Part shown: one piece after another, positions 1-64,000 of the stretch
How positions within the stretch are numbered: position 1 is the stretch's first letter
Layout: each line of letters opens with the position of its first letter
Assembly: GCA_965222215.1 (NCBI GenBank)
Contig: OZ244931.1
Coordinates: 259,517-323,516, forward strand
Reading direction: 5' to 3'
Origin: Alphaproteobacteria bacterium
Lineage (GTDB): Bacteria > Pseudomonadota > Alphaproteobacteria > UBA6615
Length of the DNA: 64,000 bases
Notes under the pieces: generated by a model
Database searches by the model: none
What the model saw: only the letters and a program-made list of their open reading frames with translations
Told to the model about the DNA's origin: nothing
Position numbers and translations under genes: made by a program

Positions 1-2364
1 ATGGCGATGACGGCCATCCTGCTTCTCGCATTTGCCTACTACCGCATCGCGGGCGACGGGCAGGCGCTGGCGTCGATCGGGCTGGTCTCCTTCGCCGGGG
101 TCGCGCAGTTCGCGCCCGCGATCCTGATCGGAATTTTCTGGGCCGGCGCCTCGCGGGCCGGTGCGCTGACGGGCATCGTCGCCGGCGGTGTGATCTGGGT
201 CTACACACTGCTCCTGCCGACCTTCGCCAACGCGGCGTGGTTCCCCGCGACGCTGCTCGCGCTCGGCCCCGGCGGTCTCGAATGGTTGCGCCCGCAGGCC
301 CTGTTCGGCTCGACGCTCGGCGATCCACTCACCCACGGTGTCTTCTGGAGCCTTGCCGCGAACACCCTGCTGCTCGTGTTCTTCTCGATGTTCAGCCGTC
401 AGAGCGTGCTGGACCGCAGCCAGGCCCGGGCCTTTGTGGAAGTCATGGCGGCCGACCAGTCGGCGCGCCCGCGCACGTTGCGCGGGGCGCTTGCCGCACG
501 CGACCTGGAGGCGCTCGTGGGCCGTTACCTCGGCGTGGCGTCGGCCGAGCGGGCCTTCACCCAGTACCGCGCCGACCGCTCGCCGGCGCTGCTGCAGGAC
601 GATCCCGTCGATGCCGGTGTCCTGCGCTTTGCGGAACGCCTGCTGGCCAGCGCCATCGGCGCCTCGTCGGCGCGCCTCGTGATCGCCATGTCGATGGAGC
701 GCGAAGACATCGATATGGAAAGCGCCATGTCGTTGCTCGATGACGCTACGGCGGCCATCCAGTACAACCGCGAACTGCTCCAGATGACCATGGAGAATCT
801 GCGCCAGGGGATCGCGATCCTGGATGAGGACCTCCGCCTCGCCTGGCTGAACGACCGTTTCCGCAACTATCTCGGCTTGCCCGACATGCTCGGGCGCGTC
901 GGCGTCCCGGTCGAGGACATCATCCGATACAGCGCCGAGCATGGCGAATACGGGCCGGGCGACGTGGAATCGATCGTCAACGATCTGCTGGCCCAGTACC
1001 GGCGCAACGAACCCGCGACGTATGAACGGCGGCTGGCGGACGGGACGGTGCTCGAGGTGCGCACCAGCCCGATGCCCGCGGGCGGCGTCGCGGTGTCCCT
1101 GATGGACGTGACCGACCGCGTGGAAGCCGCGACGGAACTGGAGACGGCGAAGCGCGACCTGGAGCTGCGGGTGGCGGAGCGAACACGGGACCTGACCGAC
1201 CTGAATGAGCAGCTCCGGCGCGCGTCGGATGCCGCGCAGCAGGCGAACCTCGGCAAGACGCGCTTCCTCGCGGCGGCCAGCCATGACCTGTTGCAGCCGC
1301 TGAACGCGGCGCGCCTGTTCCTGTCATCGCTGGGCGAGCGGGATATGGAGCGCGACAATGCGGAGCTGGTTGAGCGCGTCGACATCTCCCTGCGCGCGGT
1401 CGAGGATCTCCTCGCGGGCCTGCTGGATATCTCCAAGCTGGACGCGGGCGGCGTCGAGCCGCAGGTGGAGGACTTCCCGATCGACGACCTGTTGAGTGCG
1501 CTCGGGACCGAGTTTGCCGCGGTCGCCGAGGAACGCGGCATCGAGCTGCGGGTCGTGCACTCGCAAGCGATCGTGAGGTCGGACCCCCGCCTGCTGCGGC
1601 GCATACTCCAGAATTTCCTGTCGAACGCGATGCGCTATACGCCGACCGGCGGGCGCGTGATGATCGGCTGCCGGGGCGGCGGTGAGCGGTTGCGGGTCGA
1701 GGTGCGCGATTCCGGCCCCGGTATCCCCGCCGACAAGCGCGACACGGTTTTCCAGGAGTTCCAGCGCCTCCCCAACGATGCCGCGCAGGACCAGGGCCTC
1801 GGGCTGGGGCTCGCCATCGTGGAACGCATCGCGCGGATGCTCGGCCACGTGATCGATCTGCGCAGCGACGAGGGCGAGGGGTCTGTGTTCGCGGTGTCGG
1901 TGCCGCGTGGTACGGCGCGCGACGTCGTGGAAGAACCGCGCCAGCCGCCCGCATTTTCCAGCGGCGACATGGCGGGCGCGATCGTTCTGTGCATCGACGA
2001 CAATGCCGACGTGCGCGATGGCATGGAGGTGCTGCTCAGCGGCTGGGGCTGCGACGTGCGCACGGCGGCGGCGGGCGACCGATGGCGCCGCGCGATGGGG
2101 GGCGACGCGCCCGAGCTGATCATCGCCGACTATCATCTGGAGAACGACGAGCTCGGGCCGGATGTGGTGACCGAAATCTGCGGTGTCTATGAACGCGTGA
2201 TCCCGGCCGTGATCGTCACGGCGGACCCGTCCGAAAGCCTGCGCGAGGAAGCCGCACGGCGCGGCCATATCGTGCTGGACAAGCCCGTGAAGCCCGCCGC
2301 GCTCCGCGCGCTGATGACGCGCCTGCTCGCCCAGCGGGCGGCCGCCCGCCGGCAGGCATCGTGA
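1..2364 (+). CDS. Hybrid sensor histidine kinase, 5'-truncated by the window edge. The N-terminus is a sodium:solute-symporter-like membrane domain. PAS, HisKA, HATPase and a C-terminal receiver follow.
   Basis: N-terminal TM helices resemble SSF transporters (GLVSFAGVAQFAPAIL). A PAS-like segment precedes the H-box AAASHDLLQPL. G-boxes DSGPGIP and GLGLGLAIV are present. The C-terminal REC has a DYHL acceptor Asp. Confidence 0.9.
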   Translation: MAMTAILLLAFAYYRIAGDGQALASIGLVSFAGVAQFAPAILIGIFWAGASRAGALTGIVAGGVIWVYTLLLPTFANAAWFPATLLALGPGGLEWLRPQALFGSTLGDPLTHGVFWSLAANTLLLVFFSMFSRQSVLDRSQARAFVEVMAADQSARPRTLRGALAARDLEALVGRYLGVASAERAFTQYRADRSPALLQDDPVDAGVLRFAERLLASAIGASSARLVIAMSMEREDIDMESAMSLLDDATAAIQYNRELLQMTMENLRQGIAILDEDLRLAWLNDRFRNYLGLPDMLGRVGVPVEDIIRYSAEHGEYGPGDVESIVNDLLAQYRRNEPATYERRLADGTVLEVRTSPMPAGGVAVSLMDVTDRVEAATELETAKRDLELRVAERTRDLTDLNEQLRRASDAAQQANLGKTRFLAAASHDLLQPLNAARLFLSSLGERDMERDNAELVERVDISLRAVEDLLAGLLDISKLDAGGVEPQVEDFPIDDLLSALGTEFAAVAEERGIELRVVHSQAIVRSDPRLLRRILQNFLSNAMRYTPTGGRVMIGCRGGGERLRVEVRDSGPGIPADKRDTVFQEFQRLPNDAAQDQGLGLGLAIVERIARMLGHVIDLRSDEGEGSVFAVSVPRGTARDVVEEPRQPPAFSSGDMAGAIVLCIDDNADVRDGMEVLLSGWGCDVRTAAAGDRWRRAMGGDAPELIIADYHLENDELGPDVVTEICGVYERVIPAVIVTADPSESLREEAARRGHIVLDKPVKPAALRALMTRLLAQRAAARRQAS

Positions 2365-2381
2365 CGGTCACCGGGAAATAG

Positions 2382-3050
2382 TCAGGCGGGCATCTCGCGC
2401 GCGGGGTCTTCCACGTTCAGCCGCCCGGCCAGGATGACGGCCTGGGTCCGGCTGTTCACATCGAGCTTCTGCAGGATCGCGGAGACGTGGGATTTCACGG
2501 TCGCCTCGGAGATATCCAGGTCGAAGGCGATCTGCTTGTTGAGCTTGCCGTCGGACAGCATGCCCAGTACGCGCAGTTGCTGCGGCGTCAGCGCGGCGAG
2601 CCGGGCGGCCAGCGCCGCGTCTTTCGCATCGGTGTCGGGCAGCCCGTCGATCGCCTGGGGCAGCCAGGTGTTTCCGGCCAGGATTTCCGCGACCGCGGTA
2701 CGGATTTCCTCCATCGGCGCCGACTTCGGGATGAACCCGGACGCGCCATAGTCGATGGCCTGGCGCATGATGCGCGGCTCGGTGCTTGCGGAAATCATGG
2801 CGACCGGCACGGCGGGAAACTGCGAGCGCAGATAGGCCAGGCCGGTGAACCCGCGCATGCCCGGCATGTGAAGGTCGAGGAGTACGAGGTCCGGTGTGTC
2901 GCCGGTGCGGATGGCGGATTCCGCCTCGGCGAGGCTCGCCGCTTCGCGAAAGTCGGAGAGGGAAAAGTCCTGCGCGATCGCCTGACGCAACGCGTCGCGA
3001 ACCAGCGGATGGTCGTCCGCAATCACAATGATGGCGTTGGCGCTCGTCAC
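2382..3050 (-). CDS. NarL/FixJ-family response regulator (REC + LuxR HTH). The ORF-track 428-aa frame is over-extended; the likely start is GTG at 3050.
   Basis: REC motifs IIVIADDHP and LLDLHMPG are present, followed by a C-terminal LuxR HTH (LTPQQLRVLGMLSDGKLNKQIAFDLDISEATVKSHVSAILQKL). The upstream 200 aa are low-complexity R/P/G-rich. Confidence 0.8.
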   Translation of the reverse strand: MTSANAIIVIADDHPLVRDALRQAIAQDFSLSDFREAASLAEAESAIRTGDTPDLVLLDLHMPGMRGFTGLAYLRSQFPAVPVAMISASTEPRIMRQAIDYGASGFIPKSAPMEEIRTAVAEILAGNTWLPQAIDGLPDTDAKDAALAARLAALTPQQLRVLGMLSDGKLNKQIAFDLDISEATVKSHVSAILQKLDVNSRTQAVILAGRLNVEDPAREMPA

Positions 3051-3136
3051 GTTCGCTCTGCCCCCAGTCACCCGGCTGTTCCGGGTTGTTTTTCTTTTTA
3101 TTATGACGCGGCTTTGGCACCCCGTCCAACGGGGAG

Positions 3137-4567
3137 TCAGGCAGCGGGATCGAGAGCATCTTCGCGCGCCGCCGCGGCTTCGCGCGCGATCCGGCCGTAA
3201 AAGGCCTCGCGCAGGCCGGTCGCGTTTACTTCGCACATGGCGTGCAGTTCTCCGTCGATGGCCACCTGGAAGGCGCAGTGGGCGAGGCGCGCCTGCCCGG
3301 TCTCGCTCGCCAGTTCCTCCGGGCCCATGAAGTGATGGGCGGTGATCGCGAAACGGTGTACCGCGATCTGTCCCGTGACGGTCCGGCGGATCAGGGACAA
3401 GGGCGCGTCGGGCGCCAGCCGCTTCGCCCAGTCCCACGCCGCGCGTGGGAAATGCCAAAGGAGAAGCCCGGGCGCGCGCACCACCATCCCGGCCAGCCGC
3501 GCGACCGCCTCGGCGGGGCGGTCGGCCCGGAACGTCGCGCCGGGCAGGCGGTCGAAAATCGCGTCCAGCAGCCGGGCGTCGGCGGCGGAACTTTTGGGGC
3601 TCACCGGCAGGAACTGGGCCGGGCCTTCGCCGGACTGCACGCTGGCACCGATGACGAAGCGCGAACACTCGGGGTGACCCATCAGCCAGCGGTTCTCGGC
3701 CAGCCGGCCCGCATTCGTTTCCTCGATGTTGAGCCCGCGCGCGATCTCGACCCAGAGCGCCTCCGCGTCGATCCGTCCGATGCCGTTCTCGGTCCGGCCC
3801 ACGGGTGCGACCGGCAGGAAACCGACCATACGGAACACGTCCGCATTCGCCTGCATGAAGCGCACGATGTCGCCGACCTCGTGGAGATTATCGACGGTGA
3901 CGGTGACGGTCGACGCCACCCGCAACATGTGGCCGGTCTCCCGCCGGACCCGTCGCACGAGGTCCGCGAATTGCGCGCGCAACGGCATCAGGTCGGCTTC
4001 CGTGTCGGCCTGGCGGAACGCGCGGTCGTGACGGCCGCGCTGGGTGGTGTCGATGTGGAAGCTGATTTCCTCCAGCCCGCCCTCGACCATGAACCGCTTC
4101 AGCAGGTCCGGCTCGCGCAGGAAGGTATCGCCGTGGGTCATCAGCATGGGGATCAGCTCGATCGCGCGCGCGTGGCGCAGGATCGCGATCACCTCGTCCG
4201 GATCACGCAGCGAGACCTCGCCGTCCGTCAGCTGCACGTTGCCCCAGGGACCGAGATGGCGGCGCAGCATGTCGAGCTGCGCGGTCACGCCGGCGACCGG
4301 CAGCGCCGGAATACGGTTGGCGCCGTCGTTGAGGTAGCAGCCCCGGCAGGCGAAATCGCAGCGCGGCATCGCGCCGATGGTCGCGCCGCAGCCTTCCTCG
4401 TGCCGGCCGAGCATCTGGTGGGGGGTGCGGAACTCCGGCGCGATGTCGTTCCAGACAGCATCGAGCGATGCCCGCGTTTCAGGCGGCACCGGCTCGCGGA
4501 ACAGCCGCCAAAGGCGGGCGAGCCGCACCGGTTCGCGGTGTGTGGAGGTGGTCCCGAAACGTCCCAT
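3137..4567 (-). CDS. Radical SAM domain protein of 476 aa; family not recognised.
   Basis: Canonical CxxxCxxC cluster (PRCDFACRGCY) near residue 70. SD-like GAAGAAG lies upstream of the ATG. An 86-nt gap separates it from the response regulator on the same strand. Confidence 0.75.
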   Translation of the reverse strand: MGRFGTTSTHREPVRLARLWRLFREPVPPETRASLDAVWNDIAPEFRTPHQMLGRHEEGCGATIGAMPRCDFACRGCYLNDGANRIPALPVAGVTAQLDMLRRHLGPWGNVQLTDGEVSLRDPDEVIAILRHARAIELIPMLMTHGDTFLREPDLLKRFMVEGGLEEISFHIDTTQRGRHDRAFRQADTEADLMPLRAQFADLVRRVRRETGHMLRVASTVTVTVDNLHEVGDIVRFMQANADVFRMVGFLPVAPVGRTENGIGRIDAEALWVEIARGLNIEETNAGRLAENRWLMGHPECSRFVIGASVQSGEGPAQFLPVSPKSSAADARLLDAIFDRLPGATFRADRPAEAVARLAGMVVRAPGLLLWHFPRAAWDWAKRLAPDAPLSLIRRTVTGQIAVHRFAITAHHFMGPEELASETGQARLAHCAFQVAIDGELHAMCEVNATGLREAFYGRIAREAAAAREDALDPAA

Positions 4568-4696
4568 CGTGCCGTCTTCTTCCGCCGGAGTTCACGCCCT
4601 CGATCGGCGTTCCATCAGGGGGAAGGTTAGACGGTCCGGCGGGGCAGCCGGGATACAACTTGTCGTGTCGGGTGCGTGAAGAGGCGCGCAACACAC

Positions 4697-4784
4697 CGTC
4701 ATTGCGAGCCCGAAGGGCGAAGCAATCCAGAGCGGCCTTGTCCGGGCCCTGGATTGCGTCGTTGCGTTGCTCCTCGCAATGACG
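4697..4784. repeat. Family A palindromic intergenic repeat (copy A1, ~88 bp). Ends are CGTCATTGCGAG...CTCGCAATGACG with an internal GAAGCAATCCAGAGCGG / CCTGGATTGC inverted repeat.
   Basis: Near-identical copies at ~13841, 28241, 33448, 34926 and 49995, all intergenic. Terminal and internal inverted repeats give a MITE/REP-like structure. Confidence 0.8.
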
Positions 4785-4794
4785 TTGGGCGTGC

Positions 4795-5493
4795 CTACCC
4801 CAGCGTCTTGCCGTAGCGCCAGCGCTCGATGGTCACGTCCGCGAACACGCCGCCGTAGTTCAGCGGTTCCTTCGCCCAGAATTCCTCGCAGGCTTCCAGG
4901 TCCGGGTATTCCATGATCATGAAGGAGCCGATCATCTGGCTGCCGTCGTCGTTGAACATCGGCCCGCGCGCCACGTAGCGGTCCATCACGGTGGCCTGGA
5001 ATTTGTGATGCGCGTCGGCGACAGCGTCGCGCCGTTCCTTCGCTTCCGGGCCGTCGATGGCAGTGATCGCGAACTGTTTCCAGCCGTCGGTGCGCGGGAA
5101 GGTGTCCCAGCGCAGGTCCATGGAGGACGACCAGCGCGTCACCGATGTGCTCGCGAACGCGCCCGCCCTGGCATAGCCGTCGGCGGCGATCCAGGCTTCG
5201 GCGGTTTCCTTGTCGGGCGCGTCGATCAGCGCCATCGCCCCGCGCGGCGTCTCGCCGTCGGCCTTCAGCAGCGGGCCGGTGAAACGGATGATGTCCTGGG
5301 TCCCGCGCAGGTGCGCCTGGTGGCCTTCCATCCCGGCCTCGCGCAGATCCAGCCCGCCCTCTTCCTTGAAGTAGCCCTTGCAGATCCAGCTCGAGCTTTT
5401 CTTGCGGTAGTACTCGGCGAGCTCTTCCTTCGACAGCCCGTAACGCGGATCGCCGGGTAGCGCCCCGGACGGATTGTTGGGATCTTCGGCCAT
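4795..5493 (-). CDS. YciI-like (Dabb-fold) tandem-domain protein.
   Basis: Two ~100-aa YciI-like halves. It nests inside a spurious 404-aa ORF on the same strand. Confidence 0.7.
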   Translation of the reverse strand: MAEDPNNPSGALPGDPRYGLSKEELAEYYRKKSSSWICKGYFKEEGGLDLREAGMEGHQAHLRGTQDIIRFTGPLLKADGETPRGAMALIDAPDKETAEAWIAADGYARAGAFASTSVTRWSSSMDLRWDTFPRTDGWKQFAITAIDGPEAKERRDAVADAHHKFQATVMDRYVARGPMFNDDGSQMIGSFMIMEYPDLEACEEFWAKEPLNYGGVFADVTIERWRYGKTLG

Positions 5494-5625
5494 GGTCGTC
5501 TCCTCGGAACATCGTTCTTGATTGTTGCCCGCATCCTCGCGTCACCCGCGCCACGGCGCAAGTCCGCACCCGGAACGACAGTGATGCAACGGCGGCATGG
5601 CAATCACGTCTCCGCCAACCTCGGT

Positions 5626-5717
5626 CGTCACCCCTGCGAAGGCAGGGGTCCATTGACTCAGCCGGTTGCCTGGCTGGGTATCGGCGATAATGGATACCCG
5701 CCTTCGCGGGTATGACG
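5626..5717. repeat. Family B palindromic repeat (copy B1, ~92 bp). It starts GTCACCCCTGCGAAGGCAGGGGTCCATTGAC and ends CCCGCCTTCGCGGGTATGACG.
   Basis: Both arms form perfect hairpins (CCCCTGC-GAAG-GCAGGGG and CCCGC-CTTC-GCGGG). Related copies sit at ~55878 and ~60714, with a partial copy at ~57826. Confidence 0.75.
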
Positions 5718-5799
5718 ACCGGGGGTGTGGAAGGCTCCCCCTGTGTCCCTTTCGCCCTTTCGCGGTAAGCTTCCCCCGGAACCAACGGGGAAACACACC

Positions 5800-6321
5800 A
5801 TGCCACGCAACTACCGCCGCATCGTCACCGGCCACGACTCCGACGGCCGCTCGATCCTCTGGCAGGACGGGCCGTCGCCGAACGTGGTCGAGGTTATGCC
5901 CGGCCTCAGTTCGCACGAGCTCTGGCAGACGAGCGCGCCCGCCGACAACACGGGCGACGAGGACACCGCGCTGGGCGAACTTCAGCTCGAGCCGCGCAAC
6001 CCGTCGGGCACGGTCTTCCGCATCGTCGAGTTTCCGCCGGACGAAAGCCTGAAGGACGCCGACATGGGCGAAGCCTTCGAAAAGATGCACTCCGACGCCC
6101 ACGACGCCGATTCCGACACGGCGGGCATGCACGAGACCCGCACCACCGACTACGCCATTGTCATATCCGGCGAGATCTGGGCCGTGATGGAAGAGGGCGA
6201 GACGAAGATGGAAGTCGGCGACGTGCTGATCCAGCGCGGCACCAACCACGCCTGGTCGAACCGCTCCGACAAGCCCGCCGCCGTCGCGTTCGTCCTGATC
6301 GACGCGAAGGAACGGACGTAA
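5800..6321 (+). CDS. Cupin domain protein.
   Basis: ATG at 5800 with GGGGA 9 nt upstream. The ORF-track start at 5725 lies inside repeat B1. Cupin-like beta-barrel motifs follow (GEIWAVMEEGETKMEVGDVLIQRG). Confidence 0.7.
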   Translation: MPRNYRRIVTGHDSDGRSILWQDGPSPNVVEVMPGLSSHELWQTSAPADNTGDEDTALGELQLEPRNPSGTVFRIVEFPPDESLKDADMGEAFEKMHSDAHDADSDTAGMHETRTTDYAIVISGEIWAVMEEGETKMEVGDVLIQRGTNHAWSNRSDKPAAVAFVLIDAKERT

Positions 6322-6335
6322 CAAACCCCGTCATG

Positions 6336-6440
6336 TCCGGACTTGATCGGGGCATCTCGCCGCCCGACTGAGCCCTCATCCTGAGCTTGACGAAGTACGA
6401 GGGCGGCAACCTCATACTTCGACAGGCTCAGCATGAGGAT
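6336..6440. repeat. Family D hairpin element (copy D1). Its ATGTCCGGA-CTTGA-TCGGGGCAT hairpin is an imperfect version of the hairpin at ~15208.
   Basis: Shares the CGGACTTGATC(C/G)G(C/G)GCATCTCG core with the 15208-15290 element. Confidence 0.35.
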
Positions 6441-6475
6441 GCTTTGATGTCCCGGCCAATGTAAGGAGCAGCCAG

Positions 6476-6988
6476 ATGTCCAACGTTGCACTGATCGCCG
6501 TGATATTGCGGCTCGTCGCGATCTGGCTATTCGTTTCGATTCTCGACACCATTTCCTGGAGCCATGTCAGTGTGGTTTCTCAGCCAAATGTAGCGGCTTG
6601 GGTTCTCCTGAAATTTCTGCTGGCGGCGTGGTTCTTCTTCTGGCCGCTGTCGGTTGTGCGAAGGCTGGTGCCGAAAGAGGCGCGTAGAACTGATCCGGTC
6701 GACGCTCTCGAGGTATGGACACCTGACATTTTGCAGGCGGTTTTGTTTTCAGCGGCTGGCGTTTGGATTCTTGTGACGACGATCACGTCCCAAGGACTCG
6801 TCGGTGCGATTCTGTATTTTGCGACCGGCGATTCAGGCGGCTTATACGTGACAGGCGCTTCGTTTTTGGTCGCTTTGATTGAGCTGGCGTTCGGGGTCTG
6901 GCTACTCTTCGGGGCGCGGGGCCTGTTCCATCTGGTCAGCGCCGCCCGCCGCGCCCGGCTCGACAACAAACTCTTCGAGGACGAATAA
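6476..6988 (+). CDS. Hypothetical 4-TM membrane protein (noticeably lower GC).
   Basis: Strong SD AAGGAG 8 nt before the ATG. Four hydrophobic helices. Local GC is clearly below the window average. Confidence 0.6.
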   Translation: MSNVALIAVILRLVAIWLFVSILDTISWSHVSVVSQPNVAAWVLLKFLLAAWFFFWPLSVVRRLVPKEARRTDPVDALEVWTPDILQAVLFSAAGVWILVTTITSQGLVGAILYFATGDSGGLYVTGASFLVALIELAFGVWLLFGARGLFHLVSAARRARLDNKLFEDE

Positions 6989-6990
6989 AA

Positions 6991-7386
6991 ATGACCGCCA
7001 AGCTCCGCCACATCGCGCTCTCCGTGCCCGACCCCCAGAAGGCCGCGGCGTTCTACGAAAAGGCCCTCGGCATGATCCGTGTCGGCGAGAACGACCACGC
7101 CGGCGCGACGGCGGTCTATCTCACCGACGGCGTCATGAATGTCGCGCTGCTGCGCTACAAGACCGAGGAGGCCGCCGCCGGAGATCCGGACGCATTCGGC
7201 GTCCACCATTTCGGCTTCGTCGTGGACGACGTGGATGCGGCCGGCGCGGAGATCGAGGCCGCGGGCGGCAACTGGCTGATGGGCGAGGCGAAGGACTCCG
7301 GCGCCTTCTACGAGATCAAGTACCGCGACCCCGACGGCCAGGTTTTCGACATCAACGAGGGCGGATGGCGAACGGGGGACGATTGA
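6991..7386 (+). CDS. VOC / glyoxalase-bleomycin resistance family protein.
   Basis: Sequence of the glyoxalase-like fold (HIALSVPD...FYEIKYRDPDGQVFDI). Confidence 0.8.
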   Translation: MTAKLRHIALSVPDPQKAAAFYEKALGMIRVGENDHAGATAVYLTDGVMNVALLRYKTEEAAAGDPDAFGVHHFGFVVDDVDAAGAEIEAAGGNWLMGEAKDSGAFYEIKYRDPDGQVFDINEGGWRTGDD

Positions 7387-7450
7387 GCGTTGCCATCCCC
7401 GCGCGCTAATCTCCGCGCCAACAAACAAAACCCCTTCCGAGGAGACTCCC

Positions 7451-8821
7451 ATGGCCCGCACACTGATCAAGGGCGGCTGGGTCGTGTCGATGGACGATGC
7501 GATCGGCGATATCGACGGCGGCGACGTGCTGATCGAGGACGACGCGATCGTCGAGGTCGGGCGCGGCATCGACGCGGGCGACGCGGCGGTGATCGACGCC
7601 TCCGACATGATCGTTGCGCCGGGCCTCATCAACATGCACGAGCACACCTGGCAGACCGGCGTGCGCGGCACCGTGTCGAACTGGACGATGTTCGAATACT
7701 CGACGCTGATGCATGCCAAGGCGGTGCCCCACTTCACGCCCGACGACGTGCGGATCGCCAACCTGTGCGGCGCGCTCAACCAGATCAACTGCGGCACCAC
7801 GACCCTGTTCGACTGGCACCACTGCAACGCGACCACGGACCACTCCGACGCGGCGATCGATTCGCTGGAAGAGGCAGGGATCCGTGCGATCTACGGCCAC
7901 GGCCAGACCAAGACCGAATCCAGGCCGGGCGAGCCGCCGTTCAACGAGATCCCGCATTCGCGCGAGCGCGTCGAGCGCCTGCGCAAGGGCCGGTTGTCGT
8001 CCGACGACGCACTTGTCACGATGGCCATGTGCATCCAGGGGATCGGCTTCTCGGTCTGGGACTGCATCGAGCACGACGTCCGGCTGGCGAAGGACATGGG
8101 CCTGCGCTGGTCGAACCACACCGGCGCTCTCGGCATCCCGCTCTTCTCCGAGGGCTCGGTGCACAAGCTGCACGAACTTGGCCTGCTCGGCCCGGAAGCC
8201 GACTTCGTGCACGGGACCAACCTGACCGACGACGAGATCAAGCTCATCGTCGACACGGGTGGCTCGATCACCGTCGCGCCGGAGTGCGAGTGCAACTTCG
8301 GCCACGGCAATCCCGCGACCGGCCGCGTGCTGGAGGCGGGCGGCACGCCGTCCTTCGGGATCGACCTGGAGTCCAACATCTCCGGCGACATGTTCTCGGC
8401 CGTGCGTTACGGCCTGCAGTTCGAGCGCGCCATGTACACCGACGCGCGCCCGCGCCCGACCAAGGCCATGCCGGACCACCTGAAGACCCGCGTGGCGCTG
8501 GAGTGGGCGACCATCGGCAATGCTCGCGCGCTGGGCATGGAGGACCGGATCGGCTCGCTGACGCCGGGCAAGCAGGCCGACCTGATCCTCGTGCGCGGCG
8601 ACGACATCAACACCTGCCCGGTGCACGACCCGGTGCAGACGCTCGTGTTCATGGCGACGCCCCACAACATCGACACGGTGTTCATCGCCGGCGAAGTGCG
8701 CAAACGCGACCGCCAGCTCGTCTACCCGGAAGCTACGCTGCGCCAGAAGCTTGAGGAGCTGACCGCCTCGGGCCGCCGCATCCTGAAGGATGCCGGTGTC
8801 TTCGACGAGGCGGCGGCGTAG
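7451..8821 (+). CDS. Amidohydrolase family protein (cytosine/chlorohydrolase-like metal-dependent hydrolase).
   Basis: HxH metal-binding motif (INMHEHTWQ) and the overall TIM-barrel amidohydrolase pattern over 456 aa. Confidence 0.85.
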   Translation: MARTLIKGGWVVSMDDAIGDIDGGDVLIEDDAIVEVGRGIDAGDAAVIDASDMIVAPGLINMHEHTWQTGVRGTVSNWTMFEYSTLMHAKAVPHFTPDDVRIANLCGALNQINCGTTTLFDWHHCNATTDHSDAAIDSLEEAGIRAIYGHGQTKTESRPGEPPFNEIPHSRERVERLRKGRLSSDDALVTMAMCIQGIGFSVWDCIEHDVRLAKDMGLRWSNHTGALGIPLFSEGSVHKLHELGLLGPEADFVHGTNLTDDEIKLIVDTGGSITVAPECECNFGHGNPATGRVLEAGGTPSFGIDLESNISGDMFSAVRYGLQFERAMYTDARPRPTKAMPDHLKTRVALEWATIGNARALGMEDRIGSLTPGKQADLILVRGDDINTCPVHDPVQTLVFMATPHNIDTVFIAGEVRKRDRQLVYPEATLRQKLEELTASGRRILKDAGVFDEAAA

Positions 8822-8848
8822 TAGGAGCAGTTGCGGTGGCAGGTCTTC

Positions 8849-8965
8849 CAACCCTCTCCTTCCACGGGGAGGAGAGGGTGGCGAGCACCGCGAGCCGGGT
8901 GAGGTGGGCGCCCCGGCTATCAGCTTGCAAACCCCACCTCACCCCGACCCTCTCCGCCCCCCTAT
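8849..8965. repeat. Family C repeat (copy C1). Core is CAACCCTCTCC...GGAGAGGGTGGCGAGCA(C/A)CGCGAGCCGGGTGAGG...CCTCACCCCGACCCTCTCC. A perfect hairpin TTGTCGCC-CTTGC-GGCGACAA follows.
   Basis: About 75% identity to the element at 10187-10312. The terminal inverted repeat is CCCTCTCC/GGAGAGGG. Confidence 0.6.
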
Positions 8966-9025
8966 TTGTCGCCCTTGCGGCGACAAGCGACGCAAAGGGT
9001 GGGCAGAGAGGGAGATGACCGCACC

Positions 9026-10201
9026 ATGACCCCTAACCCCTGGCTCGTGCTCGGCGCGCTGTTCCTGGCGCGCACGTCCCTGGGATACCAGTTCCAGACG
9101 GTGGGCTCGGTCGCGCCGGTGCTCGTCGAGGACCTCGGTATCGACTTCACCCGGGTCGGCACCCTGATCGGATTGTTCAGCGCGCTCGGTGTTATCACCG
9201 CGCTGCCGGCGGGGCAGTTCGGGCGCCGGTTCGGGGAGAAGCGCGTCGTGCTCGCCGGCCTTGCCCTGATGGCGCTGGGCGGATTTGTCACCGGGATCGC
9301 CGGGAGTTTCGAAATCGCCGCGCTCGGCCGCCTGATCGTCGGCGTCGGCGGGGTCGCGCTCACGGTCACGATGGTCAAGCTGGTCGGTGATCTGTTCGAG
9401 GGCCCGCAGGTCGTCACCGCGATGGCGATCCTGATGAACTCGTGGCCCGTCGGCATCGTGATCGGGCTGTTCTCCCAGGGCGCCATGGCCGAGGCGTGGG
9501 GCTGGCAGGCGGTCTTTGTCACCGCCGGGGTCGGCTCGCTGGGCGGCATGGTGCTGATCTGGCTGCTCTACAAGCCCCAGAACAGTGCCGCGCCGGGAGA
9601 AGCTGCCGCACGTACTGGGCGCATCTCGTTCCGCGAAGGCCTGCTCGTCTCCATCGCCGGGGTGACATGGACCATGTTCAACGGCGCGTTCCTGGTCATC
9701 ATGGCCTTCGGGCCGGCGATGCTCGTCGCCCAGGGCGACGACGTGGTTGAGGCGGGCTCGCTCATCGCGGTCGCGACCATTGTCTACATGTTCGCCATCC
9801 CGCTGGGCGGCTGGCTGTCCTCGCGCCTGGGGCGGCCCACGCTCGTGATGCTGGTGACGTTCGCCCTGGCCGGGGTCACCGTCGCACTGGTGCCCTTCGC
9901 CGAGGCGCAACTGCTGCTGTTTGCGCTGGCGGGCATCTTCGTCGGGGTGCCGACGGGCAACGTGATGGCCCTGACGGTGGAAACCGTACGCCCCGAAAAC
10001 CGCAACATCGGCACCGGCCTCTACTACACCTGGCACTATATCGGGCTGGCCAGTATTCCGGCGCTGGCGGGCTGGGCCGTCGACCTGACGGGCGATGCCT
10101 CCGCGCCGATGTTTGTCGGTGCGGCCTGTTCGGGCCTGGCGATCTGCCTGCTGCTGGTCCTGCGCACGGTGCAGGGGCGCATGCACAACCCTCTCCCATA
10201 G
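9026..10201 (+). CDS. MFS transporter.
   Basis: Twelve TM helices with typical MFS loops (GRLIVGVGG). ATG at 9026 with GGAGA upstream. The last codons (HNPLP, TAG stop) are supplied by repeat C2. Confidence 0.85.
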   Translation: MTPNPWLVLGALFLARTSLGYQFQTVGSVAPVLVEDLGIDFTRVGTLIGLFSALGVITALPAGQFGRRFGEKRVVLAGLALMALGGFVTGIAGSFEIAALGRLIVGVGGVALTVTMVKLVGDLFEGPQVVTAMAILMNSWPVGIVIGLFSQGAMAEAWGWQAVFVTAGVGSLGGMVLIWLLYKPQNSAAPGEAAARTGRISFREGLLVSIAGVTWTMFNGAFLVIMAFGPAMLVAQGDDVVEAGSLIAVATIVYMFAIPLGGWLSSRLGRPTLVMLVTFALAGVTVALVPFAEAQLLLFALAGIFVGVPTGNVMALTVETVRPENRNIGTGLYYTWHYIGLASIPALAGWAVDLTGDASAPMFVGAACSGLAICLLLVLRTVQGRMHNPLP

Positions 10202-10312
10202 GGAGAGGGTGGCGAGCAACGCGAGCCGGGTGAGGGGTTGCAGTGGTTCGGTGTATCCTCGTTGAGAATTTAACCCCTCACCCCAACCCCTCTCCCTATG
10301 GGAGAGGGGCTC
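10187..10312. repeat. Family C repeat (copy C2). It overlaps the MFS stop and forms the 5' leader of the GT2 gene.
   Basis: CAACCCTCTCCCATAGGGAGAGGGTGGCGAGCAACGCGAGCCGGGTGAGGGG...CCCCTCACCCCAACCCCTCTCCCTATGGGAGAGGGG. Confidence 0.6.
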
Positions 10313-10328
10313 TTGGCGGCTTGGTTGG

Positions 10329-11033
10329 ATGACGAACAAACCCTCTCTCGGCATTGTCATTCCCGCGCTGAATGCGGCGGCGGGCTTGCCGGCATGCCTC
10401 GGGGCACTGGGAGAGGGTCATGAAAGTTTCGACATGGATGTCATCGTTGCCGATGGCGGCTCGACGGATGGCACCACCGACATCGCCCGGGATAATGGCG
10501 CGCGGGTCATCGACACGCCTCGCGGCCGGGGTGTGCAGCTTGCCGCCGGTGCCGCCACCGTCGCCGGAGACTGGCTGCAGTTTCTCCATGCCGACACGGT
10601 GCTGGAGCCGGGCTGGGCGGCCGCGCTGCAGGAGTTCATGGAGCGCCCGGACGCTGTGCACCGGGCGGCCTATTTCAGGTTCGCGCTCGACGACGACCAT
10701 CCGGGCGCGCGACGGATCGAACGTCTCGTCGCGTGGCGCTGCCGCCGATTCGCGTTGCCTTACGGCGACCAGGGCCTCGCGCTCTCGCGGGCCCTGTACG
10801 ACGAGCTGGGCGGTTTCGCGCCGATGCCGCTGATGGAAGACGTCGATCTTGTGAGGCGCATCGCCCGCCGGCATGGCAAGGGCGCACTGGCCGGGCTCGC
10901 CGCGGCAGCAACGACTTCGGCAGCGCGCTACAGGAGCGGCGGTTACTGGCGGCGTCCCGGCAGGAACCTTTTCTGCCTGATGCTGTACCGCTTCGGAGTG
11001 CCCGTGGAGACCATCGCGAGGATCTACCGGTGA
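10329..11033 (+). CDS. GT2-like glycosyltransferase. Recalled as TIGR04283, the 'rSAM/selenodomain-associated transferase 2'.
   Basis: GT-A motifs (IVIPALN, DGGSTDGT, DxD-like EDVD). Its stop overlaps the next gene's start (GTGA). Confidence 0.8.
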   Translation: MTNKPSLGIVIPALNAAAGLPACLGALGEGHESFDMDVIVADGGSTDGTTDIARDNGARVIDTPRGRGVQLAAGAATVAGDWLQFLHADTVLEPGWAAALQEFMERPDAVHRAAYFRFALDDDHPGARRIERLVAWRCRRFALPYGDQGLALSRALYDELGGFAPMPLMEDVDLVRRIARRHGKGALAGLAAAATTSAARYRSGGYWRRPGRNLFCLMLYRFGVPVETIARIYR

Positions 11034-11647
11034 GCCTGCCGCACCATCTGGTGGTGTTCGCCCGCGCACCGCGCCGGGACACCGTGAAACGGCGCCTGGC
11101 GGCGGATATCGGCGCGGCCGCCGCGCTGCATTTCTACCGGAACACTCTCAACGATGTGGTCCGCCGGTTGGGGGACGATCCGCGCTGGACGACCTGGCTG
11201 TCGGTCACGCCCGACCGCGATGCGGCGGTTAACGCCCTGTGGCCGGCAGTGCCGGGGCTGCGCCGCATCCCGCAGGGCGGCGGAGGGCTCGGCGAACGCA
11301 TGGCGCGCCCGAGCCGGCTGCTGCCGCCGGGCCCGGTGGTGATCGTCGGGAGTGACATCCCGGACGTGGCGCCCGGGCATATCCGCGATGCCTTCGCGGC
11401 GCTGGGCCGCCATGACATGGTGTTCGGCCCGGCATCTGACGGCGGCTACTGGCTCGTCGGTGCGCGCCGCCGGCCGGCGGTGCCGAAGGACCTGTTCGCA
11501 AATGTGCGCTGGAGCACGGAACACGCGCTCGATGACACCGTTGCAGGCCTGCCGAAGCGCTTCCGGGTGGCGCGGATCGACACGCTCCACGATGTCGATA
11601 CGGGCGCGGACTGGCGGGCGTGGCGTGCGCGCAACCGCCGCTCATAA
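11030..11647 (+). CDS. DUF2064 nucleotidyltransferase-like protein. Recalled as TIGR04282, the 'rSAM/selenodomain-associated transferase 1'.
   Basis: GTG start overlaps the upstream stop. N-terminus HLVVFARAPRRDTVKRRL matches the DUF2064 signature (VVFAKAP..G.VKTRL). It sits inside a longer, over-extended ORF. Confidence 0.75.
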   Translation: MSLPHHLVVFARAPRRDTVKRRLAADIGAAAALHFYRNTLNDVVRRLGDDPRWTTWLSVTPDRDAAVNALWPAVPGLRRIPQGGGGLGERMARPSRLLPPGPVVIVGSDIPDVAPGHIRDAFAALGRHDMVFGPASDGGYWLVGARRRPAVPKDLFANVRWSTEHALDDTVAGLPKRFRVARIDTLHDVDTGADWRAWRARNRRS

Positions 11648-11726
11648 CAATGCCGTGACGTTGGGGTAGGGTTGTTCCCAACGGGTCGCCGCCCGCTACA
11701 ATCGCCGCGACTTCGAACGAGGCGTC

Positions 11727-12767
11727 ATGGAATCGATCTACTACGTGCTGTCGTGGCTCTGCCACCGGCGTTGCGACCATTGCTACGACACCCGCTTCCG
11801 CCCCTATGTGCGTGAGGAGAAGGCCACCGTGGTCAACGAGGCGCTGGCCAGCCATGCGCGGATTGTCGCCAACCTGCCCGACCGCATGACCTACCGGGAG
11901 ACCCCCGACGGCCCGGAACAGCCGGGGCGGATCATCCTGTCCGGCGGTGAGGTGCTGCTCGACGAGATCCGCGAACCGGTGCTCTACCCGGTAATGGACC
12001 TGCTCCGCGAGAAGTACGCGGACACCGGCGGGGTCCGGGTGGTGGTCCAGACCACCGGCGACCTCGTCACCGAAAAGATCGTCGACGAACTGCTCGACCA
12101 TGGCATGTGGCAGGTCTCGATTACCGGCATGGACGATTTCCATGTCGGTCATGAGGGCGAAAAGCGCCTCCCGCTGATCGGGAAGCTGACCGCCATGTTC
12201 GAGGCGGCCGGACTCAGCCCGACTGGGCGCCGCCACGACGGCACCGACGCGCGCGGCACGGTGACACCGGTCTATTCCTTCATGGGCGCGAACCCGGAAG
12301 AATGGATCGGCCCGATCTGGCCGCGTGGGCGCGCGTGGGAGAATGGGCTGTCCTCGGCAACGCTGGACGACAATTTCTGCAACCGCTGGTCGGGCGGGCT
12401 CAATTTTATGGAGCACGGCAAGGTCGGCTCCGAGGTGTCCATCGAGCCCAACGGCAACGTCTATCCCTGCTGCCTGAAGACGAAAGCGCCGCTCGGGAAC
12501 CTGACCGAGGAAAAGCTGGTCGATATTCTCGACAGCCTGCGCGGCCATCCGGCCTTTGACGCGATCAACGCCGGCGCCCCGGAGCGGATGGGCGAGGCCT
12601 TTGGCTGGGACGAGGCGACCTTCCTGCGCCACAGCGAAACGAAGACCCCGTCGGGCGAGACCTACCGCAATCTTTGCATCGGCTGCGATCGCTTCCACGA
12701 GCAGGTGCTCGGCCCCCTGATCGACGGCCTGCGCCGCGAGCGGCTGGCGCGCCGGGCGGCGGCATGA
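11727..12767 (+). CDS. Radical SAM / Cys-rich domain protein. Recalled as TIGR04167 and ArsS-like, the arsenosugar-biosynthesis radical SAM family.
   Basis: CxxxCxxC at residues 12-19 (CHRRCDHC). C-terminal Cys-rich segment with YPCC and CIGCDRF. SD GAGG before the ATG. Stop overlaps the next start (ATGA). Confidence 0.85.
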   Translation: MESIYYVLSWLCHRRCDHCYDTRFRPYVREEKATVVNEALASHARIVANLPDRMTYRETPDGPEQPGRIILSGGEVLLDEIREPVLYPVMDLLREKYADTGGVRVVVQTTGDLVTEKIVDELLDHGMWQVSITGMDDFHVGHEGEKRLPLIGKLTAMFEAAGLSPTGRRHDGTDARGTVTPVYSFMGANPEEWIGPIWPRGRAWENGLSSATLDDNFCNRWSGGLNFMEHGKVGSEVSIEPNGNVYPCCLKTKAPLGNLTEEKLVDILDSLRGHPAFDAINAGAPERMGEAFGWDEATFLRHSETKTPSGETYRNLCIGCDRFHEQVLGPLIDGLRRERLARRAAA

Positions 12768-13834
12768 CCTCCGGGACTGGCCGGATCGAGCGGGTCCGCG
12801 AGGCGCTGGCCGCGCGCCTGCGCGTGCCGCTGGAATACCTCACGCCGCTGCCGGATACAGGCCTCGCCCACGATCACGTGTCCATCGGCGAGACCGGGAC
12901 CCTCGCCCGCGTGCCGAAGCAGTCCCAGATGGGCCTGGAGGCGTCGGCGAACCTCGCCTACCAGGCGGCCTGCTTCGAGCGCGCGAGCGCCAGCGGCCAT
13001 GCGCCGCGCCTGCACGACGTCCTGCCGCCGGACGGCGCCCTGCCGATGGGCGCGCTCGTGGTCGAACAGATCGAGGGGCGGCCGCTGTCGTTGCCGGACG
13101 ATCTCGATGCGCTGGCCGACGCGCTGGCGGCGATTCATGCCCTGCCGCTTCCGCCCAGGGATGCGCGCGCGCCGCTCAAGAACCCGGCCGATCCCATCGC
13201 CGACACCTTCGCCGAAGTGACGGGGCAGTCGGCGTTCCTCGCCGATGCTGGGCTCGATCCCGACGCCGAAGCCCAGATCCGGGCCGAGCTCGAAGCGGCG
13301 CGCGCCACGCTCGCCGGGCCGGATCGCCCGCCGGTGTCCCTGATCGCGTTCGACGCGCATCCCGGGAACTACCTGGTCGACGGGACCGGCAAGGCGATCC
13401 TCGTCGACCTGGAAAAGGCCCGCTACGGTGCGGCCCCGTTCGATCTCGCCCATGCGAGCCTCTACACCTCGACGACCTGGGACGTGGACAGCCGCGCCGT
13501 GTTGTCACGCGATGACGTGCAGCGATTTCACACGCGCTGGCTGGCGACCGTTCCGGGCGAGCTTGCGGATGCCAGCGAAGCCTGGCTACTGCCCCTGCGG
13601 CGGATCATGTGGCTGTGGTCGGTCACCTGGTGCGCCAAGTGGCGGGTGCAGTCCGCGCCCGCGGCCCGGACGGACACGACCGAAAACTGGTCGGCGGACC
13701 TGAGCGAGGACGGGCTTGTCGCCCATGTCGCTGACCGGGTCGCCGACTATCTCGCCCCCGAGACCATTGCACAGGTGCGCGCCGACTGGTCCGGTACGGC
13801 CCCGGTGACGCCCGTGGCCGCGCTGGTGCGATGA
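12764..13834 (+). CDS. Aminoglycoside/choline-kinase-like phosphotransferase (APH/CHK fold).
   Basis: Brenner motif FDAHPGNYLV and Mg-binding DLE (ILVDLEKA). ATG overlaps the rSAM stop. Confidence 0.8.
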   Translation: MTSGTGRIERVREALAARLRVPLEYLTPLPDTGLAHDHVSIGETGTLARVPKQSQMGLEASANLAYQAACFERASASGHAPRLHDVLPPDGALPMGALVVEQIEGRPLSLPDDLDALADALAAIHALPLPPRDARAPLKNPADPIADTFAEVTGQSAFLADAGLDPDAEAQIRAELEAARATLAGPDRPPVSLIAFDAHPGNYLVDGTGKAILVDLEKARYGAAPFDLAHASLYTSTTWDVDSRAVLSRDDVQRFHTRWLATVPGELADASEAWLLPLRRIMWLWSVTWCAKWRVQSAPAARTDTTENWSADLSEDGLVAHVADRVADYLAPETIAQVRADWSGTAPVTPVAALVR

Positions 13835-13840
13835 AGCACC

Positions 13841-13927
13841 CGTCATTGCGAGGAGCGGAGCGACGAAGCAATCCAGTCTCACCGTCTTGTCCGCTCTGGA
13901 TTGCTTCACCTTCGGTTCGCAATGACG
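13841..13927. repeat. Family A repeat (copy A2).
   Basis: CGTCATTGCGAGGAGCGGAGCGACGAAGCAATCCAG...CTGGATTGCTTCACCTTCGGTTCGCAATGACG. Confidence 0.8.
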
Positions 13928-13994
13928 ACGGAATGACATTGAGGAGTGCCAGCGCTCGGCCATAGGTCGGGATGCCGGGTGAAAGGACAAAGTC

Positions 13995-15188
13995 ATGAAA
14001 CGTACTTTTTTCGCGATGCTTGCCATGTTGTTCGTTTGGGCCTCGCCCGCGCTGGCGCAGGACTGGGACGATGTTGTGGCGAAGGCCAGGGGTCAGACCG
14101 TTTTCTGGAATGCCTGGGCCGGGGACGAACGGATCAACGCCTATATCGCCTGGGCGGGCGAGCAGGTGCGCGAGCGCTACGGCGTCGAGGTGCAGCACGT
14201 AAAACTGTCGGACACGGCCGAAGCTGTCGCCCGCGTCGTTGCCGAGAAGGCGGCCGGGCGTACCGAGGCCGGTTCGGTCGACCTCATCTGGATCAACGGC
14301 GAGAACTTCGCGTCCATGAAACGCAACGGCCTGCTGTTCGGTCCTTGGACCCAGGACGCGCCGAACTACGCGAACGTCGACACTGAAAACAAGAAGACCA
14401 CCACCGTCGACTTCACGGTGCCCGTCGACAATCTGGAGGCGCCATGGGGCATGGCGCAGTTCGTGTTCATGCACGACACCGCCCATATGAGGGACACGCC
14501 GGGCTCGGTATCCGCGCTGCTCGAATGGGCGAAGGCGAACCCGGGTCGCTTCGCCTATCCGCAGCCACCGAACTTCCTCGGCACGACCTTCCTGAAACAG
14601 GCCCTGATCGAGCTGGCGCCGGACGCCGACGCCCTGCTGAAGCCTGTCGCCGACTTTGACGGCGTGACTGCGCCGCTGTGGGCCTATCTCGACGACCTGC
14701 ACCCGCACATGTGGCGGCGCGGCGAGGTGTTCCCCCAGAACGGTCCGGCGCTGCACCGCCTGCTCGACGACGGCGAGGTCTCCATCGCCATGTCCTTCCA
14801 CCCCGCCGAGGCGTCGGGCCTGATCGCCGAGGACAAGCTTCCGGACACAGTGCGGACCTTCGTGCTCGACAACGGAACCATCGGCAATACCCATTTCGTT
14901 GCGATTCCGTTCAACGCGAAGGCGAAGGAGGGCGCGATGGTACTGGCGAACTTCCTGATGTCGCCCGAAGCCCAGGCCCGCAAACAGGGCCCGGACGTCT
15001 GGGGCGACTTCACCGTGCTGGCCGTCGACCGGCTGCCGGATACGGCGCAGGCCGCCTTCGACGGGCTCGACATGGGCATCGCCACCCTGTCGCCGACGGA
15101 ACTCGGCGCGACCCGGCTCGAGCCGCACCCGTCCTGGGTCGCGGCGCTGGAGGACGAATGGGCGAAACGCTATGCGAGCGGGCGGTAG
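13995..15188 (+). CDS. ABC transporter periplasmic substrate-binding protein, YnjB-like.
   Basis: Signal peptide (MKRTFFAMLAMLFVWASPALA). Sequence resembles YnjB/TbpA-family binding proteins. Confidence 0.85.
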   Translation: MKRTFFAMLAMLFVWASPALAQDWDDVVAKARGQTVFWNAWAGDERINAYIAWAGEQVRERYGVEVQHVKLSDTAEAVARVVAEKAAGRTEAGSVDLIWINGENFASMKRNGLLFGPWTQDAPNYANVDTENKKTTTVDFTVPVDNLEAPWGMAQFVFMHDTAHMRDTPGSVSALLEWAKANPGRFAYPQPPNFLGTTFLKQALIELAPDADALLKPVADFDGVTAPLWAYLDDLHPHMWRRGEVFPQNGPALHRLLDDGEVSIAMSFHPAEASGLIAEDKLPDTVRTFVLDNGTIGNTHFVAIPFNAKAKEGAMVLANFLMSPEAQARKQGPDVWGDFTVLAVDRLPDTAQAAFDGLDMGIATLSPTELGATRLEPHPSWVAALEDEWAKRYASGR

Positions 15189-15207
15189 GGGGCATCCTTC
15201 CATGTCA

Positions 15208-15290
15208 TGCGCGGACTTGATCCGCGCATCTCGTCTCGGTCTGTGCGGAGATGCCCGGGTCAAGCCCGGGCATGACGATGACGGACGGGG
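15208..15290. repeat. Family D hairpin pair (copy D2). Hairpins ATGCGCGGA-CTTGA-TCCGCGCAT and ATGCCCGGG-TCAAG-CCCGGGCAT are separated by 21 bp.
   Basis: Two perfect 9-bp stems whose loops are reverse complements. The element lies between ynjB and ynjC. Confidence 0.4.
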
Positions 15291-15293
15291 TTC

Positions 15294-16994
15294 GTGACCC
15301 ATCGTATCTTCTCCCTCCGCTGGTTCCCGGCGCTGACGCTGGTGCTTCTGCTCGCACCCGTTGCAGCCGGGCTGATCGGCACGATCCTGCCGGCGCTCGG
15401 TTACCTCCCTGCGCTCGGCGGTAACTCCTTCAGTCTCGAACCCTGGCGGATGCTGTTCGCCGCACCGGGTATCCGGGAGTCCGTCCGCCTGTCGGTGTTG
15501 ACGGGGCTCGGGGTCTCCGCATTCTCGCTCGCCGTGGTGATCCTGTTCGTTGCGGGGTGGCACGGCACCCGGTCCTTCGCCCGGGTCCAGCGGCTGCTGT
15601 CGCCGCTGCTGTCGATCCCCCATGTGACCGTTGCCTTCGGCATCGCGTTCCTGCTCGCCCCGTCCGGCTGGCTGTTCCGGCTGACCTCGCCCTGGCTGAC
15701 GGGCTTCGAGCGGCCGCCGGACATGATCATCGTGCAGGACCCGGACGGGCTGGCCTTCATGGCCGGGCTGGCGCTCAAGGAAATCCCGTTCCTGTGCCTG
15801 ATGACCTTGGCCGCCATCGGCCAGGTCGATGCGGTCCGCACCCGGACCATGGCCCGCACGCTCGGCTACGGCACCACCACGGCCTGGCTCAAGGCCGTGT
15901 TCCCTCTGGTCTACCGACAGATCCGGCTGCCTGTCTTCGCGGTGCTGGCGTTTTCGGCCTCGGTCGTGGACGTGGCCATCGTGCTCGCGCCCTCGACCCC
16001 GCCGCCGCTGGCGGTGCAACTGCTGCGCTGGTTCAACGATCCCGAACTCGCCATGCGCTTCGTGGCGTCCGCGGGCGCGGTGCTGCAGCTTGCGGTGGTG
16101 CTGGCTGTGTTCGCGCTGTGGTGGCTCGGGGAGCGCGCGGTCGCATGTTTAGGACGAATCTGGATCCGCCGGGGGCACCGGGGCGTGCGCGATCGCGCCG
16201 TGCGCCTGGGTGCGGCGGGCGCGCTGACGGTCAGTTTCCTTGCGGCCTTCCTCGGGCTTCTGAGCATGGCGGTCTGGTCGGTGGCCGGGCGCTGGCGGTT
16301 CCCGGACGGGCTGCCGTCGCGGTTCTCCGTCGACCCGTGGATCGACAATGCGCCGCGCCTTGGCGAGGCCGCACTGAACACGGCGACCGTCGGGCTGGCG
16401 GCCGCGCTGGTGGGGCTTGTCCTGGCTCTCGGCTGCCTGGAGAACGAGACCCGGTTCGGGCGGCGCGCCACGAACCGCGCGCTTCTGCTGCTCTATATCC
16501 CGCTGCTGGTGCCCCAGATCGCGTTCCTGTTCGGGGGGCAGGTTTTGCTGGTGATGAGCGGCCTCGACGGCGCGTGGATCGCCGTGGCCTGGGCGCACCT
16601 GGTATTCGTTCTGCCCTATGTCTTCCTGTCGCTCGCCGATCCCTACCGGGCGTGGGACGAGCGCTACGCCCGTGCCGCGCGCTGTCTCGGGGCCTCGCCG
16701 CTTCGGGTGTTCTGCCGGGTGAAGCTGCCGATGCTGTTGCGGCCGGTCCTTGTCGCTGTGGCGGTCGGTTTCGCGGTCTCCGTGGGCCAGTACCTGCCGA
16801 CGCTGTTCGCGGGTGCGGGGCGCGTCGACACGCTGACGACGGAAGCGGTCGCGCTGGCCTCGGGCGCCGACCGGCGCGCCATCGGGGTGTATGCGCTGGC
16901 CCAGATGTTCCTGCCGTTTCTCGCCTTCGCGCTCGCCACGGCCGTCCCGACCTGGCTCTTCCGGAACCGTCGCGGACTGCGGGTCACCGCTTGA
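15294..16994 (+). CDS. ABC transporter permease with two fused permease domains, YnjC-like.
   Basis: 566 aa with ~12 TM helices and two binding-protein-dependent transport (EAA-like) regions. GTG start. Confidence 0.85.
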   Translation: MTHRIFSLRWFPALTLVLLLAPVAAGLIGTILPALGYLPALGGNSFSLEPWRMLFAAPGIRESVRLSVLTGLGVSAFSLAVVILFVAGWHGTRSFARVQRLLSPLLSIPHVTVAFGIAFLLAPSGWLFRLTSPWLTGFERPPDMIIVQDPDGLAFMAGLALKEIPFLCLMTLAAIGQVDAVRTRTMARTLGYGTTTAWLKAVFPLVYRQIRLPVFAVLAFSASVVDVAIVLAPSTPPPLAVQLLRWFNDPELAMRFVASAGAVLQLAVVLAVFALWWLGERAVACLGRIWIRRGHRGVRDRAVRLGAAGALTVSFLAAFLGLLSMAVWSVAGRWRFPDGLPSRFSVDPWIDNAPRLGEAALNTATVGLAAALVGLVLALGCLENETRFGRRATNRALLLLYIPLLVPQIAFLFGGQVLLVMSGLDGAWIAVAWAHLVFVLPYVFLSLADPYRAWDERYARAARCLGASPLRVFCRVKLPMLLRPVLVAVAVGFAVSVGQYLPTLFAGAGRVDTLTTEAVALASGADRRAIGVYALAQMFLPFLAFALATAVPTWLFRNRRGLRVTA

Positions 16995-17050
16995 CTTCGA
17001 TCGGCGCCAGCGGCCCACTACGGCCAACCCATTCAACGGAGAGTTCCACC

Positions 17051-17698
17051 ATGAAACTTTACGGATACTGGCGGTCGCTGGCCGCGTTCCGCGTGCGCAT
17101 CGCCCTCAACCTCAAGGGCCAGCCCTTCGAGGTCATCTCGACAGACCTCATCAAGGGCGACCAGTTTGACCCCGAGTATCTGAAGCTCAACCCGCAGGGC
17201 GTGGTGCCGACACTCATCACCGACGACGGTGTGGCGCTCGGTCAGTCGATGGCGATCCTTGAATATCTCGACGAGGCCTATCCCGAGCCGCCGCTGATGC
17301 CGACCGACCCCGTGGCCCGCGCCCGGGTGCGCGCGCTGTGCATGATTACGGTGGCCGACACCCACCCGCTGGTGGTGCCGCGCATCCGCAAGTACATCAC
17401 CCAGGATTTGGGCCACAGCGAGGACGAGCTGAACGCCTGGATCGGCAACTGGACGAAGAAGGGCCTCGAAGCGATCGAGGCCCATCTCGTCGCCCATGCG
17501 GGCACCTACAGCGAGGGCGATGAGATCAGTCTCGGCGACCTCTGCGTCGTGCCGCAGGTCGGCGCCGCGGCGCTGTTCAAGGTGCCACTCGACCCCTATC
17601 CGACGGCCAAGCGCATCTTCGACACCTGCATGGACAACCCGGCCTTCTTCGACGCCCGCCCGCAGGCCCAGCCGGACTTCCCCGAAGACATGAAGTAG
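17051..17698 (+). CDS. maiA: Maleylacetoacetate isomerase (GST zeta class).
   Basis: N-terminus MKLYGYWRS...VPTL and the GST fold. SD GGAGAG 9 nt before the ATG. The ORF-track frame is over-extended. Confidence 0.85.
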   Translation: MKLYGYWRSLAAFRVRIALNLKGQPFEVISTDLIKGDQFDPEYLKLNPQGVVPTLITDDGVALGQSMAILEYLDEAYPEPPLMPTDPVARARVRALCMITVADTHPLVVPRIRKYITQDLGHSEDELNAWIGNWTKKGLEAIEAHLVAHAGTYSEGDEISLGDLCVVPQVGAAALFKVPLDPYPTAKRIFDTCMDNPAFFDARPQAQPDFPEDMK

Positions 17699-17709
17699 GC
17701 GGCCCCATC

Positions 17710-18747
17710 GTGCGGTCGTTCGCCCGAGCTCTCGGGGTTTTCTCCATGGCCGGACTGCTGGCCGCTACGGGCGGGCCGCCGGTGCGCGCGCAGGCGGGGT
17801 TCCATCCGGAACGAATCGCCGACGTGGTTGCGCAGGCGCAAGCCCTCGAACGCCTCAATGCCCTGATCGTCGCGCGCGGCGGCGAGGTGGCTGTTGCCGA
17901 AGCCTTCCGCGGGCCCGGCCTCGACACGCCGGTGAACGTCAAATCGGTGTCCAAGTCAGTCATCGCGGCGCTGGTCGGCATCGCGATCGACCGGGGCGTG
18001 CTCGAAGGCCCTGATCAGACGGTCGGAGATTTGCTTGCCGACCGGATTCCGCCGGGGGCGGACCGCGGTGTGGCGGAGATCACCGTCGGCAACCTCCTGT
18101 CGCTGCAGTCGGGCCTCGACCGCACATCGGGGCGCAACTACGGGCGCTGGGTGCAGAGCGACGACTGGGTCGCGCATGTGTTGTCGCGCCCCTTCGTCGA
18201 CCGGCCCGGCGGGCGAATGCTCTATTCCACCGGGAACACGCATCTTCTGTCGGCGATCCTCACGCGCGCGTCGGGCCGCAGCACGCTGGCGCTGGCACGG
18301 GCGTGGCTCGGCACGCCCCTCGGGATCGATATTCCGGCCTGGGACCGTGATCCGCAGGGTATCTATCTGGGCGGCAACAACATGGCGTTCTCGCCGCGCG
18401 ACCTGCTCCGCTTTGGAGAGACCTACCGGCGCGGCGGCGTGTTCGATGGCGAACGGGTTCTGTCCGAGGACTGGGTTCGAACCTCATGGACGCCGCGCAC
18501 CCGCTCGCCGTTCTCGGGTGATGCCTACGGCTTTGGCTGGTTCCTGCGCGATGCCGGCGGCGGGCGACTGGCGGCCTACGCGCGCGGCTTCGGCGGCCAG
18601 TTCGTGATCGTTGTGCCTTCGCTGGAGATGACCGTGGTCGTCACGTCCAGCACAGGCACGCGCCTGCGCACGGACGGCTACGGCGATGCGCTATGGTCGC
18701 TGGTCGAGGACGGACTCATACCCGCCGCGCTGGCTGACTACCAGTAG
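17710..18747 (+). CDS. Serine hydrolase / beta-lactamase-family protein (class C-like, secreted).
   Basis: Signal peptide, SxxK motif (SVSKS) and a YxN-like element. The 3' end overlaps ycbK convergently by ~10 nt. Confidence 0.8.
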   Translation: MRSFARALGVFSMAGLLAATGGPPVRAQAGFHPERIADVVAQAQALERLNALIVARGGEVAVAEAFRGPGLDTPVNVKSVSKSVIAALVGIAIDRGVLEGPDQTVGDLLADRIPPGADRGVAEITVGNLLSLQSGLDRTSGRNYGRWVQSDDWVAHVLSRPFVDRPGGRMLYSTGNTHLLSAILTRASGRSTLALARAWLGTPLGIDIPAWDRDPQGIYLGGNNMAFSPRDLLRFGETYRRGGVFDGERVLSEDWVRTSWTPRTRSPFSGDAYGFGWFLRDAGGGRLAAYARGFGGQFVIVVPSLEMTVVVTSSTGTRLRTDGYGDALWSLVEDGLIPAALADYQ

Positions 18748-19310
18748 CGGACCCGTCCCACGTCGACATGGACGAAGGCCGACTTGTAGTAGGCGCCGAC
18801 GCCGCCGAGCCTGAGCGACTTCGCGGCCCTGTGCACCTCTTTCGTGGACCGGTCGCCGACGCGGATGTCGATCGCCATGCCCTTCATGTGCAGGCTCTTC
18901 CGCGCGACGCCGCCGCTCTTGGTGGCGAGCCTGGCATTGGTCTTCGGCGACCGGTAGCCGGAGATCACCCGAAACTCCGCGTCGGTGTCGAGCTTCCCGC
19001 GCAGCTCATGCAGCAGGTCCATCAGCTTCGGGTCAATCGGATACACCTCACCGGTGCGGTGATCGCGCAGGTGGCGGTTGATCTCCGTCAGCGCGTCGGG
19101 GATATATTCTCCGTTTTCCCAGAACGTCGTGCGAAGCGTCTCGCCCGTGTGAAGGTGCCGGAAATCCAGCGTTTTCGGCCGAACGAACGCCGCCTGCGCG
19201 ATCGATGGAACGATCGCAGGCGCGGCAAACGCCGCTGCGCCGGCAAGAAAATTGCGGCGGCCGAGCGCGATGGAATCGCCGATCCCGCCAACGACACCCG
19301 TTTTCCCCAT
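18738..19310 (-). CDS. DUF882 (YcbK-family, peptidase M15-like) protein with a Tat signal.
   Basis: Twin-arginine motif RRNFLAG. Conserved core HMKGMAIDIRV. Confidence 0.85.
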   Translation of the reverse strand: MGKTGVVGGIGDSIALGRRNFLAGAAAFAAPAIVPSIAQAAFVRPKTLDFRHLHTGETLRTTFWENGEYIPDALTEINRHLRDHRTGEVYPIDPKLMDLLHELRGKLDTDAEFRVISGYRSPKTNARLATKSGGVARKSLHMKGMAIDIRVGDRSTKEVHRAAKSLRLGGVGAYYKSAFVHVDVGRVRYW

Positions 19311-19463
19311 GCTCTTTCCCCAATCCTGAACGGAGCAAAATTCGGTTGCGGGCCTTTTAGGGCGATTGTCGCTCGGCGTGAAGTATCAAAAGTTAATTCA
19401 CGTCGGAAATCGCAATCCTGCCACGTTTCGCGATGCGCCGGGCTGCGCTGTCCCGCACCGGCT

Positions 19464-21080
19464 TCATGTTTTTTTCAACGCGGCCGCGAGGTCGCGGTCG
19501 CGTCCGTAGATATCCTTTCGGAAGTGGACAGTCCCGTCTTCGCCGGTCCAGGCCGTGAAATAGGCGAGATGCACGGGCACCGGCTCGGCGAGGCGCACGA
19601 TGCGGGTCTCGGTTCCGGCCAGTGCCGCGTTCAGCGCGTCTGTCGTCGGTTCGGTTTGCGTCGAGAGGAGAAATTCGGCCAGGGCCCTCGCATCCTCGAC
19701 GCGGATACAGCCCGAACTGAAGGTGCGGACCTCCCGTCCGAAGAGTTCGCGTGCCGGCGAATCGTGCAGGTAGACGTCGTGCTTGTTGGGGAACATGAAC
19801 TTGATGCGCCCGAGCGCGTTCTTCGTGCCCGGGTCCTGGCGGAGCTTGTAGGGAAAGCCGCCTTTGTCCAGGGCGTTCCAGTCGATGCGTTGCGGATCGA
19901 GCCTGCGCGCGTCTGCGCCCCAGCCGTCGAGCACCGCGAAGCCCTCGCTTGCAAGGTAGCCGAGGTCGGCCCTGATCTTCGGGAGCAGATCTTTCACGGC
20001 AATTGTCGGCGGGACGTGCCAGTAGGGGTTCACCTCCATGTACCGGATTGCGTCCGAGAAGACCGGTGTGCGGCGGTATTCGCGCCCGACCACCACGCGC
20101 ATGCGCTTGCGGATCGTGCCGTTCACCACGCCGTGGAGTTCGAAGGCCGCAATGTTGACCAGCACATGCCGGGTGCCGAGATCGTCCGGCATCCAGCGCC
20201 AGCGCTCCATGTTCCACTTGATCTGGGAAATCCTGTTCTCGACCGGAACGTTGAGCGCGGCGAGCGTCGCCGGCCCGACGATGCCGTCCGCGTCCAGGCC
20301 GTGGCGCGTCTGGAACGTGCTCACGGCCTGCGTCAGGGAATGGTCGAATGTCTCCCCGGTCGTATCGGAGCCGGGCAGGTCCTCTGTCGCCGCCAGCCGC
20401 GTTCGCAGCGCCGCCACGCGCGGGCCGGCGGTGCCCGCCTCCAGCTTCGGACCGGAGGAAACGGCCGACCAGCCGCCGCGCCCGGCGATTCGCCGGTAGG
20501 CCGCGAGACTGTCTCGGAGATTGCGGTAGACCGGATTGGCCGGCGCGTACCGGGCGGCGACCGACCGGATATCGTCCCCTGCGACGAGACGCTCCAGCGC
20601 TTCGGCGAGATCGAACGCCGGGTGGGCCACGAACAGATCCGGGTCGAGCCGCGCGGGGGCGACCCGCCCCGTGCGCAGGTCGCCCAGGTACCGGAGCAGC
20701 GCATCGGACAGCGCGATCTCGAACCGGGCCGCCGCGGCGCGATTCTCGAATCTCTCCGCGGGCGCGCCGGCGATCCGGTAATCCTCCGGCTCGAGGCCCT
20801 CGATGTCCGCGCGCCGAAGGAGTTCGCGCGCGGCCCCGGCCTTCTCGCTCGGGCGACGCGCATCGCTCCAGTGGAGCTTGAAATCGCGCGCGGCGTAGAA
20901 TTCGCGGATCGCGGCGAGCCGGTCCGTTGCCGGTCCGGCGTCGACCGCGCCGACGCTCGCGGCGAGCTGCTCCTGGAGTTCGCGTTCTCCCGCCGCCGAG
21001 GTCGGGGCAGCCGAAAGCACGGCCCAGCCGAGCAGGAAACAGGAAAGAACGCGCATCCGCGTGCGTATATTGTGTGACAT
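19464..21080 (-). CDS. L,D-transpeptidase, YcbB-like, with a peptidoglycan-binding domain.
   Basis: YkuD catalytic region (HDSP...SSGCIRV). PG-binding repeat (TFQTRHGLDADGIVGPATLAALN). Signal peptide. Confidence 0.85.
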   Translation of the reverse strand: MSHNIRTRMRVLSCFLLGWAVLSAAPTSAAGERELQEQLAASVGAVDAGPATDRLAAIREFYAARDFKLHWSDARRPSEKAGAARELLRRADIEGLEPEDYRIAGAPAERFENRAAAARFEIALSDALLRYLGDLRTGRVAPARLDPDLFVAHPAFDLAEALERLVAGDDIRSVAARYAPANPVYRNLRDSLAAYRRIAGRGGWSAVSSGPKLEAGTAGPRVAALRTRLAATEDLPGSDTTGETFDHSLTQAVSTFQTRHGLDADGIVGPATLAALNVPVENRISQIKWNMERWRWMPDDLGTRHVLVNIAAFELHGVVNGTIRKRMRVVVGREYRRTPVFSDAIRYMEVNPYWHVPPTIAVKDLLPKIRADLGYLASEGFAVLDGWGADARRLDPQRIDWNALDKGGFPYKLRQDPGTKNALGRIKFMFPNKHDVYLHDSPARELFGREVRTFSSGCIRVEDARALAEFLLSTQTEPTTDALNAALAGTETRIVRLAEPVPVHLAYFTAWTGEDGTVHFRKDIYGRDRDLAAALKKT

Positions 21081-21121
21081 GGCGCGTTATATGGGTCGCG
21101 CCGGGCCGGGTTTCACGGGGC

Positions 21122-21748
21122 TCAGGGCGTTTTCGTCTTCTCCGCGCCCGCGGCGTCCATCAGTTGCTCCAGCACCTCGTAGGGCTGGGCACCGACGACG
21201 CCCTTGCCGTCCGCGACGTAGGTCGGCACGCCGGTTACGCCATACTGGCGTGATTTCTCCCAGTCGGCGTCGACCGCCGCCTCGAAAGTCCGGTTCTCCA
21301 GCACATCGCGTGCGGCCGCTCCGTCGAGTCCCACGCCTTCGGCGATCTCCACGAGAAGGTCGATATCGCCGATGTTCTTCTTGTCGACGAAATAGGCCTG
21401 GAACAGCTTCATGTGGATGGCATCGCCGCCGGGCTGGGTGTCGGCCCACTTGCCGAGCTCCTGCGCGAGCCGGCTGTTGTAGGTGTGGGTCCGTTCCGCG
21501 TAGGGCAGGCCCTCCTCGTCCATCAGGCCCTTCATGCGTTGGTACATGGCGTCGAGGTCGACGTCGCGCCCGGCGAACAGTTCGGCCAGCGACTTGCCCT
21601 CCATCGGGGTATCCGGGTGGAGCGGGAAGTGGACGGTCCGGATGTCGACGTCGTAGGTCTCGCGGATTTTTTCAACACGCCCGGTGCTGAGGTAACACCA
21701 CGGTCAGACGTAGTCCGAGAAGACCTCGAGAACGATGGGATCGGACAT
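21122..21748 (-). CDS. DsbA/FrnE-like thiol-disulfide oxidoreductase with in-frame TGA at 21704-21706, aligned to the first Cys of the CPWC motif. Candidate selenoprotein, or else a pseudogene.
   Basis: Reading upstream of the track ORF (21122-21604) in the same frame gives MSDPIVLEVFSDYV-[TGA]-PWCYLSTGRVEKIRETYDVDIRTVHFPLHPDTP-MEGKS... That matches FrnE/DsbA N-termini (SDIACPWCYIG). ATG at 21748. The total of 208 aa is normal for the family. Confidence 0.55.
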
Positions 21749-21841
21749 AGGGAATGCCTTTCGATTCGAATGAGCGCCAACAATAGCAGATTCTCCGCTG
21801 CGACGGTTAGGATGGCCCCAACACAAAACAGGGAGCCGAAC

Positions 21842-22285
21842 ATGTCCGAACTCACCGTGCCGTCGCGCAAACTGACCCATGACGGGGTCCGCAAGCTGAT
21901 CGATGCCGCCGTCGCCGCCGCCGACGAAATGGGCGTGCCCATGGGCATCGCCGTCGCCAACGACGGCGCACGGGTCGTCGGCTACCTGCTGATGGACGGT
22001 GCCCGGGTGCTGGCGATGGAATCGGCCAGCGCCAAGGCGATGACGGCGGCCAACCACCGAATGCCGACCCATGCCATTCCCTACGATGTCGGCATGGGGC
22101 TGGCGGTCTCGACCCGGGGGAAGGTGATTCCGCTCAAGGGCGGGGTGCCGATTGTCCTCGACGGCCATTGCGTCGGCGGGATCGGCTGCGGATCGGGCAC
22201 CGGCGAGCAGGATCTCGTGGTGGCCAGGGCCGCGCTTGCGGCCATCGGCGCCGAGATTCCCGACGACGACGTGAAGGAAGGCTAG
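21842..22285 (+). CDS. GlcG/HbpS-like (DUF336) heme-binding protein.
   Basis: SD AGGGAG before the ATG. Conserved GGxP/GGIG core (GGVPIVLDGHCVGGIGCGSG). Confidence 0.8.
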   Translation: MSELTVPSRKLTHDGVRKLIDAAVAAADEMGVPMGIAVANDGARVVGYLLMDGARVLAMESASAKAMTAANHRMPTHAIPYDVGMGLAVSTRGKVIPLKGGVPIVLDGHCVGGIGCGSGTGEQDLVVARAALAAIGAEIPDDDVKEG

Positions 22286-23508
22286 GCGGCGCGTCGTTTG
22301 CGGACCAGCACCGCGAAGAACAGCCACGACAGGAAGGTGCACCCCAGCATGACGGCGCCGACCTGGAGGAACGACGTCTGGGTCAGGGTCGAGACAACGA
22401 CCGTCGCGATCGCCCCGCCGCCCATCTGGACGAAGCCGCCCAGCGCGGCAGCGGAGCCGGCGGCGGCCGGCTCCACGGCGGTGAGCGCGCCGGCCAGGCT
22501 GTTCGGCACGAGAAACCCCGATCCGACGGAGTAGAAAAACAGCGGCGCAATCAGCGCATAGGGCGAGTCCATGCCCGACAGCGACAGGCCGACCAGCGCG
22601 GCGGTGCACAGGCTGGCGACGATCGCCCCGGCGGGGATCATCCGGTCGCGCGAAATGCGCTGGGAGACGCGGCTGGAGATGTAGTTGCCGACAACGTAGC
22701 CGGCGGGAACGGACATGATGAACAGCCACAGGTCTTCGGGCGATACCCCCATGATCACGATCAGGGCGAACGGCGCGCCGGCCAGGAAGGACTGGAACGC
22801 CGCGCCCATCGAGGCCGTCGACAGGCTGTAGCCCATGAACCGCCCCATGCGGAGCAGGCGCAGATAGGTCCGTGCCAGGGCCTCGACCTGGGTGAACCGC
22901 CGGCTCCCGACGGGCAGCGTTTCCTCCAGCGTGACGAACGTCGCCAGCAGGGTTGCCGCGCCGAGCCCGGCGGTGAACCAGAAGCTCGCCTCCCAGCCAA
23001 AGCCCGTTTCGAGTTGCCCGCCCAGCAGCGGCGCCAGCATCGGCGCGAGCGCCAGCGACATGCCGAGATAGGCCATTGCACGGGTCGCGGCCGGGCCGTC
23101 GGTGGTGTCGCGCACGATGGCGCGTGCCACCACGATACAGGCGCACCCCCCGATCGCCTGGACGACGCGCGCGGCGATCAGCCAGCCGATAGTGGGCGCC
23201 AGCGCGCAACCGGCGCTGGCGAGCGTGAACAGGATCAGCCCCGCGATCAGCGGCCGCCGCCGCCCGATCGCATCCGAGAGCGGACCGACCACGAGTTGGG
23301 CGAGCGCGAAGGCGCCGAGATAGGCCGACACGGTCATCTGTACGAGGGCCTGGCTGGTGCCCAGATCGCCCGCCATGGACGGCAGCGAGGGCAGGAAGAT
23401 CGTGATCGCCACCTGGCTGGTCACCATCAGTGTCACGAGCAGGGCCATCGGGGCGCGTGGCGCGGCCGTGACATTCGGGTCTGGGTCTGAAACAGGCGAA
23501 CGTGGCAT
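22282..23508 (-). CDS. MFS transporter, Bcr/CflA drug-resistance subfamily.
   Basis: Twelve TM helices with MFS loops. The ORF-track N-terminal 124 aa are R/P-rich and probably untranslated. The start could instead be ATG 23508 or ATG 23448. Confidence 0.75.
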   Translation of the reverse strand: MPRSPVSDPDPNVTAAPRAPMALLVTLMVTSQVAITIFLPSLPSMAGDLGTSQALVQMTVSAYLGAFALAQLVVGPLSDAIGRRRPLIAGLILFTLASAGCALAPTIGWLIAARVVQAIGGCACIVVARAIVRDTTDGPAATRAMAYLGMSLALAPMLAPLLGGQLETGFGWEASFWFTAGLGAATLLATFVTLEETLPVGSRRFTQVEALARTYLRLLRMGRFMGYSLSTASMGAAFQSFLAGAPFALIVIMGVSPEDLWLFIMSVPAGYVVGNYISSRVSQRISRDRMIPAGAIVASLCTAALVGLSLSGMDSPYALIAPLFFYSVGSGFLVPNSLAGALTAVEPAAAGSAAALGGFVQMGGGAIATVVVSTLTQTSFLQVGAVMLGCTFLSWLFFAVLVRKRRAA

Positions 23509-23552
23509 ACGTTGATCCGGATACGAACCGAGCCGGCTCGACGGGGTGTGAG

Positions 23553-24023
23553 ATGAACTGGATATTGTTTGCGAGATCGCGAATTCTACGGGGCGCACTG
23601 CCGCTTGTCGCCCTTGCGCTGGCCGGTTGTGCGGCCGCGCCGGCCGTCTCGATGCTTTCACCGGCGGTGAGCGGCGCACCCGTCGTCGCCGACTTTCTCG
23701 GCGGGGACGTGAGCGAAAGTTACTGGGCCGCGCGGCGCCCGAATGTCGTGGCGGCGGCCGGGCGCGCGGGCTCGGCGCTCGGGCTTGACCTGACGCGCGA
23801 CGCGCACAGCGACGAGCGTGTCCTGCTGGTATATGCCGACCGGACGGAGAAGGACGTGGTTCGTCTGCGGATCGAGTCACGGACCGATATCCTGACCTAT
23901 ATCCGCATCAACGCCGATGCCGGCCTTGCGCGGCTGATGAGCCGGCAGATTCTCGAAGAACTGAAAAGCGCCGATGCCTTCGTCGTCACGTGGGAGGGGG
24001 AGGGCGGCGCCACGTCGCGCTAG
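23553..24023 (+). CDS. Hypothetical lipoprotein.
   Basis: Lipobox LALAGC. GGGG upstream of the ATG. Confidence 0.5.
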   Translation: MNWILFARSRILRGALPLVALALAGCAAAPAVSMLSPAVSGAPVVADFLGGDVSESYWAARRPNVVAAAGRAGSALGLDLTRDAHSDERVLLVYADRTEKDVVRLRIESRTDILTYIRINADAGLARLMSRQILEELKSADAFVVTWEGEGGATSR

Positions 24024-24340
24024 ACGGCGCGAGCTGTAGGCGAGACTTCCGTTGATGTCCCACAGGGCGCCGGAAACGTAGCTCTCGCCGGACGTGAGCA
24101 GAAAGGCCGTCGGCCGGAGCAGGGTGCCTTCCATCATCGGCGTGTCGATGGGCCCCGGGGAAGATTGCGTGAGGGGTACCGAAGCACAAAAAAGCGTTGC
24201 GGAAACAAACGGCTGCGCCGCTTGCTGGTTGCGTTCGTATCGCCGCCTTGAAATCGCCTTTTGGCGTTATGCCGTGCGCCACCACATCGAACCGACATTG
24301 CCGGCCGCGCGGACGGCCCGGGATCGAGGGGAGATCGGCG

Positions 24341-26989
24341 ATGAATTTTCTTCTGGTTGTGGTCCTGCTGGTTCTGATCGGCGGACCGATCGCCGGCATC
24401 GTGGCCTGGGTCAAGGTACGCAGGCTCGAACGCGAGGTTCACCGGATGAGGCTGGCGCTGGGATTGCCGGAGTTCGCCGATCCGCCGCCTGCGCCCGCGC
24501 AGCCCGTATCGACCGAGGTCTCCGAAGCGGAAAAGCCGCGCGAATCGGATAAACCCGCCCCGTCGTCCGCCGCGTTGCCGGTGCCTTCCCCCGCACATAC
24601 CGTGGTGCGGCGCGGCGTCGATTTCGAACGCCTGTTCGGCACGCGCCTTGCGGTCTGGCTCGGCGGCCTGGCCCTCGCGGTGGGCGGGTTGTTCCTCGTC
24701 AAATACTCCATCGACCAGGGCCTGCTGACGCCGCTCAACCGGGTCATCCTCGGCGGCATCGCCGGCCTGGCCCTGCTGCTGGCCGGCGGGCTGGTGCGCG
24801 AGCGGCCGCGGATCGCGAACGGGCGGCGCATTGCCCAGGCGCTGACCGGGGCCGGCATTGCCGTGCTGTACGTGTCGCTGTTCGCCGCCAGCGATCTCTA
24901 CGGGCTGCTGCCGCCGGCCTTCGCGTTCATCGGCATGGTCGTGACCACGGTTTGCGCCGTCGGCCTGTCGATCCGCCAGGGGATGCCCGTGGCGGTGCTC
25001 GGTATCGTCGGCGGCTACGCGACGCCATTACTCGTCGGTGCGGCGGAGCCGAACAGCACCGTCCTGTTCACGTACCTGTTCTTCCTGTTCGCGGGCCTTC
25101 TCGCGGTCGTGCGACAGCGCGGCTGGTGGCCGTTGGCAATGGTCAGCCTGGCGGGTGCGCTGATGTGGGTGCCGCTGTTCCTGAGAAGCGGCGCGGACGC
25201 CGAACCGGTGATCCTGATCGGCTACCTCGTGGCCGTGGCCGCCGTGGCGCTCGCCGGGAGCTGGTATGTCTATCGCGACACGTTGAATGCCCTGTCGCGT
25301 ATGGAGGACCTGCAGCGCAGTGTCCCGTTCTGGTTCACCTGGGGCGCGATTCTGGGTGTGGTCGCGCTTGCGGGTGTCGTCGTCGGGCACGCCGGCTACG
25401 GGTTGGACGCGTGGCTGATGTTCGCCGTCGTCGCGGCGGCGGCTGTCGGCCTGATGGTGCTCGACGCGCGGCTGTACGGTCCGGCGGCGCTGGCGGCCGG
25501 TGCCGTCACGATGACGGTGCTGCTGTCCTGGCTGCCGGATGCACGCGCGGGCGACCTCTGGTACGCCGCCGTATTCGGTCTCGGGTTCGTGGCCAGCGGG
25601 TATGCGGCGCTGGCCCGCGTGAACCGGCCGCTGTATCCCGCCATCCTCACGGGCAGCGCCAGTCTCGCCTTCTACCTGTTCGCTTTCTTCCAGGCGCGCG
25701 ACCTGGGGGTCGAGGCGCCGTTTCCGCTCTTCTGGGGCCTGCTGGCGTTCGCCATCGCCGGTGGCGCGATCGTCGCCCTGCGGTTCGTGATGGAAAAACC
25801 GGGTGCGCCGGACGGCGGGCCGACGCGCACGCGTGACTATATGGTCGCGATCTTCGCGGTGGTTGCGGCGGCCAACATCGCGTTCGGGCTGACCGTGGAG
25901 ATCGAGCAGCAGTTTCTGGGCATCGCCTTCGCCGCCCAGCTTCTGGCGGTGGCTTGGATCAACGCGCGCCTGCGCCTGAAGGTTCTCGACGGCATCGCGC
26001 TGGCCCTGTCGGCGGTGTTCGCCGTGCTGCTGGTACCCCAGATGCTGCTGCTGGTCCGCCTGTCCGTCGTCGGCCTCGTCGGCACCGACCTGAACATCCA
26101 GGAATCGGTGCCCATCGTGGATTCGCCGATCTTCCAGCTCGGCCTGCCGGCGGCGCTGTTCCTGTTCACGGCGCGCGAGCTGCGCCGCGCCCGGGACGGC
26201 CGATTCGTGTTCTGTCTGGAGGCGGCGGCCATCGGCCTCGCCGGGTTGATGGGCTACTACCTGACCCGCCACGCCTTCAACATCGACGCGAACGTCCTGC
26301 TGGTCGAGGCCGGGTTCCTCGAACGGGGCGTGACGACCAGCGTGCTGTTCGCCTTCGGGCTGGCCTGCCTGTGGCTGGGCCGTCGTTTCGCCCGCCCGGC
26401 GTTTTCGTGGAGCGGCGTGGCGCTCGCCGGGGTGGCGATCTTCCGGGTCGTCTATTTCGACATATTGTTCGCCAACCCGGTCTGGTCCCCGGACCCGGTG
26501 GGCGGCTGGGCGGTCCTCAACCCGTTGCTGCTGCCCTTCGGCCTGACGGCTGGTTTCGCGTGGCTGCTGTCGCGCGAGCTGGTCCATCTGGATCGTGCGC
26601 GCTGGTCGGTGTGGCTTCGCGCCTTCACGGTGTTCCTGCTGTTCGTGCTTGTCACCATGAACGTCCGCCATATCTTCCACGCGCCGCTGCTCGACGGTCC
26701 CTTCGCCGGGAACGCGGAGATCTACGCCTACTCGGTCGTCTGGCTGCTCTTCGGGCTCGCGTTACTCGGGGTCGGATTCCGGACCCGCGACCGCATGGTG
26801 CGTTTCGCGTCGCTCGCGGTGATGCTGCTGGCCGTCGGCAAGGTGTTCCTGTTCGACGCGGCGGAGACGGAGGGCCTGTTCCGGGTGCTCTCGTTCGTGG
26901 CGCTGGGCCTCAGCCTGATCGGTCTCAGCCTGTTCTACACGCGCTATGTCCTGCGGCAGGACGACCGGAAAAACCTCCCCCCTGCCTGA
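24341..26989 (+). CDS. DUF2339-like large polytopic membrane protein (~880 aa, more than 25 TM helices).
   Basis: SD GGGGAG before ATG 24341. A short cytoplasmic N-terminus with an amphipathic helix is followed by an A/P-rich linker and then many TM helices. Confidence 0.7.
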   Translation: MNFLLVVVLLVLIGGPIAGIVAWVKVRRLEREVHRMRLALGLPEFADPPPAPAQPVSTEVSEAEKPRESDKPAPSSAALPVPSPAHTVVRRGVDFERLFGTRLAVWLGGLALAVGGLFLVKYSIDQGLLTPLNRVILGGIAGLALLLAGGLVRERPRIANGRRIAQALTGAGIAVLYVSLFAASDLYGLLPPAFAFIGMVVTTVCAVGLSIRQGMPVAVLGIVGGYATPLLVGAAEPNSTVLFTYLFFLFAGLLAVVRQRGWWPLAMVSLAGALMWVPLFLRSGADAEPVILIGYLVAVAAVALAGSWYVYRDTLNALSRMEDLQRSVPFWFTWGAILGVVALAGVVVGHAGYGLDAWLMFAVVAAAAVGLMVLDARLYGPAALAAGAVTMTVLLSWLPDARAGDLWYAAVFGLGFVASGYAALARVNRPLYPAILTGSASLAFYLFAFFQARDLGVEAPFPLFWGLLAFAIAGGAIVALRFVMEKPGAPDGGPTRTRDYMVAIFAVVAAANIAFGLTVEIEQQFLGIAFAAQLLAVAWINARLRLKVLDGIALALSAVFAVLLVPQMLLLVRLSVVGLVGTDLNIQESVPIVDSPIFQLGLPAALFLFTARELRRARDGRFVFCLEAAAIGLAGLMGYYLTRHAFNIDANVLLVEAGFLERGVTTSVLFAFGLACLWLGRRFARPAFSWSGVALAGVAIFRVVYFDILFANPVWSPDPVGGWAVLNPLLLPFGLTAGFAWLLSRELVHLDRARWSVWLRAFTVFLLFVLVTMNVRHIFHAPLLDGPFAGNAEIYAYSVVWLLFGLALLGVGFRTRDRMVRFASLAVMLLAVGKVFLFDAAETEGLFRVLSFVALGLSLIGLSLFYTRYVLRQDDRKNLPPA

Positions 26990-27062
26990 CATGCGCCTTG
27001 ACCGTTGCGCCGCGCGAAATTTCCCCGCAGGCTTGCGCTCTGATTTCTTTCGGGGGGACGAT

Positions 27063-28232
27063 ATGTCGAACGAGAACGGACGCAGCGGGCCGCTGGTGGG
27101 CCTCAAGGTGGTGGAGCTGGCGGGCATCGGGCCGGGCCCGTTCGCCTGCATGCTGCTGGCGGATCTGGGCGCGGACGTGATCAAGATCGACCGGCCGGCC
27201 GACGCCGGCCTCGGCGTGCCGCGAGGCTACGAATACGATCTGGCGACCCGCTCGCGGCCCTCGGTGGCGGTCGATCTCAAGCATCCCGACGGCGTCGAGA
27301 CGGTCCTCAGGCTGGTCGAGAATGCCGACGTGCTGATCGAGCCGTTCCGCCCCGGCGTCACCGAAAAACTCGGCCTCGGACCGGACGACTGCATGGCGCG
27401 CAACCCGAAGCTGATCTACGCGCGCATGACCGGCTTCGGCGGCACGGGCCCGCTGGCGAAGGTCGCCGGGCACGACATCAACTACACGGCGCTGTCGGGC
27501 GCGCTGCACGCGATCGGCCCGGCGGAGAAGCCGGTGCCGCCGCTGAACCTGATCGGCGACTATGGCGGCGGCGCGCTTTATCTGGCGTTCGGCGTGATGG
27601 CGGCGATGTACGAGGTCCAGCGCTCGGGCCAGGGCCAGGTGGTCGACGCCGGGATGGTCGACGGCGCGGCGAGCCTGATGATCCCGGTGATCGGCCTGCA
27701 CGCGTCGGGCTATTTTACCGACCAGCGCGCCTCGAACATCCTCGACGGCGGCGCGCCTTTCTACGATGCCTACGAGTGCGCCGACGGAAAGTTCGTCTCC
27801 ATCGGATCCATCGAGAAGAAGTTCTACGCGATCCTGCTCGACAAGCTTGGCCTTGCCGACGAAGATCTGCCCGACCAGATGGACCGGGACCGCTGGCCCG
27901 AGCTGAAGGCGCGCTTCGCCGAAGTGATCAGGGGCAAGACCCGGGACGAGTGGATCGAGATCATGGAAGGCACGGACGTCTGCTTCGCGCCGGTCATGTC
28001 CATGAGCGAGGCCCACACCCACCCGCACAACGTGGCGCGGGAAAACTTTGTCGAGGTCGCGGGCGTCACCCAGCCGGCCCCGGCGCCGAAATTCTCACGC
28101 ACGCCGGGCAGGATCCACTCCCCGCCGAGCAATCCGGGCGAGCACACGGAGGCGGCGCTCGCCGACTGGGGCTTCGCGGCGGACGATATCGCCGCGCTGA
28201 AAGACAGCGGCGCCATCGGGCGGAAATCATAG
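27063..28232 (+). CDS. CoA-transferase family III (CaiB/BaiF/AMACR-like).
   Basis: Family signature (GPLVGLKVVELAGIGPGPFACMLLADLGADVIKIDRP). SD GGGGGGA. Confidence 0.85.
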   Translation: MSNENGRSGPLVGLKVVELAGIGPGPFACMLLADLGADVIKIDRPADAGLGVPRGYEYDLATRSRPSVAVDLKHPDGVETVLRLVENADVLIEPFRPGVTEKLGLGPDDCMARNPKLIYARMTGFGGTGPLAKVAGHDINYTALSGALHAIGPAEKPVPPLNLIGDYGGGALYLAFGVMAAMYEVQRSGQGQVVDAGMVDGAASLMIPVIGLHASGYFTDQRASNILDGGAPFYDAYECADGKFVSIGSIEKKFYAILLDKLGLADEDLPDQMDRDRWPELKARFAEVIRGKTRDEWIEIMEGTDVCFAPVMSMSEAHTHPHNVARENFVEVAGVTQPAPAPKFSRTPGRIHSPPSNPGEHTEAALADWGFAADDIAALKDSGAIGRKS

Positions 28233-28240
28233 AGCTCAGG

Positions 28241-28326
28241 CGTCATTGCGAGCCGTAGGCGAAGCAATCCAGAGCGGACCTGCCTCGGCCCTGGATTGCT
28301 TCGTCGCTACGCTCCTCGCAATGACA
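28241..28326. repeat. Family A repeat (copy A3).
   Basis: CGTCATTGCGAGCCGTAGGCGAAGCAATCCAGAGCGG...CTGGATTGCTTCGTCGCTACGCTCCTCGCAATGAC. Confidence 0.8.
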
Positions 28327-28345
28327 GGATGCAACAGGAACCACC

Positions 28346-29248
28346 ATGCCCACCCGGATCCCCTACAACCGCGAGCTGGAATTCGAGTACGGCCGCGTCG
28401 ATGAAATCACGCCGCTCGTCCGCCGGGTCATCGCCAACAACCCCAGCGCCTTCACCTTCCACGGCACCGGCACCTACATCGTCGGGCGCGGGCAGGTGGC
28501 GGTCGTCGACCCGGGACCGGACCTGGCCGAGCATGTGGACGCGCTGCTGGAGGCGGTGCGCGGCGAGACCGTCACCCACATCCTCGTCACCCACACCCAT
28601 ATCGACCACTCGCCCGCCGTGCCCGCGCTGCAGGCCGCGACCGGCGCGCCGACCTACGCTTGGGGCCCCCACGGCACCCGGCCTCAGGACGGGGCGAGCG
28701 AGGGCGGCGCGGACTATGATTTCGCGCCCGACCATGTCGTCGGGGACGGCGATGTCATCACCGGGCCGGGCTGGTCCGTCGAGGCGCTGCACACGCCGGG
28801 CCACTGCTCGAACCACCTGTGCTTCGCGCTGCACGAGGAGGACGCGCTTCTGTGCGGCGACCATGTGATGGGCTGGTCGACCAGCATCGTCTCGCCGCCT
28901 GACGGCGACATGGCGGCGTACATGGCCTCGCTCGACAAGGTCGCCCGCTTCGGCGCGGGCCGCTACTTCCCGACCCACGGCGCGCCCATCGACGCGCCCG
29001 AACCCTATGTGAAGGCGCTGATCGCCCACCGCCACGAGCGCGAGGCCCAGATCATGGCCGAACTCGCCGGCGGCCCGGCGACCATCGAAGAGATGATCCC
29101 GCGCATGTACGCCGACGTCGACCCGAAGCTCTACCCCGCCGCGGCGCGGAGCGTGCTCGCACATCTCATCCACATGGTCGAGACGGGCCGGGTGACGGCG
29201 GACGGGGACGCGGGCGAGGAGAGTGAGTGGCGGTTGGCCGGAAATTAG
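28346..29248 (+). CDS. MBL-fold metallo-hydrolase.
   Basis: HxHxDH motif (THTHIDHS). Confidence 0.85.
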   Translation: MPTRIPYNRELEFEYGRVDEITPLVRRVIANNPSAFTFHGTGTYIVGRGQVAVVDPGPDLAEHVDALLEAVRGETVTHILVTHTHIDHSPAVPALQAATGAPTYAWGPHGTRPQDGASEGGADYDFAPDHVVGDGDVITGPGWSVEALHTPGHCSNHLCFALHEEDALLCGDHVMGWSTSIVSPPDGDMAAYMASLDKVARFGAGRYFPTHGAPIDAPEPYVKALIAHRHEREAQIMAELAGGPATIEEMIPRMYADVDPKLYPAAARSVLAHLIHMVETGRVTADGDAGEESEWRLAGN

Positions 29249-29251
29249 CTC

Positions 29252-31096
29252 CTAGTTTGCAGGGCAATCTACCAAACCGGACTCGATATCTACAGATTCG
29301 GGGAGCGGCATCAAAGGATAAACGTCGGTCCAGCGCTCTAGAAACCCAGGCTGATTGCGTAAAGAGTATCTGGATTGTTTTGACGTAAAGTATTCCAGTC
29401 CCGTTCGGGCTTCGATCCACTCCAACGACACCCGCTTGGAGTCGAGCCATTCCGGAAATTTTTCATTTTTCAACTGAACTGGCTCGTTAGGGATTACGAG
29501 AGCAACCAACTCTGAAAAATGGTGGTTCGATGCGATGACGTAGAAGTGGCTCGGTATTGCGATACCGTCGGTTTCGCTCGTCCGGGATTTCAGCCGAGGG
29601 ATAATTTCGTTCTGGTCTCTTTGGCCATCGTTGTCATGGTCAAATATCAAGCCGAGATTGACGTAGAACGGCTCCCGCGTTTGTCCCCAATGCTTCACGG
29701 CTTCAAGAAGCCCGCGCCAGGCACCGCGGTCGAGAGTGCAAGCGCGCGGCGCGGTGTTGGAAAGAAGGTAATTGTTGATCTCGCCAGCTACCGTCCGGGC
29801 CGTGTGTGATGGCGGGGCCATGAGACCGGCCACGAAACTCGGATCGGAATAGTCACGGCAAGTTCCGGATTGTTCGGTTTCGAGGCGTGGATCGGCCCGA
29901 AAGGCTACACGTTGGGCTAGACGATATGGTGTTGCCGAAGGCATCCGATACTGGGTCCACATTGGAACCTTGAGGTCCGGATGGTAGTTCGACATGAAGT
30001 ACCGATTGCTGAGCAGAAACTCGGGCCGCTGCTGCCCCGGTGAAGTTCCGGGGTCGTGCCAACTCCACAAGGCCAGGCTTTCCTCGCTGTTGAGTTTCAG
30101 TTCGGTGCTCGCTCTTGCGACTTCTTGAGAACTGGTGTTCTCCCATCTGCAGTCCTCGTCTTGCCTTACCGGAGCCGGATCGTCGACGCTCTGAAAAGCA
30201 TCTATCGGGCGCGTGAGGATCGGAAGTCCAGAGGACTGCTCTTTCCCCTTTCGCTTCAGCCATTCCGACGCGCGTTTCTGACCTTCAGCGATTTCGGAGC
30301 TAGACATAAAGAACGCGACCTGATCGCGGTCTTCCCGGTGTTCCAGATCGTTGACGGTCGCGATCTCAAACCACTTGAAACCCTCGATACGGTCGATGGG
30401 CGTCCCGATGGCCCGATACAGTGTGCTGCGGGCATGGAGATTACCGAGATAGCCTTGCGCTTCTGCGTAGTCGCTTTCGGCCGCCGAGCGAATAAGTTGA
30501 AGAGCTTTGTCGAGGTCAAAAGGAACGACGTCTTCCGGCTTGTTCTCGCTCCAGAGGTAACGTTCCGCGATATAGACGAGTGCGGGCGCATATCCCTGCG
30601 CCGCAGCCTTTTCCGCCCATTCGAAAGCGGCCTTAAAATTCTCTTCGGGCGTTGGCTTGCCGGCACCAACTCTGGTCATTGTCGATTGAGCTGGAGCGAA
30701 CCCCAGTTCAGCAGCGCGTTGTATCCGCTCCCTGATTTCTTCCCATTCCAGAACACGATCAACGTTTTTTAGATCGTTTGAATATGAAAGAGGTGACGGA
30801 ATGCCGTGATAGGTCTTTGCAAGGAAGGCTTCAATGTAGTCGTCGTCTGTCTTGGAATTACCGAAGATAGGTCGAAAGGCCGGAATACCTAGAAGTGAGC
30901 GACTACGGCGTTCCCCGGCTTTCGCATTGACAATCGCAGATCTCACCGCCTCTTCGAAGAGATTTCGGGCCTCTGACTGATTTGCTTTCTGCCCTGTGGC
31001 TTCTTGGGTGGTGGCTAGTTGCGCCACAAAAAAGCTACACGCAACAAATAGCGTAAGGTGAAACGATCGAAGCCGTGCGAGTCCGGTCATTTTCAA
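29252..31096 (-). CDS. Secreted protein with Sel1-type repeats, fused to a C-terminal domain homologous to Serratia-type DNA/RNA non-specific endonucleases (Endonuclease_NS). The DRGH catalytic motif is not conserved. It sits on a lower-GC islet.
   Basis: Signal peptide. Sel1-like repeats (AAQGYAPALVYIAERY, ESDYAEAQGYLGNLH). The C-terminus has the nuclease-family landmarks PMWTQYRM (W-x-x-Y) and NNYLLSNTAPR...DRGAWRGLLE (compare NYLSNITPQ...QGAWARLE). The position expected for DRGH reads VAGLMAPPSH instead. GC is ~55% against ~67% for the flanks. Confidence 0.75.
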   Translation of the reverse strand: MKMTGLARLRSFHLTLFVACSFFVAQLATTQEATGQKANQSEARNLFEEAVRSAIVNAKAGERRSRSLLGIPAFRPIFGNSKTDDDYIEAFLAKTYHGIPSPLSYSNDLKNVDRVLEWEEIRERIQRAAELGFAPAQSTMTRVGAGKPTPEENFKAAFEWAEKAAAQGYAPALVYIAERYLWSENKPEDVVPFDLDKALQLIRSAAESDYAEAQGYLGNLHARSTLYRAIGTPIDRIEGFKWFEIATVNDLEHREDRDQVAFFMSSSEIAEGQKRASEWLKRKGKEQSSGLPILTRPIDAFQSVDDPAPVRQDEDCRWENTSSQEVARASTELKLNSEESLALWSWHDPGTSPGQQRPEFLLSNRYFMSNYHPDLKVPMWTQYRMPSATPYRLAQRVAFRADPRLETEQSGTCRDYSDPSFVAGLMAPPSHTARTVAGEINNYLLSNTAPRACTLDRGAWRGLLEAVKHWGQTREPFYVNLGLIFDHDNDGQRDQNEIIPRLKSRTSETDGIAIPSHFYVIASNHHFSELVALVIPNEPVQLKNEKFPEWLDSKRVSLEWIEARTGLEYFTSKQSRYSLRNQPGFLERWTDVYPLMPLPESVDIESGLVDCPAN

Positions 31097-31102
31097 GGCC
31101 TC

Positions 31103-31708
31103 CTACTCCGGCGTGATGTAATACCGCCCCCGCAAAAACCGTGACAGCGGCACCGGTCTTTCCGGGTCGGGCTTCGGGGGGTCGGCGACCCAGCGTTCGA
31201 ATTCGGCGAGTGCGATTCTCGTGATCCCGGCGATGTCCAGGTCGCGGGCAGCGTCCATCGGGAAGAACGCGGCGTCGAGGAGTTCGCCGTCGCCTTCGGT
31301 GATCTCGCCCATGGCATCGTCGGCCTCGGCCACCAGAAACCGCGCGTCGAAGCGGCGCGGGCGGCCGGGCGGGGTGATCGCCCGGAAGAAATAGTCGAGC
31401 CGTCCGAGCTCCGGGCGAAATCCGCCGGGCGCGTCGTCGTCGGCCTCGCCCAGCAGCAGGCCGGTTTCCTCGAAGACCTCGCGCACCGCCGCGGCGGCGA
31501 TGGCGCGGGCGCGGGTCGGGTTGGCGGCGCGCTCCAGGCGGGCCTGCACGTCCCGGCGAAGATTGCTCTCGGGCTTCAGCGCGCTGTCGGCCCGGTCCAC
31601 CCGGCCGCCGGGAAACACCCAGGCGTGGGGCATGAACACATGGTTCTTGTGGCGGCGGCCCATCAGCACCTCGACCGTGCCGCCGCGCCGCTTGCGCCAC
31701 AGCACCAT
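31103..31708 (-). CDS. NUDIX hydrolase (CoA pyrophosphatase-like).
   Basis: Nudix box GGRVDRADSALKPESNLRRDVQARLERAANPTRARAIAAAAVREVFEETG. The ORF-track frame is over-extended by ~188 codons. Confidence 0.7.
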   Translation of the reverse strand: MVLWRKRRGGTVEVLMGRRHKNHVFMPHAWVFPGGRVDRADSALKPESNLRRDVQARLERAANPTRARAIAAAAVREVFEETGLLLGEADDDAPGGFRPELGRLDYFFRAITPPGRPRRFDARFLVAEADDAMGEITEGDGELLDAAFFPMDAARDLDIAGITRIALAEFERWVADPPKPDPERPVPLSRFLRGRYYITPE

Positions 31709-31785
31709 CGTCGCCGCGTCGACGGGGCGCAGCGCGCGGTGTTCTTTCTTCTTCAGGCTCGGGTCGCTCTCGGCCACGCGTGTTC

Positions 31786-32439
31786 CTATTTCAGAGGCGA
31801 GAACGCGGTCGGCACCAGATACCGGTTCTTCTGGTCGACGACCCGGTGGCCATTCGCGGCCTGGTAGATTTTCCAGGCCGGGTCGGCCACGGCGGCCGCC
31901 TGGCGCTCCTCGCGCTGGCCCTGGCTGTCCCAGTACCAGAGGTGCACGACCTGGTTGATGGTGCCGGTGATCGAGGAGAAATAACCCAGGAGCTGCCAGC
32001 CGGCCCGCTCGATGACCGGCTTGGCGAGCGCCTTGGTCACCTCGACATAGTTCGGCACTTCGGCGTAGCGGATCGTGTAGGTGCGCTCGTCGACGAAGCC
32101 CTGTTCGCTGCCGTTGCCCATGAAGGCGAAGGGTTCCACCACGTCCGTCGCGGCGAGCAGGCGGTTTTCCTGCTCGACGATCCGCTCGACGTTGGCCTTG
32201 CGGTACGCGGTCCAGTCCTTGTCGTCGTAGAGCGAGGCCCGTACTTCCTGGCGAACCTTGGCGCTGTCCCACTTCCAGTAGTGGACGACCTTGTTCAGCC
32301 CGCCGGTCTCAACGGTGAAATAGCCGGCGAGGTCGAATCCGTGCTTCTGCTGCAGCGGGTAGCCTTCTTCCTCGACGCTCTTCAGGTAGGCGGGCAATTG
32401 CCCGGGCTTTACGGTGTATGTGCGTGCGTCGACGATCAT
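31786..32439 (-). CDS. NIPSNAP family protein (two NIPSNAP/Dabb domains).
   Basis: Strong SD GGGGGAGAG before ATG 32439. Duplicated NIPSNAP-like halves. Confidence 0.75.
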   Translation of the reverse strand: MIVDARTYTVKPGQLPAYLKSVEEEGYPLQQKHGFDLAGYFTVETGGLNKVVHYWKWDSAKVRQEVRASLYDDKDWTAYRKANVERIVEQENRLLAATDVVEPFAFMGNGSEQGFVDERTYTIRYAEVPNYVEVTKALAKPVIERAGWQLLGYFSSITGTINQVVHLWYWDSQGQREERQAAAVADPAWKIYQAANGHRVVDQKNRYLVPTAFSPLK

Positions 32440-32538
32440 GGCCTGACTCTCCCCCTCGGATATTGCGTTGCGGACGGTGCCGCCCGCGTGGGTGTATCGT
32501 GACACGGCGAACGGTCAACGAAAAGTCAGGCGGGTGAC

Positions 32539-33447
32539 ATGGTTGAGGCACGTATCCGGCATGTGGTCGAGACGGGGGCGATACTCGGTGAAAGCCCCGT
32601 GTGGTCGCCGGACGACGCGGTGCTGTGGTGGGTCGACATCAAGGCGCCCGCGCTCCACCGCTACAACCCGGCGGCCGATACCGACGAGTCCTGGCCGCTG
32701 CCGCAGGAGACGGGCTCGATTGCGTTGCGGAAGGGCGGCGGGCTGGTGGCCGCGCTGCGGGACGGGTTCGCGCGTGTCGATGTCGAGACCGGCCGGCTGG
32801 ACTGGATCGGCAACCCCGAGCCGGATCTGCCCGACAACCGCCTGAATGACGGCCGCACGGATCGCCAGGGTCGTTTCTGGGCGGGGTCGATGCACGACCC
32901 CGAGGGCCCGCCGCAGACCTATTTCGAGCGGGAACCGGTCGGCGCGTTCTACCGGCTCGATCCGGACGGGAGCATCCACCGGATGATCGACGGCGTTCTG
33001 GTGTCGAACGGCCTGTGCTGGTCGCCGGACGGCAAGACGATGTACGCGGCGGATTCGCCGACGCGGACGATCCGCGCCTGGGACTACGACCCGGCGACCG
33101 GAGACATCGCCGGCGAAAGGGTGTTCGCGACCATCCCGGAAGAACCCGGCCGGGGCACGCCGGATGGCGCCATCGTCGACGCCGACGGCGGGCTGTGGAC
33201 CGCCGAGTTCCGCGGCGGGCGGGTCACGCGCTTCACGCCGGACGGCAGGGAAGACCGCTCGGTGGCGCTGCCGGTCAGCCGCCCCACCTGCCCGATGTTC
33301 GGAGGGCCGGACTTGAAGACGCTCTACGTCACCTCCGCGAAGATCATGCTGAGCCCGGAGGAACTGGCGGCCGAGCCGCTCGCGGGGGCGCTGTTCGCGC
33401 TGGATGTCGGCGTCGCGGGGCCGCCGGAGACGCCGTTCCCGGGTTAA
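32539..33447 (+). CDS. SMP-30/gluconolactonase/LRE-like beta-propeller protein.
   Basis: Regucalcin family signatures (GESPVWSP, NRLNDGRTDRQGRFWAGSM, SNGLCWSPDGKTMY). Confidence 0.85.
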   Translation: MVEARIRHVVETGAILGESPVWSPDDAVLWWVDIKAPALHRYNPAADTDESWPLPQETGSIALRKGGGLVAALRDGFARVDVETGRLDWIGNPEPDLPDNRLNDGRTDRQGRFWAGSMHDPEGPPQTYFEREPVGAFYRLDPDGSIHRMIDGVLVSNGLCWSPDGKTMYAADSPTRTIRAWDYDPATGDIAGERVFATIPEEPGRGTPDGAIVDADGGLWTAEFRGGRVTRFTPDGREDRSVALPVSRPTCPMFGGPDLKTLYVTSAKIMLSPEELAAEPLAGALFALDVGVAGPPETPFPG

Positions 33448-33528
33448 CGTCATTGCGAGGAGCAGCGCGACGACGCAATCCAGAGCCGACAGGCCCGCTC
33501 TGGATTGCTTCGCTTCGCTCGCAATGAC
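33448..33528. repeat. Family A repeat (copy A4).
   Basis: CGTCATTGCGAGGAGCAGCGCGACGACGCAATCCAGAGCCG...CTCTGGATTGCTTCGCTTCGCTCGCAATGAC. Confidence 0.8.
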
Positions 33529-33652
33529 AGCAGAATTTTTGTTCGCCGACTAATCCAGGTTAATCCGCCGGCAAGAAATTGCCTTAATCGGGCCGCGCCA
33601 CCGCCCCCTTGCCACGCCACCTTGCTCTCAGCCCTGTCAGGGAGGAGAGACG

Positions 33653-34060
33653 ATGCGCGGACTGACTGCAGTAGCCCTTTTGATCGGCGGAATGCCCATC
33701 GCGACCTTTGTCGCGACGCTCGCGCTGACAGACGGTGCGCCGCTGCAGTCGCCATTCCGTGCGGCGTCTGCAGGGTCAGGGATGCCGGCCGCGGTGCACG
33801 TAACGCCGGATACAGAGCCCGGGCAATCGGCGCGAGACGCGCTCGCCGGCATCCCAACCTGGATTTCGCAGCCGGCGGTGGATGCGCCGGTGCCCGACTG
33901 GCGCCCGCCGGAAGCCCACAGGCTGGTCCGCCACCGGACCGATGCGGCATGGGACCGACTGGATCGCCTCGCGGCGGACGGAAACCGCGATGCACTGGTG
34001 TTTCGCACCCTGATGCAGTCCGCGGACTTTGCGCGGCCGGCGCGACCGCTCACCCCTTGA
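33653..34060 (+). CDS. Hypothetical secreted protein.
   Basis: Strong SD GGGAGGAGAG. N-terminal signal peptide. No recognisable domain. Confidence 0.5.
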   Translation: MRGLTAVALLIGGMPIATFVATLALTDGAPLQSPFRAASAGSGMPAAVHVTPDTEPGQSARDALAGIPTWISQPAVDAPVPDWRPPEAHRLVRHRTDAAWDRLDRLAADGNRDALVFRTLMQSADFARPARPLTP

Positions 34061-34224
34061 AAAACGACGTTTTCGAACCCAGATTCCTTCTATCGCCGGG
34101 GGCTCACATGAGGCCCGGCGACGGGATCTTCGGGCGCCTTGATCGGGCCCGGCAGGACCGTACAGGTACGCAAGCCGTGATTCCTGTGCGGCCCGGAACT
34201 CGCTCAAACCAGAGGAGTGACGGC

Positions 34225-34683
34225 ATGAATCGCTTGTCTCCACTTAGAAATCCGCTGCTGCTCGGATTCGACGAATTCGAACGCACGCTGGAGCGCATCA
34301 CCAAGGCGTCCAACGACGGCTATCCGCCCTATAACATCGAGCGCACGGGCGAGACGCGCCTGCGCATCACGCTCGCCGTGGCCGGGTTCGACCGCGACGA
34401 CCTCGACATCCAGCTCGAGGATAACCAGCTTACCGTGAGCGGCCGTCAGGCCGACAACGACGACCGTGAATACCTGCATCGCGGAATCGCGACGCGCATG
34501 TTCAAACGCAGCTTTGTCCTGGCCGACGGGGTGGAGGTGACCTCCGCGTCCCTCGACAACGGCCTGCTCAATATCGATATCGCCCTGCCGCAGCCCGAGC
34601 GCAACGTGCGCAGGATCGAGATCGGCGGCGATGCCACGGACGGCCCCGAGCTTGAAGTGGAAACATCAGGAGGTGCGTCATGA
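34225..34683 (+). CDS. Hsp20/alpha-crystallin family small heat-shock protein.
   Basis: ACD sequence (YNIERTGETRLRITLAVAGFDRDDLDIQLEDNQLTVSG). SD GAGGAG. Confidence 0.85.
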   Translation: MNRLSPLRNPLLLGFDEFERTLERITKASNDGYPPYNIERTGETRLRITLAVAGFDRDDLDIQLEDNQLTVSGRQADNDDREYLHRGIATRMFKRSFVLADGVEVTSASLDNGLLNIDIALPQPERNVRRIEIGGDATDGPELEVETSGGAS

Positions 34684-34904
34684 ATCGCGAAACCGAAGCC
34701 CGAATCGTGCCGGGGCTTTCTCCCGAACAGTTCGCCGCGCTGGGAATGGACGAGGTTGCCTATGTCCGACCCGCCGTGGTGGAGGGCAAGAAGGTCTATG
34801 CGATCCACAGCGCCGACGGCAACGCCATCGGCATGATGGCGGAGCGCGACGTCGCCTTCGCGGCCGTCAAACAGCACGACATGGAACCCGTCAGCGTCCA
34901 CTGA
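34680..34904 (+). CDS. DUF1150 family protein (the usual Hsp20 partner).
   Basis: ATGA overlap with hsp20. Conserved core VAYVRPAVVEGKKVYAIHSADG. Confidence 0.75.
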   Translation: MNRETEARIVPGLSPEQFAALGMDEVAYVRPAVVEGKKVYAIHSADGNAIGMMAERDVAFAAVKQHDMEPVSVH

Positions 34905-34925
34905 TCCGGACGATCCAGACAGCCT

Positions 34926-35012
34926 CGTCATTGCGAGGCCATCGGCCGAAGCAATCCAGATCGGGCATGTCCGCGCCACTGGATTGCGTCGTCGCTACGC
35001 TCCTCGCAGTGA
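34926..35012. repeat. Family A repeat (copy A5).
   Basis: CGTCATTGCGAGGCCATCGGCCGAAGCAATCCAGATCGG...CTGGATTGCGTCGTCGCTACGCTCCTCGCAGTGAC. Confidence 0.8.
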
Positions 35013-35049
35013 CAGGTTTGCAGCTATTCTGAGAAGTGAGGTTGGAGCG

Positions 35050-35532
35050 TCAGCTCGCGGCCCGATAGAAGTCGCCCGTCGAGTTACCGGCTTCCATGAG
35101 CAGCGCGTAGATCGCCTCGGCATTGTCCGAGCCGCGCAGCTTCTCGCAGAAACTGCGGTCGCGCAGGATGCGCGAGATGCGCGCGAGCGCTTTCAGGTGG
35201 TCCGCGCCGGCACCTTCGGGCGCGAGCAGCAGGAACACAAGGTCCACGGGCTGGTCGTCGATCGCATCGAAATCGACCGGTTTTTCGAGCCGCGCGAACA
35301 TGCCCTGAAGTTTGTCGATCTGGGGCAGCTTGCCGTGCGGGATCGCGAGGCCGGAGCCCACGCCGGTCGAGCCCAGGCGTTCGCGTTCGAGAAGGATGTC
35401 GAACACCTGGCGGGATTCGAGGCCGAATACCTTTGCCGCCGACTTCGACAGCTCCTGCAGCAGGTGCTTCTTGCTGGTCGCGTTCAGGCTGGCGATCACC
35501 GCCTCGCGCTGGAGTAACTGTTCGATATCCAT
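35050..35532 (-). CDS. ptsN: PTS IIA-Ntr nitrogen regulatory protein.
   Basis: EIIA-2 fold with the phosphorylatable His in GLAIPHGK. It lies 6 nt downstream of hpf. Start chosen at MDIEQLL. Confidence 0.8.
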   Translation of the reverse strand: MDIEQLLQREAVIASLNATSKKHLLQELSKSAAKVFGLESRQVFDILLERERLGSTGVGSGLAIPHGKLPQIDKLQGMFARLEKPVDFDAIDDQPVDLVFLLLAPEGAGADHLKALARISRILRDRSFCEKLRGSDNAEAIYALLMEAGNSTGDFYRAAS

Positions 35533-35539
35533 CGGGTCG

Positions 35540-36151
35540 TCAGGCCTCGCCCGAAGGCGTGTCGATCCATCCGATATTGCCGTCGTCGCGGCGATAGACG
35601 ACACCGAGGCCGCCATGCTGCGAATTGCGGAAAACAAAGGCCGGCGCGTCGGCGAGGTCCATACGCATCACAGCTTCCGAGACGCTCAGGTTTTCGATGA
35701 CTGTCTGGTTCTCTGCGATAATGATCGGGTTGTCTTCGGCCGGGACAGCTTCGCTTTCTTCTTCGGCCTGCGGCGCAATGACGTATTCGGGTGTGCTGGC
35801 GGCGGCGGCGGCGGAATCGCGATCCTTGTGATGGTCGCGCAGCCGGCGCTTGTTGCGGCGAAGCCGCTTTGCAAGGTGGGCCAGCGCCACGTCGAAGGCG
35901 GCATAGGCCTCGTCGGCTTCTTCCTGGGCACGGACGTGGATGCCGCGGCCCACATGCATCGCGATGGAGGCTCGGATGCGGTAGCTCTCGCGCGAGAGCA
36001 CCACGTTCGCCTCGATAGCGTCCGCGAAGTACTTCTCCGTTGTCGCCTCGATCGCATCCTCGATGTGGCCGCGTAGCGCGTCGCCGACGTCAATCTGCTG
36101 GCCTGTTACGTTGATTAGCAAGGTTTCACGAGGTCCGTTGAAAGAATTCAC
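35540..36151 (-). CDS. hpf: Ribosome hibernation promoting factor (long form).
   Basis: The canonical N-terminus (M)LINVTGQQIDVGDALR suggests the real start may be TTG at ~36121 rather than the GTG at 36151. The C-terminal extension domain is present. Confidence 0.85.
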   Translation of the reverse strand: MNSFNGPRETLLINVTGQQIDVGDALRGHIEDAIEATTEKYFADAIEANVVLSRESYRIRASIAMHVGRGIHVRAQEEADEAYAAFDVALAHLAKRLRRNKRRLRDHHKDRDSAAAAASTPEYVIAPQAEEESEAVPAEDNPIIIAENQTVIENLSVSEAVMRMDLADAPAFVFRNSQHGGLGVVYRRDDGNIGWIDTPSGEA

Positions 36152-36391
36152 GATTCCGGACGGTTTGCCCGACCGGTTTTATGTCTCTACGTGCTGCTTC
36201 TTGCGCCCTGCTTTCAGGGCCATTCTACCTGTCATACGGGCCGGTTGTCGGCTTTTTATCAGTGGCAGGTCTGTTGTGCGGCGCGGAACTTAGTCAGGGG
36301 TTCCTGACCTGTCAATACCGGCTGTGTAAGCCTAACACATAAGCAGGACAAGCGTGATTTCAATCGGTTTCGCGGTGCCGGTGAGCGTGGG

Positions 36392-37870
36392 TCACGCCAT
36401 TGCGCGTTTCATGCGCCGCCGCTCAACCGAGGACGGTATTTTCAATGAATCCCGGTACTTGGCGACGGTCCGGCGGGCGATATCCACCCCGTCGTCGCGG
36501 AGGATCTTCACGATCTTGTCGTCGGACAGGATCGATTTGGGGGATTCGTTGTCGATCAGCAGCTTGATCTTGTGGCGCACGGATTCGGCGGAGTGGGCGT
36601 CTTCGCCGTCGGTGCTGTTGATGGCGGTCGTGAAGAAATACTTCAGCTCGAACAGGCCGCGTGGCGTGGCCATGTACTTGTTGGTCGTCACCCGGCTGAT
36701 CGTGCTCTCGTGCATCTTCACCGCCTCGGCGACATCCGCCAGCACGAGCGGTTTCAGGTGGCTCACGCCATGGCGGAAAAACGCGTCCTGGCGGCGCACG
36801 ATTTCCGTGGAGACTTTCAGGATCGTCCGGGCCCGCTGATCCAGCGCGCGGACCAGCCAGTTGGCGGAGTGGAATTTCTCCTGCACGAACGCCCTGTCTT
36901 CTTTGCCGTTGGTGTGCTCCGAAATCTCGGCGTAGTAGGCCCGGTTCACCAGCACCCTCGGCAGGGTGTCGTTGTTGAGTTCGATTTCCCAGCCGCCGCC
37001 CTGCTTGGGCCGCATGGTCACATCGGCGCTTACATACTCGACCGCGCCGTCGTCGAAGCTGGAGCCCGGTTTGGGATCCAGCGTTCGCAGTTCGCTGAGC
37101 ATGTCGGTGAGGTCTTCCTCGTCCACCCCGCAGGCGCGCCGAAGGCCGGCCATGTCGTGTTTGGCGAGAAGTTCGAGATTTTCCAGCAGCGCCTGCATGG
37201 CCGGGTCCAGCCGGTCGCGCTCGGCGAGCTGCAGGGAGAAGCATTCGATCAGGTCGCGCGCGAAAACCCCGGTGGGCTCGAAGGCCTGCAGGATATCGAG
37301 GACCTGCGCGACCTGATCGAGGTCGCAGCCGAGCTGCTCGCAGAGCTCCTCGATACTGGCGACGAGGTAACCGCGATCGTCGATCGAATCGATCAGCGCC
37401 CGTCCGATCAGCCGCGCGGTCGGGTCCGAGATGGAGAGATCGAGTTGCTCGGTCAGGTGCTCGCGCAGCGTGACTTCACTGGCCTGAGTCTGTTCGATGC
37501 CCGGCAGGTTGTCGCTGTCGCCGCGTGGGGACACGGGGCCGGTGCCGGTCCCGCGGAACGGGTCGTCCTGGTAGACATTCTCGTAATTGCTGTCGAGCGG
37601 GGCGTCCTGGGTGGAAATCTCCTCGTTGCTCGACAGGCTGGCAGCGTCTCCGGTTTCCTCGGCAGGCGCCGGTTCGGCAGGCGCGTCGTCACCGCCATCG
37701 GACATAATGGTGTCTTCCCGCTCAAGGAGCGGGTTTTCTTCCAGTTCCGTTTCAACGAAGGCAGCCAGTTCAAGATTGGACAGTTGCAGCAGCTTGATGG
37801 CCTGCTGCAACTGCGGCGTCATGACGGGTGCCTGCGTCTGGCGGAAGTCGAGACGCGCGGACAAAGCCAT
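36392..37870 (-). CDS. rpoN: RNA polymerase sigma-54 factor.
   Basis: Region I Q/L-rich N-terminus. RpoN box ARRTVAKYR at the C-terminus. Confidence 0.95.
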   Translation of the reverse strand: MALSARLDFRQTQAPVMTPQLQQAIKLLQLSNLELAAFVETELEENPLLEREDTIMSDGGDDAPAEPAPAEETGDAASLSSNEEISTQDAPLDSNYENVYQDDPFRGTGTGPVSPRGDSDNLPGIEQTQASEVTLREHLTEQLDLSISDPTARLIGRALIDSIDDRGYLVASIEELCEQLGCDLDQVAQVLDILQAFEPTGVFARDLIECFSLQLAERDRLDPAMQALLENLELLAKHDMAGLRRACGVDEEDLTDMLSELRTLDPKPGSSFDDGAVEYVSADVTMRPKQGGGWEIELNNDTLPRVLVNRAYYAEISEHTNGKEDRAFVQEKFHSANWLVRALDQRARTILKVSTEIVRRQDAFFRHGVSHLKPLVLADVAEAVKMHESTISRVTTNKYMATPRGLFELKYFFTTAINSTDGEDAHSAESVRHKIKLLIDNESPKSILSDDKIVKILRDDGVDIARRTVAKYRDSLKIPSSVERRRMKRAMA

Positions 37871-37882
37871 GGTTAACGTCTT

Positions 37883-38668
37883 CTACAGACTGAATCTTTC
37901 GCCGAGGTAAACACGTCGTACATCCGAATGTGACACGATTTCGGACGGTGCCCCACTCATGAGCACCGAGCCTTCATGCAAGATATAGGCCCGGTCGACG
38001 ATGTCGAGTGTTTCGCGCACGTTGTGATCGGTGATCAGGACCCCGATCCCGCGATCCTTGAGGTGGCTCACGAGGTCGCGGATGTCCGATACGGCGATCG
38101 GATCGATGCCGGCCAGCGGTTCGTCGAGCAGCATGAAGTGCGGCTGGCTGGCCAGTGCGCGGGCGATTTCCACCCGCCGCCGCTCACCGCCGGACAGCGC
38201 CAGCGAGGGTGTGCGTCGCAGGTGCGAGATCGAGAATTCAGCGAGAAGGTCTTCGAGCATGGCCTCGCGCCGGTCGCGCTCGGGCTCGATCACCTCGAGC
38301 ACGGCACGGATGTTCTGCTCGACCGACAAGCCCCGGAAGATCGAGGCTTCCTGGGGCAGGTACCCGATGCCGAGGCGGGCGCGCCGGTACATTGGCAGTT
38401 CGGTGATGTCATGGCCGTCGAGTTCGATAGAGCCGGCGTCGGCCGTGAGCAGGCCGGTGATGATGTAGAAGCAGGTTGTCTTGCCCGCGCCGTTCGGCCC
38501 CAGCAGGCCCACCGCTTCGCCCTGACGCACCTGCAGGGACACGTCGCGGATCACCGGCCGCTTGCGGAAGCGCTTGCCCAGGTTGCGTGCGATCAGACCC
38601 GGATTGTCGGCGACGAGCCGCGGGGCGCCACCGTCCTGGTTCATGGGGTCAAATCGCGCGTCGGTCAT
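37883..38668 (-). CDS. lptB: LPS export ABC transporter ATP-binding protein.
   Basis: Walker A GPNGAGKTT. Signature LSGGERRRVEIARAL. Walker B LLDEP. Sits directly upstream of rpoN. Confidence 0.9.
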   Translation of the reverse strand: MTDARFDPMNQDGGAPRLVADNPGLIARNLGKRFRKRPVIRDVSLQVRQGEAVGLLGPNGAGKTTCFYIITGLLTADAGSIELDGHDITELPMYRRARLGIGYLPQEASIFRGLSVEQNIRAVLEVIEPERDRREAMLEDLLAEFSISHLRRTPSLALSGGERRRVEIARALASQPHFMLLDEPLAGIDPIAVSDIRDLVSHLKDRGIGVLITDHNVRETLDIVDRAYILHEGSVLMSGAPSEIVSHSDVRRVYLGERFSL

Positions 38669-39525
38669 CTGGTTCCCTGGCTGCCCGGGGTACCGGGCGG
38701 GGGGGTGGAAGGCTGGCTCGTTCCGCCGGAACGCGCCTTGGGCAAAAACAGTCCGCGCACACGTTCTCCGGAGCGTGACGAGAGGATTCGGCTTTCACCC
38801 GTCGCCAAATTAACCTCTGCGCGGTCACCGTTCAATTGGGTGTCGCCGCGGGTTATGCGCACATTGCCGGTGACCGTGGCAACACCGCGGCCCGGGTCGT
38901 AGTCACCCTTCTCCGCGCGCACGATGTCTGTCGGTGTCGACACGAGAACATTGCCGTCGGCCTGGATTTTTTTCATTTCCGTCTGGGCATTGGCCTCGGT
39001 GAAGTGCGCGGTCAGGACGTCGGCCCGTACCCGGCGGTCGCCGCGGATCGCCAGCGCGTCGCCGCGCGCGACGGCGATCTGGCGGTTCTCGTAATACTCC
39101 AGGCTGTCGCGCGCGATGATCGTGTCCTCGCGGGTGTCGAGGCGCACGGTATCGCCCGTCATCACCAGTGTGCCCTGGTCGATGTCGTAGACGGCGTTGT
39201 CGGATTGCGCGACCTCGGTCTCGGACACGATCCGCACATTGCCGTTCGCGTTGATCCGGTAGATCTCATTCTCGCCCGCGGCGTTCGGGCGGTAGTGCGC
39301 GATGAGCTGGTCGGCCTCGACGCGAACTCCGCCCTGGCTGGCCCGCGCGTTGCCGCGTGCAAGATAGAGCTGGTTCGCCCGCTGCCACTCGATCCCCTCG
39401 TCGGCCTCGATCTGGATCGGCCCGTCGCCGGTGCCTCCGAAGCCGAGCGATTGCGCAGCGGCGGACAACGGGGTGACGGCCAGCAGGAAGCCGGTCAGCA
39501 GAAGGCTGGCAAGCGCGCGGGTCAT
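38665..39525 (-). CDS. lptA: LPS transport periplasmic protein LptA (OstA-like).
   Basis: Signal peptide and OstA-like beta-jellyroll repeats. ATGA overlap with lptB. Confidence 0.8.
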   Translation of the reverse strand: MTRALASLLLTGFLLAVTPLSAAAQSLGFGGTGDGPIQIEADEGIEWQRANQLYLARGNARASQGGVRVEADQLIAHYRPNAAGENEIYRINANGNVRIVSETEVAQSDNAVYDIDQGTLVMTGDTVRLDTREDTIIARDSLEYYENRQIAVARGDALAIRGDRRVRADVLTAHFTEANAQTEMKKIQADGNVLVSTPTDIVRAEKGDYDPGRGVATVTGNVRITRGDTQLNGDRAEVNLATGESRILSSRSGERVRGLFLPKARSGGTSQPSTPPPGTPGSQGTR

Positions 39526-40250
39526 TGCGGGGGGGATCCTTCGAATACGGTGAGCGTTGCCGGCCCGAGGAAGAGCACCCGGTCTCCCGAATCAAGCACC
39601 CGGAATCCCTCGGCGTTCAGGATTCCGAACGGGCCCTGGCCGGCCACGGGTTCGTCGCCGGATGCGGAGCTGTCTTCCAGATGGACCTGCGCCGCGGTGG
39701 TCTTGAACTCGTAGCCATCGTCATGAAACAGGTTCACGTCGCCCTGCAGGTGCAGGACGTTCGTGGCGCTCTCGAAGCGGCCGTCGATCGCGTTCAGCGC
39801 GATCCACGAACCGTCTTTCAGCACGATGTCGGCCGTCGGGTTGGTCAGGTCGTAGATTTCCTCGCCCCCGTCGCCGATCGCGCGCGAGCCCAGGTCCGCG
39901 GTGATCTGGAACGGCCGCTTTTCCGAATCGATCCCCTGCAGGCGCGGATTGAGGACCTGCGGCTTGCTGCCGCCGGCCGGGCCGACTGCGGCCAGGTCGA
40001 TGCTGAAACTTTCTTCGTCGGGCGACAGGCGGGGCCACACCGCCACCAGCACCAACATGGCGAAAGCCAGGCCCGGCAGCAGGTACTTCATGGTGGAAAC
40101 GAGCCGCGATCGCCCGAAGCCGCTGCGCCGCCGGCGCGGATTGTCGCTCAGCCTGGAGTGGCGGTTTCGCCGCGTCTTGCCGCTGGCGGGTTCGGACGCG
40201 GCGGTCGTGATGCCCGTGTCTGTCATGCGTCCGTCAGACGAGGCCCGCAC
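39522..40250 (-). CDS. lptC: LPS export system protein LptC.
   Basis: N-terminal TM anchor (MKYLLPGLAFAMLVLVAVWP) followed by an LptC-like beta-jellyroll. The exact start is uncertain (40250, or the ATG at ~40226). Confidence 0.7.
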   Translation of the reverse strand: MRASSDGRMTDTGITTAASEPASGKTRRNRHSRLSDNPRRRRSGFGRSRLVSTMKYLLPGLAFAMLVLVAVWPRLSPDEESFSIDLAAVGPAGGSKPQVLNPRLQGIDSEKRPFQITADLGSRAIGDGGEEIYDLTNPTADIVLKDGSWIALNAIDGRFESATNVLHLQGDVNLFHDDGYEFKTTAAQVHLEDSSASGDEPVAGQGPFGILNAEGFRVLDSGDRVLFLGPATLTVFEGSPPQ

Positions 40251-41241
40251 GCAGGCAGTCGTGGATATGCAGTATGCCGACCGGCGTCGTGCCCCGGGCC
40301 ACGAAAAGCGCCGTGATCTGGCTTGCGTTCATCTGTCCCAGCGCTTCGGACGCCAGGGCCTGGACGCGGATGGTTTTCGGTTTTCCGGTCATGATCTCGC
40401 CGCAAGTAAGGCTGGGCAATGTGTCGGACATATGGCGGCGAAGGTCGCCGTCCGTGATCACGCCGATCAGGTCGCCGGCATCGTCGACGACGCCGGCGCA
40501 TCCGAAACCCTTCGCGGTCATGATGATCAGGGCGTCGGCCACCTTGTCGTCACGAGTGACCAGGGGCAGCGCTTCGCCTTCGTGCATCAGGTCGCCGACC
40601 CGCAACAGGTTCTGGCCGAGTTTGCCGCCAGGGTGAAGAACCTGGAAGTCTTCCGCCGTGAACCCTCGCCGGTCGAGCAGCGCGATGGCGAGCGCGTCGC
40701 CCATCGCCAGCATCGCCGTTGTCGATGTCGTCGGCGCCAGGCCCATCGGGCAGGCTTCCGCGACGGGTGGCAACAGCAGCGTGCAGTCGCTGTTGTCCGC
40801 GAGCGAACTGTTGCTTCGCCCGGTGATGGATATCAGCGGTACCTCGAAGCGGCGGCAGTAATTGATGACGTCGCCCAGCTCGGGCGTTTCACCGGAATTG
40901 GACAGCGCCAGAACCACGTCTTCGCGCGCGATCATGCCCAGGTCGCCATGGCTGGCTTCGCCGGGGTGCACGAAGAAGGATGGCGTGCCCGTGCTGGCGA
41001 GCGTGGATGAAATCTTGCGGGCGATGTGCCCGCTCTTGCCCATGCCGGTCACGACCGCGCGTCCGGGTGAGCCGTCGATCAGGTTGACGGCCTGCACGAA
41101 AGCTTCGTCGAGATCGTCACCCATCGCGCGCAGCGCATCGGCCTCCAGCCGGAACACGCGCCGGGCGGCCTCGATATCGGCCTCTGCATCGCGTGCGTCG
41201 GTGCGGGATTTCGTGGAGCCTGTCACGGGCGTGTCGTTCAT
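40234..41241 (-). CDS. kdsD: Arabinose-5-phosphate isomerase (KpsF/GutQ family, SIS + tandem CBS domains).
   Basis: SIS motif (AVVTGMGKSGHIARKISSTLASTGTPSFFVHP). Two C-terminal CBS domains. Confidence 0.9.
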   Translation of the reverse strand: MNDTPVTGSTKSRTDARDAEADIEAARRVFRLEADALRAMGDDLDEAFVQAVNLIDGSPGRAVVTGMGKSGHIARKISSTLASTGTPSFFVHPGEASHGDLGMIAREDVVLALSNSGETPELGDVINYCRRFEVPLISITGRSNSSLADNSDCTLLLPPVAEACPMGLAPTTSTTAMLAMGDALAIALLDRRGFTAEDFQVLHPGGKLGQNLLRVGDLMHEGEALPLVTRDDKVADALIIMTAKGFGCAGVVDDAGDLIGVITDGDLRRHMSDTLPSLTCGEIMTGKPKTIRVQALASEALGQMNASQITALFVARGTTPVGILHIHDCLRAGLV

Positions 41242-41357
41242 CTTGAAAGGGTGTTCGGCCGAAATGGCAAAAATGCGCGAAATGTCCCCAAAACCAAACG
41301 CTTGCAGTATGGGGTGAACGTTCGTGAATCGTCAAACGACGCGGGTGCGCAGCGGCC

Positions 41358-41981
41358 TCAGTTGTGCGCCAGCAGGTCGACGTCCGGCCAGCCCGCGAGG
41401 TCGAGCGCCGCGCGCGCGGGCAGGAAATCGAAACAGGCCTGGGCTAGGTGCGTGCGGTCGTGCCGTTCCAGCATCGCGTCGAGACGAATTTTCAGTTCGT
41501 GCAGGAAAAACACGTCGTTTGCCGCATACTCCTGCTGTTCCGGGGTCAGCTCGTCGGCGCCCCAGTCCGAGCTTTGTTGCTGCTTGGAGATATCGACGCC
41601 GAGCAGGTCACGGCACAAATCCTTCAGGCCGTGCCTGTCGGTGAACGTCCGCACCAGGCGCGAGGCCGTACGCGTGCAGTAGACCGGTCCGGCTTCGACC
41701 CCGAGATACTGCTGGATCGCGGCCAGGTCGAAGCGCGCGAAGTGGTAGAGCTTGAGACGGCTCGTGTCAGCCAGCAACGCCTTCAGGTTCGGCGCGTCGT
41801 ACGCGTCGCCCTCGCTCGCCGGGAACTGGACCAGGTGGGCCACGCCGTCGCCGGCGGAAAGCTGGACGAGGCAGAGCCTGTCGCGCAGCGGGTTCAGCCC
41901 CATGGTTTCGGTGTCGACGGCGATGATGTCGCCGAGATCGAGGCCGTCGGGCAGGTCGTGTTTGTGGAGTTCGATGTCCAA
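41358..41981 (-). CDS. rnd: Ribonuclease D, short form (DEDDy 3'-5' exonuclease).
   Basis: Exo motifs IAVDTET, YHFARFD and YAANDV. A probable TTG start at 41981 (GGAAG SD) gives ~207 aa. The track ORF to 42134 would collide with the divergent gene's RBS. Confidence 0.7.
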   Translation of the reverse strand: MDIELHKHDLPDGLDLGDIIAVDTETMGLNPLRDRLCLVQLSAGDGVAHLVQFPASEGDAYDAPNLKALLADTSRLKLYHFARFDLAAIQQYLGVEAGPVYCTRTASRLVRTFTDRHGLKDLCRDLLGVDISKQQQSSDWGADELTPEQQEYAANDVFFLHELKIRLDAMLERHDRTHLAQACFDFLPARAALDLAGWPDVDLLAHN

Positions 41982-42148
41982 GGCGCGCTTCCGCTTGGTT
42001 TCCGGCCATGTTCGTGCCGGGCGCGCGGTTGCTAACGCCTTGTGCTTGTTCCTGTCAACCGCCGCGCTTGGCAGGCCATGCGGCGTGGGTCTATACAGCG
42101 GTTCCGCCGCGTGCGCGGCAGTTCGACAGCCCATGTGGGAGCAGCAAC

Positions 42149-43099
42149 ATGGAACTGGATCAGGTTACGGTCTTCGGCGGTTCGGGTTTTCTCGGCCGCT
42201 ATGTCGTCGAACGGCTGGCGGATCGCGATATCGTCGTGCGGGTCGGGGTCCGCGACCCGGAGGCCGCCAAGCATCTCAAGCCGCTCGGCCAGGTCGGACA
42301 GGTCAACCCGTTCGCATGCAACATCAGGGATGAAGCCTCTGTGCGGGCGGCCGTGGAAGGCGCCGATGCCGTGATCAACCTTGTCGGCATTCTGGCCGAG
42401 CGCGGGCGGCAGACGTTCAAGGCATTGCATGTCGACGCGGCGGGTGCGATCGCCCGTGCGGCGGCCGATGCGGGCTGCGAGTCTCTGGTCCAGGTCTCCG
42501 CGATTGGGGCCGCACCGTCGGCGCTGTCGGAGTATTCCCGGTCCAAGGCGGCCGGCGAGGCCGCGGTACGCGAGGCCTTTCCGGCGGCAACGATTGTCCG
42601 TCCGTCGGTGATCTTCGGGCCAGAGGACGGGTTCTTCAATCTGTTCGGCGGGCTTGCGCGGGTTGCACCGGCACTGCCCCTCTACGGTGGCGGCAAGACG
42701 CGCTTTCAGCCGGTCTATGTTGCGGACGTTGCCGATGCCGTCGTGGCGGCGCTCGGGAATTCCGGGGCGGCGGGGCGGACCTACGAACTGGGCGGGCCGC
42801 GTGTCTATACGTTCGCGGAACTCATGGAACTCATGCTGGCGGAGGTCCGCCGCAACCGTTTTCTCGTGCCGCTCCCGTTCTTCGTCGGCGATATTCAGGC
42901 ATTCTTCATGGAATTCCTGCCGAACCCGCCGGTCACCCGCGATTCGATGAAATCGCTGCGCGAAGACAATGTCGTTGCCGAAGACGCACTGACGCTTGCT
43001 GACCTCGGCATTGTGCCGACACCGGCGGAAGCGATCCTTCCGACCTATCTCCACCGGTACCGCAAGGGTGGCCGGTTGGGCCGCGCCTCGATCGCCTGA
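42149..43099 (+). CDS. NAD(P)H-binding NmrA/NDUFA9-like (complex I 39-kDa subunit family) protein.
   Basis: Rossmann motif VFGGSGFLGRYV. SD GGGAG. The ORF-track N-terminal 47 aa are over-extension. Confidence 0.8.
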   Translation: MELDQVTVFGGSGFLGRYVVERLADRDIVVRVGVRDPEAAKHLKPLGQVGQVNPFACNIRDEASVRAAVEGADAVINLVGILAERGRQTFKALHVDAAGAIARAAADAGCESLVQVSAIGAAPSALSEYSRSKAAGEAAVREAFPAATIVRPSVIFGPEDGFFNLFGGLARVAPALPLYGGGKTRFQPVYVADVADAVVAALGNSGAAGRTYELGGPRVYTFAELMELMLAEVRRNRFLVPLPFFVGDIQAFFMEFLPNPPVTRDSMKSLREDNVVAEDALTLADLGIVPTPAEAILPTYLHRYRKGGRLGRASIA

Positions 43100-43121
43100 A
43101 CCCTCGACCGTTTGAACAGGG

Positions 43122-43925
43122 TCAGAACGCGCCGTAGGCCCAGGCGAGGATCACGCCGCCGACGACCAGGCGGTAGACGACGAACGGCCCGAAACCCGCG
43201 AACTTCAGCCAGCGCAGGAACAGAGCGATGGCCGCCAGTGCGGCCACGAACGACAGTGCGGCGGCGATCAATGCGGATTGGGTCAGCAGTGGGTCGCCCG
43301 ATGCGATGAGCTCCCGGCCGATCAGAGCCCCGGCCCCGCCGATGGCGGGGATCGAAAGCAGCATGGAGAAACGCGCGGCCTCCGCGCGCTCGTAGCCTAG
43401 AAAGCGCGCGGCGGTGATCGTGATGCCCGAACGGCTGGTCCCCGGGATCAGCGCCAGCGCCTGCGCGAGGCCGATCACCACGGCATTGGGCATGTTCATG
43501 TGTTCCATGCGCAGGATTTTCATGCCCATGCGGTCGCCCGCGAACAACAGCAATGCGAAGCCGAGGGTTGCCCAGCCGACCCCCTCCAGGCTGCGAAGCG
43601 AATCCTCGATGAGCCCGCGGCCGAAATAACCGGCGAGCGCGACGGGAATACTGGCGACGATGAGATAGCCGGCGAGCTTCGTGCCATCATGCCGTCGCCC
43701 GCGCGCCGCGTTCCCGAGGCCCGCGAGGATGAAAAACAGGTCGCGCCAGAAATACAGAATGACCGCGAAGAGCGTGCCGACATGGACCGCGACGTCGATC
43801 ACCAGCGTGTTCCCCTCCAGGCCCAGCAGGTCCGAGACGATACGCAGATGTCCCGACGAACTGATCGGGAGGAATTCAGTGATGCCCTGAACGACGGCGA
43901 GAACGAAAAGTTCGAAGATCGACAT
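43122..43925 (-). CDS. uppP: Undecaprenyl-diphosphate phosphatase.
   Basis: BacA signatures (QGITEFLPISSSGHL, PGTSRSG). Confidence 0.9.
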   Translation of the reverse strand: MSIFELFVLAVVQGITEFLPISSSGHLRIVSDLLGLEGNTLVIDVAVHVGTLFAVILYFWRDLFFILAGLGNAARGRRHDGTKLAGYLIVASIPVALAGYFGRGLIEDSLRSLEGVGWATLGFALLLFAGDRMGMKILRMEHMNMPNAVVIGLAQALALIPGTSRSGITITAARFLGYERAEAARFSMLLSIPAIGGAGALIGRELIASGDPLLTQSALIAAALSFVAALAAIALFLRWLKFAGFGPFVVYRLVVGGVILAWAYGAF

Positions 43926-44088
43926 GGGTTATTCGGCGCTGCCCTGACGCGGAGAATTTGTTTACCACCTGCTTTCGACGCCAAGGAACCGATTAACGTC
44001 GCTGTTTCATGACCTGGCGAATGGTTGCCCGCGCCCGGCTGTGGATTTACGTTTCGAAGGAAGGGGCGCTGGCTTTGGAAGGGCTTTC

Positions 44089-44535
44089 ATGGGCCGGAAA
44101 CTCGAATCGACGGTGGTGCGCGCGGGCGCGTCGGGCTGGTTTCGGCGTAAGGGCAGGCGCGCTGGAGAGGCGCTGGAAAAACTTCCCGTTTCCGAGGTCG
44201 TGGGAAAGGTCGGGAAAGCGGCCGATTCCATCGCCACCGATATACCGGACGACGCTGCCGGACCGACCCTGAGCCACTTTCTTGTCTATGCGGTGATTGT
44301 CGTCGCCGCCACCCTGTTTCTCGGCGCTGTCTCCGGTCAGTACGGCGCTGTCGGCATCATCTCCGCGCTCGGTGCGCCGGTGTTAAACATTTTCCTGTTT
44401 ACGCGCGTGGTCCCGCGCGGATGGTCCGGGGATTTCAAATTCTTTGCGTTCGTGGTGTTCGTGATCCTGCCGGGCATATATCTGTTTGCATCCCTGTTCA
44501 TGGACTTTGCATGGTGGCCGTCGTCGCGGCACTAA
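44089..44535 (+). CDS. Hypothetical membrane protein (3-4 TM helices).
   Basis: SD GGAAGGG before ATG 44089. Hydrophobic C-terminal half. Confidence 0.5.
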   Translation: MGRKLESTVVRAGASGWFRRKGRRAGEALEKLPVSEVVGKVGKAADSIATDIPDDAAGPTLSHFLVYAVIVVAATLFLGAVSGQYGAVGIISALGAPVLNIFLFTRVVPRGWSGDFKFFAFVVFVILPGIYLFASLFMDFAWWPSSRH

Positions 44536-44627
44536 TATTTTTTATCCACTGAAACGTCGGCGTTCGCACCGTTGCCGCCCGGGTCTGAGGCGCTAGATTG
44601 CGGACAACCCAATTCACGGAGCCGACC

Positions 44628-45602
44628 ATGCCGAACGACACGAAGCTAAGTCCCACCGCCCTGATCCACCCGCAACAGGCGGACGCGTTGAAGCGCAACG
44701 CCGAGATCGTTGCCGAGGTCGGTGGCCAGGGTGAAACCCTTGAAGAGGTTCGCACGCAGGCTGAAGCCGCGCGCGCGGTGTGGAACAAGGGCGGGCCAGA
44801 GATGGCGGTGAACGAGGCACGGACGATTCCGGGTCCGTTCCGCGACGTGCCGGTGCAGTTCTACAAACCGTCGGACGCCGACGGTCTGCCGGTGTTCGTC
44901 TACCTGCATGGCGGCGGCTTCCGGATCGGCGGGCCGCTGTCGAATGATCGCCAGATGCGGGAGATCGCCGACGCCTGGGGCGGTGCGGTGATCAGCGCCG
45001 ACTATGTGCATGTGCCGGAGCACAGCTTCCCCGATCCGGTGGATGAAATCGTCGCCGTGGTCGAGTGGCTGACGGAGAATGGCGGCGACTGGGGTTTGGA
45101 TACGGACCGGATCGCTATCGGCGGCGCGTCGGCGGGCGCCAGCATCGCGCTCGGCGTGGCCCAGGCGCTTCGCGACAACGGCAAGGGCGATCTGCTGAAG
45201 GCCGCCATCTCTCTCTACGGCGTGCTCGACTACAATCTGGAATCGGATTCGATGAAGGAACTCGGCGGCGGCGATTTCATGCTGACGACCGAGTACACGC
45301 AGATGGTCTATGACGGCTACGTGCCCGACGTTGCCGATCGTGAAGATCCGCGCGCCTTTGCCGTGAAGGCGGATCCGGCCGGCCTGCCGCCGATGTTCAT
45401 TGCCGCCGCGCAGCTCGATCCGATCCGGGACGATTCGATCGCGCTGGCGGAAAAGTTGGAAGCTGCCGGACACCCGCACAAGCTGGAAGTCTATCCCGGC
45501 GTGATGCACGCCTTCTTCGGATACTCCGGCGTGATCGACGAGGCCAAACGCTGTGTCGACGACACGGCGGCCTATCTCGGCGAAACCCTCGGGGGTGCAT
45601 AG
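44628..45602 (+). CDS. Alpha/beta hydrolase (HSL-like esterase/lipase).
   Basis: Oxyanion motif HGGGF and nucleophile GGASAGASIA. SD ACGGAG before ATG 44628. Confidence 0.8.
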   Translation: MPNDTKLSPTALIHPQQADALKRNAEIVAEVGGQGETLEEVRTQAEAARAVWNKGGPEMAVNEARTIPGPFRDVPVQFYKPSDADGLPVFVYLHGGGFRIGGPLSNDRQMREIADAWGGAVISADYVHVPEHSFPDPVDEIVAVVEWLTENGGDWGLDTDRIAIGGASAGASIALGVAQALRDNGKGDLLKAAISLYGVLDYNLESDSMKELGGGDFMLTTEYTQMVYDGYVPDVADREDPRAFAVKADPAGLPPMFIAAAQLDPIRDDSIALAEKLEAAGHPHKLEVYPGVMHAFFGYSGVIDEAKRCVDDTAAYLGETLGGA

Positions 45603-45779
45603 TCCATGACCGTTGCGCTCGCTGCGTTTTTCGTTTCCGTTGTCCTCATCTTCGTGGTGCCGCCGGTCGGTCTCATCGCCACGCCTCTCACCGCGATCTG
45701 GGTGATTGTTGCGTTCTGTGTGACGGTGCTCGGTTGGGGTTTCCGGGGCAGCAGGAAAACCGACGACTAGGTTTTCGCG

Positions 45780-46457
45780 TCAGCTTTCTCTGCGACGCAG
45801 CAGCATGAAGGCTTCGGCGGCTGTGAACCCGGCTTCGCCGCCGCGCAACGTCGCGAGTGCGCGCAACCCGGCCTCGCTGCGTGGGAACGGATGGTCGGAA
45901 AACTCCGAGGCGTAGTGCGCGATGGCGGCGACCTTGCCGTCCAGATGGTCGGAGATGTCGATATAGGTGTTGGGACGGAACGCTTCGACACTCGGGTCGA
46001 GGCCGAAGCCGGTCTCGGACAACGTCTCGTAGGCGAGCACGTCGTGAATCGACGGGTAGCGGAACCATTTTGTACAGGCCGCCGCCGCTTCGAACACGAC
46101 GCGGTGGTCTGAGTGACTGTCCGCCGGGTGCGGCAGGTACATGCGTTCCGGCGCGATTTTTCCCACCAGCTCGGCCATGTCCGAAACCAGGTCCGCGCGC
46201 GGCAGGCTGTCGAGCTGTGCGGTCGGATAGCCAAGGTTGTGGACCCCGGCGAAACCGAAATGACCGGCAACGTCAGCAATGGTCTCCTCGCGCGCGGCGA
46301 TCTGGGCGTCGCTGTAGCCGGCGTCGGGGTGCATCGCCGTGACGATGCACCAGTGGACGGCGTCGCCCGCCGCGACATGGCGCAGGATGGCCCCGCCGCA
46401 ACCGAGCGTTTCGTCGTCGGGGTGGGGTGCCACGATCAGAACATTTCCCATGCTCAT
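45780..46457 (-). CDS. PIG-L / LmbE-family N-acetylglucosaminyl deacetylase.
   Basis: Zinc motif VAPHPDDETLGCGG and HxxH. Confidence 0.85.
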   Translation of the reverse strand: MSMGNVLIVAPHPDDETLGCGGAILRHVAAGDAVHWCIVTAMHPDAGYSDAQIAAREETIADVAGHFGFAGVHNLGYPTAQLDSLPRADLVSDMAELVGKIAPERMYLPHPADSHSDHRVVFEAAAACTKWFRYPSIHDVLAYETLSETGFGLDPSVEAFRPNTYIDISDHLDGKVAAIAHYASEFSDHPFPRSEAGLRALATLRGGEAGFTAAEAFMLLRRRES

Positions 46458-46461
46458 GTCC

Positions 46462-47346
46462 TCACAGGTAGGTGCCGGGTTCCGGCAGCGGGTCGATTGC
46501 GTGGTCGGTCAGGCGCAGCGCGCCGTCGCCGCATTTGACCACGAGCACGCCCGCGTTGGCGGAAAGAACTTTTCCGGGCTCCAGGTTGCCCGGTGCGTCG
46601 GGGACGATCTCGACCCTGCGCACGACAGCTTCGGTATCGCCGATCCGGCATGTCGCGCCCGGATAGGGCTTGGCCAGCGCACGCACGAGGTTGCGGATCG
46701 AGGCGGCGGACATGCGCCAGTCGATCCGGCCGTCGTCCGCGCTCCGCTTTCGCCAGGCATTCCCCTGGTCGGGGTCCTGCGGTCGGGGTTCCAGCGTGCC
46801 GGCCGACATTGCCGCGGCGATCCGCGCGACCTGGGCGGGCGCCATCTCCTGCAGTCTCGCGTAGAGCGTGCCGGCGTCGTCCTCGTCGCCGATCGGGACC
46901 GGCTCCTGGTCGACGATCGCGCCGGTGTCGGCCCCTTCGTCCATGAGAAAGAATGTCGATGCCGTCTCGCGCAGTCCCAGGGCCAGTGCCCAGATGATCG
47001 GGTGGCGGCCGCGATTTTCAGGAAGTGCGGCGGGGTGGTAGCCGACTGTGCCCAGAGCGGGGATGGAAAGCACGTCGTCGCGGAGAAGCCGGTTCCAACC
47101 GATGCAAAAAATCGCATCGGGCGCGCGCGCCTTTATCCAGGCGGCGAGCGCGGGCCCGTCGGTGTCGTCCGCTTCGAGGCAGTCGGTGCCGAGCCGGTCG
47201 GCATCCGCGCGCAGGCTGGCAAAATCGCCGCTGCCTGGCGCGTTGCGGCGCGTCACGACGCCAACAACCTGGACATCCGGTTGTCCGGCGAGCGCGGCAA
47301 GCACTGTGCGGCTGAACAGCACCGATCCGATAAAGACGACTTTCAT
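46462..47346 (-). CDS. Formyltransferase (Fmt/ArnA N-terminal-domain-like).
   Basis: Formyl_trans_N motifs (MKVVFIGS..., HPAALPENRGRHPIIWAL). It ends 4 nt before the PIG-L gene. The ORF-track N-terminal 35 aa are probably not translated. Confidence 0.75.
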   Translation of the reverse strand: MKVVFIGSVLFSRTVLAALAGQPDVQVVGVVTRRNAPGSGDFASLRADADRLGTDCLEADDTDGPALAAWIKARAPDAIFCIGWNRLLRDDVLSIPALGTVGYHPAALPENRGRHPIIWALALGLRETASTFFLMDEGADTGAIVDQEPVPIGDEDDAGTLYARLQEMAPAQVARIAAAMSAGTLEPRPQDPDQGNAWRKRSADDGRIDWRMSAASIRNLVRALAKPYPGATCRIGDTEAVVRRVEIVPDAPGNLEPGKVLSANAGVLVVKCGDGALRLTDHAIDPLPEPGTYL

Positions 47347-47483
47347 TGCAAGAGCCCGCAACGTTCGGTCCGGGGAAATCAGGACCCGGCGCATTGTGAG
47401 GCGGGCGGCGATTCGCGTCACACGCGCTGTTCGCCTCTCGGCGCTTCCCATGAATCGCGCGCCTCGTCTAACGTCGCGCCGGC

Positions 47484-48173
47484 ATGCGGACGCTCTATCA
47501 TCTCTGGCTCTGTCCCTTCGCGCGCAAGGTCCGAATCGTCCTGGCGGAAAAGAAGCTTCCCTTCGAACTGGAACTCGAAAAAGTGTGGGAACGGCGCGAG
47601 GCGTTTCTGGCGCTGAACCCGGCGGGCGAGGTCCCTGTCCTGATAGAGGCTAACGGCGAGGAGGCCGACGGCCCGCCGCGCGTCTTCGCGGATTCCGTTT
47701 CCATTTGCGAGTACCTGGAGGAGGTCGCGCCCGACCCCGCGTTGCTCGCGGGTGACGCGGCGGCGCGCGCGGAAATCAGGCGGCTCGCGGCCTGGTTCGA
47801 TCACAAGTTCCAGCGCGAGGTGACGGTCAACCTCGTCGACGAAAAGATCAACAAGCGCTTCCTCGGGCTGGGCGCGCCGTCGTCTTCGGCGATCCGCGCC
47901 GGTCACGCCAACATCGGGATTCACCTGTCCTATATCGAATACCTGATCGACCGCCGGAACTGGCTGGCCGGAGACACATTTTCGCTGGCCGACGTCGCGG
48001 CGGCGGCCCAGTTGTCCTGTGTCGACTATGTCGGTGACGTGCCGTGGGAGGACTATCCCGAGGCCAAGACCTGGTACGCGCGCGTCAAGTCGCGGCCGAG
48101 CCTGCGCCCGATCCTCGCGGACCATATTCCGGGCATCCCGCCGCCCAAACACTACGCCGATCCTGATTTTTAG
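47484..48173 (+). CDS. Glutathione S-transferase family protein.
   Basis: N-terminal thioredoxin-like domain (LYHLWLCPFARKVRIVLAEKKLPFE). C-terminal GST domain. Confidence 0.85.
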   Translation: MRTLYHLWLCPFARKVRIVLAEKKLPFELELEKVWERREAFLALNPAGEVPVLIEANGEEADGPPRVFADSVSICEYLEEVAPDPALLAGDAAARAEIRRLAAWFDHKFQREVTVNLVDEKINKRFLGLGAPSSSAIRAGHANIGIHLSYIEYLIDRRNWLAGDTFSLADVAAAAQLSCVDYVGDVPWEDYPEAKTWYARVKSRPSLRPILADHIPGIPPPKHYADPDF

Positions 48174-48210
48174 GTGGGGTGCCGGCGGGTGCCGAACCTG
48201 ACAAAGACGC

Positions 48211-48987
48211 CTATTCCTTTTTGACGTCGATGCTCTCGATGCCTTCGCGTGCCAGGTCGGCGGCGGGCGAGCCCGGCGAATTCTCGATCACCTGCAGCCA
48301 GACCGACCTTGCGTCGTCGACATTGCCGGCACTCGCGTGCAGGGCGCCGAGTTCGAGCAGGGCGCTGGGTTGCATCGGCGCGACGTCCAGCACCTTGTCC
48401 ACGTCATCGCGCGCCAGTTCCGGCGCGTCCAGCAGGCGGTAGGCGGTGGCGCGGAACAGCAGCGCGTCCACATGGCCGGGCGCGCGCTCCAGCGCTTCGG
48501 AGAAAGCGTCGACGGCTTCCCACAGGTTCCCGGTCTCGGCGCGCACGACGCCGCTGTCGATCCAGTACTCCGGGTCGCTGGGGTCGAGTTCGAGCGCCTT
48601 TGAAAAGGCGCCCTGCGCGCGGTCGAACTCGCGGCGGCTCAGCCACGCGTTGCCGGCCTGGCTCAGGATGGCCGCGCGTTCCGTGGCCGACGCGTCCGGC
48701 ATGCCGAGCGCCAGGTCTTCGAGACGCTGCGCGGCCTCCTCGGCCTGCCCCAGCCCGTAGAGCGCCAGGGCAACGCAGTGCAGTGACGGCGGACCGCCGC
48801 CCTCGTCCCGCCATGTGATTGCAGCCTCGAACCCGGCTTCCGGGTCCTCCTGGGCAAGGGCCACGCACGCGCGATAGTCCTCGCCCTGGGGGAGTTCGGA
48901 CAGGCGTGTTTGGGCATCCGCCGGGTTTACGAGAACGGCGGCTGCTAAGCCTGAAATCGCCAGCAAGCTGGATAGACGGCGCAACAC
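48211..48987 (-). CDS. Tetratricopeptide-repeat periplasmic protein.
   Basis: Signal peptide and about six TPR units. Confidence 0.8.
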   Translation of the reverse strand: MLRRLSSLLAISGLAAAVLVNPADAQTRLSELPQGEDYRACVALAQEDPEAGFEAAITWRDEGGGPPSLHCVALALYGLGQAEEAAQRLEDLALGMPDASATERAAILSQAGNAWLSRREFDRAQGAFSKALELDPSDPEYWIDSGVVRAETGNLWEAVDAFSEALERAPGHVDALLFRATAYRLLDAPELARDDVDKVLDVAPMQPSALLELGALHASAGNVDDARSVWLQVIENSPGSPAADLAREGIESIDVKKE

Positions 48988-49066
48988 CGGGCCTCCTATT
49001 GTGGTCTCTCCGGTCTAGCAGGCTGGCGTATGCGGTGCAAAACCCTGTCCGGGGCAGATAAATAGA

Positions 49067-49942
49067 ATGTCCGTGAAGACAATGCTGGTGTTCGGGTTCG
49101 GCTACAGCGCGCGCGCGCTGGCGGAGCGCGTTGCCGCGCAAGGGTGGCGGCTGCGCGCGACAACCCGAACCCCCGAAAAGGCGGATGCGCTTCGCGGCGA
49201 AGGTATCGACGCCCATGTGTTCGACGGGGAAAGCCCGCTCGCCGATGCGGGCGCGGCGCTGGATGGCGTGACCCATATCCTGGCGTCGGTGCCGCCGGAT
49301 GCCGACGGCGACCCGGTGCTTCGCCACCACGCCGGCGACATCGCGGTGCGGGCGGGTGACATCGCCTGGGCCGGCTACCTGTCGACGACCGGCGTCTACG
49401 GCGACCGGGACGGCGACTGGGTCGACGAGGGATCGGAACTCAGGCCTGCCACGGAACGCGGCCGGCGGCGCGTCGACGCCGAGAACGGTTGGTGCGAGCT
49501 CTGCCGGTCGCACGGGTTGCCGGTCCACCTGTTTCGCCTCGCGGGCATCTACGGGCCGGGCCGGAACGCCCTGGCGACAGTGCGTGCCGGAAGAGCGCGG
49601 CGAATCGTCAAGGCCGGGCAGGTCTTCAGCCGCACCCATGTCGACGATATTGCGGCCGTCCTCGAGGCATCGATTGCGCGGCCGAACCCCGGCGCGGCCT
49701 ACAACGTCTGCGACGACGATCCCGCGCCACCGCAGGACGTGATCGCCCATGCTTGCGGGTTACTGGGCGTTGAGTCGCCGCCGGAAATTCCGTTCGAGGA
49801 GGCCGAACTGTCGGAAATGGCGCGCAGTTTCTACGCGGAATCGAAACGGGTCTCGAACCGCCGCATCAAGGACGAGCTCGGCGTGAAGCTGACCTGGCCC
49901 GACTACCGGGCGGGATTGAATGCGTTGTTAGAGAGTGGATGA
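49067..49942 (+). CDS. NAD-dependent epimerase/dehydratase-family (SDR-extended) protein.
   Basis: Rossmann-type N-terminus (MLVFGFGYSARALA) and YxxxK-type pattern. Confidence 0.75.
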   Translation: MSVKTMLVFGFGYSARALAERVAAQGWRLRATTRTPEKADALRGEGIDAHVFDGESPLADAGAALDGVTHILASVPPDADGDPVLRHHAGDIAVRAGDIAWAGYLSTTGVYGDRDGDWVDEGSELRPATERGRRRVDAENGWCELCRSHGLPVHLFRLAGIYGPGRNALATVRAGRARRIVKAGQVFSRTHVDDIAAVLEASIARPNPGAAYNVCDDDPAPPQDVIAHACGLLGVESPPEIPFEEAELSEMARSFYAESKRVSNRRIKDELGVKLTWPDYRAGLNALLESG

Positions 49943-49994
49943 CTTCATCGCCCCCCGTGATGCCTGACCATGACACTTGTCATCGAATAGTTCG

Positions 49995-50080
49995 GTCATT
50001 GCGATCCCGTAGGGCGAAGCAATCCAGAGCGGGTTTCACTCGGCCCTGGATTGCGTCGTCGCTACGCTCCTCGCAACGAC
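49995..50080. repeat. Family A repeat (copy A6).
   Basis: GTCATTGCGATCCCGTAGGGCGAAGCAATCCAGAGCGG...CTGGATTGCGTCGTCGCTACGCTCCTCGCAACGACG. Confidence 0.8.
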
Positions 50081-50940
50081 GAAAGTGGACGGATTTTGCA
50101 GGCCGTTTGCGCGCTCGCCGAGAGCTGATCGCACAGCCGCGCGACCACCGCCTTCAGCCGGTCGAGGTCGTCCGGTTCGGACAGGCGGTGATCGCCGTCC
50201 TTGACCAGGATCAGCTCCACGTCCGGCGACGTCAGGGCTGACATCAGTTTCTGCGACTGGGTCCAGGGCACGTCCGGGTCGGCGGTGCCGTGGATCAGCC
50301 GGGCGGGAATATTCAGCGCGATGGCGCCGCCGAGGACAAGGTGGTTCCGGCCTTCGGCCAGCAGGTCGCCGGTGATGACGTAGGGCGTGTCGGAATACTC
50401 TGATGGCGCGGAGAAGAAACCGTCGGCTTCGATGGCGGCCATCGCGTCGGGCCCCAGCCGCATCGGCAGCAGGTCCTCGGTGAAGTCCGCGGCTGCGGCG
50501 ATAGTGACGAGGCCCGCGACGCGCTGACCGCCGCCAAGCCGGTCGAGTTCCATGGCCGCCAGCACGGCGATCCAGCCGCCCATGGACGAACCGACGAGGA
50601 TGAGATCGCCGCCGAGGCCGGCCACGTTCGTGCCCGCATGCCGGATGACGGTGACCGCGTCGTTCAGCCAGCGCCCGATGGTGCCGTCCCGGAATTCGCC
50701 GCCGGAATGGCCGTGCCCGGAATAGTCGAGCCGCAGAAAGGCTTGGCCGTTCTTCCGGGCCCAGCTTTCCAAAACGGTTGCCTTCTGACCGGTCATGTCG
50801 GACATAAAGCCGCCGAGGAACACGACGCCCGGCCCGTTGCCGGTTTCGTTGCCCGTCCCGGAGGCCGGGCTGGCCACGTAAGCAAGCCGGGTACCGTCAT
50901 CGGCGGTGACGAATTCGGGTTCGGGGGCGGCGGAGTTCAT
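50062..50940 (-). CDS. Alpha/beta hydrolase.
   Basis: Nucleophile elbow VGSSMGG. Only the C-terminal 292 aa of the 705-aa track ORF code for it. The remainder is antisense to the GT4 gene. Confidence 0.75.
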   Translation of the reverse strand: MNSAAPEPEFVTADDGTRLAYVASPASGTGNETGNGPGVVFLGGFMSDMTGQKATVLESWARKNGQAFLRLDYSGHGHSGGEFRDGTIGRWLNDAVTVIRHAGTNVAGLGGDLILVGSSMGGWIAVLAAMELDRLGGGQRVAGLVTIAAAADFTEDLLPMRLGPDAMAAIEADGFFSAPSEYSDTPYVITGDLLAEGRNHLVLGGAIALNIPARLIHGTADPDVPWTQSQKLMSALTSPDVELILVKDGDHRLSEPDDLDRLKAVVARLCDQLSASAQTACKIRPLSSLRGA

Positions 50941-50961
50941 GGAGCAGGTACGCGAAAAGCA

Positions 50962-52197
50962 ATGAACGACGTTCCCGAGTCTAGCACCCCGCCCCATGCG
51001 GATCACAACGATACGGCGCGCCGCCTGCCGGTCGTGCTGCAGGTCCTGCCCTCGCTCGACGTGGGCGGCGGCGGGGTCGAGCGCAGCGCGATCGACGTGG
51101 CCGAGGCGCTGGTGCTGGCCGGCAAGCCGGCGCTGGTCGCCTCGCAGGGCGGCAAGCAGGTGGTCGAGCTCGAACGCCGTGGCGCGCGCCATATCGAACT
51201 GCCGCTGGCGTCCAAGAACCCGCTTGTCATCCGCCGGAACATCGCCCGGCTGCGCGAGGTGATCGAACGCGAGCATGTCGATCTGGTCCATGTGCGCTCG
51301 CGGGCCCCCGCGTGGAGCGCCCGGGCGGCCGCGCGCGAGGCGGGAGTTCCGTTCGTCACGACGTTTCACGGCACCTATAATTTCGGCACCGGAATCTTCG
51401 GCGACCTGAAGAAGCGCTACAACGCCATCATGGTCGAGGGCGACGCCATCATCGCCAACTCGCAGTTTATCGCCGACCATATCGCCGCCAACTACGGCGT
51501 CAGCGGGGAACACGTGCATGTCATCCCGCGCGGCATCGACACCGCCAGTTTCGACGCCGAGGGTTTCAACCCGAACCGGATGATCGAACTGGCCAGCAAG
51601 TGGCGTGTGCCCGACGGCAACGCCGTGGTGATGCTGCCGGGCCGCCTGACGCGATGGAAAGGCCAGCTCCTGTTCGTCGAGGCCCTGGCGCAGCTCAAGT
51701 CCCGGCGCGGGTCGGAGAATTTTCGTGTGACCGGCTTGTTGGTCGGCTCCGACCAGGGGCGAGAAGCCTACCGCGAGGAACTGGAGACACAGATCGACGA
51801 GAAAGGCCTCGGCGGCGACGTGCAGATCGTCGGTCACTGCGCGGATATGCCCGCGGCCTACATGCTCTCCGACGTGGTGGTATCGGCCTCTACCGACCCG
51901 GAGGCGTTCGGCCGCGTCATCGCGGAAGCCCAGGCGATGGGTCGCCCGGTCGTCGTGGCGGACCATGGCGGCGCGGCGGAACAGGTGATCGAGGGGGAGA
52001 CCGGCTGGCGCTTCACGCCGGGCAACCCGCAGGCGCTGACCGATGCGCTGGAAACCGCACTTGCGCTCGATGCCGATGCGCGCGCGACATTGGCGGTCCG
52101 CGCGGCCGAACACGCGCGGGGCAACTATTCCAAGGCGGGCATGTGCGCGGCGACGTTGCGCGTCTACGCCGGACTTCACGAGGCCGGTAAGCGGTGA
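50962..52197 (+). CDS. Glycosyltransferase family 4 (GT-B, group 1).
   Basis: N-terminal PSLDVGGGGVERS motif and the C-terminal E-x7-E region (EAFGRVIAEAQAMGRPVV). Confidence 0.85.
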   Translation: MNDVPESSTPPHADHNDTARRLPVVLQVLPSLDVGGGGVERSAIDVAEALVLAGKPALVASQGGKQVVELERRGARHIELPLASKNPLVIRRNIARLREVIEREHVDLVHVRSRAPAWSARAAAREAGVPFVTTFHGTYNFGTGIFGDLKKRYNAIMVEGDAIIANSQFIADHIAANYGVSGEHVHVIPRGIDTASFDAEGFNPNRMIELASKWRVPDGNAVVMLPGRLTRWKGQLLFVEALAQLKSRRGSENFRVTGLLVGSDQGREAYREELETQIDEKGLGGDVQIVGHCADMPAAYMLSDVVVSASTDPEAFGRVIAEAQAMGRPVVVADHGGAAEQVIEGETGWRFTPGNPQALTDALETALALDADARATLAVRAAEHARGNYSKAGMCAATLRVYAGLHEAGKR

Positions 52198-53126
52198 ACG
52201 CGGGCGGGAAACGCATCCTGGTAATCAAGCTCGGCGCGCTGGGCGATATCGTGCAGGCGACCGGTCCGTTCGCGGCCATTCGCGCGCACCATCCCGACGC
52301 GCACATCACGTTGCTCACCGGCCCGGCCTATGCCGGCTTTCTCAAAAGCTCGGACTGGTTCGACGAGGTCTGGGAAGACGTGCGGCCCGGCTGGCGTGAT
52401 CTGCTCGGCTGGCTGCGTGTGCGCCGCCGGCTGAAGCGCGGCCGGTTCGACCGGGTCTACGATCTCCAGACATCGGACCGTTCCAGCGGCTACTTCCACC
52501 TGATGTTGCCGGGCCCGCGGCCCGAATGGTCGGGCATCGCCCGGTTCGCGTCCCACCCGCATTCGAACAGGGACCGCGACAACATGCACACCGTCGACCG
52601 GCAGGCCGACCAGCTCGCCATGGCCGGCATCGATCGGGTGCCCGCGCCGTCGCTTGAATGGGTCGAAGCCGACGTGTCGCGCTACGGCATCTCCGGGAAG
52701 TATGTGCTGATGGTGCCCGGCGGCTCGGCGCACCGGCCGGAGAAGCGCTGGTCGGCGGGGCGCTACACCGAACTTGCCCGGCGGCTCGCCGCAAAAGGCA
52801 TCACCCCAGTCCTGATCGGCGCGGGGCCGGATGCCCACGCCACCGGCACGGTGGCCTCTTTCTGCGAGGGCTCGCTCGACCTGACGGCGGACACCAGCTT
52901 CGCCGAGATCGTCGCTCTGGCCCGTGGCGCTGCGGGCGCGGTCGGCAACGATACCGGCCCCATGCACCTCATCGCCACGGCGGGCTGCCCGTCGGTCGCG
53001 CTCTATTCCTTCGCCTCGGACCCGGCACTCTGCGCCCAGAAAGGCCCCGACGTGACCATCATCCGCAAGGACCTGCTGGACGACGTGTCGGTCGATGAGG
53101 TTGAAGCGGCGCTCAAGCTGGACTAA
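52194..53126 (+). CDS. Glycosyltransferase family 9 (ADP-heptose:LPS heptosyltransferase-like).
   Basis: N-terminus ILVIKLGALGDIVQATG and C-terminal GNDTGPMHLIA motif. GTGA overlap with the GT4 gene. Confidence 0.85.
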   Translation: MNAGGKRILVIKLGALGDIVQATGPFAAIRAHHPDAHITLLTGPAYAGFLKSSDWFDEVWEDVRPGWRDLLGWLRVRRRLKRGRFDRVYDLQTSDRSSGYFHLMLPGPRPEWSGIARFASHPHSNRDRDNMHTVDRQADQLAMAGIDRVPAPSLEWVEADVSRYGISGKYVLMVPGGSAHRPEKRWSAGRYTELARRLAAKGITPVLIGAGPDAHATGTVASFCEGSLDLTADTSFAEIVALARGAAGAVGNDTGPMHLIATAGCPSVALYSFASDPALCAQKGPDVTIIRKDLLDDVSVDEVEAALKLD

Positions 53127-53192
53127 ATCCCCCGCATGCGCCCGGTTCCGGTTAACCGGGCGTTTGGATTTTCGCGACACAACGGAACCGAC

Positions 53193-55193
53193 ATGTCTGA
53201 CCCCGCACACGCCGACCAGATCACGATCACGCTGCCCGACGGCAGCGCGCGCACCCATGCGCGCGGCGTGACCGGTGCGGACATCGCGGCCGATATCGGA
53301 CCGGGCCTCGCCAAGGCGGCGCTGGCGGTGAAGGTCGACGGCGAGATCCGCGATCTCAACCGTCCCATTGAGGCCGACGCCGAACTGGCGATCGTCACGA
53401 TCAAGGACGAGGACGCGCTGGAGCTGATCCGCCACGACGCGGCCCATGTGCTCGCCGAGGCGGTGCAGGAACTGTTTCCGGGCACGCAGATCACCTTCGG
53501 TCCGGCAACCGACGACGGCTTCTATTACGATTTCCACCGCGAGGAGCCGTTCTCGACCGAGGACTTCGAGGCCATCGAGAAGAAGATGGCCGAGATCGTC
53601 GGCCGTGACGAGGAGATCGTCCGCGAGGTCTGGTCGAAGGACGAGGTTCGCAAGTTCTTCGCCAAGGAAGGCGAGACGTTCAAGGCCGAGTGGGTCGGCG
53701 AGCTTCCCGACGCTGAAGACATCACGATGTACCGCCAGGGCGACTGGATCGACCTGTGCCGCGGCCCGCACCTGCCGTCCACGGGCAAGCTGCCCAAGGC
53801 ATTCAAGCTCATGAAACTAGCCGGCGCCTACTGGCGCGGCGATGCGTCGAACCCGCAGCTGCAGCGCATCTACGGTACGGCGTGGCGGAACGAAAAAGAG
53901 CTCAAGTCCTACCTCACCATGCTGGAGGAGGCCGAAAAGCGCGACCATCGCCGCATCGGCCGCGAGATGGGGCTGTTCCATATCCAGGAAGAAGCGGTGG
54001 GTTCCGTGTTCTGGCACCCGAATGGCTGGACGCTCTACCAAGCGTGCGAGGACTATATGCGCACGCGGCTCGATGGTGCCGGCTATGTCGAGGTGAAGAC
54101 GCCGCAGCTCGTTGACCGCGTGCTGTGGGAGAAGTCGGGCCACTGGGAGAAATTCCGAGAGAACATGTTCGTCGCCGAGGTGGACGAGAGCGAACCCGCC
54201 TCGCATGGCCATGAGCACGACCACGATGCGCCATCGACGCCGGGCAACCGGATGCTGGCGCTCAAGCCGATGAACTGCCCGTGCCACGTGCAGATTTTTT
54301 CAAATTCCGGCATGAAGAGTTATCGCGACCTGCCGCTGCGCATGGCGGAGTTCGGCTCCTGCCATCGCTACGAGCCCTCGGGCGCGCTGCACGGCATCAT
54401 GCGCGTGCGCGCCTTCACCCAGGACGATGCCCATATCTTCTGTACCGAGGACCAGATCGTCGATGAGACGAAAGCCTTCTGCGAACTGCTGCAGTCCGTC
54501 TACAAGGACTTCGGTTTTGAGGAGGTCGCCGTGAAGTTCTCCGACCGGCCCGAGGTGCGCGCCGGCGACGACGCCACGTGGGACCGGGCCGAGAAGGCGC
54601 TCATGGATGCGACCAACGCGGCCGGGCTGGAGTTCACGCTCAACCCGGGCGAGGGCGCATTCTACGGCCCGAAACTGGAATTCGTGCTCCGCGACGCCAT
54701 CGGCCGGGACTGGCAGTGCGGTACCCTGCAGGTGGACTTCGTGCTGCCCGAGCGGCTCGACGCGAGCTACATCGACGAGAGCGGCGACAAGGCGCGCCCG
54801 GTGATGCTCCACCGCGCGATCCTCGGCTCATTCGAGCGCTTCATCGGCATTTTGATCGAAAACTTTGCGGGCCGTTTCCCGCTCTGGCTCGCGCCGGTGC
54901 AGGCCGTAGTCGCGACGATCACGTCGGACGCCGACGAATACGCCGAGGAGGTCGCGGCCGCGTGCCGGGCCGCGGGGCTGCGGGTCGAGGCCGATCTGCG
55001 TAACGAAAAGATCAACCGCAAGGTCCGCGACCATTCGCACCAGCACGTGCCTGCGATCCTTGTCGTGGGCCGCCGCGAGGCCGAGGAGGGCACGGTTGCC
55101 GTCCGCCGGCTCGGCTCGAAGGATCAGGAAGTTCTTGCGTTGGCCGACGTGGTCGGCAAACTTAGTGACGAAGCGCGCAGCCCTGCGGGGTGA
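53193..55193 (+). CDS. thrS: Threonine--tRNA ligase.
   Basis: TGS domain, editing domain, class II motifs and the anticodon-binding domain are conserved throughout. Confidence 0.95.
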
Positions 55194-55242
55194 GGTGCGC
55201 GAAACAACGTTATTTGCGTGAATTGCGAGAAGGAGAACAGTA

Positions 55243-55782
55243 ATCGCTAGACGCCCGGTAGACGTGACGCCCCCGAAAAAGGACGGGCCACGGATCAACG
55301 AGGATATTTCTGTCGCGCAGGTGCGGCTCGTTGACGAAAACGGAGAGCAGGTCGGTGTCGTTTCGACGGACGATGCTCTGCAGCGCGCCGGCAATGCCGG
55401 CCTCGACCTGGTGGAGGTTTCGCCCAACGCCGAACCCCCGGTTTGCAAGATCATCGATTACGGCAAGCTGAAGTACCAGGAACAGAAAAAGAAGAACGAG
55501 GCGCGCAAGAAGCAGAAGACGATCGACGTCAAGGAGATCAAGCTTCGCCCCAACATCGACACCCACGATTACGACGTGAAGATGCGCAACGCGCGCCGTT
55601 TCATCGACGATGGCGACAAGGTGAAGGTCACCCTGCGCTTCCGTGGACGCGAGATGGCGCATCAGGATCTGGGCGCGCAGGTGCTCCAGCGGGTTCGCGA
55701 CGAACTCGACGAGATCGCCAAGGTCGAACAGATGCCGAAGATGGAAGGCCGCCAGATGGTGATGGTGATGTCACCGCGCTAG
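55243..55782 (+). CDS. infC: Translation initiation factor IF-3, with a probable non-AUG (AUC) start.
   Basis: SD AAGGAGAA at 55229-55236, 7 nt before in-frame ATC 55243. The frame opens at TGA 55219-55221. The first ATG/GTG (55264) lacks an SD. The IF3 N- and C-domains are conserved ([10 protein letters not shown]...). Confidence 0.8.
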
Positions 55783-55877
55783 GCCGAAGCCTTCAACGAA
55801 GAACACAGAGCCCCGCCCGGAAAACCGCGCGGGGCTTTTGTTTGGGAGCAAGCACCGGCGTTGCAACACTCTCGCTC

Positions 55878-55968
55878 GTCATTCCTGCGCAGGCAGGAAT
55901 CCATTGTCGCCGGAGCCCGACCGGGCAACCGCCTGCGTTCATGGGTCCCTGCCTTCGCAGGGACGACG
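55878..55968. repeat. Family B repeat (copy B3, divergent).
   Basis: GTCATTCCTGCGCAGGCAGGAATCCATTG...GGGTCCCTGCCTTCGCAGGGACGACG. Both arms are hairpins. Confidence 0.7.
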
Positions 55969-55978
55969 AATACGGCTG

Positions 55979-56716
55979 TCAGGCGTAACTTCTCGCCAAC
56001 TCCGAAAGTATCGCCGCCAGCTCCCCTGGCGCTGAAAGCTGCGGCGCGTGGTCCGTATCCAGTGAATACAGTTTTCCGACCGGCGTTTCCGAGTACATCC
56101 GCTTCTGCAGCTCGGGAAACACGGACCTGTCCTGCAGGGTCTCGATATAGACCCGCGGTATGCTGCCGAACTTCTCCGCCGACAGTTGCAGCTTCGAACG
56201 CCGCCCACCCTCGGGCTGCGGCGTCAGTTTCGCGGCGGCGGCGGCTGCGTCGTCCGGGTCGGCGGTGTTGTAGAACACGTCGACGGCGGAGGCCGGGTCG
56301 ATCATCGAGGCGTGGTTGTCGTCGGAATAGGTGACGCGCGCGTGGGCGCCGGTCATCCAGTCCTCCCAGGCACGTTCGTAGAAATCGACAATGGAATCCC
56401 CGTCCGGCAGCAGGAACGCGCACAGGTAGACGGCGAGCGAGATTTTCTCCGGCCGCAGTTCCGAGACCTGCGATGCCACCGTGCCGCCCATGGAATGCCC
56501 GACCACGATCACCGGCGCGTCGGCTTCGTCGATCAGGCCCGCGACGGTCTCCGCGTACAGCATGGTCGTCACGTCGCCCGGCGGCGTCTCGTCATGGCCG
56601 TCGCCGGGCAGATCGACCGCGATGGCCCTGTGGCCTCCGGCCTCCAGCAACGGCACCAGCCGCTCCCAGGCCCAGGCCCCCTGCCACGCGCCGTGGATGA
56701 GCAGGAACGTCGCCAT
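55979..56716 (-). CDS. Alpha/beta hydrolase (methylesterase-like).
   Basis: N-terminus FLLIHGAWQGAWAW and nucleophile GHSMGG. Confidence 0.8.
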   Translation of the reverse strand: MATFLLIHGAWQGAWAWERLVPLLEAGGHRAIAVDLPGDGHDETPPGDVTTMLYAETVAGLIDEADAPVIVVGHSMGGTVASQVSELRPEKISLAVYLCAFLLPDGDSIVDFYERAWEDWMTGAHARVTYSDDNHASMIDPASAVDVFYNTADPDDAAAAAAKLTPQPEGGRRSKLQLSAEKFGSIPRVYIETLQDRSVFPELQKRMYSETPVGKLYSLDTDHAPQLSAPGELAAILSELARSYA

Positions 56717-57709
56717 TCAGTCCTTGTCGGCTTTGAGTCGGGTGGAGGTGTATTTCTCCACGCGGTACGGCCCGGAATAGACCGGCGGATACTTTGGCGG
56801 GTTGTCCGCGTCGGTGCAGGTCGGGATGCAGGCGATCTCGGCGTCGTAGTTCGGATGGTGGAAGAACACCACCGACAGCCGGTCCGCCGCGTCGCCCGCG
56901 TCGTCCGGTGGGATCGCGACCCGGTGCGGGTTCGAGACGAATCGGTCGTTGGTCCAGCGCATCATCAGGTCGCCGATGTTGATGACGAAGGCATCCGCCG
57001 GTGTCGAGACGTCGATCCACGTGCCCGCCCGCGTGCGCACCTGCAGGCCGCCGGGCCGGTTCTCGCTCAGCAGGATCGTGAAGGTGCCGTAATCCGTATG
57101 CGTGCCGGCGCGGAGCTGGCCGGGCAGCGGATCGGACTCGGGCGGCGGGTAGCGGATGATCCGCAGCGCACCGATCTGCCGGTCGGTGTAGGCGCGGAAG
57201 AAGTCCGGCGGCAGGTCGAGCGCGCGGGCGAAGATTTCCTCAATGATCGCGCCGAGTTGCTCCAGCCGCTTGTAGTAGGCGGTCGCCGCCGCGCGGTACG
57301 TGGCCGGCTCCTCGGGATACACATTCTCAATGAAGTGCGCCGCCGCTGCCGGGTCCGTATGATAGGCATCGGCCGGGAAGTCCGGCGGGCCCATGTGGAA
57401 CACTTCCTTCAGGTCCGGCGGCGTTTCCTCGCCGGACCCGTAGGCGAGTCCCTCGTCGCCGATGGCGCGGTAGCCGCGCGGCACGCCGGGGGTCGGGTGG
57501 GTGACGGTGTTCTTTTCGGATGCGGGCCGGGCAAAGAAGGCGCGCGCGTTGTCGCGCAAATTCTCAATGATGTCGGGCTCGACCCCGTGGCCGACGATGG
57601 TGAAAAAGCCGATGCCCTCGCAGGCCTCGCGCACCTGCTGGACCACATCGTCATGCTCGCCCGCGAGAAACGGCGCGATATCGATGACGGGGACGGTTTG
57701 TTCGCTCAT
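56717..57709 (-). CDS. 2OG-Fe(II) oxygenase (IPNS-like).
   Basis: HxD...H motif (GTHTDYGTFTIL...NPHRV). DIOX_N region at the N-terminus. Confidence 0.85.
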   Translation of the reverse strand: MSEQTVPVIDIAPFLAGEHDDVVQQVREACEGIGFFTIVGHGVEPDIIENLRDNARAFFARPASEKNTVTHPTPGVPRGYRAIGDEGLAYGSGEETPPDLKEVFHMGPPDFPADAYHTDPAAAAHFIENVYPEEPATYRAAATAYYKRLEQLGAIIEEIFARALDLPPDFFRAYTDRQIGALRIIRYPPPESDPLPGQLRAGTHTDYGTFTILLSENRPGGLQVRTRAGTWIDVSTPADAFVINIGDLMMRWTNDRFVSNPHRVAIPPDDAGDAADRLSVVFFHHPNYDAEIACIPTCTDADNPPKYPPVYSGPYRVEKYTSTRLKADKD

Positions 57710-57825
57710 GGCACGATGGTAGCGCGGCAGCCCGCGAGCGTCGAACCCCCACGGTCGTCGTCCCTGCGGCCGCCCTCGCGTCCTGCGCGTTGGCGGAAAC
57801 AGACCTGGGGAACCATCAACTCAGA

Positions 57826-57880
57826 CGATTGCCCGGCCCGGCATCGGCGTCAATGGACCCTTGCCTTCGCAGGGGTGACG
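57826..57880. repeat. Family B repeat, partial or degenerate half-copy (B4).
   Basis: CGGCATCGGCGTCAATGGACCCTTGCCTTCGCAGGGGTGACG matches the right half of B1/B2. Confidence 0.4.
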
Positions 57881-57962
57881 AGCGGGTCTTGCCCCAGCTT
57901 CAAGGGCGTCTCTCGAACAACCTCAGGATGAGGGCTCAGTCGTGCAATTTGGTCGGCGCTTC

Positions 57963-58745
57963 TTACCCCCGCGCTGACCGCGAATGCTGGCCGCCGTCGG
58001 CCATGATGACAGTGCCGGACACCCACATCGCCTTCGGGCTGGCGAGGTAGGCCGCGAGCCAGCCCATTTCTTCGGGCTTGCCGGGGCGGCCGCCGGGCAG
58101 CGCCTTGTGGGTCTCGCGCCAGCGGGTCTCGTCGCCGAATTCCATGTCCGCGTTGATCTTGGCCTGGCTGACCAGCCGTTCGGTCTCGATGGGGCCGGGG
58201 TTGATGCCGACGACGCGCACGCCGTGGTCGAGGCTTTCCGCGCCGAGTGCGCGGGTGAGCTGCATCAGCGCGGCGTTGCCCATGGACCCGGCGATGTAGC
58301 CCGCACGCGGGCGCTCCCCGGCCATGCCGATCACGTTGACGATGGCGCCGTCGCCGCGCTCGCACATGCGCGGATAGATTCCCCGGATCAGGCTCACGAA
58401 GCCGAAGACCTTCAGGTCCCACGCGCTCCTGATTGTGTCGTTGTCCAGCCGCGACAGGTCGCCCGCGGGGATCGCACCGGCGTTGTTGACCAGGATATCG
58501 CAATCTCCGGCGGCGTCGATCAGCTTCGCCGCGTCCGCCTCGTTCGACAGGTCCAGCGCGTGAACCGTCGCCTGCGCGCCGAAGCGTGCGTTCAGGTCGT
58601 CGCGCACGGCGTTGAGATCGGCCTCGGTGCGGGAGACGAGGTGCAGCGAGGCGCCTTCTTCGGCCAGTACCTCGGCGACGGCCTTGCCGATCCCTTTGCT
58701 CGCGCCCGTGACGATGGCGGTCTTGCCGCTGAGTTCCAGATCCAT
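57963..58745 (-). CDS. SDR-family oxidoreductase.
   Basis: TGASKGIG cofactor motif, NNAG, and YxxxK-like catalytic region. Confidence 0.85.
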   Translation of the reverse strand: MDLELSGKTAIVTGASKGIGKAVAEVLAEEGASLHLVSRTEADLNAVRDDLNARFGAQATVHALDLSNEADAAKLIDAAGDCDILVNNAGAIPAGDLSRLDNDTIRSAWDLKVFGFVSLIRGIYPRMCERGDGAIVNVIGMAGERPRAGYIAGSMGNAALMQLTRALGAESLDHGVRVVGINPGPIETERLVSQAKINADMEFGDETRWRETHKALPGGRPGKPEEMGWLAAYLASPKAMWVSGTVIMADGGQHSRSARG

Positions 58746-58975
58746 GCTTCTTCCTCCGGTTATTCTTGGCCCGAACGCTAGTTTTCCGGCCGGGCAAAGG
58801 CAACCGAATCACAGGGAAATCAGCCGGATAAGCCCTTGTCAGGGCCGGGCAGCGCCGGTATAACCGCCGCCGTTTCAAAAATAGCGACGGTCTGGCAGGG
58901 CGAGTAGTAACGCCCGGGGCAGCCTACCCGTCGAGCACACGCGCAAGCGTCAACCCGCAAAGAGCGAGGACAACA

Positions 58976-59182
58976 ATGCCCAAGATGAAGACGAAGTCTT
59001 CGGCGAAGAAGCGTTTCAGCTTCTCGGCGAACGGCAAGATCCGAATGAAACCTTCCGGCATGCGCCACGGCATGCGCAAGCGCTCTCAGTCCATGAAGCG
59101 CAAGGCGCGCAAGATCGGCAACATCGCGAAAGCGGATGAGCAGATCATCAAGCCGATGATGCCCTACCAGCGAAAGAGCTAG
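58976..59182 (+). CDS. rpmI: 50S ribosomal protein L35.
   Basis: [14 protein letters not shown]... canonical L35. Confidence 0.95.
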
Positions 59183-59186
59183 GCCC

Positions 59187-59552
59187 ATGTCACGCGCAAA
59201 AAGCACCGTTCAGCGCCACGCACGGCGCAAGAAAGTCCTGAAGGCTGCCAAGGGCTACCGGGGCCGGAATTCCAAGGTCTATCGCGTCGCGAAAGAGCGG
59301 GTCGAGAAGGGCCTGCAGTACGCCTACCGCGATCGCCGGGTGAAGAAGCGGAACTTCCGTTCGCTCTGGATTCAGCGCATCAACGCGGGTGCACGCCAGC
59401 ACGGCATGACCTATTCGCAGTTCATGGCGGGCCTCAAGCAGGCCGGGATCGAACTGGATCGCAAGGTCCTCGCCGACCTCGCCGTGCGGGAGCCCGACGC
59501 GTTCAAGGACATCGTCGAGCAGGCACAGAGCGCGCTGGGCGCATCGTCCTGA
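59187..59552 (+). CDS. rplT: 50S ribosomal protein L20.
   Basis: [30 protein letters not shown]... canonical L20. Confidence 0.95.
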
Positions 59553-59590
59553 CGTCGCCGGTCCGCCGAGGCGGAGCCAACGGGTGAACC

Positions 59591-60679
59591 ATGACCGCGC
59601 CTGATCCCTCCGAGTTGCAGGAGTCCCTGCTCGCTGACGTGTCGGCGGCGGACAGCCTCGACGCGCTTGAGGCCGTGCGCGTGGCTGCACTCGGCAAGAA
59701 GGGTGCGATCACGGCGCAGATGAAGGGCCTCGGCCAGCTCGACGGGGACACCCGCAAGGAAGCCGGCCAGGCGCTGAACCGGGTCAAGGACGCGGTCGCC
59801 AACGCCATCGCCGCGCGCCAGGCGGAACTCGATGCCGTCGCGCTCGAAGCGCGGCTGGCGGAGGAGACGGTCGACGTCACCCTGCCGCCGCGCCCGCGCC
59901 CCGCGGGCCACCTGCATCCGGTCAGCCAGGTCACGGAGGAGTGCATCGCCATCTTCGGCGAGATGGGCTTCACCGTCGCCGAGGGCCCGGACATCGAGGA
60001 CGATTTCCACAACTTCACAGCGCTCAACATCCCGCCGGAGCATCCCGCCCGGCAGATGCACGACACCTTCTATCTGGCCGCGGAGGAGGGCCGGCCGGCG
60101 CCGGTGCTGCGCACCCACACCTCGCCGGTTCAGATCCGTACGATGGAGACCTCCAAACCGCCGATCCGCATCATCGCGCCGGGGCGCACCTACCGGTCGG
60201 ACTCCGACGCGACCCACACGCCGATGTTCCACCAGATCGAGGCGCTGGTCGTCGACGAGACGACCCATATGGGCCACCTCAAGGGCTGCATCATCGATTT
60301 CTGCCGCGCCTTCTTCGACATACCAGATCTGCCGGTCCGCTTCCGGCCGAGCCATTTCCCGTTCACCGAACCCTCGATGGAGGTCGATATCGGCTGCTCG
60401 CGCGAGGGCGGCGAGTTGCGCATCGGCAACTTCGGCGAGGGCGCGGACAACTGGCTGGAGATCATGGGCTCCGGCATGGTCCATCCGAAGGTCCTGGAAT
60501 ATGGCGGCATCGATCCGTCGAAATACCAGGGCTTCGCCTTCGGCATGGGGATCGACCGGATTGCGATGCTGAAATACGGCATCCCTGACCTGCGCACCTT
60601 CTTCGACGCCGACATCCGCTGGCTGCAGCACTACGGCTTCGTGCCGCTGGCGGTGCCGTCGATGGTTCGCGGGCTGTAG
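59591..60679 (+). CDS. pheS: Phenylalanine--tRNA ligase alpha subunit.
   Basis: Class II motifs 1-3 ([20 protein letters not shown]). Confidence 0.95.
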
Positions 60680-60713
60680 GGAACTGTGATGGTCGGTCGC
60701 CTTTCCCAAGATC

Positions 60714-60804
60714 GTCACCCCTGCGAAGGCAGGGGTCCATTGACTCAGGCGGTTGCCCGGTCGGGCATCGGCGATAATGGGTTCCTGCCTGCGCAGGAAC
60801 GACG
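60714..60804. repeat. Family B repeat (copy B2), in the pheS-pheT intergenic region.
   Basis: The first 40 nt are nearly identical to B1 (GTCACCCCTGCGAAGGCAGGGGTCCATTGACTCAG). Confidence 0.75.
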
Positions 60805-60828
60805 AGCGAGCGGATCGGAGGCTCTCCG

Positions 60829-63237
60829 ATGAAATTCACCCTCGGCTGGCTCAAGGATCATCTGGAGACGGAGGCGTCTCTCGACGAGATCGTCGAGACG
60901 CTCATTCAAATCGGCCTGGAGGTCGACACGGTCGACGACCCGGCGGCCAAGCTGTCGGCATTCCGCGTGGCCCATGTCGTCTCCGCCGAACAGCACCCCG
61001 ACGCCGACCGCCTGCAGGTCTGCATGGTCGACACCGGCGAGGAGACCGTCCAGGTCGTTTGCGGCGCGCCGAACGCGCGCGCGGGCATGAAGGGTGTGTT
61101 CGCGGCGTCGGGCACCTATGTGCCGGGCATCGACCTCGAACTGAAGAAGACGAAAATCCGCGGCGTCGAATCCAACGGCATGCTGGTCTCCGAGCGGGAG
61201 ATGGGCCTGTCCGACGAGCATGACGGCATCATCGACCTGCCCGAGGATTCGCCCGTCGGCACGCCGTTCGCCCGGGTGCTCGGCATCGACGACCCGGTCA
61301 TCGACATCGAACTCACGCCTAACCGGCCCGACTGCACGGGCGTGCGCGGCATCGCGCGCGATCTCGCCGCGGCGGGTCTGGGTACACTCAAGCCGTTCGA
61401 GGCCGCCGCGCCCGTCAACGGCAGCTACGACAGCCCGGTTACGTGGGCCATCGCGGATGACGGCAACGCCTGCCGGTACGTGGTCGGGCGCCATTTCCGC
61501 GGCGTCACCAACGGCCCGTCGCCGGACTGGGTTCAGGACCGCCTGCGCGCGGTCGGCCTGCGGCCGATCTCGGCGCTGGTCGACGTCACCAACTATGTCT
61601 CGCTGGATCTCGGCCGGCCGCTGCACGTGTTCGACGCGGGCAAGCTGAAGAACGACACGCTGACCATGCGCCATGCGCGTGACGGTGAGGACTTCAGGGC
61701 GCTGGTCGGCGACGACTACACGCTCGACGGCGAGATGACCGTCATCGGTGACGGCGACGTGGCCGAAGGCCTCGCCGGCGTCATGGGCGGGCTCGATTCG
61801 AGCTGCACCGAAGAGACCACCGAGGTGTTCCTCGAGGTCGCGCTGTTCGACCCGGTCTCCGTCGCCGCGACGGGCCGCAAGCTGCAGATCGATTCCGACG
61901 CGCGCTACCGGTTCGAGCGCGGGGTCGATCCCGAATCCGCCGAATGGGGCGCGGAGGTCGCGGCCCGCATGATCCTCGATTTCTGCGGCGGCGAGACCAG
62001 CAAGCCGGTGTCCGCCGGCGCGATGCCCGCGTGGCGGCGAGCGGTCGAGTTGCGGAGCGAACGGGTCGAGACCCTGGGCGGGGTCGATGTGCCCCACGCG
62101 CGCCAGGCCGAAATTCTCGAAGCCCTCGGCTTCGAGGTCACGCCGAGCGACGCGGGCGTATCCGCGTCCGTGCCGCCGTGGCGCCCGGACATCGGCGGCG
62201 AAGCTGACCTCGTCGAGGAAATCACTCGCATTCACGGCTTCGACCGCATTGCGCCGGTCTCGCTCGACCGAGACACCGCCCTGCCGTCCGTCGCGATCAC
62301 GCCGGGACAGCGCCGCACGAGCGCCGTCCGCCGCACGCTGGCCGCGCAGGGCCTTAGCGAGGCGGTCACCTGGTCCTTCATGGCCAGCACCCACGCCGAA
62401 CTGTTCGGCGTGCAGCCGGAAAGCCTGCGCCTCGCCAACCCGATCTCGTCCGAGCTCGACGCCATGCGGCCGTCGATCCTCGCCAACCTGCTGCAGGCCG
62501 CCGGCCGCAACGCCGACCGCGGTTTCGCGGATACTGGCCTGTTCGAACTCGGCCCGGCCTATGTCGACGCCACGCCCGACGGTCAGCTCCTGGTCGCGGC
62601 GGGCGTGCGCCACGGCAACGCCCATCCGGCCCACTGGTCCGGCAGTGCCCGCGCCGCCGACGCGCTCGACGCCAAGGCCGACGCCATGGCCGCGCTGGAA
62701 GCCGCTGGCGCACCGGTCGGCAACCTTCAGGTGAGCCGTGACGCGCCGGACTATTTCCACCCGGGCCGCTCAGCGGGGCTACGCCTCGGCAAGAACGTGC
62801 TCGCCTGGTTCGGGGAAATCCACCCGGCGGTGCTGCGCGGCCTCGACGTGCGCGGCCCGGCGGTGGGTTTCGAGGTGTTTCTCGACACGGTCCCGCCGGC
62901 CAAGAAATCGAAGAAGGGCGGCGGCGCGGCCCGCCCGCCGCTGCACCTGTCGGCCTTCCAGCCGGTCACCCGCGACTTCGCCTTCCTGGTCGACGCGGAC
63001 GTGCAGGCCGGCGACCTGCTCCGCGCCGCGCGCGGCGCCGACCGTGACCTCATCTCGGACGTGTCCCTGTTCGACGTCTACGAGGGCAGGAACATGGAGC
63101 CGGGCAAGAAGTCGCTGGCGATCCAGGCGACCCTTCAGCCGGTCGAGGCCACGCTCACCGACGCCGAAATCGACGAGATTTCAGCCAAGATCGTCGCGGC
63201 GGTCGAGAAGTCGACGGGCGGGACGCTGCGGGGTTAA
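60829..63237 (+). CDS. pheT: Phenylalanine--tRNA ligase beta subunit.
   Basis: tRNA-binding domain, B3/B4, B5 and FDX-ACB domains over 802 aa. SD GGAGG before the ATG. Confidence 0.95.
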   Translation: MKFTLGWLKDHLETEASLDEIVETLIQIGLEVDTVDDPAAKLSAFRVAHVVSAEQHPDADRLQVCMVDTGEETVQVVCGAPNARAGMKGVFAASGTYVPGIDLELKKTKIRGVESNGMLVSEREMGLSDEHDGIIDLPEDSPVGTPFARVLGIDDPVIDIELTPNRPDCTGVRGIARDLAAAGLGTLKPFEAAAPVNGSYDSPVTWAIADDGNACRYVVGRHFRGVTNGPSPDWVQDRLRAVGLRPISALVDVTNYVSLDLGRPLHVFDAGKLKNDTLTMRHARDGEDFRALVGDDYTLDGEMTVIGDGDVAEGLAGVMGGLDSSCTEETTEVFLEVALFDPVSVAATGRKLQIDSDARYRFERGVDPESAEWGAEVAARMILDFCGGETSKPVSAGAMPAWRRAVELRSERVETLGGVDVPHARQAEILEALGFEVTPSDAGVSASVPPWRPDIGGEADLVEEITRIHGFDRIAPVSLDRDTALPSVAITPGQRRTSAVRRTLAAQGLSEAVTWSFMASTHAELFGVQPESLRLANPISSELDAMRPSILANLLQAAGRNADRGFADTGLFELGPAYVDATPDGQLLVAAGVRHGNAHPAHWSGSARAADALDAKADAMAALEAAGAPVGNLQVSRDAPDYFHPGRSAGLRLGKNVLAWFGEIHPAVLRGLDVRGPAVGFEVFLDTVPPAKKSKKGGGAARPPLHLSAFQPVTRDFAFLVDADVQAGDLLRAARGADRDLISDVSLFDVYEGRNMEPGKKSLAIQATLQPVEATLTDAEIDEISAKIVAAVEKSTGGTLRG

Positions 63238-63503
63238 CCGGAAACTGTCCACGGACCGCTGTGGATAAGATGACGGTTTGGCGACATTGATGACAGAGCT
63301 TTGTGACAAACTGTGGATAGCGGCTCGAAAATACATAACCATATGATATTTAAATAGAAAAAGTATGATCCTGACTGTCGTATATTGTGGGTAATCTTAT
63401 GAAAACGATTCGTTGTTTCCCGAATATGACAGTTATCCCCATGTGTCACATTGTGTATGACAGCGAATATGACAGCCCCTGTTCCTGAATTGTTCCCCGC
63501 TCG
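63238..63503. promoter_or_regulatory. AT-rich (~40% GC) intergenic region with two DnaA-box-like 9-mers (TGTGGATAA 63260-63268, TGTGGATAG 63312-63320) and four copies of an ATGACAG motif.
   Basis: TGTGGATAA is the reverse complement of the TTATCCACA consensus. The motifs are direct repeats 52 bp apart. (A/T)ATGACAG occurs at ~63291, 63424, 63458 and 63470. Confidence 0.4.
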
Positions 63504-64000
63504 ATGACAGATCTTTCCCACATCCGCAATTTTTCGATCGTCGCCCACATCGACCATGGCAAGTCGACCCTGGCCGACCGGCTGATCCAGGAGACTGGCG
63601 GGCTGACCGAGCGGGAGATGTCCGAGCAGGTGCTCGACAATATGGAACTCGAGCGCGAGCGGGGGATCACCATCAAGGCGCAGACGGTGCGCCTGACCTA
63701 CACCGCGAAGGACGGCGAGACCTATCACCTGAACCTGATGGACACGCCGGGCCATGTGGACTTCTCCTATGAGGTCTCGCGCTCACTGGCCGCGTGCGAG
63801 GGCGCGCTGCTGGTGGTCGACGCCAGCCAGGGCGTGGAAGCCCAGACCCTCGCCAACGCCTATCTCGCCATCGACGCCGACCTCGAACTGGTCCCGGTCC
63901 TCAACAAGATCGACCTGCCGGCGGCCGAACCCGACCGGATCAAGCAGCAGATCGAGGATGTGATCGGGCTCGACGCGTCCGACGCGCTGGAGATTTCCGC
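63504..64000 (+). CDS. lepA: Elongation factor 4 (LepA), 3'-truncated by the window edge.
   Basis: N-terminus [22 protein letters not shown]... with G1-G4 GTPase motifs. Not in the ORF track because no stop codon falls within the window. Confidence 0.9.

Follow-up and report, generated by a model that had tools for sequence, protein, structure and literature searches.

A radical SAM gene of a small unnamed family, remotely related to tetraether lipid synthase, beside a CrbS/CrbR-like two-component system in an alphaproteobacterium

The tetraether lipid synthase Tes, for which M. jannaschii MJ0619 (PDB 7TOL/7TOM) served as the reference, is an archaeal radical SAM enzyme that welds lipid tails together. 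The N-terminus of Tes contains a rubredoxin-like Fe site (C9X2C12X20C33X2H36) and a [4Fe-4S] cluster with C73, C77, C80 and a His, and the C-terminal [4Fe-4S] cluster has three Cys and the labile Met439, with Tyr459 also conserved (PMC9433317). Bacterial Tes homologues have been delimited by BLASTP E<1e-50 and >20-30% identity (PMC8941075). Among two-component systems, the CrbS/R homologue of S. fredii NGR234 consists of a hybrid kinase and a LuxR-type response regulator, whose genes are adjacent and convergent (PMC9100948).

The locus described here lies in a 64,000-nucleotide stretch of alphaproteobacterial DNA, hereafter the window. A 476-aa radical SAM enzyme (rSAM; 3137-4567, minus strand) is followed on the same strand, after a gap of 86 nt (3051-3136), by a 222-aa NarL/LuxR-type, CrbR/ErdR-like response regulator (RR; 2385-3050, minus strand, GTG start). 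Convergent with the RR is a hybrid histidine kinase (HK; 1-2364, plus strand), the two stop codons being 20 nt apart. The window start truncates the HK gene, so that of this SLC5/STAC-type hybrid kinase (CrbS/MxtR-like; 1182 aa in full) the C-terminal 787 aa remain, and they cover the final transmembrane helices together with PAS_7, HisKA, HATPase_c and a receiver (Pfam). Upstream of rSAM are located a gene with two YCII domains (4795-5493, minus strand, 232 aa; Pfam YCII x2) and, divergent from it, a Cupin_2 gene (5725-6321, plus strand, 198 aa; Pfam). Since GC3 in these genes is 0.87-0.88 as compared to a GC2 of ~0.5, the gene calls look real. An earlier sequence-only reading had placed rSAM, RR and the convergent hybrid kinase at these positions, with a CDFACRGC motif in the enzyme, and all of this was recovered, including the C70-x3-C74-x2-C77 spacing in the rSAM ORF and the NarL-type assignment of the RR (Response_reg 83 bits, GerE 70 bits; Pfam).

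The HK/RR pair is an ordinary SLC5/STAC system of a known kind, CrbS/CrbR (MxtR/ErdR)-like and acetate-type. The identical full-length kinase (P0121, L001:2466-6014, 1182 aa) combines an SLC5-like membrane domain with PAS-HisKA-HATPase and a C-terminal receiver. Its membrane domain (N-terminal 655 aa) matches PDB 10ed_A, a 'histidine kinase', over 600 aa with E 6e-72, and its homologues are annotated with PF00474 or, by JGI, as 'Na+/proline symporter', with no direct match of Pfam SSF on this kinase. NCBIfam NF041832 (NahK/ErcS C-terminal region) is matched at 444 bits vs a cutoff of 400. The RR, 68-88% identical over 13 related loci, differs from ErdR proper in reaching 230 bits vs the cutoff of 390 (NF041830). 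CbrB, the partner of CbrA, is an NtrC-type sigma-54 activator, and CbrA is not known to have a receiver. The earlier label 'CbrA-type' thus fits the transporter fusion alone, and the receiver domain together with the LuxR-type partner make this kinase CrbS-type. As in S. fredii NGR234, HK and RR are adjacent and convergent, with a hybrid kinase and a LuxR-type partner. A transporter-fused kinase is shared as well with CbrA/CbrB and with the pyruvate-responsive RpuS/RpuR of Sinorhizobium (PMC9100948), but RpuS/R form an operon beside mctP, whereas HK and RR are convergent with no adjacent mctP. Neither acs/actP targets nor ACTU-like sites (motif as defined in PMC5715377) were found in the window. 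ACTU-like GAC-N4-GTC repeats do adjoin the RR gene in the relatives L083, L087 and L088.

The gap between rSAM and RR had been described as the AT-rich leader within an rSAM-RR operon. The sequence CATAATAAAAAGAAAAACAAC is indeed present in it, but the start of this leader is a predicted sigma-70-like RR promoter (3100-3129, minus strand; -35 TTGGAC at 3129-3124, -10 CATAAT at 3105-3100), which is the only promoter-like match in 2300-5800, where 0.2 are expected. The block cgTTGGAC-N17/18-CATAAT aligns in 14/14 alphaproteobacterial loci, in some with CCTAAG or CATATG, and is kept whether rSAM or DUF547 lies upstream. L087 and L088, both of which have no rSAM, likewise have a CATAAT-type -10 ahead of the RR. 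Given such a conserved promoter of its own, co-transcription of the RR with rSAM is not needed, which weakens the operon claim. At the same time, a scan of the minus strand found no intrinsic terminator between the two genes and hence read-through is possible. The RR 5' leader further contains a stem-loop (3070-3086, minus strand; ACCCGG-AACAG-CCGGGT), with GGGGG at 3065-3061 between it and the start codon (GTG, 3050), and a CCGG-loop-CCGG hairpin with differing flanking pairs is predicted in 12/15 related RR leaders. This stem-loop was scored as a terminator-like site on the plus strand. A 15-nt box (4654-4668, minus strand; consensus ACACGAnAAGTTGAG, here ACACGACAAGTTGTA), located ~90 nt ahead of the rSAM start codon, is followed by a variable GC hairpin. 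In L002 four of its bases are missing, but the box can be recognised in 15/15 alphaproteobacterial loci. RNAalifold gave no consensus structure at the box, Rfam no match, and no sigma-70 spacing fits it; it probably represents a promoter or operator, or else the beginning of the rSAM leader.

The rSAM enzyme belongs to a small unnamed family that is a remote full-length relative of Tes/GDGT-MAS. It matches PF04055 Radical_SAM at 30.2 bits vs the gathering cutoff of 29.5. Within 1.84 billion representative proteins, clustering at 50% identity leaves the family with ~190 clusters, relatives occur in only 142 of 185,579 species genomes, and the hosts so far are mostly metagenome-assembled genomes, almost exclusively of uncultured bacteria. 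The sequence-only reading had not recognised the family, and rSAM indeed fits no characterised one, the best NCBIfam matches being far below cutoff: 56.5 bits vs 450 for Tes (NF045702) and, as the second, 50.3 bits vs an equivalog cutoff of 490 for the TrsS radical SAM (seleno)protein (NF045646), whose identity was rejected on this score. Assignment to the SPASM/twitch class was likewise rejected, with PF04055 as the only Pfam match and TIGR04311 at 15 bits vs a cutoff of 400. The cluster cysteines C70-DFA-C74-RG-C77 are unchanged across 73 aligned family sequences. That reading had also seen no further Cys-rich auxiliary-cluster domain; however, four further cysteines (C60, C301, C431 and C445) are invariant in the same alignment, as are H298 and H411, and they mark a candidate auxiliary cluster.

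In Foldseek searches with an AF2 model of rSAM (pLDDT 93, pTM 0.92), Tes was the sole solved structure matching over nearly the full length (7tol/7tom, E 9e-17, 437-455 columns, TM 0.52-0.57), and 7tol individually matched the two-domain fold with E 8.6e-17 over 437 columns at TM 0.57, the folds ranking after it reaching TM ~0.3 and at most 0.35. Like Tes, the enzyme consists of a radical SAM core and then a C-terminal domain. Among the criteria for Tes membership that were tested, only this overall fold places rSAM with Tes. In sequence, the NF045702 score stands beside a phmmer E of 1e-7 against 7tol and 18% identity in the Foldseek alignment, by which membership was rejected, and the family falls outside the published set of bacterial homologues, which needed E<1e-50 (PMC8941075). 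Unlike Tes, rSAM has neither the rubredoxin domain nor the N-terminal [4Fe-4S] domain: residues 1-59 contain no Cys, and C60 is the only one ahead of the radical SAM motif. In the comparison of the family profile with the PDB, C431 and C445 match cysteines in the [Fe4S4] domain at the Tes C-terminus, with C431 on Cys455, C445 on Cys470 and H411 on Met439 (Tes numbering of PMC9433317). Taken together, these two cysteines and the motifs HFM and CxxN correspond to Cys455, Cys470 and the Met439 region of Tes. However, the Tes ligand set is not reproduced, since His411 takes the place of Met439, Ser or Ala occupies the Cys438 position in the family and no residue lies opposite Tyr459. Because this C-terminal profile alignment is weak by itself (5.9 bits), the site is described only as probably homologous to the Tes cluster site and differently ligated. 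The settings differ as well, rSAM hosts being bacteria with ester lipids, unlike the archaea with Tes, and the partners of the family being DUF547, a VTT-reductase pair and GT2, in contrast to the archaeal lipid genes found with Tes.

A DUF547 gene adjoins rSAM in 62/82 loci, and rSAM::DUF547 fusions occur (P0270, P0324). A VTT/DedA and FAD disulfide reductase pair was observed near family genes in 28 loci. In one GT2::rSAM fusion (P0247) the GT2 part is Dol-P/polyprenyl-P glycosyltransferase-like, and AGPS and a fatty-acyl-CoA reductase-like gene are its neighbours. DUF547, however, was not found anywhere in the 64-kb window, and the tree indicates two independent losses, one in the sub-lineage of the window and one in L006. 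The synteny check that had been proposed came out positive, in that rSAM, RR and HK lie together in 16/16 related alphaproteobacterial loci, down to ~60% rSAM identity, and this linkage could be a sign of selection for co-regulation. The YCII gene is kept upstream of rSAM in the alphaproteobacterial lineage only, and the Cupin_2 gene belongs to a lineage-specific synteny block. However, the convergent HK/RR layout is retained without rSAM in 5/5 more distant relatives (L083-L088; HK 51-58% identity), with YCII directly upstream of RR in L085 (YCII-RR|HK), and none of 67 non-alphaproteobacterial loci has an SLC5-type kinase near the rSAM family gene. What the family retains as a partner from phylum to phylum is DUF547 rather than the RR. 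Since the linkage is limited to one alphaproteobacterial lineage, a dedicated regulation is unsupported, and rSAM and HK/RR appear to be neighbours by descent rather than a dedicated sensor-enzyme pair.

With roughly even confidence, we favour the explanation that the locus consists of two separate adjacent units, a CrbS/CrbR-type pair and a Tes-like rSAM left from an rSAM-DUF547 cassette. The SLC5-like transporter domain of the HK would sense a small carboxylate-type solute and signal by phosphorelay via the kinase's own receiver to the LuxR-type regulator, itself presumably transcribed from its promoter at 3129-3100. The rSAM gene would be the remnant of a two-gene cassette, which on the simplest reading an ancestor of the lineage gained between the YCII gene and the RR promoter, and from which DUF547 would later have been deleted in this sub-lineage and separately in L006. 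The enzyme's mode of action is most likely that of Tes, with SAM cleaved at the C70/C74/C77 cluster, and hydrogen may be abstracted from a hydrophobic lipid-linked substrate, be it the tail of a lipid or a group carried on polyprenyl phosphate. A lipid substrate is suggested by the fold similarity, by the fusions and gene neighbours seen in other lineages and by the single ether-lipid context, although such partners are absent from the window.

In the sequence-only reading, rSAM had instead been taken to be co-transcribed with the RR and to serve as a dedicated output of this two-component system, with the kinase sensing a solute and the RR switching on a modification or catabolic step. The shared strand, short gap and lack of a minus-strand terminator, the synteny of the trio and the conserved 15-nt box, which could be an operator, all agree with such a coupling, but it is unlikely given the RR's own promoter, the five relatives that keep the HK/RR pair alone and the wider family's occurrence apart from such a system. 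A further point against it, of little power since the RR of this lineage may recognise a motif other than ACTU, is the outcome of a scan around the promoters of rSAM, YCII and the cupin gene: neither the window nor 13 related loci yielded an ACTU-like motif close to them, while the positive-control relatives reached scores of 14.5-16.2.

That rSAM acts on organo-arsenic or organo-selenium compounds, as part of metalloid or thiol-redox chemistry, rather than on lipids is quite unlikely. Its second-best NCBIfam match is a selenoprotein family, a remote subfamily (P0352, P0374) carries a fusion to TIGR04283 'arsenosugar biosynthesis glycosyltransferase', P0243 bears a thioredoxin-like VPGUxxT extension, the recurrent neighbouring FAD disulfide reductase is MerA-like and DUF547 has a conserved C-x4-C-P motif. 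Against these stand the absence of ars, sel and mer genes from the window and 80 loci examined, the lipid enzyme Tes as the only full-length fold match, and the true family member P0247, with its polyprenyl-phosphate-type GT2 fusion near AGPS and FAR. Decay of rSAM as a functionless relic after the loss of an obligate partner would account for a missing DUF547 that is otherwise a near-universal, sometimes fused neighbour and was lost twice in the lineage. This is very unlikely, since the ORF is full length with all ~75 family-invariant residues intact, relatives likewise without DUF547 are still 72-88% identical, the GC3 of rSAM (0.87) equals that of the neighbouring genes and the box upstream of it is conserved; DUF547 could also sit elsewhere in the genome.

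Returning to the two-unit explanation, the two-component system is ordinary and the rSAM enzyme is the interesting part. As a tentative proposal, the rSAM-DUF547 module, often accompanied by the VTT/DedA-flavin reductase pair and in some cases joined in one protein with a polyprenyl-phosphate-type GT2, may represent an unrecognised bacterial pathway in which a pared-down Tes-like enzyme would apply radical C-C or C-S chemistry to a membrane lipid or polyprenyl-linked intermediate, its hosts being mostly aerobic phyla (Gemmatimonadota, Planctomycetota, Acidobacteriota and some Alphaproteobacteria). If so, the enzyme in the lineage of the window would work without DUF547, maybe controlled by the neighbouring SLC5-type sensor. 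Action of the family on lipids or lipid-linked sugars would constitute a new radical lipid-modifying reaction in bacteria and would give DUF547 a function, perhaps the VTT/DedA-flavin reductase pair too. With one family member beside ether-lipid genes, it may thus bear on how membrane-spanning or branched ether lipids arose in bacteria. For annotation, a regulator found in synteny says little about regulation when the synteny is lineage-restricted, as here, where the units have their own conserved promoters (that of rSAM putative) and independent wider distributions. As to the flanking DNA, the YCII protein has as its best PDB match the dehydrochlorinase TftG (E 7.5e-6), and between the YCII and rSAM genes sits an 86-nt palindromic REP/MITE-like intergenic repeat (4698-4783; GTCATTGCGAG...CTCGCAATGAC), whose terminal word has 13 matches in the window vs 1.8 expected, with at least six paired copies.

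The 476-aa radical SAM enzyme encoded at 3137-4567 on the minus strand, with its cluster motif C70-DFA-C74-RG-C77, is a stripped-down and probably differently ligated relative of Tes (GDGT-MAS), the archaeal tetraether-lipid synthase, and the natural partners of the enzyme are absent from the window. The interest lies mostly in this radical SAM family and little in the window's own locus. On the same strand, the gene is followed by an 86-nt gap (3051-3136) that includes CATAATAAAAAGAAAAACAAC and by the NarL/LuxR-type response regulator gene (2385-3050, 222 aa, GTG start with GGGGG ahead of the start), and converging on it is the plus-strand hybrid kinase ORF, cut by the window edge and ending at 2364. 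Upstream of the radical SAM gene, on its strand, lies a gene for a double-YCII protein (4795-5493), divergent from a cupin gene (5725-6321, plus strand). Regional G+C is about 68-70%, and called genes have a GC3 of 0.87-0.88 as compared to a GC2 of about 0.5. The radical SAM, regulator and kinase ORFs were re-found as described in the sequence-only reading, and its view of the enzyme as uncharacterised also held, as Pfam and NCBIfam matched no characterised family.

Pfam reports PF04055 alone (30 bits), NCBIfam scores of 56 bits for Tes and 50 bits for TrsS compare with cutoffs of 450 and 490, respectively, and a search for a known radical SAM family using Pfam, NCBIfam and PADLOC was without a characterised candidate. 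Source annotations name the members 'radical SAM protein' or 'hypothetical protein' and nothing else. The family is coherent and highly conserved (mean column identity of 59% over 73 sequences) and small, with 189 clusters at 50% identity (E <=1e-30) among 1.84 billion representatives and relatives in 142 of 185,579 species genomes. Of these 142 genomes, the best 80 (loci L002-L081) are all MAGs, with no cultured isolate among them. Gemmatimonadota predominate in this set, and the others come from Planctomycetota, Acidobacteriota, Bdellovibrionales, Verrucomicrobia, Methylococcaceae and one alphaproteobacterial clade.

The AlphaFold model built from the family alignment is confident (pLDDT 93, pTM 0.92), and when compared with the PDB, Tes is the only near-full-length alignment (7tol and 7tom, E 9e-17, 437-455 columns, TM 0.52-0.57), every other radical SAM enzyme matching in the core only with TM <=0.35. 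Unlike Tes, the family has neither a rubredoxin domain nor an N-terminal cluster domain. The earlier claim that the protein has no auxiliary-cluster domain is not borne out by the Tes-like C-terminal alignment or by the residues C60, H298, C301, H411, C431 and C445, which are invariant in the family; the four extra cysteines and H411 are also kept in divergent fused members, as judged by eye. In the profile alignment, the family pattern VSHHFMS...HC.F...SMCEVN is set against ISCMHFMD...RCCIHY...PFCTYN of Tes. The 7tol chain numbering equals the paper numbering plus 20, M459 and Y479 being Met439 and Tyr459, two Tes residues named in PMC9433317. Once this is allowed for, C431 is paired with Cys455 of Tes, C445 with Cys470, and H411 with Met439, which is a labile ligand; Tyr459 lies within an insertion. 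Since the second alignment segment is weak alone (5.9 bits), a C-terminal cluster resembling that of Tes, with Cys3-His ligands, is inferred rather than assigned, with the fold match in its support.

Partners of the family were sought by clustering all ORFs of the window and of 81 fetched loci. A DUF547 protein (about 270 aa, PF04784) is encoded directly beside the radical SAM gene in 62 of the 82 loci, across several phyla and frequently with a stop/start overlap, and this link is confirmed by two Rosetta-stone fusions of radical SAM and DUF547 (P0270 and P0324). Most non-alphaproteobacterial DUF547 proteins carry a Sec signal peptide and one a lipobox; the alphaproteobacterial versions are without them. 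The PDB holds no sequence relative of DUF547 with a solved structure; no literature pairing DUF547 with radical SAM was found, and none on a bacterial DUF547 gene cluster was among the matches listed for DUF547. A VTT/DedA membrane protein and an FAD disulfide reductase resembling MerA (708 bits with NF004991) are encoded in 28 loci. Among the non-alphaproteobacterial loci (L015-L081), these two are sometimes one fused protein of 700-775 aa, and the pair adjoins the DUF547-radical SAM pair, often divergently transcribed. P0247 (589 bits), which belongs to the family proper, joins a GT2 domain to the radical SAM enzyme, and this GT2 domain is closest to the dolichyl/polyprenyl-phosphate glycosyltransferases AglJ and PpgS. 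On its contig (L089:545-8741), AGPS comes first, then a fatty-acyl-CoA reductase-like gene, a pair of unknown genes (one encoding a polytopic membrane protein), the fusion, and a DUF547 lipoprotein gene. The fusion lies 2.3 kb downstream of the two ether-lipid genes, which were called by matches to mammalian alkyl-DHAP synthase (4bby, E 4.5e-165) and to 7eoz (E 5e-19), respectively. As a general context of the family, these ether-lipid genes were discarded, being found beside P0247 only and absent from the other 80 loci. The Tes-like fold and the polyprenyl-type GT2 domain, along with a membrane protein of the DedA family and a partner that is exported, point to a substrate that is probably a lipid or lipid-linked. 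For a remoter clade there is a hint of metalloid or redox chemistry, in that P0352 and P0374 are fused to a glycosyltransferase of TIGR04283, annotated for 'arsenosugar biosynthesis' (230 bits against a cutoff of 182), and the remote relative P0243 has a thioredoxin-like N-terminal extension of the VPGUxxT family.

The alphaproteobacterial radical SAM proteins form one clade in a neighbour-joining tree, and the gene order cupin(-), YCII(+), radical SAM(+), [DUF547], regulator(+), kinase(-) is common to all alphaproteobacterial loci, which upholds the local synteny of the radical SAM gene. DUF547 is present in L004, L005, L007-L014 and L082 and missing from the window, L001, L002, L003 and L006, and according to the tree it was lost twice, independently. 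In the loci without it, the regulator gene follows about 90 nt after the radical SAM gene. The sequence of L006 past the radical SAM stop aligns with that of its sister L004 past the DUF547 stop, which points to a putative clean deletion of DUF547 in L006. No DUF547, VTT or reductase gene is found anywhere in the 64-kb window; its radical SAM gene is intact, with all invariant residues retained.

PAS_7, HisKA, HATPase_c and receiver domains are recognised in the kinase fragment, which lies above the cutoff of the NCBIfam NahK/ErcS C-terminal model (444 vs 400 bits), and the identical full-length kinase on a public contig has 1182 aa. With Pfam SSF, the membrane domain of this kinase (655 aa) stayed unmatched up to an E of 10. 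This domain matches PDB 10ed ('histidine kinase' membrane domain) over about 600 residues with an E of 6e-72, and many close kinase homologues bear precomputed PF00474 or the JGI name 'Na+/proline symporter/histidine kinase/CheY'. The regulator is composed of Response_reg and GerE, with ErdR (= CrbR) as the top match at 230 bits, under the curated 390. The CrbS/R homologue of Sinorhizobium fredii has a hybrid SLC5/STAC kinase with the LuxR-type regulator gene 'adjacent but transcribed convergent' (PMC9100948), exactly as arranged in the window. The domains, the membrane-domain match and the convergent arrangement therefore identify a CrbS/CrbR (MxtR/ErdR)-like system, and the window's pair is an ordinary one of this known kind. 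Of the earlier 'CbrA-type' label, the transporter fusion is the only part to apply.

The proposal that the radical SAM gene forms an operon with the regulator and has a dedicated two-component output is not sustained. A cgTTGGAC-N17/18-CATAAT block is aligned upstream of the regulator gene in 14 of 14 alphaproteobacterial loci, regardless of the preceding gene, and a CATAAT-type -10 also precedes it in relatives without the radical SAM gene. In the window, this block (3128-3100) is the sole sigma-70-like match in 2300-5800, with 0.2 expected, and so the 'AT-rich leader' noticed earlier does exist and is predicted to be the -10 box together with the beginning of the regulator's own transcript. 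Within this 5' leader, just ahead of the Shine-Dalgarno sequence, a CCGG-loop-CCGG stem-loop (3086-3070, minus strand) is predicted for 12 of the 15 loci compared (the window, L002-L014 and L082), with differing flanking pairs, and it scores as terminator-like on the window's plus strand. Rfam returned no riboswitch or known RNA above threshold in 2300-6500. Kinase homologues of 51-58% identity keep the convergent regulator without the radical SAM gene (Virgifigura deserti L083/L084, and L086, L087 and L088), and in three of these organisms the regulator gene and a Peripla_BP_6 ABC transporter are divergently transcribed; in L085, YCII is directly upstream of the regulator gene. No SLC5 kinase occurs in the non-alphaproteobacterial radical SAM loci, and an independent linkage in other phyla (L035, L042, L043 and L067) was dismissed, as these have generic kinase cores and NarL regulators of 25-31% identity.

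Regulatory capture of the radical SAM gene by the neighbouring kinase and regulator is possible but unsupported. The linkage of the three genes is invariant within the alphaproteobacterial clade, the radical SAM and regulator genes share a strand with no terminator between them, and a conserved 15-nt box, ACACGAnAAGTTGAG (4668-4654, minus strand), about 90 nt upstream of the radical SAM start and recognisable in all 15 alphaproteobacterial loci, could be an operator. Against a dedicated link stand the regulator's own conserved promoter block, the occurrence of the pair without the radical SAM gene and the outcome of a scan for ACTU, the motif of CrbR in P. fluorescens (PMC5715377). The PWM used, made from sites of P. 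fluorescens and of alphaproteobacterial relatives, gave nothing above background near the radical SAM, YCII, cupin and regulator promoters in the window and 13 related loci, and a CrbR site upstream of the radical SAM gene was rejected, the sole window match of at least 12 bits being inside a coding region. ACTU-like inverted repeats (TTcGAC-N4-GTCTAA) are found beside the regulator gene in L083 (10414-10431), L087 (9315-9332) and L088 (9336-9352 and 9391-9408), and because they lie between this gene and the divergent Peripla_BP_6 operon, they suggest that the transporter may be the target of the CrbR-like regulator in these relatives. The simplest account of the linkage would be the insertion of a radical SAM-DUF547 cassette between YCII and the regulator promoter in an ancestor of the lineage, with its subsequent retention by descent.

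The 15-nt box is followed by a variable GC hairpin and has no Rfam match; a sigma-70 reading of it was rejected, since a hexamer spacing of 21-22 nt does not fit. For the radical SAM leader, RNAalifold gave no consensus structure, and single-sequence z-scores are mixed (-4.6 to -0.07). A similar CGAATAAGTT is present after YCII in L085, a locus without the radical SAM gene. Much of the long YCII-radical SAM spacer is made up of one copy of a palindromic repeat that lies between genes, is about 80-86 nt long and has terminal inverted repeats GTCATTGCGAG...CTCGCAATGAC, which looks REP/MITE-like. At least six copies are present in the 64 kb (4698-4783, 13842-13926, 28242-28325, 33449-33528, 34927-35013 and 49995-50080), and its terminal word has 13 matches vs 1.8 expected. 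No defence system was found by PADLOC, Pfam or NCBIfam. A palindromic stretch at 6369-6443 has weak sub-threshold Rfam matches on both strands, and G+C falls to 0.57 vs about 0.68 at 6251-7000, a stretch that contains a 170-aa hydrophobic ORF (6476-6988, plus strand).

Follow-up and report, generated by a model that had tools for sequence, protein, structure and literature searches.

ArsS, the radical SAM enzyme of arsenosugar clusters, converts dimethylarsenite to DDMAA by adenosylation (PMC13598754). In the ArsS-type clusters of Acinetobacter portensis (pJNE5-X3) and Thiodictyon (pTs417) a radical SAM gene stands alongside genes of two transferase families, TIGR04283 (GT2-like) and TIGR04282 (DUF2064). 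Methionine salvage proceeds either by MtnP or by MtnN together with MtnK, which is also an APH-fold kinase, and LicB, LicA, LicC and LicD follow a transporter, kinase, nucleotidyltransferase, transferase logic. For YnjBCD, a putative ABC transporter encoded in the Escherichia coli ydjXYZ-ynjABCDEF region, part of the y-ome, no function was found in the literature searched.

The window (the whole stretch of 64,000 nucleotides analysed here) contains a four-gene core, G1 to G4, in which members of the same two transferase families are followed by a radical SAM gene and a kinase gene (Table 1). The initial annotation described these as four coupled genes, and direct reading bears this out: the GTG of G2 overlaps the G1 stop codon within a GTGA (11030-11033), the ATG of G4 overlaps the G3 stop codon within an ATGA (12764-12767), and the G3 ATG is preceded at 5-8 nt by GAGG within the 79 nt gap, which also includes a weak sigma-70-like promoter match at 11675-11702. 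An independent gene call on the identical ENA contig gives the same four starts and stops, and the G1-G4 order is kept in 17 other genomes at 53-93% protein identity. These are real coding genes, and the overlaps suggest that they are co-translated.

Table 1. Positions of the genes and non-coding elements of the conserved block.
Feature	Coordinates	Strand	Description
Amidohydrolase	7451..8821	+	456 aa, PRK08204 subfamily; first block gene in the window's clade
MFS transporter	9026..10201	+	391 aa with ATG start at 9026; ORF opens at 8966
Palindromic element	10190..10309		20-nt perfectly complementary arms, with nested arms; in the MFS-G1 gap
G1	10329..11033	+	234 aa; GT2-like transferase, TIGR04283 family
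G2	11030..11647	+	205 aa, GTG start; DUF2064/TIGR04282, CofC/MobA-like nucleotidyltransferase-fold
G2-G3 intergenic gap	11648..11726	+	79 nt; GAGG Shine-Dalgarno; seam between modules M1 and M2
G3	11727..12767	+	346 aa; radical SAM enzyme, twitch/SPASM-type C-terminal domain
G4	12764..13834	+	356 aa; choline-kinase/APH-fold small-molecule kinase
REP-like nested palindrome	13841..13927		inserted between G4 and the YnjB-family gene
YnjB-family periplasmic substrate-binding protein	13995..15188	+	397 aa, signal peptide
YnjC-like fused double ABC permease	15294..16994	+	566 aa; PF00528, synteny
Glutathione S-transferase (GST)	17051..17698	+	215 aa, GST_N domains; last conserved block gene in the clade

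G1-G4 form the core of a conserved block (7451-17698) of nine genes, in the order amidohydrolase, MFS, GT2, DUF2064, radical SAM, kinase, YnjB-like, YnjC-like and GST, an order that is complete only in one clade. The amidohydrolase scores 525 bits against NF006056 (cutoff 391) and 151 bits, below cutoff, against the 5'-deoxyadenosine deaminase model NF005557; it is a superfamily relative of the 5'-deoxyadenosine, MTA and 8-oxoguanine deaminases and its synteny extends to L089 and, within the 17 clade genomes L002-L018, to 12; in the remaining five the contig is too short or the gene is missing. The MFS gene has weak family matches only, is likewise syntenic in the clade, and in L089 shares 4 nt with the GT2 gene. 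At the other end, the binding protein scores 541.7 bits against NF008633 (cutoff 203) and is 44% identical to E. coli YnjB, the permease is 33% identical to YnjC over 523 aa, and no ATPase gene follows the permease in the cluster of the window's clade. In 13 of the genomes L002-L018, and also in L001 and L089, the GST gene comes next after the permease; among the four without it, three contigs end first and L017 extends ~3 kb beyond the permease with no GST match there.

The initial annotation placed the operon between two bracketing repeats and did not connect it to the YnjBCD-type importer, into which it continues. Both palindromes sit inside the longer block and relatives without them are contiguous. 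The upstream element is demonstrable only as a local 20-nt inverted repeat, not as a dispersed one, and is absent from relatives whose MFS and G1 genes abut; at least six copies of the downstream palindrome's family occur within the window, and the gap in which it lies is merely ~13-35 nt in relatives. In repeat-less relatives the overlap of MFS and G1 is 4 nt and G4 is separated from the binding-protein gene by ~30 nt, so the unit comprises more than four genes, and the flanking palindromes are insertions into gaps of the conserved block.

G3 contains the cysteine motif C12-x3-C16-x2-C19, YPCC at 247-249 and CIGCDRF at 317-323, all invariant among 21 homologs; these, like HPGN and DLE in G4, had been correctly picked out in the initial annotation, which took G3 to be ArsS. 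With the threshold relaxed to E<=10, however, the NCBIfam search still gives no match of G3 to TIGR04167; the scores of two genuine ArsS proteins in the same library are 471 and 436 bits. Pairwise BLASTP of G3 with ArsS yields a single 49-residue hairpin match, profile-profile comparison (hhalign) a probability of 9%, and the C-terminal domain is of the SPASM/twitch type (PF13186 above its gathering score) and not of the ArsS type. By these sequence comparisons G3-ArsS orthology is refuted. An arsenosugar operon built around an orthologous ArsS is accordingly hardly credible, even though G1 and G2 pass models to which NCBI gives the name 'arsenosugar biosynthesis glycosyltransferase' and G3 combines an N-terminal CX3CX2C with cysteines in its C-terminal domain. 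Those family names are based on gene neighbourhood and not on assays, and the pair is found in many contexts without any ArsS. A search of the window finds no ArsM-like, ArsS or MTA phosphorylase gene, and the lack of an arsM-type methyltransferase had been observed at the outset.

All curated families score below 27 bits against G3, and from 1.84 billion representatives a profile of its own family retrieves no more than 390 proteins, a sharp separation from other families. Structure comparison assigns the fold to the SPASM/twitch class. G3 belongs to a twitch/SPASM radical SAM family of its own, tightly conserved and without a curated model. Like BtrN, SpeY, PqqE, anSME and EpeE/YydG it has the N-terminal CX3CX2C, together with a G-x4-C hairpin and C-terminal CxxC that may hold an auxiliary cluster, but only five conserved C-terminal cysteines compared with seven in full SPASM domains. 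The structures most similar to it are those of epimerases, dehydrogenases and peptide cross-linkers: the closest small-molecule relatives are BtrN, SpeY, DesII and BlsE, and the top neighbours include the peptide-modifying EpeE, ChlB, PqqE, anSME, SuiB and CteB. The latter group, weak NCBIfam matches to peptide maturases, and near-obligate adjacency to the binding-protein gene could be taken to mean that G3 matures a protein or peptide, either as a RiPP enzyme or by acting on the neighbouring binding protein, much as anSME serves sulfatases and QhpD an amine dehydrogenase. We consider this very improbable, because the gaps beside G3 (79 nt upstream and ~50-160 nt downstream in relatives) are too short to accommodate a conserved small ORF, the mature binding protein has neither cysteine nor a C/S-x-P-x-R motif, E. 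coli YnjB works without such an enzyme encoded nearby, and G3 conserves a single auxiliary-cluster Cys set. The missing space for a precursor peptide and the cysteine-free binding protein instead favour a small-molecule substrate.

The family assignments made initially for G1 and G2 are upheld by searches with curated models, G1 scoring 204 bits against TIGR04283 (cutoff 182) and 64.8 bits against PF00535, and G2 146.7 bits against TIGR04282 (cutoff 134) and 109 bits against PF09837. G2 also has a weak CofC match (E=1e-6) and matches PDB 3CGX (E=6e-16), although we know of no demonstrated activity for DUF2064. CofC acts on phosphorylated substrates, so the resemblance of G2 to it likewise favours a small molecule.

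As had been proposed from its motifs, G4 is a kinase of the choline-kinase/APH fold that retains its catalytic residues: FDAHPGN (D197, N202) and VDLE (D215) are present, and R49, D197, N202 and D215 are invariant among 30 homologs. The Pfam APH search suggested earlier does not recover it, G4 itself having no Pfam match and failing both kinase models, while PF01636 matches 19 and PF01633 six of 30 family members. Its predicted structure (pLDDT 87.5) has choline kinases as the best Foldseek matches (E=2e-10); they are its best matches in sequence too, and its D-x-E...F-D motif aligns with that of choline kinases. There is no match to the methylthioribose kinase model TIGR01767, and the 50 best Foldseek hits include no MtnK.

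The choline-kinase likeness of G4, with the PF01633 matches in its family, raises the possibility of a Kennedy/Lic-type salvage of head groups, in which G4 would phosphorylate an imported amino-alcohol-like compound, the DUF2064 protein would form a CDP- or NDP-alcohol, G1 would pass it to a lipid or glycan, and the radical SAM enzyme would tailor the head group; in Bosea and E. coli the last step would fall to a YnjF-type CDP-alcohol phosphatidyltransferase. Such an enzyme, 50.5% identical to E. coli YnjF, is encoded directly before G3 in Bosea, E. coli has ynjF next to ynjBCD, along with two DedA genes, and the gene logic is that of LicB/A/C/D. We nonetheless think this reading unlikely: among the surveyed loci a YnjF-like gene adjoins G3 only in Bosea, G1 is of the GT-A glycosyltransferase type and not a LicD or CDP-alcohol transferase, G4 fails both Pfam kinase models, and an MTA phosphorylase beside the same pair elsewhere points to ribose-1-phosphate-type substrates, not amino alcohols.

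Gene neighbourhoods were surveyed in 80 genomes and 80 metagenome contigs, of which 60 species genomes were informative for G3 and 43 metagenome loci, centred on the kinase, for G4. Two modules, each found repeatedly on its own in other bacteria, are combined at the window locus. The first (M1) comprises the GT2-like, DUF2064 and kinase genes, and the second (M2) a G3-family gene directly before a YnjB/YnjC(/YnjD)-type ABC importer. The pair adjoins the kinase in 36 of the 43 loci, G3 being present in just 17, so the kinase, initially singled out as not explained by the arsenosugar paradigm, is no odd addition but the pair's commonest partner; it is widespread as an operon member but not one already characterised. 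GT2-DUF2064-kinase occurs alone in 13 of 38 kinase loci, as it does in Skermanella, L088 and L090. A YnjB-like gene immediately follows G3 or G4 in 47 of the 60 G3 genomes, usually with a fused permease and an ATPase of ~210 aa behind it, and M1 is entirely absent from most G3 operons of Gammaproteobacteria, Betaproteobacteria and Vicinamibacterales (31 of the 60), leaving the importer alone with G3. Because many G3 loci lack M1, and many M1 loci lack G3 (and the binding protein as well), the modules need not constitute one linear pathway.

This separability would suit two unrelated functions, with G3 and the importer forming a catabolic or salvage unit (in which G3 might, for example, be a dehydrogenase or lyase of the twitch type with a cyclitol, a sugar or an organosulfur compound as its substrate), M1 a separate biosynthesis, and their adjacency in the window's clade being inherited synteny. 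The restriction of the full nine-gene order to that clade, the small-molecule enzymes closest to G3 in structure, and the TauD, TauE and GST genes that adjoin G3 in some lineages all fit, yet we regard this as rather improbable. The association of the pair with G3 has arisen separately three times or more, in arrangements that differ and with divergent pair subtypes: in Bosea the pair lies inside the transporter operon, between the binding-protein and permease genes, and in Hyphomicrobiales and Rhizobiales GAS113 a pair 32-33% identical to that of the window lies upstream of G3. Moreover, a YnjB-like gene follows GT2-DUF2064-kinase even in loci without G3.

We tentatively favour a single small-molecule pathway running from the importer through G3, G4 and G2 to G1, to which we give a probability of about 45%. 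The importer would take up a small polar substrate, perhaps an oxyanion, metalloid or sulfur compound given the class of the binding protein and the recurring thiol-redox neighbours, and G3 would transform it by SAM-radical chemistry, possibly adding a 5'-deoxyadenosyl group by analogy with ArsS, HpnH and MqnE, although the nearest G3 structures belong to other reaction types. G4 would phosphorylate the resulting sugar or alcohol, G2 would convert the phosphate ester to an NDP- or NMP-activated form as does its relative CofC, and G1 would move the activated group onto an acceptor. The product may be exported by the MFS protein, and deamination of an adenosine-type intermediate or by-product is a possible role for the amidohydrolase. 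The locus would then represent an uncharacterised radical SAM/kinase/nucleotidyltransferase/glycosyltransferase/importer pathway, in hundreds of bacterial species.

With ArsS-type clusters the locus shares the transferase pair and an accompanying radical SAM gene, and G3-type and genuine ArsS clusters have DUF547, GST, oxyanion-type transporters and a DedA(VTT)/FAD-oxidoreductase fusion in common (the fusion in Bosea, L081 and L147, and likewise in Acinetobacter and Burkholderia). The arsenosugar comparison made initially thus survives at the level of the transferase pair and accessory genes and not for G3, which is unrelated to ArsS; the window also differs in having a choline-kinase/APH-fold kinase in place of ArsM and MTA phosphorylase, and a YnjBCD-type importer as part of the unit. 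MTA phosphorylase is encoded directly upstream of TIGR04283-TIGR04282 in the radical SAM-less plasmid clusters of B. glumae and B. thailandensis and close to the pair in the Acinetobacter arsS cluster, and in none of the kinase-bearing loci examined. This complementarity, seen in three plasmid contexts, suggests that G4 would deliver the 1-phosphate that MTA phosphorylase would provide in ArsS-type and Burkholderia clusters.

The E. coli ynj region resembles the locus in its binding protein and permease, and the YnjD-like ATPase of YnjBCD has counterparts in other G3 lineages; the Bosea G3 operon recalls it further through its YnjF orthologue and a DedA-domain protein. The E. coli region has no G3, GT2/DUF2064 pair or kinase, and instead encodes YdjY (4Fe-4S), YnjA (AhpD-like) and YnjE (sulfurtransferase). 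The salvage routes of MtnK/MtnP, AmgK/MurU, LicA/LicC/LicD and CofC/CofD differ in that none of G1, G2 and G4 reaches the cutoff of any characterised family. Like M1, however, they combine an APH-fold kinase, a nucleotidyltransferase-fold protein and a transferase, as in the window encoded downstream of an uptake system, and kinase and phosphorylase alternate beside the GT2/DUF2064 pair as MtnK and MtnP do in methionine salvage.

Four forward-strand genes encode a GT2-like transferase (G1), a DUF2064 protein (G2), a radical SAM enzyme (G3) and a kinase of the choline-kinase/APH fold (G4). Direct reading of the junctions agrees with the initial annotation of these ORFs: G1 and G2 overlap by 4 nt (GTGA at 11030–11033), G2 and G3 are separated by a 79-nt gap ending GAGG-N5-ATG, and G3 and G4 share an ATGA at 12764–12767. 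Independent gene calls on the identical ENA contig match all of these gene boundaries exactly. The order of the four is kept in 17 other species genomes with protein identities of 53–93%, and they are therefore real genes. The motifs previously listed, CX3CX2C, YPCC and CIGCDRF in G3 and HPGN and DLE in G4, are all present and are invariant in the family alignments.

Genes and palindromes of the operon and its surroundings, in window coordinates
Feature	Coordinates	Strand	Description
Hybrid histidine kinase	ends 2364	+	PAS, HisKA, HATPase and receiver domains; runs off the window start
LuxR-type response regulator	about 2382–3100	-	adjoins the second radical SAM gene, with the histidine kinase
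Second radical SAM gene	3137–4567	-	476 aa; CDFACRGC motif
Two overlapping ORFs	4592–6324	-	404 and 260 aa; between second radical SAM and amidohydrolase genes
Amidohydrolase	7451–8821		precedes G1
MFS transporter	9026–10201		precedes G1
Upstream palindrome	10190–10309		
G1, GT2-like transferase	10329–11033	+	234 aa
G2, DUF2064 protein	11030–11647	+	205 aa; GTG start
G3, radical SAM enzyme	11727–12767	+	346 aa
G4, kinase	12764–13834	+	356 aa
Downstream palindrome	13841–13927		
YnjB-family binding protein	13995–15188		NF008633 (PRK11622), 541.7 bits (cutoff 203); 44% identity to E. coli YnjB
YnjC-like fused permease	15294–16994		33% identity to YnjC
GST	17051–17698		conserved downstream gene
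Generic ABC ATPase	38009–38596	-	YnjD-like match, 28–31% identity

The conserved unit exceeds G1–G4, and includes the amidohydrolase and MFS genes on the 5′ side and the binding-protein, permease and GST genes on the 3′ side. The four genes had been described as an operon bracketed by repeats, but both palindromes lie within gaps of this larger unit and are insertions rather than operon borders, because in a relative (locus L089) the MFS and GT2 genes have 4 nt in common, and from the end of the kinase gene it is 35 nt to the start of the gene for the binding protein. The downstream palindrome is a member of a dispersed REP-like family with the core GAGCGACGAAGCAATCCAG, present at 13858–13876 and also at 4712, 28291, 33465, 34979 and 50046; at least six copies are observed in the window, versus 0.06 expected by chance. 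The upstream palindrome could not be confirmed as a dispersed repeat within the window. An ATPase gene never follows the permease gene in the window's clade, the GST gene being there instead; other lineages have an ~210-aa YnjD-like ATPase after the permease, and the sole YnjD-like match in the window is the generic ABC ATPase ~21 kb away. All-against-all clustering of ORFs from 170 loci found no conserved partners beyond the genes named here and the lineage-specific TauE, TauD, GST, DUF547 and VTT/FAD.

G3 has the CX3CX2C motif (residues 12–19) and partial TIM-barrel fold of the radical SAM superfamily. It had been assigned to TIGR04167 (ArsS), an assignment that we reject: there is no match to this model even at E≤10 (family cutoff 300 bits), as compared to 471 and 436 bits for two plasmid-borne annotated ArsS proteins searched as positive controls with the same library. 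BLASTP against ArsS aligns just a 49-residue hairpin (E=0.001), and profile-profile comparison (hhalign) returns a probability of 9%. The C-terminal region, where an ArsS-type Cys-rich domain was sought, instead matches the Pfam SPASM model (PF13186, 30.6 bits; gathering score 21.5), and the NCBIfam search gives 20 weak matches, all to SPASM/twitch families and each below 27 bits. The only conserved auxiliary-cluster cysteines are C218, C248, C249, C317 and C320, a number predicted to be enough for one auxiliary cluster (twitch-like) and short of the seven-Cys SPASM pattern.

The G3 family is thus far without a curated model or a solved relative recognizable by sequence, and is new. Searches of the PDB with the G3 sequence and profile matched troponin and calmodulin only, which we judge to be spurious, and a radical SAM/SPASM protein encoded beside GT2/DUF2064 genes in Miltoncostaea proved not to be homologous. 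G3 is unlikely to be a maturase of peptides or of the binding protein: its surroundings leave no space for a precursor ORF, and neither a cysteine nor a sulfatase-type motif occurs in the mature binding protein. Identity within the family is ~60% from Alphaproteobacteria to Acidobacteriota, and with relatives in at least 569 species genomes (one genome per species) this strongly conserved family lends itself well to the search for new radical SAM chemistry.

As a single sequence G4 has no match in Pfam (E≤10), NCBIfam or the PDB, and its placement needed an alignment of homologs and a structure model. Among 30 close homologs 19 match PF01636 (APH) and six match PF01633 (choline kinase), and the model (pLDDT 87.5) has choline kinases as its best Foldseek matches (E=2e-10, TM about 0.55). 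The bilobal kinase fold, the catalytic Asp/Asn of the Brenner motif and the metal-binding Asp place it in the ELK fold; R49, D197, N202 and D215 are invariant in the family alignment, and FDAHPGN and VDLE motifs are present. The earlier description of an APH/choline-kinase-like enzyme with intact catalytic motifs is thus upheld by the Foldseek matches and by the invariance of D197, N202 and D215. No specific similarity of G4 to MtnK was found.

G1 and G2 are members of TIGR04283 and TIGR04282, as first proposed, each exceeding its HMM cutoff. G1 scores 204 bits (cutoff 182, a narrow margin) over model positions 1–221 of 221, with an arsS-linked Acinetobacter member scoring 274 bits on the same model, and it also matches PF00535. 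G2 scores 146.7 bits (cutoff 134) and 109 bits on PF09837 (DUF2064), matches the putative nucleotide-diphospho-sugar transferase 3CGX in the PDB (E=6e-16), and weakly resembles CofC. There is no ArsS or ArsM-like gene within the 64-kb window; the lack of an arsM-type methyltransferase, noted from the outset, is repeated in a negative tblastn search with an ArsM-like protein, and a SAM-methyltransferase motif regex (a weak test) finds no match in the window. Both G1 and G2 are named 'arsenosugar biosynthesis glycosyltransferase' by the NCBI annotation pipeline, and at least one paper has taken an orphan pair, from annotation alone, as evidence of arsenic (arsenosugar) detoxification (PMC13077682). 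Literature searches for DUF2064 and TIGR0428x found no functional study. The name over-reaches, because the pair of adjacent GT2 and DUF2064 genes is mostly found with genes for a kinase and for a binding protein of the YnjB type, and the radical SAM enzyme that joins them in this window is unrelated to ArsS.

Two neighbourhood surveys show how these genes are assorted. The first, centred on G3, covered 80 loci from the at least 569 species genomes with a relative, and 60 loci were informative. In 31 of these G3 is followed by a YnjB/YnjC/YnjD-type transporter only (SAR86, OM182, Pseudohongiella, Burkholderiales, Vicinamibacterales and others); 12 have the full GT2-DUF2064-G3-kinase-binding protein order, four have the pair and G3-binding protein without the kinase, and at 13 G3 has none of these partners. 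The second survey, of metagenome contigs, was centred on the kinase and took in 80 loci out of 343 relatives. The pair adjoins the kinase gene at 36 of 43 informative loci and a binding-protein gene lies directly 3′ at 38/63, G3 is between DUF2064 and the kinase at only 17 kinase-centred loci, and GT2-DUF2064-kinase stands without further partners at 13; Skermanella rosea and locus L090 have GT2-DUF2064-kinase-binding protein without a radical SAM gene. Two modules are thus fused in the window: M1 (GT2, DUF2064 and kinase) and M2 (G3 with a YnjB/YnjC-type importer). The kinase, initially regarded as an unexplained fourth gene, is indeed part of the operon but is a regular partner of the pair.

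An M1-type pair and M2 have been joined independently elsewhere. In Bosea (L083) the pair is placed between the binding-protein and permease genes, and the operon also encodes a DedA(VTT)/FAD-oxidoreductase fusion and, with 50.5% identity to E. coli YnjF, a CDP-alcohol phosphatidyltransferase. The pair that precedes G3 in Hyphomicrobiales and Rhizobiales GAS113 shares just 32–33% identity with that of the window; of these pairs the one from GAS113 was scanned, and it clears both cutoffs by a wide margin, with 255 bits on TIGR04283 and 183 bits on TIGR04282.

The second radical SAM gene, which may belong to the same system as the operon, bears a weak resemblance to the tetraether lipid synthase Tes and to TrsS, a selenoprotein (56 and 50 bits, far below cutoffs), and its product shares 29% identity (E=4e-35) with the radical SAM protein encoded in a TIGR04282-DUF547 cluster of a Roseomonas plasmid. 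It is kept upstream of the operon at L005, L008, L014, L016 and L109, with a DUF547 gene after it. There is no DUF547 gene in the window, and in relatives one is located at the position of the histidine kinase and regulator genes (1–3100). The 404- and 260-aa ORFs are conserved at 11 and 16 related loci and have no Pfam match; parts of them match short stretches of the window (~50000, 55900, 60800), suggesting embedded repeat sequence. At L013, L014, L016, L017 and L018 a TauE/SafE-type anion exporter gene is found between the binding-protein and permease genes (L015 ends first). Parvibaculum-type loci (L033, L042, L044, L058, L072) have GST and/or TauD-family dioxygenase genes 5′ of G3, and the YnjB-type transporter is absent. 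Both insertions are specific to their lineages and are suggestive of sulfur chemistry.

Reference contexts for ArsS were taken from plasmid records annotated by PGAP, with genes listed here in their order around the pair. Acinetobacter portensis has arsS, a VTT/FAD fusion, DUF547, TIGR04283, TIGR04282, an ArsM-like methyltransferase and a phosphate transporter, with mtnP nearby, and Thiodictyon has GT2, sterol desaturase, arsS and TIGR04282, with a GST gene ~1.5 kb beyond and three small genes between. B. glumae and B. thailandensis have DUF6969, MTA phosphorylase, TIGR04283, TIGR04282 and an FAD oxidoreductase without a radical SAM gene (VTT/FAD fusion, DoxX, thioredoxin/CcdA and MFS are close by), and Roseomonas has TIGR04282, DUF547, two radical SAM genes, a PhnD-type ABC importer and a metallophosphoesterase. 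From these contexts it follows that the pair partners with several radical SAM families, oxyanion-type transporters and thiol-redox proteins. Beside the pair is either an MTA phosphorylase or a kinase, and no MTA phosphorylase is present in any kinase-bearing locus surveyed.

ArsS adds a 5′-deoxyadenosyl group to dimethylarsenite (PMC13598754). An ArsS-type nucleoside and a phosphorylase would yield a 5-substituted ribose 1-phosphate, a compound naturally suited to a nucleotidyltransferase-fold protein and, after it, a glycosyltransferase. In methionine salvage, methylthioribose kinase makes a 1-phosphate from the free sugar, and an APH-fold kinase could supply the same kind of 1-phosphate. 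From this equivalence of phosphorylase and kinase we infer, by analogy, that M1 may act as a route from kinase to nucleotidyltransferase to transferase, with M2 importing a compound and converting it by radical SAM chemistry. This reading is weakened by G4 resembling choline kinases most, rather than MtnK, and by the occurrence of one module without the other at many loci. The likeness of G4 to choline kinases, together with the YnjF link, instead argues for the main rival, a Kennedy/Lic-type head-group route. We give a probability of roughly 15% to the most far-reaching reading, in which a compound brought in by the YnjBCD-type transporter would undergo a radical SAM reaction of a new kind, catalyzed by G3 (e.g. 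transfer of a SAM-derived ribosyl unit onto a metalloid or sulfur species), and G4, DUF2064 and GT2 would turn the product into a new class of element-bearing ribosides or lipids. If so, these would be produced by heterotrophs that are abundant in the sea and in soil (SAR86, OM182, uncultured Rhodospirillaceae, Bosea, Vicinamibacterales), a first function would be gained for YnjBCD/YnjF, an orphan system of E. coli, and 'arsenosugar glycosyltransferase' names would be too narrow.

The superfamilies of all domains were already known, as was the GT2/DUF2064/radical SAM theme from ArsS clusters; new, besides the G3 family itself, are the near-obligate coupling of that family to an orphan transporter (YnjBCD), the regular presence of a kinase as third member beside the pair, and the nine-gene fusion seen in the window. 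Literature searches for YnjB/YnjC and for ydjY/ynjA/ynjF found no functional study. E. coli K-12 (L087, 1833401–1841403) has the order ydjX(DedA)-ydjY(4Fe-4S)-ydjZ(DedA)-ynjA(AhpD-like)-ynjBCD-ynjE(sulfurtransferase) with ynjF alongside, and YnjB, YnjC, YnjD, YnjF and a DedA domain are common to this region and the G3 operon of Bosea. This orphan cluster of E. coli therefore resembles a form of the G3 system that lacks the radical SAM gene. The near-obligate G3-YnjBCD link, with YnjF and a DedA protein added in Bosea, offers an experimental handle on a long-unknown E. coli gene cluster.

Follow-up and report, generated by a model that had tools for sequence, protein, structure and literature searches.

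Within the 64-kb stretch of DNA analysed here (the window), a reading frame on the minus strand is interrupted by a single TGA exactly where a DsbA-like oxidoreductase would carry its first catalytic cysteine. This raises the question whether the TGA is decoded as selenocysteine (Sec), or whether the gene is decaying, has been misread in sequencing, or is expressed in some other way. Our findings indicate that the gene at 21748..21122 (minus strand) is very probably a selenoprotein gene, its product being a thiol-disulfide oxidoreductase of the FrnE/DsbA type in which Sec takes the place of the first cysteine in CPWC.

The TGA lies at the position of the nucleophilic cysteine in a DsbA-like protein

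Translated through the TGA, the stretch 21748..21122 reads MSDPIVLEVFSDYV*PWCYLSTGRVEKIR..., with no further stop in 208 codons. Sequence and translation together delimit a complete putative selenoprotein gene at 21122..21748 (minus strand), consisting of these 208 codons and a terminating TGA at 21122..21124. The start codon, an ATG (Met1), is read from the sequence at 21746..21748, and 8 nt 5' of it a GAAAGG at 21757..21762 may serve as Shine-Dalgarno sequence. Most orthologues begin with M-[SAT]-[ED]-P at the position matching this Met1. The list of open reading frames starts the gene at Met49 (MEGKS, 21604), 144 nt 3' of the ATG. The in-frame TGA, codon 15 (21704..21706), is embedded in the minus-strand sequence TAC GTC TGA CCG TGG TGT TAC, so that TGA-CCG-TGG-TGT would be read as U-P-W-C and form an active site U15-P-W-C18, with the TGA at the nucleophilic Cys position of CPWC. 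The TGT at 21695..21697 encodes Cys18, the putative resolving Cys of the UxxC motif, which is invariant in 79/79 sequences and is the sole Cys in the 208-residue product.

When the TGA was read as Cys, the product matched the Pfam domain DSBA (PF01323) with E = 4.7e-37 (128.1 bits versus a cut-off of 25.6), the match extending from position 2 to position 190 of a profile of 191, and the full-length domain was obtained only with the TGA read through. The closest solved structure is that of FrnE from D. radiodurans (PDB 5cnw, 5cp1, 5e59), with 5cnw aligning at E = 4.6e-25 (query 2-204 versus chain 9-222). In this alignment, the first Cys of the FrnE segment SDIACPWCYIG stands opposite the TGA, and the xPWC motif has the same position in both proteins. 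Thus, the features that the first-pass annotation had described were borne out, namely the single TGA in an otherwise open frame of 208 aa, the ATG at 21748 with its upstream GAAAGG, the later start at MEGKS in the list, and the coincidence of the TGA with the redox-active first Cys by alignment to FrnE/DsbA.

FrnE and the window protein also share the lack of a signal peptide and, according to the alignment, an architecture with a helical insert. FrnE is a cytoplasmic DsbA-like disulfide oxidoreductase/isomerase of 260 aa that uses Cys, whereas the window protein has 208 residues and, as proposed here, Sec. The C-terminal tail of FrnE bears a second CxxxxC motif. No such tail was found in the window protein, whose chain is complete at residue 208 and contains one Cys only, and the alignment stops at residue 222 of the FrnE chain. 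By this comparison, the window protein resembles the catalytic domain of FrnE and is not a strict FrnE orthologue. An identity as periplasmic DsbA was considered and rejected: the E. coli-type enzyme has a signal peptide and a CPHC motif, whereas the window protein has neither a hydrophobic leader nor CPHC but UPWC, and its match to the periplasmic DsbA chain 4jrr was marginal (E = 9.7e-4). With just 14 residues (MSDPIVLEVFSDYV) in front of the active site and no hydrophobic leader among them, the product is predicted to reside in the cytoplasm.

The TGA alternates with cysteine codons among orthologues

We took species-representative genomes and compared the DNA at 80 related loci; at the codon in question, 78 of these could be read and two could not. 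The alignment revealed an alternation of Sec and Cys at this site: the codon aligned with the TGA of the window is TGA in 59/78 loci and TGC or TGT in the other 19/78. The TGA loci come from metagenome-assembled genomes of marine and soil Alphaproteobacteria/Rhodospirillaceae, from Burkholderiales and other Betaproteobacteria, and from one gammaproteobacterium. Orthologues with TGA reach down to about 62% protein identity and are free of frameshifts and extra stops. The nearest genome, L001, is syntenic with the window, and its DNA identity of only about 80-87% indicates that it belongs to a species different from the source of the window.

The 14 codons before the TGA are open in every TGA locus, with ...LE[VI]F[ST]DYV as the encoded sequence. 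Measured as entropy per codon, positions 1 and 2 of codons -8 to -1 hardly change, whereas 0.7-1.5 bits are found at position 3, the exception being the Tyr codon at -2; the Cys forms displayed the same pattern upstream. As the first two positions are nearly fixed and the third is free to vary, we conclude from the codon pattern that the stretch upstream of the TGA is translated in frame and under purifying selection. Neither a pseudogene, nor a sequencing error, nor an internal restart can account for such a pattern.

In a neighbour-joining tree, one clade made up of Cys forms only (GDNRVKK type) falls outside the large Sec clade, and two further Cys lineages are nested within the latter. One of these consists of L054, which is 88% identical to the Sec form L040; the other, comprising L036, L042, L051 and L068, lies within the betaproteobacterial branch. 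On the basis of the tree, these two lineages are apparent Sec-to-Cys revertants that arose independently.

A hairpin downstream of the TGA is conserved together with it

In bacteria, Sec insertion is directed by a hairpin (SECIS) downstream of the UGA. The 45 nt from the TGA onward were aligned for 44 distinct sequences (alignment A1), and two mutually exclusive hairpins emerged, A (columns 7-13 paired with 19-25) and B (columns 17-23 with 29-35). RNAalifold chose hairpin B with the consensus UCAGYAC-CGKGC-GURUUGA. It is paired in 99% of the cells of the alignment and shows no one-sided changes, and double compensatory changes occur at 3/7 pairs (18 cells), the alternatives being U-A/C-G (30:14), A-U/U-A (41:3) and A-U/U-A (42:1). 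The covariation score was matched by 0/500 shuffles, and in slid registers of the hairpin pairing fell to 23-45%. The main covarying pair joins the third position of a Ser codon (AGC/AGT, synonymous) with position 1 of a Val/Ile codon (GUU/AUU), a coupling that would not be expected from selection on the protein. Together with its TGA-specific conservation, the consensus fold and the covariation point to hairpin B as the SECIS core. In the window, this element occupies 21672..21690 on the minus strand, with the 5' arm UCAGCAC at 21690..21684, the loop CGGGC at 21683..21679 and the 3' arm GUGUUGA at 21678..21672; the hairpin spans nt 14-32 after the UGA and the loop begins at nt 21.

The conservation of hairpin B is restricted to genes with TGA. 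Third-position entropy in the TGA forms was 0.12-0.29 bits at codons +5, +7, +8, +9 and +10 and 0.86 bits at the covarying codon +6, compared to 1.0-1.7 bits at codons +5 to +10 in the Cys forms. Thus, the synonymous sites across the hairpin are frozen in TGA forms only. All seven pairs were present in 57/60 TGA sequences (the window and 59 orthologues) and six pairs in the remaining three, while the Cys sequences (n = 19) retained 2-5. In the nested Cys forms, L054 and the L036/L042/L051/L068 group, 4, 2, 2, 5 and 2 pairs are left. This decay in the putative revertants leads us to conclude, from the comparison of the two forms, that hairpin B tracks the TGA.

The hairpin of the window is intact and identical to that of L001, and it is part of both the minimum free energy (MFE) and the centroid fold of the window segment, the 45-mer having an MFE of -11.4 kcal/mol. 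This segment is not more stable than its shuffled versions (z = -0.40; 60/200 shuffles folded at least as well). As stability in the window thus gives no support, the case for a SECIS rests on the comparative data.

The bSECIS model asks for a loop of 3-9 nt, an upper stem of 4-16 bp, a distance of 16-37 nt between UGA and loop, a G at loop position 1 or 2 with G or U as the usual next base, and an MFE of at most -7.5 kcal/mol (PMC13188914). Hairpin B has a loop of 5 nt, a stem of 7 bp and a spacing of 20 nt (columns 4-23), all within these ranges. Its loop, C-G-[G/U]-G-C, carries the expected G (column 25 invariant, column 26 G or T), and the MFE of the window lies below the limit. Like the SelB-dependent element of the E. 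coli fdhF type, the hairpin is situated inside the coding sequence, and it falls within the published ranges of the bSECIS consensus model of Zhang and Gladyshev. Unlike that type, the family shows no conserved lower helix. The 45-nt segment of many relatives reaches a folding energy of just -5.9 kcal/mol and so misses the stability limit of the model. The window hairpin is not known to resemble the E. coli fdhF element in sequence.

Two other pairings were rejected as parts of the element. Hairpin A (21700..21694 with 21688..21682) showed no compensatory changes and a flat shuffle control, and 6 broken cells fall at exactly those columns where hairpin B is compensated. An extended lower stem (columns 6-9 with 42-45) was paired in only 57% of cells and is at best lineage-specific. 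The first-pass annotation had pointed to the region 3' of the UGA and proposed a pairing of UGGUG with CACC that starts 4 nt after the UGA and corresponds to hairpin A. Folding of this region did locate a SECIS, but at 21690..21672; the proposed pairing is feasible, yet the conserved element is a different one, and covariation gives the proposed pairing no support. The notion that the element sits closer to the UGA than classic SECIS elements has to be abandoned accordingly, as the 20-nt spacing of hairpin B fits the bacterial consensus.

Genes for selenocysteine decoding adjoin the gene in some betaproteobacterial relatives

Four betaproteobacterial loci (L039, L073, L074 and L077) have a tRNA-Sec gene on the upstream side of the TGA-type gene, at a distance of 0.5-3.5 kb, as identified by ARAGORN (anticodon UCA) and by Rfam RF01852 (71-77.5 bits versus a gathering score of 47). 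The order in L073 is selA (TIGR00474, 393.9 bits versus a cut-off of 267.9), selB (TIGR00475, 373.5 bits versus 242.25) and tRNA-Sec, followed after about 530 bp by the DsbA-like gene. In L039, selB was also found upstream of tRNA-Sec. The gene family is thus physically linked to Sec decoding in these relatives. When SelA and SelB of L073 served as tblastn queries on the window and the full set of 80 loci, only betaproteobacterial loci were matched, and the flanks of the alphaproteobacterial relatives yielded no selA, selB or tRNA-Sec. Similarly, tRNA and Rfam scans of the 64-kb window detected no tRNA and no Rfam family. For the source genome itself, selenocysteine machinery is predicted.

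The neighbours of the gene in the window are ordinary and comprise an L,D-transpeptidase (19464..21080), MepK (18738..19310), a GlcG-like protein, a Bcr/CflA transporter and components of ABC transporters. A genome-wide reassignment of TGA was rejected: TGA terminates 19/37 well-supported open reading frames of the window, among them the DsbA-like gene itself, and is the commonest terminator in this set. No credible candidate for another TGA-recoded gene came out of three scans of the window. This negative result is weak, since two of the scans missed even the TGA of the DsbA-like gene and are thus insensitive to Sec near the termini.

The window also contains a radical SAM gene (3137..4591) with sub-threshold matches to Tes (56 bits, cut-off 450) and TrsS (50 bits, cut-off 490). 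With its similarity to TrsS/Tes below threshold, we dismissed this gene as a sign of selenium use, in line with the earlier caution that it does not establish the use of Sec.

Readings of the TGA other than selenocysteine

We consider it very improbable that the UGA is read through without Sec, by a near-cognate tRNA that inserts Trp or Cys with stimulation by the hairpin, or that the functional product is a truncated one with an internal start. TGA alternates with Cys codons only, and it does so at the catalytic position, as is the case for Sec/Cys pairs; in addition, the hairpin fits the SelB-type bSECIS model, and four genomes have tRNA-Sec adjacent to the gene, L073 with selA and selB there as well. 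These points have to be set against the facts that Se incorporation is a prediction for every member of the family and that no selA, selB or tRNA-Sec was seen in the window. An internal start might be suspected from the GTG or ATG at codon 23 that gene callers use as start in many relatives. However, codon 23 of the window is GGG and no start codon, yet the 14 codons at the upstream end are intact, and a product begun after the motif would be devoid of the redox centre.

A nonsense-mutated pseudogene, in which mutation of a Cys codon to TGA has left the gene defunct or decaying, appears extremely improbable. A single-base change from TGC or TGT would suffice, the window showed no selA, selB or tRNA-Sec, and gene callers treat the gene as truncated. 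Nevertheless, the TGA is kept in 59 other species-level genomes in genes that otherwise remain undamaged, the codons on either side of it are under purifying selection, and the hairpin specific to the TGA form is conserved with compensatory changes. Moreover, the first in-frame start after the TGA in the window is Met49, and a product begun there would lack strand beta-1 together with the entire active site. At the level of the family, these comparisons effectively refute the pseudogene reading. The preference for recoding to Sec over a nonsense mutation, already voiced in the first-pass annotation, is supported by the Sec/Cys alternation, by the purifying selection upstream and by the covarying SECIS, and further by the linkage to tRNA-Sec, selA and selB in relatives and by the published UxxC family.

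Finally, the chance that a sequencing or assembly error hides a true TGC or TGT is practically negligible, for although a difference of one base is enough, the same TGA recurs in 59 independent assemblies from many studies, and the window has retained intact the TGA-associated hairpin that genuine Cys forms have lost.

Proposed decoding and catalytic function

If the TGA is decoded as Sec, the hairpin UCAGCAC-CGGGC-GUGUUGA inside the coding sequence would be bound at its apical part by the complex SelB.GTP.Sec-tRNA(Sec). This complex would deliver Sec to the UGA in the ribosomal A site, in competition with release factor 2. Such SelB-dependent delivery is the established bacterial pathway worked out by Böck and colleagues. 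The final UGA of the gene is not accompanied by such a hairpin and would lead to normal termination. In the product, Sec15 may act as the attacking nucleophile, and Cys18 may resolve the intermediate as a selenenylsulfide. The protein would cycle between the selenolate/thiol state and the Sec15-Cys18 selenenylsulfide and thereby reduce or isomerise disulfides of its substrates, a catalytic cycle drawn from thioredoxin-fold UxxC selenoproteins and FrnE. Selenium is predicted to be incorporated in the source organism, and the gene makes the uncultured marine alphaproteobacterium that carries it a probable user of selenium.

Besides lying 0.5-3.5 kb downstream of tRNA-Sec in several Betaproteobacteria, and directly after selA-selB-selC in L073, the TGA gene is recurrent in many aerobic marine Alphaproteobacteria. 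It is conceivable, but rather unlikely, that the FrnE-like gene is the principal or only selenoprotein gene for which these lineages keep the Sec-decoding apparatus. If true, they would possess a minimal selenoproteome centred on a disulfide oxidoreductase of the cytoplasm and not on formate dehydrogenase, served by an unusually compact SECIS of 7 bp that in many cases is less stable than the standard search model demands.

The gene probably belongs to a published selenoprotein family, and gene calls of its relatives are systematically truncated

A 'DsbA-like protein' (COG2761, UxxC) with nine sequences and a predicted SECIS was reported in 2005 as a new selenoprotein family from the Sargasso Sea metagenome by Zhang, Fomenko and Gladyshev (PMC1088965), and in 2006 it was found to be present in a few sequenced genomes (PMC1794560). 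A 2026 review contains the entry 'DsbA-like protein form 1, PF01323, UxxC' and points out that nearly all such selenoprotein families are bioinformatic predictions (PMC13188914). Published representatives of the family are AACY01178397 and NIP15863.1. As judged by the descriptions of COG, Pfam domain and motif, the window gene is a probable orthologue of this DsbA-like selenoprotein form 1. Both have the full-length PF01323 domain, a UxxC motif with Sec first, widespread Cys homologues, a SECIS directly downstream with a G in a small apical loop, and an origin in marine bacteria; we found no substantive difference between them. The family has been known since 2005, and the gene is probably one more orthologue. 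What is added to the published family is the covariation support for the SECIS, the linkage to sel and tRNA-Sec genes, and the Sec-to-Cys revertants.

The biological import of this is small, and its practical value lies in annotation. Among the closest protein-database matches listed (72-93% identity), which stem from ENA, JGI, NCBI, Tara and Logan samples, nearly all are 184-185 aa long and two are 168 aa long, covering at most about 88% of the query. The truncated matches all begin with (M/V)R(V/I)EK, eight residues after the motif. Matches at 59-71% identity are nearly all of full length (about 200-215 aa) and read SDYVCPWCYL. From this pattern, the entries of 184-185 aa and less are recognizable as truncated gene calls of Sec forms. 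A search of NCBIfam returned no model for the family; the sole match, at 41 bits versus a cut-off of 190, was to an unrelated thioredoxin-like (seleno)lipoprotein model. Lacking an NCBIfam model, PGAP cannot call the Sec codon, and this gap is the probable reason why public gene calls are systematically truncated. The comparative set assembled here (60 TGA and 19 Cys forms, SECIS, revertants and linkage) could seed an NCBIfam-type model together with a covariance model of the SECIS. The names given to relatives by JGI and NCBI are generic or 'hypothetical'; one JGI label, 'predicted DsbA family dithiol-disulfide isomerase', is presumably a name of the COG2761 type.

Apparent Sec-to-Cys reversions and conservation around the UGA codon

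In the tree, the clade of selenocysteine (Sec)-encoding DsbA-like genes encloses two Cys lineages, one consisting of L054 alone and the other of L036, L042, L051 and L068 (all related loci from species-representative genomes). These apparently represent two independent Sec-to-Cys reversions, the reverted codon lying at about locus position 10043 or its equivalent. The Cys-encoding L054 is still 88% identical to the Sec form in L040. Decay of the SECIS hairpin was seen in all five of these loci, with 2-5 of the 7 pairs left in every one.

Two codons 5' of the Sec-TGA, beyond the SECIS hairpin, lies a Tyr codon (window 21710-21712, minus strand). Its third position is nearly fixed in TGA-type genes (TAC in 59 of 60; entropy 0.12 bits) and varies freely in Cys-type genes (0.95 bits). 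This fixation may mean that the upstream context affects the recoding of UGA, or that the position takes part in a pairing so far unrecognised. Around the SECIS core, an optional lower stem can be drawn between columns 6-9 and 42-45 of the alignment of 44 distinct sequences from the TGA onward (window 21701..21698 with 21665..21662, minus strand), in which just 57% of the cells are paired. As columns 6 and 45 swap between C-G (15 sequences) and G-C (5 sequences), the lower stem may extend the SECIS helix in some lineages, the window included.

Clustering with sel genes in Betaproteobacteria

In the betaproteobacterial locus L073 (5699-10615), selA, selB, tRNA-Sec and the TGA-containing DsbA-like gene follow one another in that order, and corresponding stretches in which tRNA-Sec likewise lies ahead of the DsbA-like gene are L039 (1-1152), L074 (198-293) and L077 (1008-1103). 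The 3' end of the selB reading frame in L073 (7489-9486) contains the tRNA-Sec gene (9374-9469), and the tRNA is overlapped by selB tblastn hits in the same manner in L039 and L074. Nesting of selC in selB is reported for Alpha- and Gammaproteobacteria (Mukai 2021, as related in the 2026 review PMC13188914). The arrangement found here resembles the one described there; its hosts are Betaproteobacteria.

Close relatives and their public annotation

Window positions 11013-22422 are collinear with L001 (JAEPNS010000033), the closest genome, at about 79-87% nucleotide identity, and the genes shared around the DsbA-like gene include ABC transporter components, MepK, an L,D-transpeptidase and a GlcG-like gene. 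This degree of identity together with the collinearity indicates that the window organism and L001 are separate species within one uncultured marine alphaproteobacterial group.

Among the close relatives listed in the protein database, all gene calls are truncated (184-185 aa, two of 168 aa), and the products begin downstream of the active site. In the corresponding clusters (P0001-P0020, P0022, P0024-P0027, P0112 and P0116), the products carry the name 'hypothetical protein' or 'predicted DsbA family dithiol-disulfide isomerase'. For this DsbA-like selenoprotein family, NCBIfam holds no model.

Other genes in the window

The first-pass annotation had cautioned that a radical SAM gene of a family with a selenium-related name does not establish selenocysteine use in this genome, and this caution holds. 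The gene (window 3137-4591, minus strand) matches two models only weakly and far below threshold, at 56 bits for the tetraether lipid synthase Tes (cut-off 450) and at 50 bits for the radical SAM (seleno)protein TrsS (cut-off 490), and the window scan found no in-frame TGA candidate in it; it thus gives no evidence for selenium use. An amidohydrolase (window 7280-8821, plus strand; NF006056 (PRK08204), 524.9 bits, above cut-off) also matches the model 'putative selenium metabolism protein SsnA' below threshold (82.7 bits, cut-off 455.5), which probably reflects merely the common TRZ/ATZ fold.

Three large plus-strand reading frames of good coding composition lie at 24173-26989 (938 codons), 11670-12767 (365 codons) and 12560-13834 (424 codons); under the thresholds applied, none of them matched an NCBIfam model. 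The latter two share some 200 nt, read in different frames, which suggests that one of them may be spurious or mis-delimited.
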